This document shows, in pieces, positions 1 through 64,000 of a stretch of DNA of 64,000 nucleotides. A program made the position numbers and the translations under genes. This DNA comes from Eukaryota sp. TZLM1-RC (lineage: Eukaryota; Protista; Metamonada: BaSk clade). The stretch is from the NCBI GenBank assembly GCA_040285825.1, contig JAUPSS010000003.1, forward strand, positions 310,001 to 374,000, written 5' to 3'. The notes under the pieces were generated by a model. The model made no database searches. It saw only the letters and a list, made by a program, of their open reading frames with translations, and was not told the DNA's origin. How positions within the stretch are numbered: position 1 is the first letter of the stretch; each line of letters opens with the position of its first letter.

Positions 1-535
1 AGAATTACATGGATCAATAGATATGGCATCTGAAATAGTGAAGCTTCCATTTGGAGCAGGAACAACCAAATCACCTCTTCTCAGACTCATAGAAGTTCTA
101 AAGTAGCGCGTATTGTCAATGCTGAGGGTCCCCAAGAATTAATTTAGATAACAATAATTCTAAGAGGGAATCTACTCGATAAGATTGACATTAATTTGGT
201 CCCTGACATTATTATGTACTTTACTAGTAAATGTAATAAAATGTTTAAAGTTTAGAAGATGAGTAAACAAAAGGGGTTTACCACATTTACATGTTTAATG
301 ATTAGGCAAATTGTTTGCCCACAGCAAACAAAAAGAACGCTCGTTTAAGAGCCACTTATTGTTGTACAACAGAGGTTCATCAATAGAGAGAATTTGGGTA
401 ATTTATGGAGCAACATTTTGAAGCTATTACGAATGACTTTTAAAGAAATTCTAAAGGGATTTTACCATGTCTTACTTCATAATCCAAGGTTTCGTACAAT
501 TTAACCAGTTGATGATGCGACTTTTCCAAGCTTGT
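1..535 (-). pseudogene. CRE-like non-LTR retrotransposon remnant (RLE region), runs off the window start
   Basis: Minus strand translates IDNTRYFRTSMSLRRGDLVVPAPNGSFTISDAISIDPCNS, closely matching the RLE segment at ~22840-22950 (IDSTRYNRASMGLTRGDLVVPGLNGSFAILDAMS); the frame is disrupted. Confidence 0.75.
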
Positions 536-756
536 TGCTTCAAGTTTTTTACAACAGTATAGGAGAATTTTGTTGTGAAATAGCACTAAATGTTAATTCG
601 ATGTTCTTATGTTTTTTTGGAAAAATTCCAGATATTTTTGATATTTTGTCAATGAAAGAAAATGGCGAGATCACAAAAACAATTTGTTATAAGTCAGTCT
701 TTGAAAGCAGTTACTACGTAATTATTAAGTTGGAAAAGAAATTAAACCTATCCAAA

Positions 757-1113
757 ATGCTTGATCAGGCTCAGATAGATCTCAAGAACAGCATTGTAGA
801 AGCACTTACCACCAATGGGACTCTTGAGCGACTGAAAGCCACAATCCGTGCAGATGTCTTCTCATCCATTCAGGAATACTCTCAATTAGAGCATCAGTCT
901 CTTGATACACTAATAATCAATTCTCTTATTGCGGAGTATCTCTCCTTCAATAAGTACGATCGCTCTCTCTCTGTTTTTTCTCCTGAATCAGGTTTGAAGG
1001 AACCTCTCTCTCGATCAGCAATATCCACAGATCTTAAAGTACATGATGAGGATGACTCTCTCCAAGTTCCTCTGTTGTATTCTATATTGAATGTTTTGAG
1101 GACGAATGAGTAA
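757..1113 (+). CDS. CEP20: FOP/LisH-domain centriole/basal-body protein (FOR20/CEP20-like)
   Basis: ATG at 757; LTTNGTLERLKATIRADVF and LIINSLIAEYLSFNKYDRSLSVFSPESG are typical of FOR20/FOPNL; the upstream TTG-started extension is probably spurious. Confidence 0.8.
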   Translation: MLDQAQIDLKNSIVEALTTNGTLERLKATIRADVFSSIQEYSQLEHQSLDTLIINSLIAEYLSFNKYDRSLSVFSPESGLKEPLSRSAISTDLKVHDEDDSLQVPLLYSILNVLRTNE

Positions 1114-3291
1114 CATTGCTTAATTGAATACTTAATGTTTTCTTAATGTTATAGTACTTTTGGGTTTGATTTCGCTTTTGTTTGCTGTGCCTTTGTCATT
1201 TCGTTTCTTGTAAATCATTTAGTGTCATTCTTATTGGTTATTTTTATCATTTCTGTCGTTATTAAAGCAATAATACAATATGGATACATTCAAAAATTCT
1301 ACATCACAGGATATAGTTCAGCAAAATAGAGGAATTTTTTCCTTCGTTCTTGTCTATATCCTTATTTGGATGTTAATCTACCTAAAATTAAGTCCAAACT
1401 CTGTGTTTCGTATTTTGTTTTAATGGACATGATTCAATTCTAAATAATTGTGTTAACCACTTACTTCCTTTTTAGAGCATTGTGATGTCTACTTTTTTTG
1501 ACCAAATCACACAAATCATTGTGTAAATATTCTCTTGGTTGTGACTGAGTTGACTTAGACGGTGACCTAAAAGTGTTGCAAGCTCAGTATTTTACGTTGA
1601 CTGTTAAAAGGAAAAATAGATATTTTGTTATTAATAGAACCTGCGCTTTATTTGATTAAAATTTAACACTTTACAAAATGAACACATGGGACGAAATTCA
1701 TTGAACCAAAATTCCCTCTAGGATATTGCGATCTTCTTGCTTTCAAGCTATTGGTTCTCTGAATTGATAAAAAGCAATGGGTTCTATTGATGATAGCAAA
1801 ATGAATAAGACAACGTGATAATAATTTAAAAATAATTCTTCAAATAAAATGAAGCAAAGTGTTGAAGGTTTCAAAAACCATGTTAGATTTTCCCCACTAG
1901 ATTAGCCAAACTTTCAGATGGTTCGTTGAAGAATCCCTCTATCTAGAATAGGGTTGAGGAAATTTGTTTCATTGTTGAAGACAGTATCTTTCACAATGGA
2001 TGAAATAATACTAATAAATATTGATATTTGATAAATATTTATTGAATATTAATAAAATCACAATCCAACTCAGAGGCAAAGTCCATAACTGTTGTTAGAA
2101 CATCTAATTCAGCAGGGTTACAGTGGGGGACTACGTAAAATTCCATGTCGCGTGTGATGAAGCATTCAAAGGTTCCTTCAATTCTCAAAATCTTGTGGGT
2201 ACGGGTTGAACTGAGTTAACAACAGCTGAAACAAGGCCAAAAAGAGGCGTTGAGCTGTATTTTTGATCTTCTAATATGTCATTATCGTCAGCAGTGACGT
2301 TATTGCTGATATCATCACCTGGGGGTTTGGTTAGAGCAAAAAAGTTAGAAGCTAATCTAGAACCACATCTTTGAATATGGGTAGCGGCACATTACAAGCA
2401 GTGCTACCCAGACGACTTAGAAGGGCTAGAAACTATACGGACGGGTCCGCACAAGAACTGGTGGCAGTTTTGGCAGAGTTGCGAAGGGTTGTGGATGACT
2501 AGAACCTGAAGACATCATCTAATAGCACAAAAATATCAGATAGTCGTTGAGTTGTCGGTGAATGTAGGTGGAATGAATGAAAAAGTGAAAACCAAGTTGA
2601 AGGTTAAAAACCAGCCAGAATAGGCAACCAGAAGTGGAGAATGGGGTGACAAGTGCAAAATTTGATAAATAAGCTCATTATTTTCACTACATGTCAGACG
2701 CACCCCCTGGTCTAAAAAGGATTCAGAATTATATGGATTCGCTGCTGAGTGAAACCATCCAGGAGCAAGCTTGCATTGAGCCCTACTGGGAGCTCATTTC
2801 CAGTCCTCCTGAGATTCCACCTTCACAGGTGAGTTCTTGTTCAACCAAATGTAACAAGGGAACTTTTTCTCATGAAGACTCTCCTTACCATTTGGTTCAA
2901 AATAGACTACTTGGTCAGATTGTCTCTTCCTCTTTTTTGGTTGATAAGGGTTAATATGTCCAAGTAGTCCATCACGAAGTTATTATCAATTGTTTTTTAA
3001 TTAATTGTTCCACGTTATTGATTAAAAAACATTTTATATTCCTTCAAGAATACACATTATATATGAATTTGTAGGACGTGTCTGGGGCACGAACCTGGAA
3101 GCTGTATGTGTTTCACACATCAGTGTTTCCACCCACAGCCTGTTTATAGAAGGGAGTAATTCATTTTGTGTTTATTTTGGAGAGATTGATGACATATCTG
3201 ATAAAATATTTTTTAATTTTTTATTAAAAATTAAATAAATTTAATTCCTTTTTATAATAACAATATATATTTCAAAAAATTAATTTATCAG

Positions 3292-3495
3292 GTGGAGGGC
3301 AACAAAGTAATGATTTCAAAGACAGCTGGTTAGATGATGAAAAAATCACTGATTCGATCAACAACTTTATCAATCAGTCATCAACTCCACTGTCACATCA
3401 CAAAATACTTGTTTGGCCCATCGCATCAGCCCTATTGATAACTAGGGGATTTGTTCAAGAGGATTTTTGCTCACAATTGATCAATTCTGGCGACG
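3292..3495 (+). pseudogene. N-terminal part of a Ulp1/SENP(C48)-like protease domain, cut by the Gypsy insertion
   Basis: DSWLDDEKITDSINNF resembles the Ulp1 WLnDevInfy motif; the frame joins exactly to 10580 onward across the GACG TSD (..INSGD|EENTLIHQPYND..). 5' boundary uncertain. Confidence 0.7.
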
Positions 3496-3666
3496 TGATG
3501 ATCTGTGGGGGTTAGACATTGAGTATACCTAAAATGTAATGAGATTTATTACAAGGGAATAGGGATTTCCCTTAACTTAAGCGCATGGGCGCAATGATAC
3601 AATAACTATAAATAAACTATAAATAAACTATAAATAAACTATTATAAATATTATCCAAGGCTAACA
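3496..3666 (-). repeat. 3' LTR (171 bp) of Gypsy-1
   Basis: Differs from 10416-10575 by 3 substitutions and one extra 11-bp tandem unit. Confidence 0.95.
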
Positions 3667-6600
3667 CTGCCCTTTCTTCTTTTCGAGCGTCGAGGCCTGA
3701 TAGGAGTAGGATTAACATTATTATTAATATTATCAGAACGACGTTTACGGCGGGAAGGACGAGAGCGAGTATTAGATATAGACTTGGAGAATACTTTGTA
3801 AGCAGAGGTGTTTTGAACAGTCGAAACCAGTTCAGTGGTAATATGATTGCCAGGCCATTGGACTTGACAGTAATCACCATCCTGACTGAGGACTTTCTGA
3901 ATCACGTGCTCTTCTGCATCGTCAGCAGCAACCCAGGAGTGAAATTCATCATCTGCTGGTAAACTGGAATGCCAAGGTTGGAGGTGCTTCACACTGGCTG
4001 TAACAACCATACCAGTACACAGATTCTTGATATCAGCGGTGGAGGTAGAGGGTGTGTCAATAACTAAGAATGGCCCTTTGTAATTACCATGTAACTTAGC
4101 AGTGGAAGACGAAGCTCGTTTGACCAATTGGCCAGGAGAGAAAGGGTTGGCTTCGATTTGGGAATCACGAGGAGGAGCCTTGGAAGCTTGATGGAGCTCT
4201 GCTTCCTCCTGTTTCTTCTTCAATCTGGCAAATTTGGATTGGATGTCATTAATGTAGGTTGACTCAGACGTTGAGCTTTCCAGGGTCTCTATGATTCTGC
4301 CGGGGTCAGCTCTGGGGTTAAAATCTGAACCAAACATGAGCTCGTATGGAAAGTAACCTGTAATCGAACTCTTGGATGAGTTGATTAACAATTGTACATA
4401 GGGTATGTACTCTGACCATGCATCGTAGGCGTTAAAATCTACGAGCAGCTTTCTCAAATTCTGCAAAATGTCACGGTGACGGCGTTCGACTAGACCGTTG
4501 GACTGAGAGAAGTGAGGGACGGACTTTGAGACCTCTATGCCCAAAAACTCACATAGAGCGTCGAAGACAGCTTTAGAGAACTCAGGACCGTTGTCACTAT
4601 GAACTATGAACGGGATCCCGAATATCGCGCATACCTTCCATATGAGAGCGTCAGTAGTAAGGTTGGTGTTGAGTTCTTTGAGAGGGACTATGATAGTGAA
4701 CCTCGTGAAGCTATCCACAAATACAAGAATGTATCTGTGGCCGTCTTGATCTTCTGGAAGAGGACCAATGACGTCGACGTTAACTCTTGCAAATGGTCTG
4801 TCAGCCCACAAGGAACCAGTTGTAGGGACATGCAGTTTGGGGACTGCTGCTGTCTTCTGACAGGAGGGGCATTCCTGGACGTGCTTGGTCGTGTCAGAAA
4901 GCATGTTAGGCCACCAGTAGTCACTGTTCTTGAGTCTGAGGAGACTTTCTGCCTTACTGGGGTGGCCACCTTGCAGAAGTCCATGTAGAAGGTTAAGCGT
5001 ATCCTTAACCAGTGATTGAGGAATCACGATCTTGTGCTCTGGAGTTAGATAAAGATCTAGACGACTATCCAAAGTACAGTTGTTAAACGAGGTGTCCTGG
5101 TTAGCGAGGGCTCGCTTTTGTTCGGACCTGATCTTGCAGAGCCAAGGCTCGAAGAGTGGAAGGTCATTGGAGCATTTATCTTGAAGGATAAGCACCTTCT
5201 CGAATGTATGGAGATCTTCAACGAAGCATCTCTCTGACTCAGTTTCATCAATCCTATTTGTGTAGTAGATAGGGTGAAACTCTTGGTCGTTGGAATGGAC
5301 CAAATGGTTGATGGTATGATTGTCTTGGGGCGGTACTATCCTAGATAGCATGTCTGCCCAATGGTTCTCTTCCCCTTTTGTGTGAACGATGTCGAATAGG
5401 AACTCAGAAAAGATGGGAAGCCACCTTCTGACTATTCTGTTTTTGTTCGGAGCGGTGAGCATGTAAGTAAGGTTTTGGTGATCTGTGAAAATGATCAGGC
5501 GCCTTCCTTTGAGGTAGTTCTCGAAGCCACTTTCGGTAAGCATGAGAAGGATAGCATAAAGCTCTTTCTGTACCGTGGGCCAGTTCTGCTGGGAGTTAGT
5601 CAACAATCTGCTGAAGAAGCTGATTGGTCTACATTTCCTATTGAGTAAGGAAGTACCAGGGTCCTTAGTGGGTTCTATTTGTTCCCAAATCACGCCGCCA
5701 ACTGCTATATCAGAGGCATCGCAACTAATTAGTACTTGGTTATCCACCGGAGGTAAGTTTAGAGGCATATGCTCCGCGATCAGGCGTTTGATTTCGGCTA
5801 AATGGTGGTCGTGAGTGTCTTTCCACTGCAGGCGACGTGGTTTGCCGTGTGTTAATTTGATGATCGGGGCAACATGCTTGGTTACCTGGGGAAGCCATTC
5901 CCTAATGAAGTTGACTGAGCCGATAAGGCTACGGGCGTCTTTCACAGTCTTAGGTCTGGCAAGATTCAGTAAAGACTCTGTGCGTGTAGGATCAATGGTC
6001 CTGGTTTTGTGTTGGAATCTGCTACCAAGGATCTTTATTGGGTGTCTAGAGGACACAAAATGGCACTTGGGCAGTCCTAGGGTTCTAGCTTCCTCGAGGA
6101 CACGTCTTAGACGTCCGAGGAACTCGTTGAAGGTTCTACCTACTATAATGATGTCATCTATATAGATGAATACACCGTCTCCGGAGAAGATGTCTGCCAT
6201 AACGTTCTGGAAAACTGCAGGAACGTTCTTGAGGCCGAAAGCAGCACGTTTAAACATGATACTTTTGCCAGAGATGCTTAAGGCAATCTTCTCCCAGTCC
6301 TTTTCTGCAATCTTTAGTTGCCAAAAGGCTTTGGGGAGGTCAAGGGTACCGATGAAATTGGCTTCCGAAAGGAAGACTAGCACATCGGATATTCTGGGGA
6401 GATTAGGTTCAACAGGAATAGTGTTGGCGTTGACTCCGTCCTTGCCGCTGTAATCACCAGTAAGGCGAGGCTTACGATGATCAGGGTATACCACAAGACA
6501 TACTGGAGAGCTGAACTCATGGTTCGATGGTACAGCAAATCCAGACTCGACGAGTTCATCGAAGATCTGTTCGGCGACTTTCTGCTTCTCGGGGTTTAAC

Positions 6601-7247
6601 CTACGAGGGGGTCGTCTGACTCGAATACTTTCATCATGAAAGTTGATCTCCATTGAAGGACAGTCAATCCCATCAGCATGCGGCTTAAGGGTGAATGTCT
6701 CTTCGAACTCTTTCAAGGTTAGAAGTAAGGTCTTCTTGTCGTTATCACAGTCGAGGTTAATAGTACAAGCAGAAGACTGTATGTGCTCCAACCAACGTCT
6801 GGGGACGTTGACGACATCTGAGACTTGGGAGATTCGATGGTCGAATTCAGCCTCAGGCAGAAGTAATGTACGATGTTCCTCATCCATCTTGATGAAGAGG
6901 CCTTCATCGTTCAATAAGCCTAGGTGATGCAACAGGTCTCTACCAATTAGTAACATATTGTTGCCAGGAATGATGGCCAAGCTATGTTTCACATGAACTA
7001 ATTGGGTTACACTACCGAGTCTGAAGCTCAGTGTGCCTTCTGCTGATCCTAAAGACTTCGACATGATGTTGTTTGCAGACTTAAGGTTTATGCAATGGTT
7101 AGTCTTTACCATGTTGCATCTCTCTGCTAAATCAACAGTGATGACTGATATCGAAGCTCCAGAGTCGATGATCCCTTCTATTTCGCAGTTATTTATTGAA
7201 AATTTCAATTTTAAATTTTTGCGTGCGACATCTGAGGTGCGAACCAT
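3651..7247 (-). CDS. pol: Gypsy Pol polyprotein (protease, RT, RNase H, integrase, chromodomain-like C-terminus)
   Basis: IIDSGASISVI protease; YIDDIII RT; CDASDIAVGG RNase H; H..GGHP..CPSC and DDE core (HSDNGPEF, VERRHR) integrase; HVIQKVL..CQVQWPG chromo-like tail; uninterrupted 1198-aa frame. Confidence 0.95.
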   Translation of the reverse strand: MVRTSDVARKNLKLKFSINNCEIEGIIDSGASISVITVDLAERCNMVKTNHCINLKSANNIMSKSLGSAEGTLSFRLGSVTQLVHVKHSLAIIPGNNMLLIGRDLLHHLGLLNDEGLFIKMDEEHRTLLLPEAEFDHRISQVSDVVNVPRRWLEHIQSSACTINLDCDNDKKTLLLTLKEFEETFTLKPHADGIDCPSMEINFHDESIRVRRPPRRLNPEKQKVAEQIFDELVESGFAVPSNHEFSSPVCLVVYPDHRKPRLTGDYSGKDGVNANTIPVEPNLPRISDVLVFLSEANFIGTLDLPKAFWQLKIAEKDWEKIALSISGKSIMFKRAAFGLKNVPAVFQNVMADIFSGDGVFIYIDDIIIVGRTFNEFLGRLRRVLEEARTLGLPKCHFVSSRHPIKILGSRFQHKTRTIDPTRTESLLNLARPKTVKDARSLIGSVNFIREWLPQVTKHVAPIIKLTHGKPRRLQWKDTHDHHLAEIKRLIAEHMPLNLPPVDNQVLISCDASDIAVGGVIWEQIEPTKDPGTSLLNRKCRPISFFSRLLTNSQQNWPTVQKELYAILLMLTESGFENYLKGRRLIIFTDHQNLTYMLTAPNKNRIVRRWLPIFSEFLFDIVHTKGEENHWADMLSRIVPPQDNHTINHLVHSNDQEFHPIYYTNRIDETESERCFVEDLHTFEKVLILQDKCSNDLPLFEPWLCKIRSEQKRALANQDTSFNNCTLDSRLDLYLTPEHKIVIPQSLVKDTLNLLHGLLQGGHPSKAESLLRLKNSDYWWPNMLSDTTKHVQECPSCQKTAAVPKLHVPTTGSLWADRPFARVNVDVIGPLPEDQDGHRYILVFVDSFTRFTIIVPLKELNTNLTTDALIWKVCAIFGIPFIVHSDNGPEFSKAVFDALCEFLGIEVSKSVPHFSQSNGLVERRHRDILQNLRKLLVDFNAYDAWSEYIPYVQLLINSSKSSITGYFPYELMFGSDFNPRADPGRIIETLESSTSESTYINDIQSKFARLKKKQEEAELHQASKAPPRDSQIEANPFSPGQLVKRASSSTAKLHGNYKGPFLVIDTPSTSTADIKNLCTGMVVTASVKHLQPWHSSLPADDEFHSWVAADDAEEHVIQKVLSQDGDYCQVQWPGNHITTELVSTVQNTSAYKVFSKSISNTRSRPSRRKRRSDNINNNVNPTPIRPRRSKRRKGSVSLG

Positions 7248-10200
7248 GAAGATATGTGGGACTCTGAGTCTAAGTTCGAGTCAAACTCATGATTGAAACA
7301 GGGTTTATTTGGTGTTTCTATCGTTGTAGCTGTTTTGAAATTCCGGGTAGTCAAAGGATTAGTTAAACACTTAATCCACTGGTTGGAGACTGAGGTTTGT
7401 TTTATGTTTGGTGTTTTACGTGCTGGAGAGCTGTCTTGCTCTATAGTAAACAAGGAACATTTGTTTGAACGTTGCTTTGATGTATTACCTGTTGGAGAGC
7501 TATCTTGCTCTATAGTAAACATTGAATATTTATGGGAACGTTTATTACTACTAGAAGGGCCCTTGCCTCTTCCTCTACGTCTACCTCTGCCTCTACTACT
7601 ACTGTTACTACTACCCCTAGCCAAATATGCTCGAACGGCATCTGGGTTGGCATCTCACCATTGCTTGGATCGCTGGCAATCAGGGTCGGGACATTCGTCA
7701 ATAGAGTGGCCTGGAAAACCACAGAATCTACAGAGACCAGCTTTATCTCTTTCTTTCTTAATTTGCGACTTGCTCCTTTTGGTAAGTTGAGCAGGGGCGA
7801 CGCTGGAACCCGCAGGCTTAAATTTGCCTATTCTTTTCTTGTCCTTTGGGTTTGCTCTAACATAGTGACCCATATGTTGTTGATAGCTGTCACTGATGTT
7901 GGCCCTTTGCTCGTCATAGGATCTTGCTGAACACCAACTCATGTATTCAGCAGCAAGGATGTCGACAAATTGTTGTAAAGTATGGTGTTGCCAAACATTG
8001 GGTGTGGACCATACTGTTCTCAGGTTGTCACTGATGGCCTGAATACCAACAGAATCGATCATATGGGTTGCAATTTCCCAGTTTTGAATGCGCTGTAGGA
8101 AATGTTGACCATACAAGGCACGGTCGCTTGCCCTGACGTCAGAAATGGCGGTACTTCGTGAGACTGTTCTCTTTAGCCTCACAGTGAAGTCGCCCCAGCG
8201 ATTCCTAAAGTCCTGAATATTCCAATTCATCTAAACTCTATATAACTGATTCCTCGCCGTTTCTAAAGTACTATACTGGCTGAGGTGTAAAATTGATTCC
8301 CATATTTGCTCCTCATTAATGTTGTCGATAGCTGAGATACTATCAGACATAAACGTAAACCTGCCTTGAGCTCTCAGAGCGGCCAAGCACTCTGGAGTAA
8401 CACAGGAGGCAATCCTACGAGGGTGGGTTTTCTAGGACGACCACCTCTTTGTCTATCTCTATCTCTATCTTGTGAACTCGCCATAGCTTCCATCAGTACA
8501 GTGTTGGAATACTGGGGAGCTATGGGAGTGTTAGAAGGAGTTACTCCTAGGAGCCTAGGGTCCTGAGGAACCTGGGAGGGAGTTGATGGATCCTGAGATT
8601 GGACAACTACAGGTTGTTGCATAGTTTCAACAGTGTCAGTAGTTGCCATTGGCTCATCTTGTTTTTGGTCATCTTGAGGCTCAATGCTCAAAGATGAGAA
8701 AACTGTGTCTGTCTCAACTGGGTCAGGCTCAGAAGTTCTCAATTCTACTGGGTCATGATCGCTCGGATAGTAACTTTGCACATTACCATCGATATTGACC
8801 CACAGAAGAGAACTAGAATTGGTGACACCAATGTTCTCCTGTACATTCATCAGGGCATCCCTTAGTGGCCTATTCCTTCTATGCTCCGGACCAAAATATG
8901 ACGCGCAATGGTCTGGTCTGCGGTCTTGAAGGTACAATCTTTGGTAGTTCGTAGTGTAAGTGTACCACCATCCAGTCCTGAAGTCTCTATTGATATAAAT
9001 ATCAAGAGAGGCATTGTATCCTGGGCTAAACCTGGGGAAAGGACATGGGTTACATCGGTTGAGGAAGAGATTCAGCTCATCACCAGCGAAGATCCTCTGT
9101 ACACCTTCACGAGGAGTTCTGAACCCTCCAACAGTATCCCGTTGAGGATAATTTGGAGGGGTTCACAACAAACCGTAAGATTGTCTACTTCCTCCGTTGG
9201 GAAGTAGGGGCCAATTCTTCTGCGTATCCTAAAGCCGTGATCATTAACCACTTCTGGACCCCAAAATGGGGGTAAAGCAGCAATGAGTTCATTGGGAGGA
9301 ATCGATGCAGGACCTCCTTGCATTAACTCAATACCAGCATTGAGAACTAAAGTTTGAGCTTCAGTCCTCTGCTGAGTAGAGATGAAAGGAGAATCTGATT
9401 CCTGGGGCTGGCTTGGAGCTTGATAGGTGTTAGGCTGTGCAGCGCTAAGCACCTGCCAAGCAGCAGGAACAGAAGAAACAACGTGACCTTGCTGAGGAGT
9501 CTGACCAGAGGTTGGGGGAATATGAATTACTCCTCTAGTAGGAACTCCCGAAGGAGGAACAGATGGAGTTGAATGGACTTCTGTAGGAGCTACCGTAGTA
9601 GGAGCAGAAGTATTAGGAGGACCTGCTACAGGAACTTCTCGAGAAGGAGTAGTAGGATTAGAGTTACCAGCAGGGACTGCAGGAGGAGCTGGTTGTTGCG
9701 GAGGGCTGCTTTCCATAGGAACTTCCCTAGAAGGAATGGAAGGAGCTTGTTGTCTTTCCCCAGGAGCTTCCGTAGAAGAAGTAGAAGGAACTTGTTGTCC
9801 TTCCCCAGGAGCTTCCGTAGAAGAAGTGGAAGGAGCAACAGGAGCGCAAACAATAGGTGAAGAGGGAGGCTCTACCCTCTTGAGCTTCAACAGCTCAGAT
9901 ATCTTGTTGCTGGCCGAGTCAGGGTCAGTCTGGTTGATGATATACTTCAGATATTCATCTAAAGTACTGAACTGTTCAGGACCTAAAAGATAATCTTCAA
10001 CCTCTCCTTCAGAACCAGGGGGAGGAGAAAGAGGTACAAAGTTTTCCACATTAGAGGGAGGAACAGGAAGACTGATAGGAACCACAGGAACGTCATCCGT
10101 AGATGGAGTGGAACCTTGACCCGAGGGTAGAGAGGAAGTATCACTTCTCTCGCCACCAGAGGGTTGTTCTGTTCCCAACTGAGGAGTTTGGGAGGAAGAA

Positions 10201-10439
10201 CTTGTAACATTGGGTTGTGTAACAGGATCTCCGGAGGGAGGAGTTAACACAGGAGGAGGAGAAGCATTGCTTCCCTCGGACCCAGTTGACAAGGGTTGTT
10301 CTGGTCCCGACTGAGGAGTTCGGGAGGAAGAACTCGAAGAGTGAGACGTAGGAGGATCAGTCCTAACAGTCTCGGACTTGTCATTGGAACCACCCAAAGG
10401 TGATCCAATACGTATTGATGATCTGTGGGGGTTAGACAT
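7211..10439 (-). pseudogene. gag: Gypsy Gag region with long Pro/Ser-rich N-terminus, broken by stops and frameshifts
   Basis: ORF pieces 9072-10439, 8374-8937, 7655-8230 (CRFCGFPGHSIDEC zinc knuckle) and 7211-7624 (same frame as 7655-8230 across a TGA); ATG lies inside the 5' LTR. Confidence 0.8.
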
Positions 10440-10575
10440 TGAGTATAGCTAAAATGTAATGAGATTTATTACAAGGGAATAAGGATTTCCCTTAACTTAA
10501 GCGCATGGGCACAATGATACAATAACTATAAATAAACTATAAATAAACTATTATAAATATTATCCAAGGCTAACA
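10416..10575 (-). repeat. 5' LTR (160 bp) of Gypsy-1
   Basis: Direct repeat of 3496-3666 with TG/CA termini. Confidence 0.95.
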
Positions 10576-11913
10576 GACGAAGAAAATACATTGATTCATC
10601 AACCCTATAATGATGCATTTCATGAATCAAATTTGATTGCATCTGTTGACGAGCAATTTACCATTGGGCAACAATGGGTACTTGTTGCATTCTGGATCAA
10701 ATCCAGAACAGTAAGAGCTTTTCTTTTTGATAGTCTTCGTCATAATGAAGAACAACATCAAAAAATTAATTCAATAATGTTTGAAAAACTTGGAATCAAC
10801 ATCAGTCAGAATACATCTGTATTTTTTCAATCTAATGTGTATGATTGTGGAATATTCACCATATTGTTTGCAAAAAGAATGATCAATTTGTTTTTGTCAA
10901 AACAGCTCAATTCAAATGATTCAGCTCATATTAAACATTTTGTCAATCAAGACAAAAGATGCTTTTATAGCTGTGTTGACAATGAACGAAAATTAGTTGA
11001 GACACAGAAATGCTCCTCTCCACAAAAAACTATAAGAAAAAGGTGAGCTGATGTATTGAGCACACCTTAGAAACATGTAAAAACACTTTTTAATGAGAAT
11101 CCGCTGACTTCATATAAATACCCTTTAGTCACAAGATCAAATGTCAAAACACAATTTACTCTCAGAATTTTACATTTTGATATTGAAACATTGGTGTTGG
11201 GTAAAAAGCTCAGTGATGAGGATGAAATAATTGTCATTTCTGCAAGACAACATTCCATCTCTTACTGTCAATCTACAAGAAAGACTGTTGCAAATTCTGT
11301 TTCTCATATTTTTACTCGAGCACAGATTGAATTAAATTTTTGTTTTTGTGATCTTGTAGAAAAGTCAACAAGCAGAAATGAATATTATTGCATAGTTGAT
11401 GATAACAATATCACTTTATATCATCATTACTCTGAAAAAGAATTGCTAAGTTCATTTACAAAATAATTGGAAACTTATAATCCTCATATAAAATGTGGTT
11501 TTAATATTCTCAAATTAGACATTCCACATATTATGAAACGTTTTGAAAATGAGGACTTTTTTAAGGGTGAAATCGGTGCTAGTAAATGGGTTCAATACTA
11601 TAACTCAAAATTAATAGAATTGAATCACAAACACTTGAACCCCTTAATTGCTGGTCGATTTATTGTTGATACTTGTAGTATTTACACAAATTATAATCAA
11701 CCACGCAAACTAAACACAGTTTCTAAAATTTTATTAGGGTAGAGTAAAATTGACCTTGATCCTCAATAAAATGCAAAGTATTGGAAGGTTCAACAAGATG
11801 ATCCCTTCTCAGATTTTTGCTTATCCCAAAGAAGAACTGCAGTCGCAGTTTATTGTTTAAGGGACACAGATTTAACCATGAAATTATTTAATTTCTTTAA
11901 CAATGACCAATTC
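10576..11913 (+). pseudogene. Ulp1/SENP-like protease C-terminal half followed by a PolB-type DEDDy 3'-5' exonuclease domain (one frame, five in-frame stops)
   Basis: GQQWVLV..FDSL..QSNVYDCGIF (C48 protease; catalytic His read as Gln); ExoI LRILHFDIET, SEKELL, ExoII GFNILKLDIPHI, KLNTVSKILLG, ExoIII AVYCLRDTDL; all in the same frame. Confidence 0.8.
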
Positions 11914-14079
11914 ATGGAAACTGTTCAACATAAACCTTATGATGGTTATAAGGACAGTCTAAAAAAGTGTCATCAGAGATCCGAAAATGATTGAAGTGAT
12001 CGATGAGGCAGTAATTAGGTGTCAGCAAATTTCTATTGTTGGTTTAGAATTCATTTGTGGTTATTAATTGCATCTTTTTGACTTAAACCCAAATGCAATT
12101 TTACCAAAAATTGAAACCCAATTATTTCGTGACGCTTTTCTTGTGGTCACGTCCCAAAGTGAGGAGGAAAGTTCCCTTAACGCAAAGACAAAAACAGCTT
12201 TGCAAAATTCTCGTTGTGCCCCGTTGGTGGAATTCTATCATTCTTGTTCCAAAAGTTTTATCAAAAAGGAATAAGTAAATTTTTGTATTACACAATTGAC
12301 AAACTGATTGTGAATTTCAAAAATAACATCCAGCAGCATTACTTTGATTACTTAAATCGGTTTGTCGATGTTGTTCATGATGTTAAGAGAAACAACATTG
12401 TCCTGAAAAAGCAAGATAAGAAAAACTTCTCTTCATTCATCAACAAAGTTAAATCTCTCCTTCTAGAAGGATGTAGAGATGTTGATGGCGAAACTTCTGC
12501 AATGAGAAACAAAGTCCCATTAATTACTTCGCTTTTCATTAATTGCCGGATCCCTCTTTTACTTTTCAGTAATTTTAAAAGGGAAAAGTATTCAAAATTT
12601 GATTTTTCATCAAAATCAAAATGCTCTTTGAGGGCAACGTTTTATATTAAAAATTATTTAGAAGATGAGGAGAGCAAACTCTTTCATGCTGTGTTTTTGA
12701 AGAATTCTTGTATTCCCTCCTATATCAGAATTGACAAGACAAGTTTATTGGACTTGTTCTTTGTCGAATTCAAGGATATTCTTGGTCAAAGGTCGTCCTA
12801 CCAATGCAATAATCAAGCTGCTGATTTGGTTTTATGGAATACCTTCTTGAAAATGGATAGGATAAAAACACTAAACATTATTCAGAAAATTCCAAGTACA
12901 TCATGTCTAGTATCGAGACTGATGGAATAGCAGTTAGTTTCATTCAATCTAGAATGGACTTGAAAAAGTACAAGGTAACTGCAAAAAAATTAAAAGATAA
13001 AGAAAAATATATTGATGATCCCAGCATCAATCCTTCTGAATTCCAAGAGCTGCTGATCCAGGGAAGTCTGATCTACTCTATTTTCTGCCAATTTAGCTAC
13101 TGGAATGACACATTCAAATAAACCTGAGAGAGATAAATATGTTCATTTCAGGTACACTCAAAATCAACGAAGATTTGAGTCGAAAAGTTCCAAATTCAAA
13201 AGAATAAGAGACAGCATACGGAATGACACTCTGATCACAATAAGTAAGTCTACTGGTAGAGTGATTGATCTATCCAATTATGAACCATCTGAAAAGCAAC
13301 AACAAAGGATGCATTTAAACAGCAGTATAATTAATCAAATGACTGAAAGAACAATTAGTTTATTAAGAGGAAAAGTATCTCAAGAAATCAATTTTCCCCT
13401 AGAAATTGATAACTCATTAGATTTGAGAAATTATGATCACACGACTAAATCTGTAGCAGAATGGGAAGCAACTTTGTCCTATTTCAATTCCAAAAGCGAC
13501 AGATTTGATAGATTTATGGAGTATATTAAACAAAAGAATTATGCGAATAGTATTGTTGGTGACGTCTATCATCAAAAAATATTTAGGAAACTAAGATGGT
13601 GGGCTGAGATTAATCGCACAAGATCTGAGGCGAAGATGATTCAGAGATTCAAATCAGTAATTGGTGATCCCAGCCAAGTAGTTATTGGAATCGGAGACTG
13701 GGAACAACGAAAACACATGAAGTTCAAAGAACCTACCAAGGGAAAAGGTTTGAGATTTCTATTTAAAAAGGCTGATTATAAGGTCTTTTTAATTGATGAG
13801 TTTTGAACCAGTTGCTGTTGTTTCAACTGTAGGAAAACGGAGAAAACAGTTGAAACATTGCGATGGTGCAGAAATCCTAGGCCATGGAAGAGGCATGAGA
13901 TGTCTATTCGTCACGGGCTTACCATGTGTAAATCATGTGAAAGTTTGTGGAATAGAGATCGAAATGCATCGCTAAATATGTTGGCGGTGATGGAAGCACA
14001 TGTAAATGATGGAGATAGACCAGGATACCTGCAGAGAGTCAAGGTTGGGGGAGGCTCAAAGAAAAAGGTATCGAGATGA
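11914..14079 (+). pseudogene. Fanzor (Fanzor1-like, TnpB-derived RuvC nuclease), disrupted
   Basis: N-terminal KDSLK..IEVIDEAVIR; IETDGIAVSF; RuvC-I AADPGKSDLLY (after frameshift); VIGIGDW; DEF*TS-CCCFNC; NPRPW; CKSC..WNRDRNASLNM RuvC-III. Confidence 0.9.
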
Positions 14080-16535
14080 AAATCTCGATTTCTGATGCAA
14101 ACTCTGATACCCTTGAAAAACTTCAAAAGTTGCATCCTCAAGAAAATTTCAAGTGCAGCAAGCCTGAAGTGTGTCCTTTTTGGATTGAAAACCCTATTAC
14201 TGCAATTGAAGTTCTTAAAGCTATTCAAAAATTGCCAAAGGGGAAAGCAGCAGGCCCATCTGGAATTTCTTTTGATCTGTTAAAAATAGCGTGTTCCAGT
14301 GCTCCCGAAATTGCTGATGATCTAGCCCACTATTTTCAACAATTGATTGTTTTGAAAATTAATCCTCCATTTGAATTACTCGCAGCACGTCTGATTGCTT
14401 TAGTAAAGCCTGGAAACGGAATCAAACCTGATGGAATACGCCCAATTGCTGTTGGTGAATCTCTTTCTCGTTTGCTAGCATCAATTGTCTTCGATCGTGT
14501 CAAAGACAAAGCTTCTACATTTTTGAATCCTCATCAATTTGGAATCAAAACAATTGATGGTGCTTCTGTTGCTGCTATTGCCTCTGATACCTTTTTTAAT
14601 GCAGAGGAAAATAATTTTATTTTTAATCTCGACTTTAAAAATGCTTTTAATTCTGTAAAGCGAGAAGCAATTTTTGAAGTTATTAAATCTGATTTTCCTG
14701 AGCTATCGAGTTTTTTCTACCATTTTTATGGGAAAGAATCAGATTTAATTTTTAATTCATTTGGTCTGAAATCATCTTCTGGAGTGAAGCAGGGAGATCC
14801 TTTAGGCCCATTATTGTTTTGTTTAGCTATTCACAAAACTTTAAATATCATTAAGCAAAAATACCCTTCTATAAAAATAGTTGCTTATATGGATGATATA
14901 TCCTTGATTGGTTCATTTGATTTACTAGAATTGGTTGCTCATGAAATTGCCGATTCATATGAAAATATTGGGCTTCATCTTAATGCCAGCAAATGCCTTC
15001 TGATTGGCTCTTCTGCTCAAGACCTCGTGATAAACGATTCTATTGTCCCTTTTACTAATTATAGTAGTGATGCTTTTAGGTTCCTTGGTTGTTGGTTAGG
15101 AAATGTGCCTCAAATTCAGAATGAATTGCAAGTTATTTTAGAAAAAATGAAAGTTGAACTTGATTCAATTTCTTCTTTAGATATAGAAAAGCATATTAAA
15201 TTTTTCATGCTTAAAATTTGCTACACTGGGAGAATAACCCACATTTTGAGATCTTGTGCTCCTTCCATAGCATTAGATTTTTGTCGTTCTTTTAATTCAT
15301 TGAGAACAGAATTTTTTGCTGATTTATTGGATGTAGAACCAGGAACGTTGAAAAGCCATTTATTTTCTTCAGCAAATTTGGGTGGTATTGGTTTTACTAA
15401 ATCTTCAATTTTGTGTCAATCAGCATTCTTGGGTGGTGGCAAAAATTTTATTTATGAATTTTCTCGTAGATTTCCTGATGATTCTCATCTGTTAGTCCCC
15501 AATTGTAGTCCCTTTTTGTATGAGTTATCTTGTGAACTTGAAAAATTACCGCCACAAATTTGGACCAAATGTTTTCCTCAATCAATTCAAGAAATTCCAA
15601 ACCGATCTCTATTTAATTTACAGTTTTGCTGTAAAAAGCTTCAACAAAAATTGTCAAAGATTTTTGAAAGCTTGGATTTTGATGTTTGACTTGGCTTGGC
15701 CAAGAAAAAGAATCCCGCTTTTGCAAATCTTTTACAAGATATGTGTGACAGTACTTCTTCTGCCTTAGTAACAACAATTCCACAAGTTTATGGTACTCTC
15801 TTATTCGATTCTGCTTGGACTTTGAATATGAGATTTCGTTCCTTTATCTGGCCTGATAATTTACCTCATAATTTAATTTGTAAATGTTCTCGAGAAATTA
15901 CAACTACTCATTTGTTAAATTGTAAACATTTTATTACTTTTAGAAGCAAGGTTCATGATGCTGTAAGAGACCAGTTATATTCTATGTGTAAATCTCATAG
16001 AATTGAATCCTTCTTGGAACCTTTGTTGTCAAATCTGTTTGATGCTGAAAATGATTTTCATAAGAATAATAGAGGTGATGTCATATTACCTGGATTAGAT
16101 GGAAGCTTCATTTTATTGGAATTAATGTCTGTTGATCCTTGTAATGCCTCAAATGAAAGGCTTGTTAATTCTGAAATTCATAATCCCCTTTCAAATGCTG
16201 AAAATTTTAAATTCAAAAAATACTATGAACCATTGTCCAAATTGGCCAGTCTACAGCATGCAAAATACAATTTGTATCCATTTGTATTTTCCCTTTTTGG
16301 TTCACTTGCACCAACTGCTTTACGTTTTTTGGATGATTTTGAAATGATTGTAAAGAGAAGAACTGGCAGAAATTTCAACAGATTGTTTTGGCAAAATAGA
16401 ATTGTGTTTTCTATTTTTAAGGGGATGTTGAAGATGGTTTCTGATGCTTTGCTTTCTCTTGGATCTCACTATGAGAGAGTTGCATCTAGTGTTTTTGTTT
16501 TGGGAGAGATGGATTTTTTAGATGTTGATTTATAG
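14076..16535 (+). pseudogene. RT - zinc knuckle - restriction-like endonuclease ORF with a single in-frame TGA (15687-15689)
   Basis: IRPIAVGE, QFG, DFKNAFNSV, GVKQGDPLGP, AYMDDI; CKC..H..C, RSKVHDAVRD, RGD, KFKKY, PFVFSLFG; paralog at 22417 has Arg at the stop position. Confidence 0.9.
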
Positions 16536-16565
16536 GTTTAGAATAAAATTAAATTTTAAAAAAAA
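14086..16565 (+). mobile_element. 5'-truncated CRE-like non-LTR retrotransposon inserted at the Fanzor stop codon
   Basis: TSD AGATGAAAATCT at 14074-14085 and 16566-16577; AATAAA and A-tail at 16542-16566; RT + RLE ORF. Confidence 0.92.
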
Positions 16566-16577
16566 AGATGAAAATCT

Positions 16578-16630
16578 TCCATTTCTCAAAAACTCAGTCC
16601 CTCTACATCGGTGTAAAAAGGACACTTATT
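16578..16630 (+). ncRNA. Displaced Fanzor 3' end / candidate omegaRNA remainder
   Basis: Follows the right TSD copy; hairpin GTCCCT(16597-16602)/AGGGAC(16619-16624) enclosing TACA-TCGG-TGTA. Confidence 0.45.
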
Positions 16631-16657
16631 TCATTGTTATAGACATCATCTGTAACA

Positions 16658-17632
16658 ATGGATGAATCTTATGAACTCAACGAACTACTACTAGAAGCCG
16701 GTCTGCATGATCACGCTGGACCAAAACATACAAATCCCAAAGCTGGTCTACCAATATATCTCTGTGCTGGTTGTTTCATTCTCTTTTGTGTTATTGCACT
16801 TATCTTTCTACTGTGGATTCAGTACAAACCTGATGTATGCGAAACAGAGCTTCAAGTAGTCACTGAAATACGTCTTTTTCAACCTGTCATATACCAACCC
16901 ATTTCTGCAGATATCTTTCTTCCATTTGGTTCTCTTCTTGTTGAGCGTTCTCCTGATCACTACATTCATCTTAAAATCAAAAAAAGATTTAACAAGGCTT
17001 CTTTCAATCTATTAGCCCAACTGGCAGACAATGCTCTCACTATCCGCTACGATCCTACCTTTCTTGATAACATTATCCACTGCAGAGTGGTAGATTTGGT
17101 TCTCTATCTTCCAGATTCACTGACCATCAACTCCTTCACCGCTTCTGTCACTCACTCCATTGGATCTTCTAATGAATTTGCTATTTCTCTACACAAACTG
17201 TCTGCTCACTTGTTCTTTTTAACTTCAAACAAGGGAGCTTTAATTGCAAACTCTCTTTACTTTCAAGATGCTTATTTCCTTCTCTTATCTTGTACTGGGT
17301 CGATTGATTCTCTTCACGGAATTGCTTCTACCTCTATGACTGAAGTGATTCTTTATGACTCTTCCATTGTTGTCCAAACTCTCTTTCAAGGAGGTTTGAC
17401 TCTTTCTTCTCAGTATTCTCGTCTCCATTCTGTTCAACTTGGCATTTACTATGGTTGGAAAGGTGAATTCGACATTGAGAATAACGAGGGGGTTATCAAA
17501 CTCAAGGGCGATGGACTGGAGGTTACCCTAGATGAAGAAAGTAGGAAACAAGGCTATTTTCATCAGGCTGACAGTGGTTCTTCTTTGACTATTGATGCTG
17601 ACGTGAAATTGATTGAAGTTGCTGTTCCGTGA
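16658..17632 (+). CDS. Hypothetical single-pass membrane protein
   Basis: Intact 324-aa ORF with a hydrophobic segment near residues 32-55 and a beta-rich remainder. Confidence 0.75.
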   Translation: MDESYELNELLLEAGLHDHAGPKHTNPKAGLPIYLCAGCFILFCVIALIFLLWIQYKPDVCETELQVVTEIRLFQPVIYQPISADIFLPFGSLLVERSPDHYIHLKIKKRFNKASFNLLAQLADNALTIRYDPTFLDNIIHCRVVDLVLYLPDSLTINSFTASVTHSIGSSNEFAISLHKLSAHLFFLTSNKGALIANSLYFQDAYFLLLSCTGSIDSLHGIASTSMTEVILYDSSIVVQTLFQGGLTLSSQYSRLHSVQLGIYYGWKGEFDIENNEGVIKLKGDGLEVTLDEESRKQGYFHQADSGSSLTIDADVKLIEVAVP

Positions 17633-18246
17633 TTATGTTGTTTAAGAAGGAAGGATTTGCATTTTGTATATTCAGAATTTATTACTTTTGATTGAAAGCT
17701 ATTGATTGTTACTTCACTTATTTATTTCTGCAAAATTCTGTTTGTTTAGTTTGTTTAGTTTGTTTATTTAATATCACTCTTAGAAATAGAACGGGGTCAA
17801 CTGGGAGAAATCTAATCGTTGTATCTATTCTTTAATCTTTATTTTTTTATTCTATTTATTGTGGTTAAACATTGATAACTCTGTCTCAATAAACTGAACA
17901 GCTACTCGAATTATTAGTTGTAGTTACCTCCGAATATACTTTTACTCAATGGATAAGATTTTGATAAAGTACTTCTTTGCTATTATTATTGGAAAAAATC
18001 AACCATTGATGTTTTCATTTTGCAAAAATTGTTATTGAAAATAAGATAATGAGTTATTAATGAGTGAAAAAAAATACGCAAACAAATAGTGATCATTATT
18101 AATAATTTTATTGCTTCAAGCAGATAAAAAGGAATGTTGTTGTTTTGGAAAAAAAATATCTGCACGTTGAAAATAAATAAATAAACTGAGGATATCCAAT
18201 TCTAAATAAACTTTTTTTGGGAAAAAGATAATTCAATAAACAAGTG

Positions 18247-18975
18247 CTAAGAACGAACCATATTTAGAACAAAAGACTTAACAGATGCCGACAGCTGCGA
18301 ATGAATGACATCACAAGCATTACTCAGGGCATCGTAAAGGTCTTCAAACATATCAATGGGGAGTCTATTATTCATTTGAGCAAGAGCACACTTAGATTCA
18401 CTGGGTGCAAAGGACAGCACTACAGAAAGACAAGGTCCACTTTCTTCTTGGGATGTAAGGTCTAGAAGAATGTCTTTTCCTATGAACCCCCCAGAACATG
18501 CAACTATAAAGTCATTGATAGCAATACCAGCATCGATAAGAGCAAGGGTTGTTGCGTTTATAGCAGCTGCAAGAACAGAACCGTCAGACTGAAGTAGTTG
18601 AATAGAAACAACAATCTCAGATTTAGGGTACCTGCTGGCAATAACCTGGTTCTGCACAATTGACTTGATTTGCATGGATAACTCTGTTGAAAAACGATCA
18701 GATCTTCTACGTTCACGTTTCTCCCCTGATGCAAATAAAGATTGTCCAAACTCTACTTTGACGGAAACTGTGTCATGAAGAACATCTCTACGGCGAGAAG
18801 CTTCCTTTGGACCAAAAACTGAAACTAAAAGTTTTGTGTTGCCTTGAGAATAAGTTACACTGCCATCTGCATTAGAAATAGAACCAAGAGAAAAAGTTAT
18901 GTTCCGAACTTCAAGAGACCTACGTCCATCAACACGAAGACCGGCTAGAGACAAATATTCCCTACGCAACACCAT
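18247..18975 (-). CDS. RRP41: Exosome complex component RRP41 (RNase PH family)
   Basis: GLRVDGRR, ADGS..QGNTK..VFGPKE, YPKSEI, DGSVLAAAINATTLALIDAGI. Confidence 0.95.
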   Translation of the reverse strand: MVLRREYLSLAGLRVDGRRSLEVRNITFSLGSISNADGSVTYSQGNTKLLVSVFGPKEASRRRDVLHDTVSVKVEFGQSLFASGEKRERRRSDRFSTELSMQIKSIVQNQVIASRYPKSEIVVSIQLLQSDGSVLAAAINATTLALIDAGIAINDFIVACSGGFIGKDILLDLTSQEESGPCLSVVLSFAPSESKCALAQMNNRLPIDMFEDLYDALSNACDVIHSQLSASVKSFVLNMVRS

Positions 18976-19021
18976 AAAAATAGAGAATGGTACAGGATGG
19001 TAATTGAAATTGATTCATTTT

Positions 19022-20680
19022 TTTAACTGGAATATTTATTGAGAAAAAAAACTACCTAGAATTCAATATCCTCCAAACCAGCTTCACTTTTACTAAACCT
19101 ACTCACAGCATTACGTTCATATTCTACACCAATAGCTAAAAGTGCCTTTGAAATTATTGTTGGAATAGACTTGAAAATGCAAAAAACAATTCTATTTAAC
19201 CAGAAAGTGGAATTCATTGTTTTACTAGACCTATTTAGTAACACTTTTTTTTGAAAATTTCAAAAAAGTGCAACCCTGAGGGTCCAATATTGCCAAAAAG
19301 AGAAATTGCAAACGGCACAAACTGATATTTCACATGTTACACACTACCTAACTGTGCCAAAGGTTCTTCATATTTTTTTATCTTCTTTTTTTCGGCGTCA
19401 GATAACGGCGAGTCAGCGGAATACACTAAACGAGCAGCAGAATTTTTGCAAACATCCACTGAGACAACGTCTACAACATTGAGAACACCATGGATCCCTG
19501 GAGCTACTAAATCTGCCCTTCTTTTACCAAAGGAATCATCAGTTTGATCTGAAGACAGCTTACGTACTAGTGGCTCAATAAATGCCTCTATATTGAAACT
19601 TTTGCACATGGCATATAATTGATCACGAACTGAGTCATGAACAAGTGAGCGATAAGTTATAAAATACTTACAGTTTAAAATATGGGAAAGCGTAACAACA
19701 CTCTTGCAGCGACAAATTAAATCATTTGGTAATGAACAAGGCCATAGAAAACATCTCATTCTCACTGCAGTGGACCATTGGTGATCATTAAGTAGAAGGC
19801 CATAAATGTTGGGAATTTGGGAGATTAGGCAACTTGAGCAACTGTCTTCAAGATCAATCAAAATGTTTGCAAAAACGGGATTTTTTTCCTTAGCCAAGCT
19901 AAGAAGTACAATGTAATCCAAGTTTTCTAAAACTTTCAAGATTTTTTTCTGCAATTTTGCAAAAGTCAGTGGTAAGGAGAGCAAGCTTCTTGGAGGAAGT
20001 TCTACAATATCAAAGGGGAAAAATTTAGACCAAATATTGGGTGAAAGAGTTTCAATTTCCTGTTGCAAAGAAATAAGATAAGAGCTTCCACAATTTTCAA
20101 TGAGATCAATTTTTTCAGGAAAACGATTCACAAATTCATAAATAGAATTCTTACCACCTACAATAAAGGCAGCTTTACAAAGGTAGCTTGATTTATGAAA
20201 ATCAACACCACTAAAATTTGTACTACAAAAAATGTGGCTTCGTAACTGAGATGCATCAATTTCCAACAATTTTTCTAAAAAATTGGTTCTTTGTTCATTA
20301 AAAATTCGACAAAACTCCAAAGAAATTGATGGTGATGTTGATCTCAAAATATGAGTAAATTTTTCAGAATAACAAATTTTTTTGGAAAAAGAAATTCAAA
20401 TGTTTCTCAATATTTAAATTTTCTATTGATTCTAATTCATTTCCAAATTGAGTCAACAGAGTCGAAAGTTGGCCTTTGACTTCTTCAACATTTCCGAGAT
20501 AACAACCCAAAAAACGAAAACCAGACTGATCATAATTGATAAAGGGGACATTGACATCATTAATGAAAAAAATCAATTGGTTCGTGGCCAATAATCAAAC
20601 ATTTGGAGATATTCAATGAGAGACCAATATCTTCATAACGCTGATGAATAAAAATTGCTATTTGTTTGAGAATTGTAATA
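19022..20680 (-). mobile_element. 5'-truncated CRE-like retrotransposon (RT C-terminus + RLE), degenerate
   Basis: ORFs 20364-20591, 19337-20347 and 19056-19244; A-tail; candidate TSD GATTCATTTT at 19012-19021 and 20681-20690; near-identical to 32601-34047. Confidence 0.88.
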
Positions 20681-21309
20681 GATTCATTTTGAAGCAATTT
20701 CATTTTGATGAATGCTTGAATTGCCTGAAGCCCAGAAATTATCGAGAAAAGCCTGATAACTATTAAGATAGTTCCTTGTCAGATACCTCTGTCTACTCAA
20801 GAGCTTGGAGATTGGAATTTTGACAGAGTCTTGATTATTGAATCTTCATAATTGATTGTTTTTACAATCTTAGTATGTGCAGAGCTCGCACATCCCTCAA
20901 TACTGAAGACGATGGGTTTAGGTAGTTTGTTTCCTTTTCTCTGAAGTTCTTTGTTCTATCAGTAGTGTAAGAATTAATTACTATCAGTATGTTTCATTTT
21001 TCTTGAAATTTCTGTCTTTTTTCTTTAAACAACTTGTGTGGATATTCTTCCCACTCTTTCTATTGTTTTCAAGGCGCACACTGTTTTTCATTTTTTTGCA
21101 ATTTGTTTGTTTCTATATCCTTAATATTGATTCCTTCAGATTCAATATCACTCATCTTAGCAGCCTCTGATTTCCCCAGGATTAGGAATTTAGGAGACTA
21201 ATACACTGTCTGTACTAGATTCGCATCATATTTGTCTATGTCAATACCAGCAATAACTGTAACTTTCAATGAATTCAATTCAATCTCACTCAGAAATGCA
21301 ATTTTTGAG

Positions 21310-22390
21310 TTTTGTGGAAGAGTTGCAGTTTGGGAAAATTTATTAGTGACAACGCAAAGTTCTACAATTTTTCTTTAAATAAAGAAATTTTAAAATCGAT
21401 TCTTTCCCCAATCATTCAATGGCATTATTCCAGAAAAAGATCTTTTAAATTTAAAATACACTCTTCGAACATTACAGAAACGATGGACTGGAATGTATGA
21501 AAATGAACTTTATAATAATATATGCAGTTCGGCTGTTTTAAATCAAGATCTTCACTCATTGTTATTGGAAAAGGGTGTTTGTGAGAATAGGTCATCAGAT
21601 TCATCACATTTTGTAACCATTGTACCACAAAGATTTGGACTGTGTGCTACTCATAAAGCATTGGTAACAAAAATGAGATTATATTTGAACGTCCCCATCA
21701 ATCAACTCCTAAATCAAAAGAACAATGTATTTGTTCGAATTCATCTCAACTGACTTTGCACCATGCTCTGAAATGTTCTCAATTGACAACTTATCGTTCT
21801 TCATTACATGAAGCTGTTAGAAACACTGTTTTCAATATGGCACAAACTGCAACAATATCCTGTATCAAAGAGCCTCTGCTGAAGGAAACACTTTCTCTGA
21901 ATAATTTTGGTTCTGATGAAAGCGGTGGTGTATACTGTGATTGGATTGATAACTCTGAAGCTCTTGTTGACTTTGTCTCCTGTAATGTTGCAAATGACAC
22001 TTTGGTTCAAAGAAGAAAACTTAATCCTGTAAGTGCTCTTGAATTTAAAGCTGAAGGAAAACATAGAAAATATGATAAAGATATTGAAGAAGCTAATGCT
22101 GATAGAAATAGACCACTTGTGTTTATTGCTTTCCCATTTTCGATAAACGGAAGACTATCAGTAGAAGCAGGAACTTTTTTGAATGATTTCCAAAAATGGT
22201 CCAAGAAAAAAACAATGAACAGATTTGATATTTTTTATGGCGCTCTCGGATTCAATTTGCCATTATTAATAGATTACCTCGGTTTTTCAATCGAATTAGA
22301 GAAACTTTAGCTAGACAGCAAGCAGATCAAGGTTTTGTAGAGGAAAACTTGGTTCCTTGAATTCTGTCCCATTAGTTATGAGTTTATTTT
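21310..22390 (+). mobile_element. CRE-like retrotransposon 3' fragment (second family)
   Basis: HHALKC..RSSLHEAVRN, KEP, KHRKY, FPFSINGRL; copy at 34512-35160; boundaries approximate. Confidence 0.8.
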
Positions 22391-22399
22391 GTTAATTAT

Positions 22400-24910
22400 G
22401 GAAGTTACGTTTTTGCATGAAAAAGCTTCAGCACCATCTGGTTAAATTATATGAAGGCTTGGATTATGAAGTAAGACTTGGCTTGGCCAAAACTAAAAAT
22501 CCCGCTTTCGGTAATTTTTTAAAGGATATTCGTGATAGCTCTGCTGCTACTTTAGTAACTCAAATTCACTCTGTTTATGGACTTTTGTTAAAAACCAATG
22601 AATGGCTTTTAAACATGCGTTTTCGTTGTTTTCTGTGGCCAAACAATTTGCCCAATCATTTAACTTGTAAATGTAAACCTCTTTTGTACTCATCTTTTGA
22701 ACTGTAAACATTTCATTACATTTAGAAGCAAAGTGCATAATAGCGTCAGGGACCAAATTTATGTAATGTGCAAATCATATCCAGTAGATTCCTTTTTAGA
22801 ACCGCTGTTATCAAAATTAATTCTTGATGATCCCAATATTGATAGTACGCGTTACAACAGAGCTTCTATGGGTCTGACAAGAGGTGATCTAGTTGTTCCC
22901 GGTTTAAATGGTAGTTTTGCTATTTTAGACGCCATGTCTATTGACAATTCCTCTAATGAACATCTCATTAACTCGGATGTAAATAATCCTCTTCTTGCAG
23001 GTGAAAAATATAAAAATTGCTAAATATGTTGGCGCCCCAAGGCTTATATGTTATGAATAGAAAATAAATCTACTTTTCCTCATTCTCTTGATCTCAACCA
23101 CTTTTGCAACCTACGGCATCAATAATTATTGGCCATCTTAGGTTATAGGTATACCACTTTGTTATAACACAGCTTTTCTACAGAGGATATCTTCAGCAGA
23201 TATCATGTCAGTTCTTTTCAGCCAAAACACTGACACCGTTAAAACTAACATGCAGGAACATAACAGGTATACAATAAGCATACAAACAGTAGTAGTAGGA
23301 GAAGTAGTAGAGACTAGTAAAGTCGAGGACTCGGGCTCGAGACCACCCTCCGCCCCTCCTCAAAGAAAAACGATGGAAACAGGCACGGAACAACGTCCCG
23401 TTTCTTCCAAGTCCAAAATAATGGAACCAGGCTCGGAAGCACCTCCCACCTCTTCCAAATCCAATCTAATGCCACAAAAGGTTTCAGAAACGGGACAACA
23501 CCCCTCCTCACCAAAAATGCAAATGGTGGTTCAAGTCCTGAAACTTCGACAGTCCTTCAAGAATATGAAGAACTTCAGTCCGTTTTAGACGAACTGGATG
23601 ACGAAGAGAAAGAACTTCGCCAACAAATCATGAAGAATGCGGAGGCTCACCTCGAACCTACAGATTACTGTTTGTTTGAGCAGCTCCCTCCTTTATGGAA
23701 GCAAATTCCAAAGACAGGAAGATGGCTCCAGTGATGGATTCTACAAACTCCTACCAAGGACACGGAGCCTTACCTAGAATCAATGGATTTTTATCCATTC
23801 GAGCAGCTCCCTTCCTTACGGAGCCAAACACGAGAAAAGTCGACCAAATACGAGGTTACGAGTAGAAACTCCACCTCCACTATTATTGTACTACAATGCA
23901 AAGATACGGTCCTTGTTCCACTGATATTTTTAGTCGTAAAGCCCGTACTTTAACAACAAAAGACGCCACCTTCAGGTCTCTGATGTTTGTTACTTTGTTT
24001 ACTGTTGTTGTTAATCCAACATAAACCCTGCATAATCATCAACGAATCCATTCTTCGATTCCATGATACCTTTACTAAACGACACTACCACGTTTCTCGT
24101 TTACGAAAAAGGGAAGAAGCAGAGCATCTTCATGTAGCGACTAAAACATACACAACAAAGTATTCAAGCACACAGATCTTGGTACGAGGCCCTTTTCAGT
24201 TATTGCTTACTGCCTTATACTAACATTGTTCTGGGAGAGCCATAGTACATCAATTGTCGATCTTAAAAATGTGAAACCCAGTGTTTGTGTGAATCCCAAT
24301 CACTACACAGATAATTGTAAACAATAGCAAACATTAGAATTTAATATTTAGTTCTTAGTAATTATAGTTATTTAGTTAATTGTTATAGTTTTGTTTCATA
24401 TTCATATAAGCTGATTTATTTTGAAAAAGGGAAGAAGCAGTGTTGGCGCCCTAAGGCTTATATGTTATGCATAGAAAATAAATCAACTTTTCCTCATTCT
24501 CTTTATCTCAACCACTTTTGCAACCTACGGCATCAAATATGCGAAACCCATTTCCTCGATTAATCAAAATTCTCATGCCCAATATAATTTATGTCCCTTT
24601 GTTTTTTCTTTGCATGGATCTTTGGGTAAGGCTGCTATGGCTTTCCTTGAAATTTTTGTTGTAGTTGTAAAGGAAAGAACTGGAAGAATTTTCAATCGTG
24701 TTGACTGGCAAAACAGGATTGTATTTTCTATTTTTAAGGGAATGGTAAAACTGATTTCTGATTCACTGTCTTCTTTTGGGAAATTTTCTGAATCTTTGGC
24801 AATTAATTGTTTTGATGTAGGGGAGGCAGCTTTTGAGGATGTGAAGTTTTAATTGTGTATTTTATGTTTTCATATTTGTTGTTGAATAAAATAAAAATTG
24901 ATAAAAAAAT
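22400..24910 (+). mobile_element. CRE-like retrotransposon 3' fragment split by a TRIM-like insertion
   Basis: 22417-23023 and 24540-24852 rejoin across the AATA TSD (AKYAKPISSINQNSHAQYNLCPFVFSLHG); related to 15696-16535. Confidence 0.85.
23027..24535 (+). mobile_element. Non-autonomous LTR element (TRIM-like), 1509 bp
   Basis: 95-bp TG...CA LTRs at 23027-23121 and 24441-24535; TSD AATA; PPT GAAAAAGGGAAGAAGCAG at 24423-24440; no pol. Confidence 0.9.
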
Positions 24911-25479
24911 TATGGAAGTTCAATAAATATAAGTATTTCATTCTGATTATGAGTTTCTTCACCTTTTCCTTTTGCTGATCTTTAATAGGTCTTAAAATCA
25001 ATTTTCTTTTGTGGAACTGAAAAACAAAGCCTTCTTTTAAAGTAATGCAATCAAAAAAATAGCCAATGTCATTTTTGGTCTTGGTACTAAGTTACATTTT
25101 GAGCACCATTTTATAAGATGCAAGATTTCGTTCAATGATATAGGTAGTTTCATTCCCACTCTCTAGATTAACTCTCTCAAGTAATTCAGTTTTAGGAATT
25201 TCAGTGGTTTTATGAAGCGATTCAACTTGAAACCATGTACAAAATTATTGTATCAATAATGAAGAAAACAACAGCAATCTGTAAGCAAAATATGTTTCCT
25301 TAAGTCGTAAACGTAAGATAAAGTTGATTGATTTTTCTCTTATTCTATTTAAAACCAAAGCCGCCATCATACAAACCATATGGTGGTCAGTATTCAAGAA
25401 AATATTCATCTAAAAGGTAACTTAAGCAACAATCGATCAAAGTTGATGGAATGTCCTGGTATGACAGCCCCTATGACAT

Positions 25480-25960
25480 ACTATTAAACAAATTAGAGTG
25501 TATAACAGTTGAAACAAATTTCAAAGAAAACTCTACATCAAAATGATTTTCCATCTTTCTGCAAGGCAAAAAACAATTTGTGTCTTTATGTTGGAGCTTT
25601 TAACTGAACATAAATAAGAGTCATGAAACTATGAACATTCATGGACACAGAGAGGGTTGAAGCAAAATGGATGAATGAATTTCAATTTAAATTTGGAGAT
25701 CCAAAAAATAAAATTGTAGTGATTGATGATTGGAAACAAACAAATTTTAGACTTCAAGCATCTGTACAGAATGTTGGTTATAGAGAGTTGTCTAAAATAT
25801 GTAACTTCCGTCTATTGCTCTTGGATGAATATAGAACTAGTTGTCGATGTCATGCATCTGTACTTAAGAGGAAAGAATGCCAAAATGAAAAGAAACATCG
25901 AGTACCTAATCCAAGACCTTATAGGAGATCAAAGATTGCAACAGTCTCAGACAAGGAATA
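25480..25960 (+). pseudogene. Fanzor C-terminal remnant
   Basis: EAKWMNEFQFKFGDP..VVIDDW..LLDEYRTSCRC..PNPRPY, homologous to 13620-13900; RuvC-III missing; boundaries approximate. Confidence 0.8.
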
Positions 25961-26557
25961 CTCACTTACTAGAAGTCGATGTTTATGGAATTTTATTGTC
26001 AAGCATAAAGCTCCAATAATAGTAATAATTTTATCAATGAATTAATTAATTTCGAATCTGAGAAGGAATATAGATTTGGTTTAAATAGTTTTTGCACGTT
26101 GATGACTTTCAATCATCAACAAAAATTACTTTTGATGTTACCAAAGTTGGAGGTTACGGTAATAATTGGAGTGATGCGTTTTGGAAAGCTTAATCAGATA
26201 AGATTTAAAAATATTCGATTTGAAAGAATTAAATTTAATTGAACAAATTGTACCTTTGGCTTTTAGTGTTCATGAGGTTTTTTAAAGTAAAATTAAACTA
26301 ATTTTTGACCAATTTGGTTGGAATGAGGTGGCAGATGAAATAAGTCGCTTCATTTTGAAGAATAGCTTTAAATGCCACAGTGCTTTTAATTATATTCTTC
26401 AAAAGACAAGAGAAGAACGTCAGTGTTGGTAGATAGTGTTATTTTAGTTTTCGAATGGTTTCCCATCAATCTTTAAAAGCAAAAAGTTCATGATTCATTT
26501 CATCCTTCAGAATTCTCACCAGGTCACAACTATTTGACCTTTCTGTTCCATTAACTG

Positions 26558-26954
26558 ATGTCCCAATCTAGTCAAGTGCCAGACGAATTCGTTGCTGAAG
26601 TTCAAAAATTACAGTCCACACTTGTTTCAAAGCTCAATACTCTTCAACAGACACAAGCTCGTCTTTTCGAGCGTGATCGCGATCGCAAACGATCAGACCT
26701 TACATTGCATGAATTGTCTTCGATCCCTGAATCTACCCGAATATTCAAGGCTATGGGGAAGTCTTTTGTACTAAAACCATCTGATCGCATCAAGCAAGAG
26801 TTACAAGATCTTTCAAAGAAGTGTCTGGACGAAACTGTCACTCTCAAGGTTTGCATCATATCCTTTCTCACCATAGTCTCTGCAGCAACGGCTCCAGAAC
26901 GAAACGACGAAAATTGAGTCTGAACTTAAGGAACTCATTCAGTCCCGCCAGTAA
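26558..26954 (+). CDS. PFDN1: Prefoldin subunit 1 (beta-type), one 28-nt intron at 26849-26876
   Basis: Coiled coil with TRIFKAMGKSFVL beta-hairpin; GT..AG intron restores the C-terminal helix ending at TAA 26954. Confidence 0.85.
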
Positions 26955-27412
26955 GTGTGTATTTGGCGTCATTTGCTGCAATAAATTAGTTAATTCTTTT
27001 GTCTTGATACTGACCTTCTATTTTCTCGATTCCAATTTGCTCTTCAAAAGACATTAATTTAGGATTTTTCAAACAATTGCTTGTTGTGTTTGGTGTTATG
27101 GTTCGCCTAGTACTGTCGGAAGCCCTGAAGACTCAAAGGTTGACGCAATCCATTGTGTAAATAATAAACAATTCATTTATTCTTTAAAGCTGACTGTAAT
27201 TTGCTTCTGATTTACAGCAATCAATGTCCCAAAATCCTAGCAAACATTCTCAGTGTGTTGAAAAACTATTTGTATTTAGATGCAGACTTGAATTTGATCA
27301 AACAGCTGTTCAAGTAAAAAATTACAATAGAAAAAGAAAGATTTGTGCACATTGACTAGAATAAAAACCTCACATCACCTTAAAACTAAATAAATAAGTT
27401 TATTATTTGAAA

Positions 27413-28771
27413 TCAACCTCTTTCCCATGGTCCAGGCTTAGCGTACAGCTCCTCCATTCCATTAATAAAAGCAGCTGAAGCCTCTTCACTTTGCACTTTC
27501 TGATCATTGTTTGCACACCAGAACATTGGCTTCAGTCGTGCAATTCGCTTTACCATTAGAGTGTTTTCCTGGGGTTTATTCTTCAAATATTCAAACCGAA
27601 ACTCAGAGGGAGAACATCTGTGATACTTTGCCGGGGTTTTGAAAGTTCCAGGAGATCTGTAGGTCTGCTGCACCCATGAATGAACCACCATGTTCACAAA
27701 GTAAGCCAATCCTTTAGGCTGACGAAACTTGGTCCTACTTGATGTTTGATAAACCTCTGGAAACGTAGAAACCGTCCAGTTGAACGCTTCTCGGTTTAAA
27801 AGTTTAGGAGCATGCATGACTGCCCTGTATGTCCCCGCCACAGTGTCCGTGCCAACACCAAATTCTTCCTTCAAGTACTGAGAAGCGAGATAAATATATT
27901 GATGGTAATACCTTGAGTTGGGCTTTGGAAACCAATATCTTTCGATGTGAACAAGTGCGTTATCGTTATTAAAAAAATAGTTTCTTGGTACGTCTCTAGC
28001 CATGAAAAAATCATCATTTAAATAGATAAAGTTATTAGTTAGACCTTCAATTCTCCACAAATTTGCTTCAATTGTAAGAGAGCTAAAGGTAGGCAAATGT
28101 GATCGATCAGGAAAGATTTCAGGATGATATACAAACGTCACATAAGGATTATTAGGGTCAATCCAGGTAGGAATTTGGGAGGGAGAACTTACAATAATGT
28201 AAATATGGTGAATAAACTTGATAAATTTATACAAAGATCTCATAGAATACTTCAATTCGTTAGTTGTTCTCCACTGTTGTGGTTGAACAAAGTCTTCGGG
28301 TGATTTTTTTTGTTCGTTAAAGGCTCTCTGCCATAGCTTGTCACTTGAGTCAACGTATGTGTAAACCGCATCAACAGCATGAGGATCAGTACTCAATGCC
28401 TTCTTTCCAGGCCGGAGCTTACCATAGTTCATTGAACTTGGGGATATGAAAGGTTTGAGAGGGTTTTTAGGAGGGTTAACTGACTCAAAATACATTTCAT
28501 AAAGCTTTGAATCATCAATAGATGTGTGGGATGTGGAAGGAGAATCATCAGGCACTTTAACCGGATCTTCAGAATTATAAGGAGGATTAGATTCCAAGAG
28601 GTCGTCTAGGGTACGTGTCGAAGCAACTTTAGGATTGTGTGAAGGTAAGTTCTGTGGAGCTGTAGTCAATTTTATAAAGGCAACAACAAATAGACCAATG
28701 ACTAATGAAAAGAGTAAAAGTTTGAGGTGTGACTGACGCTTACGGTACAACGTGCGTCGTATAAAGGGCAT
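27413..28771 (-). CDS. Stealth-family hexose-1-phosphoryl transferase (type II membrane)
   Basis: CR1 VDAVYTYVD, CR2 ELKYSMRSL..LPTFSSLTIE..FIYLNDDFF, CR3 HAP, CR4 FWCANND; N-terminal TM segment. Confidence 0.9.
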   Translation of the reverse strand: MPFIRRTLYRKRQSHLKLLLFSLVIGLFVVAFIKLTTAPQNLPSHNPKVASTRTLDDLLESNPPYNSEDPVKVPDDSPSTSHTSIDDSKLYEMYFESVNPPKNPLKPFISPSSMNYGKLRPGKKALSTDPHAVDAVYTYVDSSDKLWQRAFNEQKKSPEDFVQPQQWRTTNELKYSMRSLYKFIKFIHHIYIIVSSPSQIPTWIDPNNPYVTFVYHPEIFPDRSHLPTFSSLTIEANLWRIEGLTNNFIYLNDDFFMARDVPRNYFFNNDNALVHIERYWFPKPNSRYYHQYIYLASQYLKEEFGVGTDTVAGTYRAVMHAPKLLNREAFNWTVSTFPEVYQTSSRTKFRQPKGLAYFVNMVVHSWVQQTYRSPGTFKTPAKYHRCSPSEFRFEYLKNKPQENTLMVKRIARLKPMFWCANNDQKVQSEEASAAFINGMEELYAKPGPWERG

Positions 28772-28793
28772 TTAAGGATGTTTAAAGTTTAAG

Positions 28794-31218
28794 TTACTTC
28801 AAAACTATAGATTGTTTCTCAACTTTCGCATTCACTACACATGATAATGTATTGAGGTTTGGTTGTTGAATCGGACTCATTGGTGTACCATCACCTTCAG
28901 AATTCTTATCAACATCTCTCTGGTTTTCATCAGTTGGTTCAATAACATTGGTTTGAGACTGTTGTCTCTTGAACAGCCCTGATCTCTCTCTTCCAGCCAA
29001 AATGTCTTCAGCCTACAAATGAATATTTAGTGCAGAATTACCATCTTGATTCCAGAACGTTTTGTATTGATTACATTGCCTTCGACCCCATGGAACTACT
29101 TGTCGAGCCTTATAGTTGCCCAGTTCATCCTTTTCCAAAAGCTTTGAAATACGTTTTCTTATTCTCTTGTCGGTGGTATTTTTCAATTCTTCGACTAATT
29201 CTCTAATTACTAGACTTCTTTGTTCACTCTTAGTCACATCTGCCTTACTCATAACCAACTTTCAGGGACTGTTTCTACCCTTATCATTGCTTCTTCCAAC
29301 TTTTCTTTTACTTTTACTTTCTTTTTTACCTTTTTTTGCGTTATTTGAATCTGTCTTTAAATTCCATTTTTTCTTTCTAACATGAATATCCCGTCTAATT
29401 GAGTTAAGTTTTTTCGTAAAGTTGGGATCATCGTATTTGTAGGAAGTTTCCATGTTTTCTCCAATTGTACCCTTTCGAGCACAATTATGGCATCTTTTTG
29501 AAGTAAATGCCTCATTGACTAAATATACAAGGTATGCGGCTTGTCTCAATACTTTTCTTATACTTGTACCTTTAAATGGATACTTTCCGTTCCTTTTAAA
29601 TCCAGACTCTTTACTCCAATCACCAATGACTATCATACAATCACCAGGTTTGCCAAACTTTTGTTTAATTTTACGAATCAGCTTCATGTCACCTGTTTGT
29701 TTTCCCTTGTGTTGGGAGCACCTTTCTTTTCGATATTGTATTTGGTGAAATAGATTCCAAGTGTTTATTCTAAGTATTTCTTTTGCATTAATGTACTCAC
29801 AAAATTCATCTAAATTGGTTGATTTTGATTGTTTTCTCATTTGAGAATGAGAAAATTTTTCAAAATTTCAGAAAACTTTGTTACTTTCTCCATCACTGTT
29901 GAAGAAGTATTCATTTTGCCGGTTCTTTGAATCTTTCCGCTGTTTGAGAAAACCAAGTGAAAAATTTCGTTCACCTTAAGTAAAAGATAAGGAGTCAATA
30001 TTACGAATATCTTCTTTTTTGCGCTTTTTTTGGTTTGTTTCGTCATCCAGCTCTACTTCATCTTTTACAATTGAAATTTGGTTACAGCAATTACTATAGT
30101 TTAATTTCTTGGAAACAGCATGAATCAAATCATATTCATTTGGATCTGCAGCGACCAATTTTCTAAAATTTAAGGATGCTAATTTTTCCATTGATAGGTT
30201 TCTCAAGTAAACGTCTCTAGTTTTTTGTTTTTTTGTTGTAATTTTTTCCCAAACAAATCTCTTCTTTGAAATTGAATTGAAACAGAATGTCCATTTGTTA
30301 CAATCATATTATAAAAAACATATGGAGCGTCTTCGGGATAGTTGAGTTTATCTTCCTCAATATTTTTTCGAGAAAACTTCTTACACGTTTTTGTAAAAAC
30401 TTTGTTTTGTGATTTAATGGTACTTTCAGAGCATTTGTTGATCTTTTTCGGAGAAGGAACCTCAAACTCCCGATTTGAAATCATTAAGGCTGAATCCCAT
30501 AGTAATTGAGTAATTTCACTTGTTTTCGACAGTTTGTCTGCTAGTTTTTCCACTTTAATATGGTTACTGGGCACACATTCCAATTGAGTTAACATTTCCA
30601 AACATGATTTGATATCCAAGCGAATAGATCTGGGCATACAGGAATCAGCTTTGAGCAGCACTTCATAGGTTTATAATGGAGATTTAAGTGATTCCCGCTA
30701 GAATTCAAGGAAATATTTCCCACCAAGTGACTCAAAAAAATGGAATGACTTAGAAAGGTCATTGGTGATTGATGTAGTTTTTCAAAGACACTTTTGTTCC
30801 CAAAAATTTGCATAAAATTTTGGTATAATAAATAATGAATAAATTAGGTGATGAAGAGATTGCTTCAGCCACCCAGGATTCTTGCATCAATTGTTGCAAT
30901 GATAATTCCACACTGAAACCATCATTTTTTGACAATTCATCCTGCAAATTGAGAATAGCTGTCCGAGTCTTGTTAATGTTATCCAGTAATAATTTCTTTT
31001 TTCGGGTTTTAATTTTAATTTAGCAAGTCTTGATTTCTTTGAATGAATAATTTAAAAGTGTGTAGTAAGTGGTCTACAAAATGTTTTTTCAAGTTAACAC
31101 TGTAATTTGTTATCACTTCAGATGCCAGGTACTTACAGGGTTGACACATATATTTGTAATTCGGAATTGCAAAGCCTGTAGCTTCACAAACATCTGCTGA
31201 ATCATTTGGATTAGACAA
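28794..31218 (-). pseudogene. Fanzor, fragmented; N-terminus abuts a CRE cluster
   Basis: IVTNGHSVSIQF, LVAADPNEYDLI (RuvC-I), IVIGDW, LVNEAFTSKRCHNC, CNQYKTFWNQDGNSALNI (RuvC-III). Confidence 0.88.
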
Positions 31219-31249
31219 TTATTGTGGATTAATCAACATATGTTTGATT

Positions 31250-32600
31250 CAGGTAAATTTATCCTGCGTTCAACCACACCATCAATTTTTCTTGAATTTT
31301 GCAGAATTTTTAACGAATTAAGAACCAAATTTTTGGCTAATTTGCTCGAAATTGATTCTTCTTTTTTACGTAGTCTTATTTTTTGTAGCACAGAATTGCG
31401 AGGCCCAGATTTTCACAAATCTCGATATTTGTGTAAAGCTGCTTTTATTGGTGGAGGCAAAAATTTCATTTTTGAATTTTTGAATCGCTTTTCTGAAAAC
31501 CAACATATAATTGAATGTTGTGTTAGTCATTATTTGGTGTCTTTGCACAATGAAATAGGCTGCCTCTCCCCTCAAATATGGTCCAAATGCTTTCCTACCG
31601 ATATTCTAGAAATTCAACCCAGAAGTTTGATTTCTTTAATGTTTGCATACGCCAAATTGCAGAAAAAAATACTAAAAGTTTTTGGAAATTTGTATTTTAC
31701 TGTACGTCCTAACTTGGCTAAGAAAACGAATCCCGTTTTTGCTAACATTTTAATTGATCTTAAGGAAAGTAGCTCAAGTTGTCTCATTTCCCATATTCCA
31801 AATGTCTATGGTTTATTGTTGAATGATCATCAATGGACAACTGCCCTAAGGATGAGGTGTTTTCGGTGGCCGTGCAGTGTGCGAAATGATTTGATTTGTC
31901 GTTGTGGTCAGCTCATCAATTTGAATCATTTATTCGATTGTAAAATTAATATTACATATCGCTCAGTTGTTCACGATGCTGTTAGAGACCAAATATACGC
32001 TATGTGCAAAAGTCATCACATTAAAGCTTTTGTTGAACCTCTTGTGCGTAAGTTGTCACCTGAAAATGAAGATGAAAATACTTTTGGGAAACGCCATGCT
32101 GATTGAATTACACCAGAATCTGATGGTGTGATCAAAGTTGTTGATGTTGTCACTGTTGTTGCTTGTAAGGATTCAGCAATTGATTTTGCCAATAAAGATG
32201 AAACTCCGCTCTGCTTTGCTGAAAAGAGCAAAATCAAAAAGTACAATGAGCCCTTATCTCAGCTAGGACGTGTTAAGCATGTCAAGTATCAGCTGGTTCC
32301 ATTAACTGTTTCTCTTTTTGGTAACATTGGAATATCTAAAATTAAATTTCTCAAAGGTTTCAGAAGTTTAATAAAAGAAAGAGCGGGAAAAAAATTGAAC
32401 ATTTATTTCTGGCACAACAGAATTGTTTTCAGTATACTTAACGCAAATCCCGAAATGATAACCAAAGCACTGCTACAATTAGGAATGAAGTATGAGAATC
32501 GCTCATTCAAGAGGTTTGATGATGTTGATGCGTGTATTGAGGATATTGAGTTCTAATTTTTCTGTTTAGTTGTCCTGTTTGCGTTTCAAAATAATAGAAA
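31250..32600 (+). mobile_element. CRE-like retrotransposon 3' fragment
   Basis: ORFs 31222-32106 and 32128-32556 with CRC..H..C, RSVVHDAVRD, KIKKY; boundaries approximate. Confidence 0.85.
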
Positions 32601-34047
32601 CTCTGTTTGTTGACTCAATTTGGAAATGAATTAGAATCAATAGAAAATTTAAATATTGAGAAACATTTGAAAATCTTTTTCCTAAAAATTTGTTATTCTG
32701 GAGAATTTACTCATATTTTGAGATCAACATCACCATCAATTTCTTTGGAGTTTTGTCGAATTTTTAATGAACAAAGAACCAATTTTTTAGCAAAATTGTT
32801 GGAAATTGATGCATCTCAGTTACGAAGCCACATTTTTTGTAGTACAAATTTTAGTGGTGTTGATTTTCATAAATCAAGCTACCTTTGTAAAGCTGCCTTT
32901 ATTGTAGGTGGTAAAAATTCTATTTATGAATTTGTGAATCGTTTTCCTGAAAAAATTCATCTCATTGAAAATTGTGGCAGCTCTTATCTTATTTCTTTGC
33001 AACAGGAAATTGAAACTCTTTCACCCAATATTTGGTCTAAATGTTTCCCCCTCTGATATTGTGGAACTTCCTCCAAGAAGCTTGCTCTCCACTGACTTTT
33101 GCAAAATTGCAGAAAAAAATCTTGAAAGTTTTAGAAAACTTGGATTATATTGTACGTCTTAGCTTTGCTAAAGAAAAAATCCCGTTTTTGCAAACTTGTT
33201 GATTGATCTTGAAGACAGTTGCTCAAGTTGCCTAATCTCCCAAATTCCCAACATTTATGGCCTTCTACTTAATGATCACCAATGGACCACTGCAACGAGA
33301 ATAAGATGTTTTCTATGGCCTTGTTCATTACCAAATGATTTAATTTGTCGCTGCAAGAGTGTTGTTACGCTTTGCCATATTTTAAACTGTCAGTATTTTA
33401 TAACTTGTCGCTCAATTGTTCATGACTCAGTTCGTGATCAATTATATGCCATGTGCAAAAAATTCAATATAGAGGCATTTATTGAGCCATTAGTACGTAA
33501 GCTGTCTTCATATCAAACTGATGATTACTTTGGTAAAAGAAGGGCAGATTTAGTAGCTCCAGGGATCGATGGTGTTCTCAATGTTGTAGATGTTGTCTCA
33601 GTTGATATTTGCAAAAATTCTGCTGCTCGTGTAGTGTATTCCGCTGATTCGCATTTATCTAAAGCTGAAAAAAGAAGATAAAAAAATATGAAGAACCTTC
33701 GGCACAGTTAGGTAGAGTGGAACATGTGAAATATCAGTTTGTGCCGTTTGCAATTTCTCTTTTTGGCAATATTGGACCTTCAGGGTTGCACTTTTTTGAA
33801 AATTTAAAAAAAGTGTTACTGAATAAATCTGGTAAAAAAAGGAACTCCACTTTCTGGTTAAATAGAATTGTTTTTTGCATTTTCAAGTCTATTCCAACAA
33901 TGATTTCAAAGGCACTTTTAGCTATCGGTGTAGAATATGAACGTAATGCTGTGAGTAGGTTCAGGAATAGTGACGCTTGTTTGGAGGATATTGAATTCTA
34001 GATGGTTATTTTTATCTCAATAGATATTCCAGTTTTTTTTTAAAAAA
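32601..34047 (+). mobile_element. CRE-like retrotransposon 3' fragment, in tandem with the previous copy
   Basis: Near-identical (inverted) to ~19020-20460; T/A tail at 34033-34047. Confidence 0.88.
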
Positions 34048-34511
34048 ATTTCCAGAATTTAAATAATGAATTGGAGGAGATTCCTGGATCGAGAAGTTGC
34101 CAATAAAGGGTACGAACAGTATGTTCAATAATCTTCTACTTACCTGGAAACCTTGATGCTTTTGATAAATTACATTTAATGACTGTGATTGCGGGCTTCT
34201 TCAATAGTTCCTGAATTGTATCCAAGTTCAACTAATTGAAAATTTTAATCAATAGCTTGCAATCATTTACATAATAATCAGCCAGTTTTTGGAATTTGAT
34301 TGAATCATACATAGCATACTCAATAAAATTGAACAGTAAAAATAAACTCAACTTCTTAACATGAACAATATTGTATTTTGGTTAACGTTTTCTGTGAATT
34401 ATGTAAAATTTCTGTTTTAAATATTTCATAAGAAAAATTTTCCACTAGCTTGTGTTTAGTGTTTAAAATTTCTAAAACTTTTTCGCAAAAAATATTTAGA
34501 TTGTTCCCCAA

Positions 34512-35160
34512 GCTCTGAATTGTTCTAAATTGCTAACTTATCGTTCTTCACTACATGATGCTGTTAGAGACACTGTTTTCAATATGGCACAAACTGCAAG
34601 AATATCGTGTATCAAAGAGCCCCTGCTGAAGGAAACACTTTCTCTGAATAATTTTGGTTCTGATGATAGAGGTGATGTATACTGTGATTGGATTAATAAC
34701 TCTGAAGCTGTTGTTGACTTTGTCTCATGTAATGTTGCAAACGATACTTTGGTTCACAGAAGAAAACTTAATCCTGTGGCTGCTCTGGATTTTAAAGCAA
34801 AAGAAAAACATAGAAAATATGATAAAGAAATTGAAGATGCAAATATCGATAGAAATACACAGCTGGTTTTTATTGCTTTCCCATTTTCGATAAATGGAAG
34901 ATTATCAGAAGAAGCAGAAACTTTTTTGAATGACTTCCAAAAAATGGTGCAAGAAAAAACAATGAAAAGATTTGATATTTTTTATGGCGTTCACGGATTC
35001 AATTTGCCATTATTAATAGATTACCACGGTTTTTCAATCGAATAAGAGAAACTTTGGCTAGACAGCAAGCAGATCAAGATTTTGTATAGGAAATCTTGGT
35101 TAAATGATTGTCGTCCCATTAGTTATGAGTTAATTTTATTAAGTGTGCAAATTCAATAAA
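34512..35160 (+). mobile_element. CRE-like RLE fragment (second family)
   Basis: Copy of ~21765-22390; RSSLHDAVRD, RGDVY, KHRKY. Confidence 0.82.
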
Positions 35161-37155
35161 TTTTTCCAATTGTTCCCCCTTTGATTTTTGAAAAATTGTC
35201 CATAATTACCGTGAAAAGATCGAGACTATTTAGACCATTAAATTTTTTTCATAGTGGTTAAGATACTGTCCTTACCGTTTGTTTGATTCGAAATTTGCAA
35301 CACCTGAAACTACTATTTCTAACCGCTTATACACAGACGGTAGATCAATGATGTTGAACTGAATTCAATAATGAGGTCAGGGTTAGTTGAAGTTATTAAA
35401 TTGAAAAACGAAAGTATCATTTCCAATTCATTGTTGGCTCTGTGTTCTGTTGTGAAACTTGATAGAATAAAAGAATTATTGTTCCAATGAAGTTAATGAT
35501 AATGAACATTAGACTCATTTATGTTTTTCTGAGCAGAAGTCATACCACATTAAATTATAACTAATGGGTCACTGCCAATATTTGGCTGGAGTGAATTGAA
35601 TGAGTAACGATCTGAATTTGCATCGTCATCCTTTTCTACATAATCATTATCACCATCAACATCATTATTATCAATATCATCTGTTTTGACTTCAATAGTA
35701 TTTGACCGTAAAACAGTAAGCTGGTTTTTAATGTCAGATCGGCTAGACATTGTTTCAATATCAAAGAATATAATCTTGGAGTTATGTTCAGTAGTGGATA
35801 ATTTATGTTTCTTGCGTTTAAGAGTAAGTCCACAACCAAAAAGAGAAGGATGGTGAAGAAGTACCAGAAGTGTCCAAATTTTGAGGGTAATGAGAACCAG
35901 TTGCAGAAGATGTAGAAAGCAAAAAGGCTAGCAGGCGTTTGTGTTTTTCAGAGTTGGAAAGAGGTGTGGAATATGCCATGGTGGAAGCATCAATTTCCAA
36001 GTTCAGCGACGCAGGTGGTGTGTCTGACATGTAATGAAAATTATGAGCTTCTCTATCAATTTTTGCACTTGTCATCCGATTCTCGACTCCTGATTTCTGA
36101 GGTTTTTGACCCTCAGCATGGGCAACAATTGTTGTTGTGTTGTTGAACAGCAGAAAAAAATTTCTGCTTGGTCTCTTGTCATTGTTCCCCTCATTAGATG
36201 AAAGATCAAGCAAAAAAATCAAGCATTCTACTGTAGAACACACATGTTATTGAACGAGGTATTTTTCCTTAAAAGATGAAATTGGTTTAGCCCATTTAAT
36301 GATTCTATTGTAATTCCAATAAAATTATTATTCTGTTCGGCAATGAAATCAACTTCTACAGGAATGTACTATATGAAAGGTGCTAATAACGACTGTGCAA
36401 GCAACATGGAAATGCTGCTAAAAATCATTGTCAATTTATCAATTTTCATGTATTTCTTTTATTGATACACAGCACCAAACAAGTAGAAATACTACCTACT
36501 GCCTTACTTCCATTCCACCTCTAAATCTTTAACCATCCACAGTACATCCACAGATTGTTTTAGCATTTGTAGCTTATATATACTACTTGATGAAACAATT
36601 ATTATTAAATAAATAGAATAAATAAATTTTTTCACCCGAAATATAATATAACATTCGTGTAGTTGGGCCCTGTTATTGTTGTTGATCAAGTCCAACGAGT
36701 TCTGACAATGTATTTGAATTATTTTCATCAGAAAACATCAACTCAAAAAGTAACATGTGGTGCTTAATTCGACACTGGTCCTTGATGTGTGAATAGATTA
36801 AGTTCACAGTGTCTGTGAAACTGTTTGCAACTGTAATCAATAATGTATACCGACTTTCCTTGTGACATTAACAACACCGGCAAGCTATGGAATGTACTGT
36901 CGATTGAAGAAATGCCATTCTCTTTTGAAACAGTTACTGGCGGTGACTGGGTGTTGTCTATCGCATCAATACATGAAATATCGTGAACAAAGTCGACACA
37001 TAATGCAGGATCAAGCAATATAAAAGTTCTGTACGAGCAGAAGGTGTTGAGTGAATAAGCGAAGCCGTGGATGATAAGACAGCATCTTTAGAATTTATTC
37101 TATATTTTGAAAAATAATTTTGAACAAATAATCAGTTCGTCCTACAACTATAAGA

Positions 37156-38448
37156 ATGGACTACCACTCTCGTCCACCTTTGCCTCCTGCAGATAGTGGA
37201 ATCGTATACCAACTTGACACTCCCACTAATGATATTGATCAAGTGTCGAAGACAGGGTTTGTCTTTAAGGAAACCAAGACTGTTTTTGGTGTTAAATGGC
37301 CACGTACCTTTGTTCAAATAAGAGGTGTTTTCGTGGAGTTCTTTCCAGTCGACAGCTTAACAAAACCCTCTTTAACTTTACACGTCTCGTCTTGTGTATT
37401 TTCGTCTATTACAAAAAATAATCAGCACTGTGTGCACGTTCAATCAGGTTCTAACAATATTTATTTCTATTCAGGTTCCTTTAAAGACGTTGATGAATGG
37501 ATAGCAGCCCTTTCTAGTGCTCAGGCTCTTAGTAAATATTTAAGCACATGTGATATTGAAAGCATTATACCCGACTCTGACATTTTACCAGTCTTTGCAC
37601 TTAGTAATTGTGATGTTACTACCTTCACGATACAAAACAATCATATGTTGGTGAAAGTTTTCTCATGTATTGCAGTTCCTCTTCAGTATTCTAAGTTACA
37701 TTCACTCTCATTGATCAATGTAGCCTTAACCGATGAATCGCTCTATTTTCTAGAAAGTGCACTGTCTCGCATAACTTCTTTATTAGATGTAAATTTATCT
37801 CAGAATAAACTTTCAGAGATCGGGGGTAGCATATTGGGCACAGTATTATCGAAAAGCCACTCAATTAGATCTGTGATTCTTGATGACAACCACCTGTCTA
37901 ATGGAGGTTTAGAAGCAGTTGTTTCTGGACTCACAAGTCATAGAATAACATCCAACAATGGTCCAGTTGCTCTTCACACCCTCTCAGTCCGCAACAACTC
38001 TATTACAGGGGAAGGAATACAGCTGATGGTTGACTACATGGTGCCTGATTACTCTGATAACCTAGATCAGCAATCCATTATTCCTATTCAAAATATATAT
38101 CTTGGCCAAAACTCTCTTGGAGACTTGGGGATTGCGCTACTCAAAAGAATTGCGTTTGCCTCATTTCTCAAAGTATTGGATCTTTCGTTTTGCAATTTCA
38201 CCAGCAGAGGTTCAGAGTTACTAACAATGATGCTACAGAACAATGATTCCTTGGCAGAAATAGATCTTTCTGGTTGTGAACTCAACTCTGTGGCCATAAT
38301 CCAGCTAGCCAAATTAATCTCCATACATCCAAGACTTTGTATTGTAAGATTGGATAAGTGTAGCGTACATTGGGAGGAAATAGAACTTTTACTTAATGTC
38401 AGCAGCAGTAAAGAGCTGTCTATAAGCGACTTGGTGATTAAAAAATAG
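37156..38448 (+). CDS. PH domain + RNI-like leucine-rich repeat protein
   Basis: KTGFVFK..WPRTFV..DEWIAAL PH domain; LxxLxLxxNxLxxxG repeats. Confidence 0.85.
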   Translation: MDYHSRPPLPPADSGIVYQLDTPTNDIDQVSKTGFVFKETKTVFGVKWPRTFVQIRGVFVEFFPVDSLTKPSLTLHVSSCVFSSITKNNQHCVHVQSGSNNIYFYSGSFKDVDEWIAALSSAQALSKYLSTCDIESIIPDSDILPVFALSNCDVTTFTIQNNHMLVKVFSCIAVPLQYSKLHSLSLINVALTDESLYFLESALSRITSLLDVNLSQNKLSEIGGSILGTVLSKSHSIRSVILDDNHLSNGGLEAVVSGLTSHRITSNNGPVALHTLSVRNNSITGEGIQLMVDYMVPDYSDNLDQQSIIPIQNIYLGQNSLGDLGIALLKRIAFASFLKVLDLSFCNFTSRGSELLTMMLQNNDSLAEIDLSGCELNSVAIIQLAKLISIHPRLCIVRLDKCSVHWEEIELLLNVSSSKELSISDLVIKK

Positions 38449-38562
38449 TCAAAAATTGAAACTAATTAACTACCAGCAAATGATTAAAAACAATTTTATT
38501 GTAATACACCTAGAAAGTTTTTAATAATGTAAAGTACATAAAGAATTATTTAAATTTTAATA

Positions 38563-39111
38563 TTAATTATTTTCAGCCAGCAATAAATTCTTGATATTTG
38601 ATAAATTTGCTTCCAATTGACTGACTTTTTTCTGTAAATCGATCTTTTCCTGCTCTAGGAAGGAGTTTTTAGCTTCCAATTGTGATACAACGTGTTCAAC
38701 TTTCTCTCTGTATCTATTAATTTCATCAATGGTCATTTGTCGTGTGTGTTCCATTTCCTTTAGCTTAAGGGTCATATCACGCTCTCTTTGCTCATGTTCA
38801 GAAACGAGTTCTTGTAGTATTTTAGTTGAAGCATCAGAACAACATTCACATCCACATTCACACCGCTTTGGTTTACATGTCTGAGTTAGAGATAGATCAT
38901 CCTTCTCTGAAAAGCCGGAAATTGAGTTAAGAGATATGGTAGTGTTTGGTATGGTTTTGGATGTGTCATATGTATTAAATCTTTGAGTAGGACGTCGTGA
39001 CCTTGAAGAAGGTCGAAGAGAAGTGGTAAAAGGACGAGGACGAGGTCTAGAGGAAGAGCGTGATCGGCTTGATGCCCTATTTGTGTGCATATTTGTGTGA
39101 AGTAAAGTCAT
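38563..39111 (-). CDS. Hypothetical protein with basic N-terminus and C-terminal coiled coil
   Basis: Intact 182-aa ORF; CECGCECC cluster; heptad-rich C-terminus. Confidence 0.7.
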   Translation of the reverse strand: MTLLHTNMHTNRASSRSRSSSRPRPRPFTTSLRPSSRSRRPTQRFNTYDTSKTIPNTTISLNSISGFSEKDDLSLTQTCKPKRCECGCECCSDASTKILQELVSEHEQRERDMTLKLKEMEHTRQMTIDEINRYREKVEHVVSQLEAKNSFLEQEKIDLQKKVSQLEANLSNIKNLLLAENN

Positions 39112-39138
39112 TTTTTTATGTCCTTTGACTACCTGAGA

Positions 39139-39229
39139 ATTGAATAAATATCACCAACACTGATGTAAACTTCTCAGCACCAACGGTTACTATACAATAA
39201 ACACCTTGGAAATACGTTGATTAAAACAG
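39139..39229 (-). ncRNA. Candidate omegaRNA scaffold (copy 2)
   Basis: 91 nt downstream of the stop conserved with 61235-61325, followed by abrupt divergence; hairpin CCAAGG..CCGTTGG. Confidence 0.65.
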
Positions 39230-39652
39230 CTACTGTCTGCCTCTTAGACGTCTCACACGCCTTGGTCTTCGGAATGGTTCTGGCCTAGTACCAATGAAAT
39301 ACTTACTGATTACAATCTTCAGCTGATTTCTGGAGACCAGTTGGTCTGACATCGAGGGCAATCGAACTTAGCGTTATTTACCCTTCCGCCATCTTGATAT
39401 ATCTTTCTTTGGAAGACCTTACGGCAATTGACTTTTGCTGAGGTCATAAACCCGTCCCCCACTTTGACGTTTTCAAAGTGTTTTTGGATTTGTTTGAGAA
39501 ATATCTTTCTGGGGGATTTCACAGCTTAACAAGATGGACCACCGCCGCCATGACCGAACCAAACTATAGTGTTTCTTCCTTCAGACAAGCGTTTAATTTT
39601 GTTAATAAAACTAGTTAGTCTCTTTTGTCTTCGTATGAAAAATCAAACTTAT
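39139..39652 (-). pseudogene. 5'-truncated copy of the 61-63 kb Fanzor (C-terminus + 3' non-coding end)
   Basis: Aligns to 61235-61764 with small indels and stops; CPRCQTNWS. Confidence 0.92.
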
Positions 39653-40322
39653 CAGTAATTGAAAGTGAATGTGTAATTGCTAGAAAGATCAACACCCCAA
39701 TCATCAAGTCAACGCAGAAAAGTTTGAAATAAATTGTGAATTTCAAATTCAATTGGAGTGGTAACAATACGAGATGAATTTGTTAGAAGAATTCACAACA
39801 AACAGTAATAATACATCATCTCTCATCAAATCTGTTCATTGAAGAACCAGCCAACCAAAGAATTGCTAAATAATTCCCACTTTGACTGATCATCTGTTTC
39901 AACAAGACCGTGTCTCAAAATATTGTTAACAAATGAACAAAACAAATGAACAAAACAAATGAAAAACACATTGACAAAACTGATCTAGATACAAAATTCA
40001 AAAGTGGCCGTCAATGGCAATTGAAAGGGTTTAAGATAATGGAAAATTTTAAGAAAATTGCGAAGGACAAAGAAAAACATGTACACCCGGAGTCACAATA
40101 CACTGTTGAGTTTTCTCAAAAGGGTCAACACTTTACGCTTTGACTTTCACCAAGGACCAAATGACTATTGAGAGCACATAATTTTGTATCTTCTGATGCA
40201 GTCTTCTTTGTAGAGATAATGTCTGTGTAAAAGAAGTCTGATAAAGTGAATGGCATAGGCAAGTTGAAAATGGGTGGAAAAATTTGACCCGAGGAAAAAT
40301 ATTTCCAGGTTATTCTTCCGGA

Positions 40323-40480
40323 TGTTAGCCTTGGATAATATTTATAATAGTTTATTTATAGTTTATTTATAGTTATTGTATTATTGCGCGTATGCGCTTA
40401 AGTTGAGGGAAATCCTCTTTCCCTGGTAATAAATTACTTTACATTTCAGGTATACTATGTCTAACCCCCGCAGATCATCA
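40323..40480 (+). repeat. Solo LTR of the Gypsy-1 family
   Basis: TGTTAGCC...GATCATCA matches the reverse complement of 10416-10575; flanks CGGA/TGGA. Confidence 0.92.
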
Positions 40481-40780
40481 TGGAAAGAAATCCACACATT
40501 AGACAGTTCTGTTTATGAAGTAGTTGTCACGACATCAAATGACTTCTGTCACAAAAGAAGGAAGGTTCATTTTATTGAGTAAAAGAGGAACTAACATACA
40601 ATTCTAGACAGGTTTAGTCCTGCTTCTTTGTCAATAGAGGCACTGTATAACTCATGAAATAGGTTTTTTGAAGAGTGAGTGAAAACTGAGTGAGTTAAGA
40701 AACTTGTACTCACAACCCACTCAAAAAGTGGTCCTACAGTTCAATTATTTCCTACTCCCTTCCTTTGTACGAATGCTGTA

Positions 40781-42330
40781 ATGGGGGGATGTTTCAGTAC
40801 AGCAGGTGACCTTGTTGTCACATACGACTCTCATCTTGAACATAACAGCGACACTCCAGCCTTTGAGAAGTATCACTGTTCACATTCTGAGCACTCCGAC
40901 CCCGATTCTCTTGAATTGATCGCCAACAATTACATTACATCTACTTCCACCAACAATATGGTCTCACTCGGTTTTGCTGATAGTCCTGCTTCAAACTCAC
41001 CTAATGGACGTCGGTCCGGTTCCTTTCTTTACGCTGTCAACCAAGATCTCACTCGTTCTGATTCAACTTTATCTGGTGATCAAATCAACTGGGTATCAGG
41101 GGAGCTATTGGGAAGAGGAGCTTTTGGTTCAGTCTACCTAGGCCTAGACTCTGATACAGGCATTCTCATGGCCGTCAAGGAATTTCCCACTTCTGATAAA
41201 TCACAAGCTGAACTTGAGGAAATCCAACAAGAAATCAATCTAATGAGGGACTTCTCCCATGAAAACATTGTTCGTTATTACGGGTGTAAAAGATCTAGAG
41301 GTTTATTGCACGTGTTTATGGAGTACGTTCCAGGTATGTTGTTACTTTACCATTGATCACCTCAGGGGGTAGCATTGCAAGCTTGTTGAGAAAGTTTTCT
41401 CATTTTTCTGCTGATGTTGTAAAGCATTACACTAGGCAAATCCTTGAAGGGGTTTCTTATCTTCACAGTCATTCTATCATTCATCGCGATCTAAAAGGGG
41501 CGAATCTTTTGATAGATAACAATGGAGTTGTCAAGGTTGCTGATTTTGGTGCTTCTCGTAAACTTCAAGGCTACCACACTGCCTTGAATGAATGCAGAAG
41601 TCTCAAAGGAACTCCCTTTTGGATGGCTCCTGAGGTCATTGAACAAGCGGCTTATGGTAGGGCTGCAGACATCTGGTCCATTGGGTGTTGTGTTATTGAA
41701 ATGTTGAGCGGCAGACCACCGTGGAGTGAATTCCCCCCTGTCACGGCTTTATTTCACATCGCGAGGTCAACACAACCTCCAAAATTCCCAAAGAATATTA
41801 GTTCCGAAGCAAAGGATTTTTTAATTCAGTGCTTTCATCGCGATCCAAAACTGAGACCATCTGCAAACCAGCTTCTGCTTCACCCTTTTGTCCAGGCTAA
41901 CCAAATTGCCCAACAACGAAGGAGTTCGGTGGTATACAACAGAAGAGAGCAGATGATTTCGCCTTCCGCTGATCCCTCGAGAAGACCTACCAGGACCCCT
42001 GACACCCCTGAACCAAACAAGGACGGACAACGGAGGAGGTCTTCGCATACGGCTAATTCATTATTGGTTGAACGGATGCTAGCTGAAAGATCTACATTGA
42101 ATTCTATTCACACTATGAGAAGTGGGGTTAAAAAGGATGAGATTAGTCACCCACGTTTAAATACTATTGATGAGTGTTATTCCATGGATAATTTCTCAAC
42201 TAAGGTAGAAGATTTTTCTGATGATGAGCGTTCTGTTGGTGGTGCTTCAATTGTAGACATTAAACAAGATGTTGAGAGAAGAATAAGGTATACTTCACAG
42301 TCAGATTTGTTAAAACATTTCAATAGATAA
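40781..42330 (+). CDS. STE11/NPK1-like MAP kinase kinase kinase, one 32-nt intron at 41334-41365
   Basis: GELLGRGAFGSVY, MAVKE, MEYVP-GGSI, HRDLKGAN, DFG, KGTPFWMAPEVI; MGGC N-terminus suggests lipid anchoring. Confidence 0.93.
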
Positions 42331-42930
42331 TTAGTTTTTTCTGTATATAGATTAAATGTTAGCCATTTTTTTTGTAAATCGGTTTTATTTTCTATTTTTC
42401 AATTTATTTTAATTATACACCTTAAATAACTTTAGTAATTGAATGCGGAGATTGTCTGTCAAATGCTTCAAGTACAAGTTTTAAAATATGTTTTTGCTAA
42501 ATCAAGATTCAAAAGAACAATTGATATCTACCTTGAAAAGTTCTAAATTTGTGTTAAAATCACCTTTTGAATTCAAAGTGGTTTTGACTATGTACTAATT
42601 AATCATAGATCAGGACATGTACATGCTGCGAATCCTGTTGATACAGGTCTAGGTCTATCATATTAAGTAAAGTGTGCTTTGCTTTTAAACAATATTTATC
42701 TGATCATTCAATATTACATTTTGTTCAATGAATATCGTACATGTAATATAGATTGATATCATTAAGGAGCTTCAATAGGTCTTGTGTGGAGTATTTTGTT
42801 TCTGTGAAAGGATAGTTGATGGCTTTTGGTTGGTTGGATTGAATTCAATTCATGGAAGGATTTGTTTAACTAAAAATTATAGCTTCTTTAGACACATCCC
42901 CATTAAATTGGACTAGCTTTTGTTAGTTTT

Positions 42931-45762
42931 ATGAGTTTAACACATTTTAAGAACAGCTCTTTTGCACAACATAGCTACGTTGAGGATGTTCAACAATGTG
43001 TCGTAGCATTTGAACGACTGTGGTCTTTTGCAGGATCAACAATCTATGTTTACTCGATTGATAGCAAGTCTTTAATCGCCCGTGTTCCTCTTCTATCTGA
43101 TGTTGATCGTGTTTTACATTACTCAACCCTAACAAATCCTTCTGGTTTTGTTCTATCACTTTCAACATCTGATAACTCTCGTGCAATTGTTTTCTTAGAT
43201 GTTCAAACATTTTCTCTATCTGTAGTTTGTACACCATCTTTTACCATCTCTTCTATCGCCTCTCAAAACTTTTCGACCACATCACTCATTCTCCTCGGTA
43301 CTGATCAAGGCCATGTATATTCCATTACCCTTCTTCTACACAATAACTCTAAGCTTTCGTTCTCTACCCCCCTGTTACTAACCTCCTCTCAGTCCCAATT
43401 CGTCTATGCAGATGGAGCGAATCGATCAAGAAGAAATCTGTTTGTTTCTTCACTCAAATTCTTCCCAGAATTGTGTGGTGCTTCTACCTTTTATTTCGCA
43501 ATTGGTTATTCGTTTGGTTACTTTGATTTTTGTAAGATTGAACAATCCTTGGATGAATCTTTTTCTTTCACCCCCATCTCATTTGAATTTGTCTCTGACG
43601 AAGCTAGGACCGCTGCTGAATCTTCAAGGTCTTCGTCGCTGGTAGAGGCATCACCTGTGTTGAATTTCACCTATTTAAGCTCAAACAAGCAGTTGGTGGT
43701 CACTTCTGGAACTCATCAACATTCATCGGTTCAACATTTGAATTTTATTTCCTTTTATCGACTAAATCGAAATTACTCCCTAACACCAATTAAGAACCAT
43801 TCAATTAATTCAAGTATTTGTTTTGGCACTCCAGAAACTTTGTTTATTGAGAATGTTCCGTTTGTCATTTTTGGAGGCTCCACTAGTGAGCAAAGTTTTA
43901 TTTACCTTGCTAACTCGGATGTTATTCAATCAATTGCACTCGATTTTGGATCTTTTGTATTTTTTATCAAATTAATTGGATCTAATTCAGTTTGTAATTT
44001 TAATTCAATTTCTTTACCACTATTGATATGCACTGCAAACTTTTTCACTGTAAATTTAATAGAAGATTCAATTACTTTTCATAGAAGAGAAATTAAAAGA
44101 ATTGGAATTAGCTCTTTATTTGAATCTGAATTTACCATTAGTGAAGCAATTGAAAGGTATGAGAACGAAGGAATTGTTTCTCATTTTGAAATTAAAAACT
44201 TGTCGTTAACCGGTTTAGGCCGCCTTCTATCAATTTTGATTGAATTGAGATGTGGGTCGATGATTGCTGATTTGATTGGTTCAGAAATCAAAACTATGTT
44301 GAATTCAAAAGACCTGTTGGCCTTTATTGTGCAGTGTTTCGAAGATATTGACCAAGCTAACTCCTTTATGGACCATAATGTTCATTTGTTTGAACTTTTA
44401 ATACTTCTTGACGGTCTACTCCAACGGCCAATGGTTGGAGACCAGTCCAAGATTCAGCTCGTGGTTCTGAGGACCAGAGTTACCTTTGCAATCACTGCTA
44501 ATCAGTTGGAAACGTGGGCACAATCAATCAATTTTGATTCAATGGTTGACTTTTCGCGTACCTCACCTGATAATTCGTTAATCTATATCAGCTATTTGAC
44601 TTCTTTTCTTGCAGAATTTCTGAGTTCTAATTATCCTTTCAACAGGTCAATAATTGATGAATCTCGGTCTTTATTAACGAATAATGAGCTTTTCTCCAAA
44701 ATTTTTGAATTGCAGTCATTTGAAGAGATTACCTTTTATGCTGTGGATTTACGTTTGAAAATTTTGTCTTTAATTCTTTATTCTTTATTCGATCAATCTC
44801 ATCAAACAGTCGACACCATGGCGATCTCGGTCACTTTTATTAATAGTTTTTCATTACCCCCAAACTTTTTGGATTCTGTTTTGTTTTACTACAAAGTGGA
44901 TACAAATCAGAAAAATATCGATGTTCTCCCCAACTCTATAGAAGAAGGCTATATTCCAATTTTATTCGAACATTTGGTTGGCAATCAAAAATTTACTTTG
45001 CTAAATCGCCTGTTATCATTAGATGCCAGCACAATATCCGGAATTCTTTCTGTTGAGTCTTTGGTTCAATATTTAGCTGTTGGTGGATTCTTTGCTGTGA
45101 TTGAATTATTTATTTCAAATAGTAGTAATTTATCAATTCCGATTGATCCAATGTTTCTCTTTAACAAAACTGTTTACTCTATCTGTAACGTTGATTCTAG
45201 TCAAAAGAAACATTCATTATTGAAGCTTTTGGTTATTTACCCGTGGAGTCAACCCCACTTGCTAATGTTATCCAGGGCTCTTTCAGAAACCTTTCCTCTT
45301 AAAGCTGTTTCGCTATTGCTATCAAGGGGTTACTATATTGAGGCTGCAGAACTTCTTGCCTTACTGCCACCGGGAACTGATCAATCAAGTTGCCAGGAGT
45401 TAGTTATCTCTGTTGCGAGGGGGTTACCTGGACCTCAGCGTGTGTCTGTGTTGAAAGTTTGTCGTCAGGAGGAGGAAGTGGTGACAATGGAAGGGGAATT
45501 TGCGATTGGTGAAGAGTCAATACCGTCTGTTTTACCTATTCCACCATCCTCACCTGGGACTCCCATCTCTCTTCGCACTCTAAGAAGGACCGCCAAGCAG
45601 TCTGTTCATGGTCCTCTTGATGACATGGAAATCCCTTCATTTAGAGGTGTTAGTAGTGTGGTAAAGAAAACCCCTACAATTTTGCGCGATACCAGGAGGA
45701 GTGCGATGGGTGCGACGGAAGTTGTGAGTTCTCCACTGTTTAATAGCTTTGTTAATTCTTGA
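42931..45762 (+). CDS. Large hypothetical protein (beta-rich N-terminus, helical middle, SP/TP tail; possibly ELYS-like)
   Basis: Intact 943-aa ORF; the family guess is weak and based on architecture only. Confidence 0.7.
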   Translation: MSLTHFKNSSFAQHSYVEDVQQCVVAFERLWSFAGSTIYVYSIDSKSLIARVPLLSDVDRVLHYSTLTNPSGFVLSLSTSDNSRAIVFLDVQTFSLSVVCTPSFTISSIASQNFSTTSLILLGTDQGHVYSITLLLHNNSKLSFSTPLLLTSSQSQFVYADGANRSRRNLFVSSLKFFPELCGASTFYFAIGYSFGYFDFCKIEQSLDESFSFTPISFEFVSDEARTAAESSRSSSLVEASPVLNFTYLSSNKQLVVTSGTHQHSSVQHLNFISFYRLNRNYSLTPIKNHSINSSICFGTPETLFIENVPFVIFGGSTSEQSFIYLANSDVIQSIALDFGSFVFFIKLIGSNSVCNFNSISLPLLICTANFFTVNLIEDSITFHRREIKRIGISSLFESEFTISEAIERYENEGIVSHFEIKNLSLTGLGRLLSILIELRCGSMIADLIGSEIKTMLNSKDLLAFIVQCFEDIDQANSFMDHNVHLFELLILLDGLLQRPMVGDQSKIQLVVLRTRVTFAITANQLETWAQSINFDSMVDFSRTSPDNSLIYISYLTSFLAEFLSSNYPFNRSIIDESRSLLTNNELFSKIFELQSFEEITFYAVDLRLKILSLILYSLFDQSHQTVDTMAISVTFINSFSLPPNFLDSVLFYYKVDTNQKNIDVLPNSIEEGYIPILFEHLVGNQKFTLLNRLLSLDASTISGILSVESLVQYLAVGGFFAVIELFISNSSNLSIPIDPMFLFNKTVYSICNVDSSQKKHSLLKLLVIYPWSQPHLLMLSRALSETFPLKAVSLLLSRGYYIEAAELLALLPPGTDQSSCQELVISVARGLPGPQRVSVLKVCRQEEEVVTMEGEFAIGEESIPSVLPIPPSSPGTPISLRTLRRTAKQSVHGPLDDMEIPSFRGVSSVVKKTPTILRDTRRSAMGATEVVSSPLFNSFVNS

Positions 45763-46255
45763 TTTGATATTTTATTTTTTGCATCACTTCGGTCAAATCG
45801 AACGTTCATTTTCTAATAAATTTTTTCGATTTTGCTGACTTTTAGTGTAAATTGTGCAATTCATTGTTCCATGTTGAGAGCTTCTTTTGAAAAAAAACAT
45901 TAAAACAAATGTACAAGTTAACATTCCAGTGAGAGACCCCCAGCTTATTGAAACGAATATTAATATGGCTTTGCGAAAGTGAAGTTGCAGAAATGACTCA
46001 AAAATTATTCTTCCTTGGAGTTCACAACAACTCAAAAGTTTGTTTCCTCTGACTAATCGTAGCAATCTTTTGACAAATTAGTTGATCAAATCAACAATCT
46101 GATCAAAGTGTATTATTGTATTTATTGTGCAGAAATCTTCAATGAGAAAGTGAACAAAATTTGATTTCTACAGCTAAACATCTAATTTTGATAGGATTCT
46201 GTTTCCTGTTCTGAAATGTCATTCTTTATTGAGAAGTTCTTCTTTTGTTTGTAGA

Positions 46256-49200
46256 TGTTCCCGTTAGGCATTAGGCTAGCTGTATGTTAGATGTATGTGT
46301 AAGGCGGGTTAAGATATAGATAATTTTATTTAATGTTATTCTATATACTTAGGTACTCACTAGTGAGATACCTACACTACTTTCTCCTGTTTTCTTAATT
46401 GAAATTATTTACAGTTGTTCTTCCGCTTCCTTTTCGGATAACGCTTTTGCTAAGGCACGGGGAAAGCCCGAGCTGCGTTGTTGGATTTAATAGATTTACG
46501 TTTTCTTTTATTTGGTTTCTTATTAAATCGTTGATACGCTTCTGAATATCTGATAGAATGGAGTGGTTCCTCGGTAGTATCTCCACCAAACCATTTTACA
46601 GTACAGAAGAGTCCTTGAGCAGTATTATACTCGTCAAGGATTTCCTCGATGACATGTTTACCTGAATCTGTGGCTGTGATGGCCCTAAGTCGATCGACAT
46701 CGTTAGGATCGTCAGCATTATAAATTTTACAGTCCCTCTCAGATACTTTTGTTTGTTCACCAGTCGTCAGGTTCTTTATTAATAAAGTGGAGTTGGAAGG
46801 GGTTTCTAAAACCAGATGTGGGCCTAACCAAGATCCATGCAATTTATTAGGTTGTTTAGTCTTTCGAAGAATATAGTCACCAATATTATATGTATTTTCA
46901 TCTATGTTTTTCGTATTATTGGGTGTGTTTGATCGTTGGAGATGCTCGGCTTCTTCCCATCTCTTTTGAAGACGTTCATTCTTTAAATTGAGGTCTTGCA
47001 AAAGTGGTACATTGGATTCAATATCGAAAATGCCTCCTAGGATGTTAGCAGGATCTGATCTTGGGCTGATAGATGACCCAAACATCAGTTCGTATGGAGT
47101 GTGATTTGTTATTCTACTTTTGGTTGAATTAATTAATAGTTGAGTTAATGGTACATATGTGGACCATGAATCATAGTCGTTGTAATCTATTGATAATTTC
47201 CTTATACATTGTATCACATCTCGATGTTTTCTTTCAACCAATTCATTGCTTTCAGAATTGTAAGCAATTGAATTAGACACTTCAATTGACATTCTTTGGC
47301 AAAGCAATTTAAATATTTCGTTGGCGAACTCAGGGCCAGTATCACTATGTATAGGCATAGGTATACCAAAAAAAGCGCAGATGTTCCATATCAAAGCATC
47401 TGCTACTTCAAAGACATTAAGTTCTTTTAAAGGTACAAGTAATGTATACCTTGTAAATGAATCGACAAAAACTAGTAAATATTTTATATTTTTTTATTGA
47501 GTGGTCCAATTGTATCCACGTTTGATCTTGCGAAAGGGCGATTAGCCCACAGGGAACCAGTTGAGGGAGTCTTTGATTGCTTTACTGGTGCTGTTTTCTG
47601 GCAAGTAGGACAACGTTCTATATGTTTGATGAGATCTTTTCTCATGTTTGGCCAGTAAAAATCGCTTTTAAAATGTTTATGAAGGCTTTCGTTTTTGCTA
47701 AGGTGGCCTGATTGGGTTAAACCATGCATTAGGTTGAGTGCCGTTATCCTTAGTTTGGTCGGAATTATCATTTTATTATTATTATTTAACCAGATTTCTG
47801 TGTTTTTGCATAGTGTAACGTTTTTGAATAATGGATCATTATTGCTAATGGCTAGTTGTTGCTCTGATCTAACTTTTGAGAGCCAATTTAAAAAAATGGG
47901 AAAATCTGGGTGCTTTGCTAATTCGAAAATGTGGATTGCATCTGGATCGTCATAATCAAAATCGTTGTCGGGGAGTGGTATTTAACCATGCCAAAAAGGA
48001 TCATGTGGGTAGTTGATGTGATTTATTTCCGGGTTTTCTAAATTTGTATCTATGTTTCTTGACATCATGTCAGCCCAGTTATTGTCTTCTCCTTTTTCGT
48101 GTACGATATCAAAGTCAAATTTTGACAAGATAGGTAACCATCTTTTGACGATTCTGTTCTTTTCAGGAGCCGTGGCGAGGAATGCAATATTCCTGTGATC
48201 TGTAAAAATGGTCAGATGTCTAGTAATGAGAAAGCTTTCCAGATGACTTTTTGTTAGTATTAATAGTATCGCATATAATTCTTTTTGTAAAGTAGACCAA
48301 CGCTTTTGAGTATCGGTTAAAATCCTACTATAAAAGGAAATTGGTGTTACTTTTCTATCTTTTAATGCAGTTCCAATGGGTGCATAAGGTGCGATTTCTT
48401 GCCAAATGACTCCTCCTACTGCGATGTCAGATGCATCGGTGCTAATCAGAATGCGTTTATCTGGTGAAGGTAATTCCAGAGGCATGTGATTAATAATCAG
48501 TTGTTTTATTTGATCTTATAGATGATCGTGTTTGGCTTCCCAATTTACACGACGTTGTTTGTGCTTAATTAGCTCATTTATGGGTGCTATTAGTTGTGAA
48601 ATATTTGGGAGCCAATCTCTTATGAAATTGACTGAGCCAACTAATGACCGTACTTCCTTGATAGTTTTTGGAGCAGGTATGTTTATTAAGGCATCTACTC
48701 GTTTTTTGCTAATTTTTTGTTGTTTGAATTGGAAAGTGCTGCCTAAAATGTCAATTGGTTGGTTGTCAGTAACGAATTTACATTTATTGACTCTTCTACT
48801 CCTTGCGCATTGCAGTACCCTCTGTATTCTGTCAAAGAATTCTTGAAGGGTTGATCCTATTATGATTATGTCGTCGATGTAAATAAATACTCCTTCTATT
48901 TGGAAAATTTCCATCATTACATTTTAAAAAATCGCTGGGATATTCTTTTAGTCCGAAGCATGCCCTTTTAAACATAATAGATCTGCCAGGAATAGAGATA
49001 GATGTCTTTTCAATATCTTCGTCAGCTACTTTCATTTGCCAAAAAGCTTTTGGGAGATCCAAAGTGGCAATAAAGTTGGTCTGACTCAGAAATTCCAAAA
49101 CATCTGAGATTAATGGTAAGTTGGACTCGACCGGAATTGTATGAGCGTTAACTCCATCTTTACCACTGAAATCGCCCGTCAACCTCGGTTTACGATCATC

Positions 49201-50980
49201 AGGGTATATCACTAATACTATTGGGGAACTAAACTTGTAGTTCGATTCAATTGCATATCCCATTTCAATCAATTCATCAAAAATCTGGTTGGCTATTTGT
49301 AATTTCCTTGGGTTGAGGCCCCGAGCTGGTTTATGTACAATTGTATTAGTATTGTAGAAGGGGATCGTCATAGGTGGACAATCGATTCCATCTATATTGG
49401 GCTTTTCGCTGAATACGTCCTTGTATTGAGCTAATATATCAGACAAACTCTTATTATACTTACTGTCCTCTAAATTAATCTCACATCCAGATCTATCCAA
49501 TTGCTGAGTAAAATCTTCTTCACTGCAAGAAGTTGATTCTACGTGGCCAATTTGGTGAGCTTTAATTCTGTTATCAAAAATGGCTTCAGCATTTAGCAGG
49601 GTGCGGCGCTCTTCGTCTAGTAAGATAAATAAACAGTCAGATGTCAGTAGCCCAAGTTGTTGTAACATGTCTACCCCAATTAAAAATTTGTTCGAACCTG
49701 GTATAACGGGGAGAGTATGGTTTATTGATACTTGATTCGCGATGCTGCCAACATTGAACGTCAGAATGCTTTGTGCACTCTCAAACGAATTCTTTGATAC
49801 ATTGCTAGCAGGGATGAATTGTGTTATATCGTTTTCATATATGGACATTGAACACCGATTTGCTAGGTCGAGGGAGATGACAGAACAAAATGCAGCTGTG
49901 TCTGTCATGCCTTTTATGACCGTATCGTTGTTTCTAACCTGAAGCTCTGAAAACTGAGGCTGCTTGGATCTGTTGTGGTTCATACAAGGTGCAGATTCAT
50001 CTGCTCGATTGTATAAATCTCTTTCTAAACTGTTTAAATTCAAATATTTATCTACTTAATTATCATTACCGAAAGAGAGTGGGTTTAAGAGGGATGCTTG
50101 AGCTGAATGTTCCAAATGGCTAGTTGAATAAATATGGCTCAATTCGGGAGCTGTAGCGTGCGATGATTGGTGTATATAAAACATATATGCACGATGTTTA
50201 TTTCCTCTAGTACCACGGCCACCTCGGTCCCTATGTCTACCTTGGCCTTTACTATGGCCTCTATGAATATTTTTAAAACTATCATAACTACCTCTGATCG
50301 GTCTTCCTCGGCCTCTACTTCTGCCGGCGCTTCTTCGTTGATTTAGTGGAACCAGAGATCTGGTGCATCCGGAATCTTCGCATTCTGCAATAACATGGCC
50401 TGGCTTCTGACAGAAAGTGCAGAATTTGTGGCCTCCTCTGTAATACTTCTCTTTTTTTAGATTGGGGATGGATGAATCTGGTTGGCTTGTTCTCTTTTTC
50501 CCGGCTGAGATGTGAAAATCACCTGTTTCTATCTTGGGTCTGGACGCAGCTTTCCTCAATAGCTGGACCATTTCCCTATTTTGCGCAACCTTCATCCATG
50601 ATAATAGGTCATTTCTTACCTTCCTTGTTGGTTTAGGGAAGCTCACCAGCTTGTTCTTCCAATAGCTCTCCTTACAGAATTCTTCAAACAGGGGCTCAGT
50701 GAAAGCCAAGTTGTTAATGCCTGTTAAAAAAGGCATGAGCCACTATTGACATTGGAAGAGTGAATACTTCGTTCGAGTGATCCACATCTTCGATCCTGGC
50801 TGATACATCAGTGATGTATGTAGACATTCTCAGGATGTCTCCAAAATTTTCCATGTATATTGCAAACTCCCTTTCCGCGTCTTCGATTGAATTGACTTTA
50901 CGCCAATTGAATTGTGGTTTGTGGAGGGTTAATTTGGCGTCGTGGAGCGAGTTGAATTAGCTCCTCCTACAAAGAAGCAG
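46256..50980 (-). mobile_element. Degenerate Gypsy LTR retrotransposon (second family); no 5' LTR seen
   Basis: gag CTFCQKPGHVIAEC (50056-50736); PR/RT 48832-50043; YIDDIII; RNase H; integrase with chromo-like HVIEEIL..TVKWFG; PPT GAAAACAGGAGAAAGTAG then a putative LTR at ~46256-46376. Confidence 0.88.
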
Positions 50981-52064
50981 TAGAATTTCTGCGTCAAATT
51001 TTTTATTTTAAACAAAAACCACTTCATCATCTTCGGTCACTTGTGAAGAACTCTTTGTACGTTTTTAGACCACGCACTGTGTGAAATTCCAAAACTGCGA
51101 TTGTGTTTAAGCAATAACTGAATACATACATTTCAAAAAGCAAGGAAAATCTTCAATGCTTAGGGTGTGAGTTAGTGAAAATTCACTTGATTTCTGCGCC
51201 CTGTTTCTTGAAGGCATAAAAAAGAGGATACAGGGTCCCACACAACAAGAAAAAGGTCAGTGAACATAGAAATGGACAGTATGTATTATCAAATATAAAC
51301 AACAAAGATTAACATTCAAAAGAAGAAAGAATACTGTATAGGTGAATCAGACTTTAACCAGCAGTTTTTTCGAACTTTTTTTGCCATTTCACATACAGTA
51401 CTGTACATGTCTCAGAATGTGTGCAAAACAATTACTATGAAAAACAAGTAGTCAATAATTTTTGGCTATCAATTTAACCCTTGTTGAAATAATCTATTGA
51501 ACGTTTGTGGTACTTGATGCAGTAGACCACTAAAGATGTTCAATCTACTTTAAACAGTAGTGTGTAATTTTTAATAAACAGTAAAATTTAGAAACAAGCC
51601 ACGTATGGCATTAAGAATCATGTACGCATGGTTATCGAAAATTTTGTAGTAATGTTGAGCTGGTTTTTCCGCAAAAATTAGGTGGAAAAATTTGTTCTTA
51701 TATAATTGAAGGTGCAACAGTTTCATCAGAATTCAGCAGAATTCCTCATTGAATGTTTTTCTTGTTTGTGAGAATTTGTTCATATACAATTAATGTGGAA
51801 GTTATCTTTTTCGCATTGTAACTTCTCAGAATCTTTTTTTAAACACTGAAATCAAATGTCCTCACAATCCACACATACTATCAAAAACTGACGTACAGCC
51901 TCTATTCATAATAATTTCCAAGTAGATAACAACGAAATAAAACCCAGGCTGTACATTCCTTTGAAATTAGAAAATTGAATTTTATTTTACCAGAAAATTC
52001 AAATATTCTTCCAGATCTATTGTTGACAATGTTAGAAAAATCATCTAGAAAAAATCAATCAGTT

Positions 52065-52790
52065 TTACCCAGGACTCAAAATAAGTAGAATGCAAAAGGA
52101 CAAAGAAAGCAGTGGGTGTTTGGGAAATTGTTGATTCTCATAATACTTGATAATTTTGGCATTCTCAGTTCTATATAAAGGTGAATTATAAGAGAGTGTA
52201 TGTTTTTCATTTGAGTTATTTGGAGCACCTGTAGATCTGATATCAATGATAATGACTGACCCAGCAACACCTAGAACTAACACATCTCTGCGACTATCAT
52301 TAAATGAGGCTCTGTCAGAGTAATCAGCCAAATTAGAAAACAAAGGGTCTAAAAAACTCAATTTTAAAGGACTTACACTTGCAATATAGTTGATTACAAA
52401 TTGCATCATGAACTTTTGATCTAAAAGTAATAAAACAATTACAATTAGAAAAATGGGTTGGGTGACATTTTACAACAATTACAACTTAAACCATGGAAAA
52501 GATTATGAGGCGCAGTATACAATCGAAGAGGTATAGATAATAAAAGACAAAGGGTCATCCAGAAACAAGCCATAAATTCTTGATACAGGATTAATTACAC
52601 AAGAAGCACTATTACGAACATCCAGTAAAAAATTTGCACAAGCGGGATTGTTTAATTTGGTCATGCCAATCGTACATAATCCAAGCCTTCAAAAAATAAT
52701 GGAAGTTTTTGTTGGAGCTTCTTTACACTATACCTAAAACTAATTAAATTTCTTGGATGAATATCTTGAACTGCGTCAGGAAAACATTGT
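52065..52790 (-). pseudogene. Highly degenerate CRE-like RLE remnant
   Basis: FLDPL..SRRDVLV..IIIDI..AKIIKY; upstream piece resembles VRLG..NPA.ANFL. Confidence 0.65.
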
Positions 52791-53127
52791 CAGCAGTTTC
52801 TGGTAAAACTCTGATAAATGCAATATAGAGAACATGCAAATATTGAAGAGTGATGCTTGAGTCTTAAACTATGTTTTGCATGTAGTAAAATACAACCATC
52901 TGCACTTGTTACATTTTGGTTACATTATACTGAAATACAAAATTAACAAAAGAAATTCGAACAAAGAAGAGTGTTATTAAATCGCATTTGATTGTGTTAG
53001 GAGAACGCAAACAGATTAATCAAACAAGACCGAATTGTATTTCGCTAATAACACATTTTTTAACATTCGGGGAAAATCCGTGGAGAAGAAAACTAATGAA
53101 AATAGGCTGTGTCAACGATAAAGAAAT

Positions 53128-53651
53128 TTATTTCTACAATGAGCGAATGATATAGGAAACACACCAGAGAGACGAATTTGGAGGAGTTTGTGGCACCAAC
53201 ACCTGGTCTTCCATGACGACTACGATAAAAATAATAGACAGAACATACACTGGACGATAGGAGATAGAGAATTCTCCGAGATACTTACCAATCATATCAG
53301 GCTTGGATGAGTGGTGGAAGGGCGACCTACCTTGATTTCCACGGCATTGAAAGTTTTTCCATTGTAAATACCTACTACGGATCCGATCATCGATGGAAGA
53401 ACAATCATGTTGCGGAGATGAGTCTTGACAACTTCTGGCTTCTGTCCTGGTTCGGTACAAGCTTTTTTGGCCTTGTTGAGCTTTTCAATCAAGGTCTTTT
53501 CCTTGAGACCAATGCCACGGAGCATCTTGCGGCGACCGCGAGAATCTAGAAGCTCGATAAATTCAGATGTTGGCATATCAACTAGTTGTTCGATATCAAC
53601 GCCGCGGAAGGTATAGCGACGGAAAGCTCTCTTTTTTCTAGCTTCAGGCAT
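53128..53651 (-). CDS. RPS15: 40S ribosomal protein S15 (uS19); introns at 53302-53330, 53220-53248 and 53134-53164
   Basis: RRYTFRGVD, VKTHLRNMIVLP, GIYNGK; the spliced product ends [21 protein letters not shown]. Confidence 0.97.
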
Positions 53652-54278
53652 ATTGCTGAGGTGAGAGACGAGAGATCATACGGAAATAGGAGAAAAGGAC
53701 ATTTTTTTATAATCGAACTGTGGAGTAATTCAAACTACAGTTTATTTCTTCAATTGTGTTGCTCACTATCTATTTTGGTTTAGTTTTCCTGCCTCTCTGG
53801 TGGAATTGTCATAAAGTTTGGAAGAATTCTACTTTCCTGAACCAATAATTACAGGGATGTAAAAAGGCAGATTTTGCACAGAAACTAGACATCTTCAAAA
53901 TTAGACTAAAGGTAAACCAAACTGAACCTAAAGCAGTTCTGGAATAGGAGGGTTTTTCAAACCAAAATCTACACAGTCTACAAAAAGTGAACTTTGTGAT
54001 TCGAGCTTATTTGGTATTATAATGAATAAATTTTTTTATCAAACATAGTTATACATAAAACTGAAGAGTCGATTAAAATTGTGATATTGAAGAAGAATTT
54101 TGTTTTCAATGTAGACTACTGGCAACTTCAGGTTAAGGGATGCAAATATGGCAAGAAATGCAAGAATCTGGTTTGTCAAACAACCTCCACTAGAAGCAAC
54201 ACTGCCAAATGTTAGAAACAAGCAGCAAAAAATGAAAATCTTGCAAATAAAACTATTTACTTCAAATCATCTATCCCA

Positions 54279-55582
54279 ATGATCGACCATGAATCAGCAC
54301 CTCTTCTTTCTCTAAATACTGATGTCACGAGTTTGCACACTGTTCCTCTGAAGGACCGCAGCTCTGTTACACGGGTTGTTTTCAATTTGATCAAATGCTT
54401 TTTGGGGAGCGGTGTGCTCACTCTCCCGTTGGCCTTCAAAAATGCAGGCTATGTTGGTGGCCTTGTTATGTTTCCTTTTTCTCTAGTATGTTGTTATTTC
54501 CTTCTTATTATAGATTGTTTGCCTCTATTCTATGCATATACTTTTGCAGTGTCGAACGAGACAGCCTGAAGCACCAACGTACTGTGATCTTGTCGGATCT
54601 GCTTATGGGCGCACAGCTCAAGCACTCACAAACGTATGCCTGGTATCGTTTCAAATTTGTTGTTGTATCGCTTACATAGTTCTAGCTTCTGGTAACCTGA
54701 ATCTGGTTTTTCCCAGGTTTTCACAATTGGAGTATGTCTACATGATATTCTTTCCTGTGGGTCTTCTGTGTTTGCTCAAGACTCCCAAGAAACTTGCTCC
54801 TTTCTCTCTCCTCGCGAACATGGCTCTGGTTTCTGTTCTTGTTCTAGTGTCATTTTTCTCGAGTCGAGAGCTAATCAACAACGGTCCTTCACCCGATCCT
54901 GTACCTTTAAATACTGGATCGTTTTTGTCTTCAATTGGCATATTTATATATAGTTTTGAAGGTACGTAAGTGGTGTTTATTCATTTTAGGTGTAACTTTA
55001 ATATTGCCTTTGTTTAACACAATGAAGAAGCAAAAGAAATTTGAAGGGGTATTGAAAACAACATTGACAATACTCGCTGTTGTATACATTGCTTATGCTT
55101 TAGGTTCTTGTTTTGCTTTTGGGAATGAAATTGATGGTATTATTACGAAGCTCATTCCCCATTCGTATGCTGTCTACAGTGAATTGTTTGTTGCCTTTTC
55201 TCTTTTGCTTACCTATCCTCTTATGATGTTTCCAGTTTTTGAAATCTTTGAAAAGAAGGCAAGCACTGAGGATCTATATCCTCGGAGACCCTCGTTTCTA
55301 GGTGCAATAGGCCGCTCTACATTCCGCCTTGCATTTGTTATTTTTGCGTTCATCATTTCTATGTTTATGTTAGATCATGTGGGTGAGGTTTGTAGTATTG
55401 CTGGAGCAACATTTGGCAGTGTACTTTGCTTTATTTTGCCTGCATCTATACATCTAAAAATATATGGGAAGGAATGTTCAATTTGGAGAAGAATTCTTCA
55501 TTTAATGATCATAGTTTTTGGGGTTACAGTAATGATACTGGTAACATATCAAGATATTCAACAATTGTTGAAAACATTGTAA
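54279..55582 (+). CDS. AAAP/SLC36-like amino acid transporter; introns at 54486-54513 and 54962-54989
   Basis: FNLIKCFLGSGVLTLPLAFKNAG, YSFEG, TYPL, FILPA; two 28-nt GT..AG introns restore the frame. Confidence 0.9.
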
Positions 55583-55598
55583 ATGTAAATAAATTTCC

Positions 55599-56168
55599 TT
55601 AAGCATTATTGTTTTTTCTTTTAGTCAGAGGGGTAACTGTGTCAACAACTGCTCGATCTACATCTGTATCAGGAACTGACTTCACCAATTGAAATATAGT
55701 TTCAAGTTCTGTTAATAAACACACAATTAGGTTTTTCTCTGTTTCAATATCCTGTGAAAGGGAAGTGCAACGATTCTCTAAATCAAAAGCCTGCAATGAG
55801 ACTGTATTCACATAAGCTTCTACAGAAGACATATCGAAATCTGACATCGAAGAACAAGTAGACTGCAAATTGATGAGATGTTGAATGTAACCATCAATTT
55901 CCGAGAACACGGAAGAGAAAGTCGAATCACAGAAAGAAGAACACTGGAAAAGTTGGGAATGTATATCTTGAAGCTGTGTGTGCAGAGTTTCAGAATCATC
56001 ATCTTGTAATTCATTAACTGGAGCAGGAGGCAAACTTGATAGAAAAACAGACTTACAATTGTTATACACTTCTAGAAGAGTACTGAGTTCATGTCGAGAG
56101 TCTTGAGGATTGATAGTACCTACAGAGTCGTCCAGAATATGCTCAATGGTCTTAATACGAGATGACAT
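55599..56168 (-). CDS. Hypothetical coiled-coil protein
   Basis: Probable start MSSRIKT at 56168; the upstream part of the listed ORF overlaps the Fanzor remnant. Confidence 0.6.
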   Translation of the reverse strand: MSSRIKTIEHILDDSVGTINPQDSRHELSTLLEVYNNCKSVFLSSLPPAPVNELQDDDSETLHTQLQDIHSQLFQCSSFCDSTFSSVFSEIDGYIQHLINLQSTCSSMSDFDMSSVEAYVNTVSLQAFDLENRCTSLSQDIETEKNLIVCLLTELETIFQLVKSVPDTDVDRAVVDTVTPLTKRKNNNA

Positions 56169-56198
56169 GAAATTGTAAATTTGAATCATATTTTTTAA

Positions 56199-56880
56199 AT
56201 GGAGAGATTTGCATCTCGGCTTGCGTATTTTCAAATTCGCAACACCATAGAAGTTCACAACCAACGTCCTCTCACGTTTATTCTTAACAATGCTATAGAC
56301 CTTCGATCTTCTTTTATCCCAGTACATTAATTAATTTTTGATCCCTTCACCCACAAATACCCCTGATGCACTCTCCCAACCAATATTCCGTTCAAAATTT
56401 CAACCAATATTTGAACCATTGGATTTTGGTCAGGAGGAAAGTGTATTTGGAAAGTAATCGCCAGAAGTGGAAAATAATTACATTTGATAATCGAAGACGA
56501 AAAGTGAGACGGTTCAGAGAGACTCTCAACAAATTTCAAAGGCTGGCTGGTCATCCTGAAAAACTCTATCTTGCTGTGGGTTCTGCTAATTTCCCTTCTC
56601 TTTGCCGAAAAGTCAATCGATATGGATCAGCAAGGGCTTTCAGAAAATGGTTGTGTTATCAAAAGGATGTGAAGCACTTGTCAACCAGTGAATTTAATAC
56701 AAGCCAACTGTCAAGTTGTTGCATGGCCGAGAATATTCAAGCAGGCTCATGGCAGATGCGTATTTGTACTGAGTGTCAAATAGTATATGACAGAGATATT
56801 GCCGCTGCAAAAAAATATTCAAATTAAGAAGAAAGCAGAATTGTGGCCGGAAAGATACATTTGTCCAGATGCTTTGTTGA
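56199..56880 (+). pseudogene. Fanzor C-terminal remnant (divergent family)
   Basis: LAVGSANF, TSEFNTSQLSSCC, CTECQIVYDRDIAAAK (RuvC-II/III and zinc finger); RuvC-I not seen; boundaries approximate. Confidence 0.8.
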
Positions 56881-56999
56881 GGAGATGAATGGAGAACCTG
56901 AGCATACACAAAGAAAAACTTTGGAAAAACTGGTGTTCCATTTTGAGTTTATTATTATTTTTTCTAATTTTTTTGAAAAACTTTTGAGACCGATGTACA

Positions 57000-57170
57000 G
57001 ATGCATTAGTGGCATTTGGTAGATCCGCTTAGATACATCAAGTCGCGAGGCTTTGTTCTGGGAAGCAGTAGGTGTATTTAAGTGAGGTAGCCCATTGATG
57101 AAGATCATGATTGTCTTTGTCAAATGATGCTACATGTCTCTTACAGCCTGTGAGTAGACATTGAGAAAGT
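57000..57170 (+). ncRNA. Structured RNA candidate downstream of the Fanzor remnant
   Basis: 14-bp G-U-rich stem 57026-57039/57071-57084, GCGA tetraloop hairpin 57040-57053, terminal hairpin 57134-57161. Confidence 0.55.
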
Positions 57171-57194
57171 TGAAAACAGGAGTGAATTTCACAC

Positions 57195-60100
57195 ATGATA
57201 AGTGAAATTCACAGTGATAAATTCACAATTCCAAAGTCCCAAAACATGGTTGAAAACGAGCCTCCCTTACTTACAGTCCCTCCTGTACATATATCATCTA
57301 CTATAGATATACCTTCATCATCAGATTCGGATTGGACAATTGATTCTCCATTATCTCCATATGTTCCACTCTATAATGCTTCTATGCTCAAAGGCGTAGT
57401 CATAACTAATGACTCAGACCTAGATGAGGATGAGGATGATCTCTCAATGGCACTATGCTCTTCGTTTCGCCCTCCACCTTTTCCACTTCCTCCTACTCGC
57501 ACGGAAACAACTTTGGATGATACTGCTTTACTGGAACAATCTTCTGCAATTCTGATGAAATTATCTACTGTCTTTGAAGACAAAAACACCAGGAAAACCG
57601 CATCACTTTCTGATATTGGGTCTCCAAAAGCTGCACTACCTTTACCTTTACCTCGACCTGACACTGGTGTCTCGAACAATGAATATGATAAGCTATTTCA
57701 ATTTGCACTGGAAAACGATGTCACATCATTTCACTCCTTTTTAAATCATTTCGACCCCCATTCTGTACTTTGGGCCCTGGTTACTTGGATTGAGTTTTCT
57801 CCCAGAGTCAAGGAAGTTTTTCTCTCAACTTATAACCAACTCACCTACACTTCATTAGTTTTTGATTTTGTAAAGTTTTATCTTGAGGAAGATTTTGATG
57901 GAATAATAGATTTAATCAGCGTCAAACTTGAATCCTTTGACGATACTCTTGAATTCTTTTATTGTCTTGCTTTTACTTTTGTTTCTTTTTCTTTAGAGTC
58001 AAAATCTGTGTTTAATTTGATTCCAATCAAAAAATCGTTAGCAGTCAACCATCAATCACGTCATGTTGCTTGGTTTCGGTCAAAAATGAGTGTTATCAAA
58101 CAGTTGATTACTGATTTTGAACCAAAACCTGTGATTAATGACCCAGTCTGTGCTTTTCTGACTGCTTATATTCTGGGGGTAAAGGAGTCAATCATCTTTC
58201 AATCGTCCAGTCAATCAATCAAAGTGGTTTTAAACTGCTTCCATGTCGATTTCCCTCCTCCGTTAGCACTTTTTTTGGGTTTGTTGCTCAACCATCAACA
58301 CTCAATCGTCAATCAAATCACCCTATCTCGATTGTTGGATTATGGACTCAACCTTCCTTCCATTTACCATTTTAACCTATCAAATTTCCTCAAATGTTTT
58401 GCTGAAACAACCCTTTTATCAGGATTACTTTCTTTATCCTCATTTGCCTACCACTCTCTTTTGAGAAGAGCCTCCACCAAAGCTGATGTTTCTTCTACTG
58501 GGCTGGCCCTTTCTAATTTATTCAGTTTATCTGGAAAGTTTTTAGTTTTCAGAGACAAAATTGAAGACAAGGTCATTCAATCTTTGGGTATTTCCTTTTG
58601 GATATCTGCTTTTAATGAAATTGATTTGAGACATGTTATTAAAAATGATTCTGTAGTTGTTGAATCCCATTTCAAATTAGTTAATATCATCATTGAAGAA
58701 CTTTGTACTTATTGTTATCTTTGCGAAGTTCATAATCTGTTTCAACGTGGCTTAGATAATTTAGACAAGTTCTTTAATAGTAGAAGTCAATCATATTCTC
58801 TAAATCATGCAATCAAATCACGTGACCAATCATTTTTGATTCTTTATTATCATAAGGCTAGGTTATTGATTCTTAAGCAAGATTATTCTGCCGCTCTGAA
58901 TATCATTTCTCTAGTTTTGTCTAACCAATTCTTGTTAGCATCCAACAACAATATTATTTTATACTTCAAATTATTACTGATATCCATCTACAATCAATTC
59001 CTTTGTAGAAATACTAAGTTTGATAAGGAAATTGTCATTACCCCTCAACATTGTTTTTCATCTAAACTTTATCTTTTGGATTGCTGTCTGGCTACCATTA
59101 ACGAAGTAAACCAGCATTCGCCACTATTCATGGAGTTTCAAAGAGTTCGAATCAAGGCAGCTGGAAGTTTCCTTTCTTGTATAGTCCTTCAATCAAAATT
59201 GTTGACCCCCTCTTCTGATCTGATTGAGTCAAAACTTTCCTCTTTCGATGTTCCACTTTTGTCTTCTATTTTGACCTATTGTTCTGGTCTGTTCTGTCCA
59301 TTAAAGTATTGTAGGTGTTGCTTGGACATTGTTTTTATCTTTGTCTTCAAGAACTACATTCCTTTAGCTTTACATTCATTTAAGACCTTTTGTCAGGTTT
59401 TCTTCAAGTATTTTTTGATTTCATTTAACCAATCTATTGTTTCCATCGCCAATTTTCCTGAAATGTATAGGTTGAAAGTCCAAAATTTACTTCTAACAGC
59501 AGTACTTGTGATTGTTCTTTTAGTTCAAAAAGAAGTGGATGTTATCGAATTTCTTTGGATTTTTGACCTTTTGATCACGTTTGATGATGTGTCAAAAGCC
59601 CACTGTGATTTATACAAGTCACATTGCCCTCTTTATGTCACTAGCACCACATTTACTTCTTTACCCACCATTTCGACCGTAAGTAAAAGTCTTTGCTTGA
59701 ATTTCTGGATCTCAAAACACATTGGTAATGTCCGACAAACTCTTTGGACCTTGCTTTCAATCGGTAGACGTAACGCCCTGTTTGGTTCTCAAAGAGCCCA
59801 GGGTGAAAACTTCAAGCTTAATTCCTTCAAATGCCTGGATCGTTACTTATTGATAATGTCGGCCCTACGAAGCTATGTTGCTTTGGGATCAAAAAAGTGT
59901 GTCTGCAAAATTTTAAACATGTCCGTTGATGAGCTCAACGACTCCGATCTTGATCCACCTTTTGATTCGTTGCTGACAGGGTATTTGGAAAGAACGAATG
60001 ATGACAAGAATTACATTTTACCTGTTCTGGATGGTATATTAGTCTTTTCTGGTCAACGGATGACGTATCATTATGAACCTGTTGAACAGAGCCAACCCGT

Positions 60101-60749
60101 CACAGTCAACAATTTTTGGTTTTCACTCAAGTTTACCCCTCCACACAGAACAAATCCCATCAGTTTTCCCTTTTCTAATCAATTTCGCCTGTTCCTCAAT
60201 GGATTAAAAAACCCAACTTTGTCTAAAGAGCTAAGTTTTCTCTTGTTCTTTGATGAGGTAGACTCAAGTCCTCAACATTCTTTATTTGACAGGTCACCTG
60301 AAGAAATTGTGTTTCTTTCCCCAGAAATTAACACCAAGCAGCGATTTGTTAGCCTCATCCACCAACCAATATCGTTTAATGGAATGTTCTATGAATCACT
60401 TAGCTTTGATTTTGATTTTGACGTTTGCTGTTCATTGTTGGTGAAACCACAGAAGAAGCAAAGGACAACCAAGCTCCCAGTTGGAATTAAACATTTGTCT
60501 TTAAATGAATTGGAAGTGGAATCTAAGTTAAATTTAGTTGTAATTATTCCTTTTTTGGATTTTTATAGAAGATTGCCTTGCTTGGAACGAATTCAAAGCC
60601 ATTCCGACTCTGTTTCTTTATTGGTTATTGCCTCGCAATATGCCCTATTTGGATCTAAAATAGTTGCTGAAAATTTCAAAAAGGGTTTGGATTTTTTTGA
60701 AATATTGGGTATACTTGATGCACATTACATTCCTTGTTTCCTTATTTAA
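57195..60749 (+). CDS. Large hypothetical protein (1184 aa)
   Basis: Intact long ORF with a Pro/Ser/Asp-rich N-terminus; no family recognised. Confidence 0.75.
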   Translation: MISEIHSDKFTIPKSQNMVENEPPLLTVPPVHISSTIDIPSSSDSDWTIDSPLSPYVPLYNASMLKGVVITNDSDLDEDEDDLSMALCSSFRPPPFPLPPTRTETTLDDTALLEQSSAILMKLSTVFEDKNTRKTASLSDIGSPKAALPLPLPRPDTGVSNNEYDKLFQFALENDVTSFHSFLNHFDPHSVLWALVTWIEFSPRVKEVFLSTYNQLTYTSLVFDFVKFYLEEDFDGIIDLISVKLESFDDTLEFFYCLAFTFVSFSLESKSVFNLIPIKKSLAVNHQSRHVAWFRSKMSVIKQLITDFEPKPVINDPVCAFLTAYILGVKESIIFQSSSQSIKVVLNCFHVDFPPPLALFLGLLLNHQHSIVNQITLSRLLDYGLNLPSIYHFNLSNFLKCFAETTLLSGLLSLSSFAYHSLLRRASTKADVSSTGLALSNLFSLSGKFLVFRDKIEDKVIQSLGISFWISAFNEIDLRHVIKNDSVVVESHFKLVNIIIEELCTYCYLCEVHNLFQRGLDNLDKFFNSRSQSYSLNHAIKSRDQSFLILYYHKARLLILKQDYSAALNIISLVLSNQFLLASNNNIILYFKLLLISIYNQFLCRNTKFDKEIVITPQHCFSSKLYLLDCCLATINEVNQHSPLFMEFQRVRIKAAGSFLSCIVLQSKLLTPSSDLIESKLSSFDVPLLSSILTYCSGLFCPLKYCRCCLDIVFIFVFKNYIPLALHSFKTFCQVFFKYFLISFNQSIVSIANFPEMYRLKVQNLLLTAVLVIVLLVQKEVDVIEFLWIFDLLITFDDVSKAHCDLYKSHCPLYVTSTTFTSLPTISTVSKSLCLNFWISKHIGNVRQTLWTLLSIGRRNALFGSQRAQGENFKLNSFKCLDRYLLIMSALRSYVALGSKKCVCKILNMSVDELNDSDLDPPFDSLLTGYLERTNDDKNYILPVLDGILVFSGQRMTYHYEPVEQSQPVTVNNFWFSLKFTPPHRTNPISFPFSNQFRLFLNGLKNPTLSKELSFLLFFDEVDSSPQHSLFDRSPEEIVFLSPEINTKQRFVSLIHQPISFNGMFYESLSFDFDFDVCCSLLVKPQKKQRTTKLPVGIKHLSLNELEVESKLNLVVIIPFLDFYRRLPCLERIQSHSDSVSLLVIASQYALFGSKIVAENFKKGLDFFEILGILDAHYIPCFLI

Positions 60750-60954
60750 TTGTTTTTTGTATTGTTGTTATTGGATTTGAAACTTGAAAATTCTAATTCA
60801 TTTTTACTTTAAAACGTCAATTTATTATAATTGACACTAAGAATAATCTTATGGTAAGCTATACAGCTGTTTGTAAATATTTGTAAAACTTTAAATCAGA
60901 TTTTAATAAATTATTTCTTCCATGTGTACATAGTGCTACAAAAGACCTCAACAC

Positions 60955-61167
60955 TCAGAGACTTTCCAGTATCCTTCTGGCAAAATCATAAACTTCTTCG
61001 GGGGATGTCATGGAGCTGAGAAAATCGATCCACATAGACTCATCTCCAAGCCGTTCCAGGACTTGTACTAGCTCAGAGAATGCATATATGCGGTTACGTT
61101 GTGTAGAAAACACAGCAGACGGTGAAATGTCAAAATTGTTCTGTAAGAATAATTCAAGCTTTGCCAT
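60955..61167 (-). CDS. Possible small hypothetical protein (70 aa)
   Basis: ATG at 61167 (MAKLELFLQ...); short, no motif. Confidence 0.35.
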   Translation of the reverse strand: MAKLELFLQNNFDISPSAVFSTQRNRIYAFSELVQVLERLGDESMWIDFLSSMTSPEEVYDFARRILESL

Positions 61168-61234
61168 ATGGTGGGGCAAGGTGTTGGCAAGATGATGAGG
61201 GTGATGTGGTGTGTGCAAGTTGCACCAAACTAAT

Positions 61235-61325
61235 ATTGAATAAATATCCCTAATAATTGTGTAAACTTCTCAGCACCAAGGGTTAGTATACACTAAACAC
61301 CTTGGAAATACGTTGATTAAAACAG
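61235..61325 (-). ncRNA. Candidate omegaRNA scaffold (copy 1)
   Basis: Conserved with 39139-39229; stem CCAAGG-TGTTTAGT-GTAT-ACTAAC-CCTTGG; GCTGAGAAGT loop. Confidence 0.7.
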
Positions 61326-63151
61326 CTACTGCTGTCTCCTTAGACGTCTCACACGCCTTGGCCTTCTGAATGGTTCTGGCCTAGTACCAGTGAAATACTC
61401 ACTAATTGCAATCTCCAGCTGGTTTCTGGAGGCTGAGATGTCCCTAGACCAGTTGGTCTGACACCGAGGGCAATCGAACTTAGCGTTATTTACCCTTCCG
61501 TCATCATGATAGATCTTTCTATGAAAGACCTTACAGCAATTCACTTTTGCTGAGGTCATAAACTCGTCCCCCACTTTGAGGCTTTCACAGTGTTTTTTGA
61601 TTTGTTTGAGAAATCTCTTTCGGGGGGATTTCACAGATTGACGAGATGGACCACCACCGCCATTGCCGAACCAAACTATAGTGTTTTTCCTTCAGACAAG
61701 CGTTTAATTTTGTTAATAAAACTAGTTATTCTCTTTTGCCTTCGTATGAAGAAATCAAACTTATTTCTTCTCAACTTTTTTCTTGCACCACGCTGCAAAT
61801 TTCCAGACATAATTGAACCATATTCAGGCTCTTCCTCAGATTCAGGAACATAAGGTAAACTTATTTCAATCAGATACTCTTGGAAGCTCTGAGCGGAATA
61901 AGTGTTAGGAGTTGCTTGAGTCAGAGGAGGAGGGTGATTTAGTCTTCGTTCTTTTGGATTCAGTAGCAGTCCAGAACGTTCAAAAACAGGTGCAGAATTT
62001 CGGAAAGAACCAGCAGTCCAACCACAAAGATTGCTGTGGTTGGGATCAATGGCTACAAAAAACAAATTTTCATCAGGATCTCTGTAATTGGGCTGTTGTT
62101 CCACTGGTAACCGCGGTCTTCTCTGTGGATTTGCTGTTCTATGGAGATTGGATTTTCGTTTCCTTTCAGAGTTATGAAGATCATATTTTCCAGAGGCTCG
62201 CCTGGGCTCAAATTCCGCTTTACTTGGCCTAACATAAGTTTTTCTTTCCTTCTGGGTAAAAGTAAACCGCAAGGAATCACCATTTGAAAAATGGTATATT
62301 TAATAAATTTGGATTTATTAAAAAGCCGATAAGGGTTGTTAAGAAGCTCTTTATGTGCATTTAGTTTTGTGAAATAAGCTTCTGCTTCTTTAGTCAAGCT
62401 GCAAAAGCATGGAGACCAACTGGACAGTGGAGAGAGAGTGCCTTTTCATCACATCAGATTGAACGATTGTTGCAGCAGACTCCATATTGATGGGAAACCG
62501 TTCGTTTCTTATTGAATTTTCGAACAAATTTTGACCGCCACCAATATAGGCGTTGGCTGTCATATTGAGCCAATGGACCAAGATATGCTGGTGTATTTCT
62601 TGATACCATAGTAAAATTGACTCATATGGCTGAATCCCTTGAAGTACACAGTCGGCGTATTTCTTTTGCCAGGGGCAATTTAGAAATTGAGCACAGCTTT
62701 TGAAAAAATTGCGTTTCCAGACGACAGGGCCGTCAGCAAGCAACTGACAAAAGGCTTCTCGCAGTTGGATGGCTCGACTGCCAAGAAGAGTGGAAAGACA
62801 CCAAAATCTACCACCGTCGGCTGAGGTGGTTTCATTCAGCGGTCGCCAGGGCCAAAAGTGCTGAACAAGGTGTTGTAGCGCTTGGTAAACCAAAGGATGG
62901 TTTTCAAATGGCCTCCTTTGTTTAGGTTCACTTTGGCAAACAAAGTCGAAACAGAGGCTCCAGAACTGGCTTTGAGTAAGCCACATAGAGTGTTCTGGGT
63001 ATTGGAGCACAAAGAGTCGTGCTAGGTGAGTAGCATGAGCTCCAATACTAGCAAGAACTTGGAACTGGCGTTCCATTGCTTCTTGTGCCTCTGAGTCGAA
63101 GAACTGGTTGACAGACGCTCCCACAGTTGTAGTTTGTAGAACGTTATCCAT
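61326..63151 (-). pseudogene. Near-intact Fanzor (~608 codons) with three single-base frameshifts
   Basis: MDNVLQTTTV start at 63151; FSNGDSLRFTF; FVAIDPN (D); GDEFMTS (E); CPRC..WSRDISASRN (D); shifts near 62398, 62290 and 61686. Confidence 0.9.
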
Positions 63152-63499
63152 GGCAGTCAACACAGAACGGAAACAGTCAGAAATGATTGAAAATTTATTT
63201 CCTAAAATTGAAAATTTGTTGAAGTCAATCAATCTTATAGTTGTCAATTCAAAGTAAAGTTAGTTACAAGTGTTTATTAATGATACATATCGTTCAAGAT
63301 TACTTTCCGAATATTTTCCTTTCTTCAGACAAGAACTACATGTTACAAAAATTGGTGAGTGGAGTTTGGTTGGGTTGCCATCATTCCCCAGATTCGTAAT
63401 TAAATTCATTTCATCACTTACAACATTTCATCACTTACTCTACTACGAACCTTCTCCCTACAAATAACACTATGGTCATGACAGCACAGATCTCAATTT

Positions 63500-63829
63500 A
63501 TGTCGGCCGTTGGGTCGGAGATCTTCAAACACAAGTACTACTATAGATTACATCACACTGGTAAAAGCAGGGAAGAGAAAAAATCATTGCTTGCAGCTAC
63601 TACCACTCTCTATGTCGAAAATCTTTCTTTTTACACATCAGAGGAGCAGATTCATGCTCTTTTCTCTCGTGCTGGTCGTGTCAAACGTATCATTATGGGA
63701 TTCAACAAGAAATCACTCAAACCATGCGGTTTTTGCTTCGTTGAATACTTTACCCGTGCATCGACTGAGATTGCCATGAGGTATATCAACAGAACAATAC
63801 TAGATGAAAGGGAAATCCTGATTGTTTGA
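63500..63829 (+). CDS. NCBP2: Nuclear cap-binding protein CBP20-like RRM protein, C-terminally short
   Basis: [38 protein letters not shown]. Confidence 0.75.
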
Positions 63830-64000
63830 TGATTCTGACACAATGCAGCTTTAAGACTTTCACCTGTGTGGTAACCAGTCAAAATAATGAACAAATTTCA
63901 ATTTTCTCACTTCTACTTCAATCAGTCACAATGATGTCATAACATCATCTCCATTCATACTGTAATATGTCACAGACCACATGTTTAAGGTGTGTATATT

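Follow-up and report, generated by a model that had tools for sequence, protein, structure and literature searches.

A degraded Fanzor1 transposon family of Skoliomonas litria with a predicted PolB-type exonuclease in frame with the nuclease and a CE-clan protease upstream

Our analysis of a 64,000-nt stretch of DNA (hereafter, the window) from Eukaryota sp. TZLM1-RC, i.e., the protist Skoliomonas litria, indicates that it carries one dead copy of a multi-copy Fanzor1 transposon family of this genome, and that this family is probably built as a single unit in which a predicted exonuclease is fused to the Fanzor. Fanzors are eukaryotic RNA-guided nucleases. Without the Gypsy retrotransposon that interrupts it, the element measures about 4.6 kb (~2447-14085 in the window) and encodes, on a single strand, a leader ORF, a CE-clan (Ulp1-like) protease, a PolB-type DEDDy exonuclease, and Fanzor1. 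Its features, in window coordinates, are the following:

2447-2690, plus strand: 5' region of the element; its left end is about 43 nt shorter than in copies L008 and L009
2691-2951, plus strand: leader ORF of 87 aa, a multi-copy sequence annotated as a gene of its own in the assembly
2952-3291, plus strand: segment joining leader and protease, which may be decayed coding sequence or an intron, ended by the AG at 3290-3291
3292-3496, plus strand: N-terminal portion of the Ulp1-like (CE-clan) protease, including WLDDEKI, up to the first GACG
3497-10576, minus strand: Ty3/Gypsy LTR retrotransposon insert, not part of the gene and absent from four paralogous sites
10577-10580, no strand assigned: second copy of the GACG target-site duplication; the paralogues show a single GACG
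10579-11043, plus strand: C-terminal part of the protease, with the catalytic His (Q here), FDSL (Asp), and QSNVYDCG (Gln and Cys)
11044-11070, plus strand: protease-exonuclease linker, with two in-frame stops in the window
11071-11880, plus strand: predicted PolB-type DEDDy 3'-5' exonuclease domain, about 270 aa, with no ATG of its own
11881-14079, plus strand: Fanzor1 nuclease, broken in the window copy by five indels and three stops
14080-14085, plus strand: right end of the element, common to all copies

The protease gene is interrupted by the Ty3/Gypsy retrotransposon, whose two LTRs (3496-3631 and 10416-10551) are 98% identical, whose Pol is a 1198-aa minus-strand ORF (3651-7247) with reverse transcriptase, RNase H, and integrase in the Ty3/Gypsy order, and which is flanked by a GACG target-site duplication (3493-3496 and 10577-10580). 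The first-pass annotation had proposed that this insertion splits a gene whose two parts join in frame at GACG, and two uninterrupted paralogues that read through the insertion point confirm it. Indeed, the empty site, with its single GACG, is seen at 8640-8720 of L010 (..caattctggtgacgaagaaaac..), and stop-free pieces of L010 (8508-8774) and L008 (10602-10853) cross it unbroken, reading ..QLINSG(D/V)EENT... The N-terminal part of the protease is contiguous with its C-terminal part in L008, L010, and L012, and all the protease and exonuclease motifs that had been quoted are found in the frame assigned to them.

Our comparison set consisted of 11 other family copies from the same genome, all mapped collinearly; the domain pieces were searched separately, and uninterrupted paralogues stood in for the joined protein. 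The protease, exonuclease, and Fanzor parts travel as one repeated unit: the same collinear order recurs in six other copies (L003 and L008 to L012) at 86-93% nucleotide identity. The protease, linker, and exonuclease are contiguous in L011, the exonuclease and Fanzor are contiguous in L003 and L009, and truncated copies begin at 12657, 12827, 13020, and 13029. One could suppose, as no functional relation between the three parts is known and nested transposons abound in the region, that unrelated elements had come to lie in frame by chance at a single locus. The paralogues refute this explanation, to which we give next to no credence. In addition to the shared order, internal deletions gave rise to L008 and L012, both of which retain the left part of the element together with its right end, which rules out chance juxtaposition, and none of the copies examined begins at the Fanzor N-terminus, near 11914, beside an unrelated flank, as had been envisaged for such a case. 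The earlier call of a pseudogene was right, the window copy being broken by in-frame stops and indels, and every family copy examined (the window's and the 11 others) is dead. Contiguous domain pairs were recovered (L003, L009, and L011), and no intact copy was found. A Fanzor profile search returned, among proteins of 502-1598 aa, only stand-alone Fanzors of about 675 aa, and this genome contributed no long protein; a search for homologous proteins with the protease piece gave no match in the 85-271 aa range; and scans of viral and metagenome contigs with the exonuclease and junction pieces found no exonuclease-bearing relative.

The alignment of these copies establishes that the exonuclease and the Fanzor formed one predicted reading frame in the family ancestor, which still had the presumed catalytic residues of the protease, the exonuclease, and the Fanzor. 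In the majority consensus of the multiple alignment, 10579-14085 reads in one frame, interrupted by stops at 11044, 11068, and 12062 and nowhere else, and an unbroken ORF of 330 codons spans the exonuclease and continues into the Fanzor N-terminus. A stop-free piece of L003 (7118-7351) crosses the same junction. From exonuclease to Fanzor, the lesions of the window copy are all private except for an ambiguous one at 12062-12067, where the three covering copies all have a stop, though at adjacent codons. The gene had been described as running without stop or shift into the Fanzor; this holds from 11770 only, the frame between 10579 and 11991 having five stops, at 11044, 11068, 11464, 11740, and 11767, of which the last three are private to the window copy. 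The first frameshift had been placed correctly, near 11965: it consists of one additional base at 11967, which L003, L009, and other contigs lack.

The exonuclease assignment relies on motifs and profiles. ExoI (FDIET) lies at 11176, the Asp of ExoII (NILK(F)D) at 11518, and ExoIII (YCLRD) at 11851, i.e., with spacings of 113 and 115 residues calculated from the coordinates. The F of ExoII is the majority state, the motif reading NILK(F/L)D across copies and NILKFD in the ancestor. The Pfam profile DNA_pol_B_exo1 (PF03104) matches the window in two collinear pieces (profile positions 56-151, 20.4 bits; 155-232, 14.2 bits) and exceeds its cut-off of 23 in sister copies (30.2 bits for L011:12335-13015 and 36.7 bits for L009:10687-10920), and an Atlas feature search found PolB_exo1 in 27 of the 30 nearest clusters. 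As in the proofreading domain of family-B DNA polymerases, ExoI to ExoIII follow the canonical order, and the sister copies match profile positions 52-232. Unlike in these polymerases, there is no palm, fingers, or thumb, and the Fanzor frame comes within about 20 residues of ExoIII; the first reading of the window had likewise found no polymerase domain, and in the window, as well as in L003 and the consensus, the frame leads from ExoIII to the N-terminus of the Fanzor. This exonuclease would be a rare family-B proofreading domain existing apart from its polymerase. Sequence searches of the PDB with the exonuclease pieces gave no match and identified no close PolB relative, and an AlphaFold model of a 177-aa piece was unusable (mean pLDDT 32.7). 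Since no in-frame ATG precedes ExoI, translation of the domain must come from upstream.

The only PDB entries matched by the Fanzor part are the Fanzor 1 proteins of Parasitella (E 4e-22) and Spizellomyces (E 6e-17), which places it nearer to Fanzor1 than to other TnpB-like proteins. The motifs DPGKS, LIDEFRTS, and WNRDRNA of the split RuvC, with its catalytic Asp, Glu, and Asp, align with those of the Parasitella protein; private indels of the window copy (+1 at 11967, -17 at 12240, -2 at 12283, -13 at 13049, and -1 at 13093) have moved them into different frames there. The Cas12f-like TNB zinc ribbon (PF07282) scores 29.5 bits in L003 (9923-11143; cut-off 26.3) and 15.7 bits in the broken piece of the window, and residues encoded at 11963-12064 align with about positions 12-72 of stand-alone Fanzors. 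The protein thus shares with SpuFz1 of Spizellomyces punctatus and PpFz1 of Parasitella parasitica the RuvC domain (DPG.., LIDEFRTS, and NRD aligning with PpFz1), the TNB, the N-terminal region, and a location on a eukaryotic transposon. It differs from them by the PolB-type exonuclease of about 270 aa at its N-terminus and, further upstream, by the CE-clan protease and the leader. All of the 150 representative Fanzor relatives compared lack the exonuclease and, judged from these comparisons, the putative domain is an addition to Fanzor. No published description of a natural protease/exonuclease/Fanzor combination was found in the searchable literature; the architecture, already reported as unfamiliar among described Fanzors, is absent from both the 150 relatives and the searchable papers. 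A conserved Met (METV, near 11926) stands at the usual Fanzor N-terminus, so the Fanzor could also be made alone.

The protease belongs securely to the CE clan. Its attribution to family C48, proposed at the outset, is not secure at the family level: Peptidase_C48 of Pfam matches window positions 10579-11043 with 21.1 bits (cut-off 20.7), and the sister copies score for other families, i.e., adenain C5 in L011 (20.8 bits, cut-off 21.3) and ElaD in L008 (18.1 bits, cut-off 27). Its PDB match, XopD, is weak. As in Ulp1/SENP (C48), adenain (C5), and ElaD/SseL, the His, Asp, oxyanion-hole Gln, and Cys occur in the usual order; what sets this protease apart is its location ahead of an exonuclease-Fanzor gene. 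CE-clan proteases are also present in other transposons, such as plant MULEs and Polintons. FDSL and QSN.YDCG are retained, and position 10674, an A in the window (CAA), is a T (CAT, His) in L008, L010, L011, and L012 and in the contigs of other copies, so that the predicted catalytic triad is intact in the family consensus.

Upstream of the protease, the leader has six homologues among the annotated proteins of the same genome (70-90% identical), and all five loci reached through leader homologues have parts of the same element downstream. A Pfam search with the leader gave no match. Its stop (TAA at 2952) is a CAA in L008, L009, and L011, and in the majority consensus the leader ORF reaches ~3235, while the protease frame opens at ~3276. 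An exhaustive search for a GT..AG intron between leader and protease returned many solutions, with none standing out.

Downstream, the majority consensus places protease and exonuclease in the same frame, and we lean slightly toward a protease encoded in the same ORF as the exonuclease-Fanzor; we infer that the two would have been translated together or, failing that, carried on one transcript. Of the two linker stops of the window, TGA 11044 is a CGA in L011 and L012. At TAG 11068, two of the three covering copies have the stop (the window and L011, where a 7-nt deletion places it out of frame) and L012 has a TTG (Leu); under a star-like genealogy, two occurrences out of three favor an ancestral stop. 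Of the three-domain ancestral protein first proposed, the exonuclease-Fanzor portion stands as one ORF of the consensus, with the protease as a putative further member. Two connections between the modules were rejected. A 28-nt GT..AG segment (11043-11070) has a host-like intron size, but taking it out would bring a stop into the reading frame, and L011 and L012 lack its GT. A polyprotein resolved by 2A ribosome skipping finds no support, neither NPGP nor a near variant (2A motif D(V/I)ExNPGP) being found between modules or elsewhere in the element in the window, L003, and L008 to L012.

The main competitor of this single ORF, which we take seriously while judging it clearly the less probable, is a two-product organization, in which the leader-protease ORF would stop naturally at TAG 11068 and the exonuclease-Fanzor would be made separately. 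Splicing could achieve this, for example from a leader donor (CAG/GTGAGT at 2829) to an acceptor (..CCTTAG/ at 11070): exon 1 ends on a codon boundary (2828), 11071 opens a codon of the exonuclease frame, the two join in frame, the GTGAGT donor is retained in the aligned copies, and the TAG shared by two of three copies lies in an acceptor-like context. However, the proposed intron, of about 1.16 kb, is unlike those of annotated host genes (28-34 nt, GTATG..YAG), L012 has a sense codon in place of the TAG, and the common consensus frame of protease and exonuclease also argues against separate products. Such a splice would mimic the leader-exonuclease-Fanzor layout of a second, divergent relic on the minus strand of the window (36.1-28.9 kb), which has the same leader 5' region and passes, with no protease between, to a basic stretch and FDIET, then to a weak ExoII match and a Fanzor. 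This FDIET is the only other one in the window. The family exonuclease consensus matches the relic with a best E of 2.5, and pairwise BLAST with the family exonuclease recovers the FDIET stretch only, so that the exonuclease of the second relic rests on motifs. Two minus-strand FDIES motifs, at 47028 and 63619, were discarded as chance occurrences (an integrase ORF; antisense to an RRM gene).

Another reading of the element is that the protease and exonuclease are captured fragments (transduplication) without function, and that only the Fanzor, started at its own Met near 11926, mattered. Pairwise dN/dS ranges from 0.26 to 0.6 for the C-half of the Fanzor, 0.48 to 1.3 for the exonuclease, 0.48 to 1.7 for the protease, and 0.57 to 1.6 for the leader; in the pair formed by the window and L011, the exonuclease has 12.5 synonymous and 45.5 non-synonymous changes, and the Fanzor C-half 35.2 and 49.8. 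Thus, among the copies compared, constraint appears on the Fanzor part only (values near 0.8 for the three other parts against about 0.4), and selection on leader, protease, and exonuclease is not demonstrable from these ranges. Passive cargo would also fit the conserved Met at the canonical Fanzor start and the stand-alone relatives, which do without an exonuclease. We nevertheless consider it improbable. In the ancestor, the exonuclease part had about 270 codons free of stops in DNA of 30% GC, with its DEDDy residues complete, as is the protease triad in the consensus; the window copy by itself gained three exonuclease stops since insertion, and a long unselected past should therefore show stops in the consensus. 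Moreover, the domains have sharp borders that keep the frame of the Fanzor, and the second relic, although very divergent, appears to retain exonuclease motifs.

If the exonuclease-Fanzor fusion was functional, the tethered exonuclease may have trimmed the 3' ends left by the Fanzor cut. Trimmed ends would block simple re-ligation and push repair toward copying of the element-bearing template, i.e., homing, and the protease would cut the polyprotein or strip SUMO-like modifiers from repair or chromatin proteins. We put forward these roles only tentatively. More doubtful still is the complete scenario, in which active members would make a single polyprotein, the protease freeing or regulating the exonuclease-Fanzor and the exonuclease processing the RNA-guided cut so that the element is copied into its target. 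If true, this would be a natural, self-contained nuclease and end-processing homing machine that needs no transposase. The proposed role of the exonuclease is modeled by analogy on engineered Cas9/Cas12-exonuclease fusions (e.g., TREX2-SpCas9), in which the combination of an RNA-guided nuclease with an exonuclease alters the repair outcome (PMC13370227). Both designs tether an RNA-guided nuclease to a 3'-5' exonuclease; the engineered ones are man-made, with DnaQ/TREX-type or T5-type exonucleases, whereas the present one is natural, with a predicted exonuclease of the family-B proofreading type. A natural Fanzor equipped with a 3'-5' exonuclease, possibly alongside a SUMO-type protease, would suggest that end processing and control of repair choice take part in transposon spread in eukaryotic chromatin, and would supply genome engineers with a ready-made compact nuclease-exonuclease design.

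The limits of the element could be placed by comparing copies. Its gene had been made to start at 3292; the element begins well upstream of this, its left end lying near 2447 and its leader ORF opening at 2691. Homology of L008 and L009 with the window begins at 2453, and these two loci share about 43 nt more between themselves, from locus position 9710. A part of the 5' region of about 110 nt, including the ATG, is repeated at 36121-36012 on the minus strand of the window and at 13899-13788 of L001. On the right, the homology of nine copies ends at 14064-14085. Past this right end lies a CRE-like non-LTR element, and the surrounding region is dense with nested transposons.

The genome assembly of Eukaryota sp. 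TZLM1-RC (GCA_040285825.1) belongs to Skoliomonas litria, a metamonad of soda lakes (PMC11316075, PMC11603281), and the window corresponds to 310,001-374,000 of its contig JAUPSS010000003.1. Searched with HMMER against 1.84 billion representatives, the stop-free piece 13072-13803 gave one 100% match and three close fragments, all four being hypothetical proteins of Eukaryota sp. TZLM1-RC (NCBI naming). The annotated Fanzor protein fragments led us to five loci (L001, L002, L003, L005 and L006). The decisive route to copies carrying element parts was the 87-aa leader ORF at 2691, a gene in the assembly annotation with six other annotated proteins 70-90% identical to it: all five loci reached by this way hold parts of the same element downstream. 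The copies are the following (start points in window coordinates):

L008: left end, leader, complete protease; deleted from there to the final 74 nt, with the right end kept
L012: leader, protease and linker, with the beginning of the exonuclease; deleted from there to the right end
L011: leader, C-terminal part of the protease, linker and exonuclease; deletion; Fanzor C-half
L009: leader; deletion; exonuclease from mid ExoI-ExoII; complete Fanzor
L010: leader; inserted retroelement; protease
L003: exonuclease, beginning in the region where it begins in L009, and Fanzor
L001: 5'-truncated, start at 12657
L002: 5'-truncated, start at 13020
L005: 5'-truncated, start at 12827
L006: 5'-truncated, start at 13029

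The window element spans ~2447-14085 (L008 and L009 reach ~43 nt further left), and every copy has its 3' limit at window 14064-14085. The first-pass annotation had proposed to test the unity of the element by looking for Fanzor copies that start near 11914 with an unrelated flank. None was seen, and no copy among the fetched loci starts at the Fanzor N-terminus, which answers the test in favor of one unit. The element anatomy is real. The 5' truncation points vary in L001, L002, L005 and L006, which have the exact 3' end in common, while L008, L012, L009 and L011 are internal deletions; the right end ..GAAAATC is common to all copies (window 14060-14085; L001-L012). For a DNA transposon such varied 5' truncation is uncommon, and copying that started at the right end and broke off might explain it.

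The Gypsy element that splits the window protease is genuine. It has an LTR pair 98% identical and a 1198-aa ORF on the minus strand with RT, RNase H and integrase, and GACG flanks it on either side. In L010 and L008, the insertion site is empty, with one GACG, and stop-free pieces read through it, so that these paralogues confirm the in-frame join without any excision step. Excision at GACG indeed restores the frame, as had been proposed, by joining 3321-3494 to 10579 onward (Gypsy and one GACG removed), and all the protease and exonuclease motifs quoted are found there. The statement that this frame runs into the Fanzor without stop or shift stood only in part: the frame is first shifted by one additional base at 11967, but five unlisted in-frame stops lie in 10579-11991.

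The paralogues point to an open ancestral frame from exonuclease to Fanzor. In other copies, sense codons stand in place of the window stops 11464, 11740 and 11767; only the window copy has the indels at 11967, 12240, 12283, 13049 and 13093, and DNA contigs of other copies concur with the private status of these lesions. In L003, a 78-aa stop-free piece spans the junction. No ATG lies upstream of ExoI in the exonuclease frame. The majority consensus of the multiple alignment places 10579-14085 all in one frame, with a 330-codon open ORF from the exonuclease start to the Fanzor N-terminal region, then 679 codons to the element end. One stop is left inside the exonuclease-Fanzor consensus, at an ambiguous site (TAT TAA in the window, TAA TAT in L003 and L009) that would fit an ancestral TAT TAT. 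As far as paralogues can show, exonuclease and Fanzor formed one frame ancestrally, and their fusion is well supported; the function of the fused element we infer. Since the residues encoded by 11963-12064 align to ~12-72 of stand-alone Fanzors, the Fanzor starts ~20 residues past ExoIII, at a conserved Met. At the other end, the window TGA 14077 is non-stop in most copies, and the consensus Fanzor frame therefore leaves the element without a stop codon. A CRE-like non-LTR retroelement (14086-15689; RVT_1, E 2e-23) adjoins the right end, its ATG overlapping the window TGA; the ORF after the Fanzor end in L002 and L005 is not RT.

A second relic, very divergent from the window element, has no protease between leader and exonuclease:

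28944-36121, minus: whole relic
36121-36012, minus: 5' region with ATG, ~110 nt, 79% identical to that of the window element
35765, minus: basic stretch and FDIET, a motif seen nowhere else in the window except in the first element
35322-35492, minus: ExoII-like piece, weak match
34541-34981, minus: inserted repeat
34276, minus: Y..xD motif, YYVND
32424-28944, minus: Fanzor, 33% identity

Its putative exonuclease is recognized by motifs.

The proposal of a single protease-exonuclease-Fanzor gene holds for the last two domains, and the membership of the protease in the same protein is uncertain because of TAG 11068. Protease and exonuclease share a reading frame, and only the window copy has the TGA at 11044. 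The TAG at 11068 is found in the window and in L011 (out of frame there via a 7-nt deletion), and is TTG in L012; as these three copies stand at star-like distances from one another, parsimony leans slightly toward an ancestral TAG, which would separate the two domains. Splicing of the leader to 11071 would be in frame and would produce a layout like that of the second relic; however, introns in the annotated host genes of L002, L003, L005, L008 and L011 measure just 28-34 nt (mostly GTATG...YAG). The element family shows no 2A motif, and leader and protease may be linked by a decayed coding stretch or by an intron.

The Fanzor assignment was borne out by a TNB domain in the L003 Fanzor (29.5 bits), by solved relatives that are only Fanzor 1, from Parasitella (E 4e-22) and Spizellomyces (E 6e-17), and by the RuvC motifs, which align. 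The exonuclease is of PolB type, as annotated: PF03104 hits two neighboring pieces of the window (profile positions 56-151 and 155-232) under the cut-off of 23 bits, longer stop-free pieces reach 30.2 (L011) and 36.7 bits (L009), and PolB_exo1 accounts for 27/30 nearest clusters (Atlas feature search). ExoI, ExoII and ExoIII are present, spaced by 113 and 115 residues, with NILKFD as the ExoII majority motif across copies. The Ulp1/C48 label may be too narrow: Peptidase_C48 gives 21.1 bits on the window protease (cut-off 20.7), sister copies match adenain C5 and ElaD/SseL instead, and only the CE clan is thus secure. The window GQQW is a private change (CAA, versus CAT, His, in four other copies and contigs of others). 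In L012, a simple-repeat expansion within the protease (10770-10960) is translated as YLF/ILF runs.

Pairwise Nei-Gojobori dN/dS among copies was:

Fanzor C-half: 0.26-0.6
Fanzor N-half: 0.36-0.68 (pairs of at least 70 codons)
exonuclease: 0.48-1.3
protease: 0.48-1.7
leader: 0.57-1.6

Only the Fanzor shows constraint, which weighs against the extra domains having had a strongly selected role recently in this family. On the other side stand the open ancestral ORF and catalytic residues that are intact. The window copy alone gained three exonuclease stops after its insertion. Exonuclease and protease are absent from the best 150 representative Fanzor relatives, and full-text literature searches on Fanzor and TnpB returned exonuclease fusions that were engineered, and no natural one. 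The nearest non-Skoliomonas relative (L004, an ENA contig) adjoins a DDE_3 transposase.

A third Fanzor relic (25467-25991, plus strand) holds the C-terminal part only, at ~30% identity to stand-alone Fanzors. A ~110-nt module ending just past an ATG recurs at 2592-2709, 36121-36012 (minus) and L001 13899-13788 (minus), preceding differing downstream sequences; the ORFs after it in L001 have neither a Pfam match nor similarity to the Fanzor element. One repeat (translated start ..KISNL.IVFSCTIFWKSFKK..), common to L003 7353-8540 and window 34541-34981 (minus), sits within two different exonuclease-Fanzor copies.
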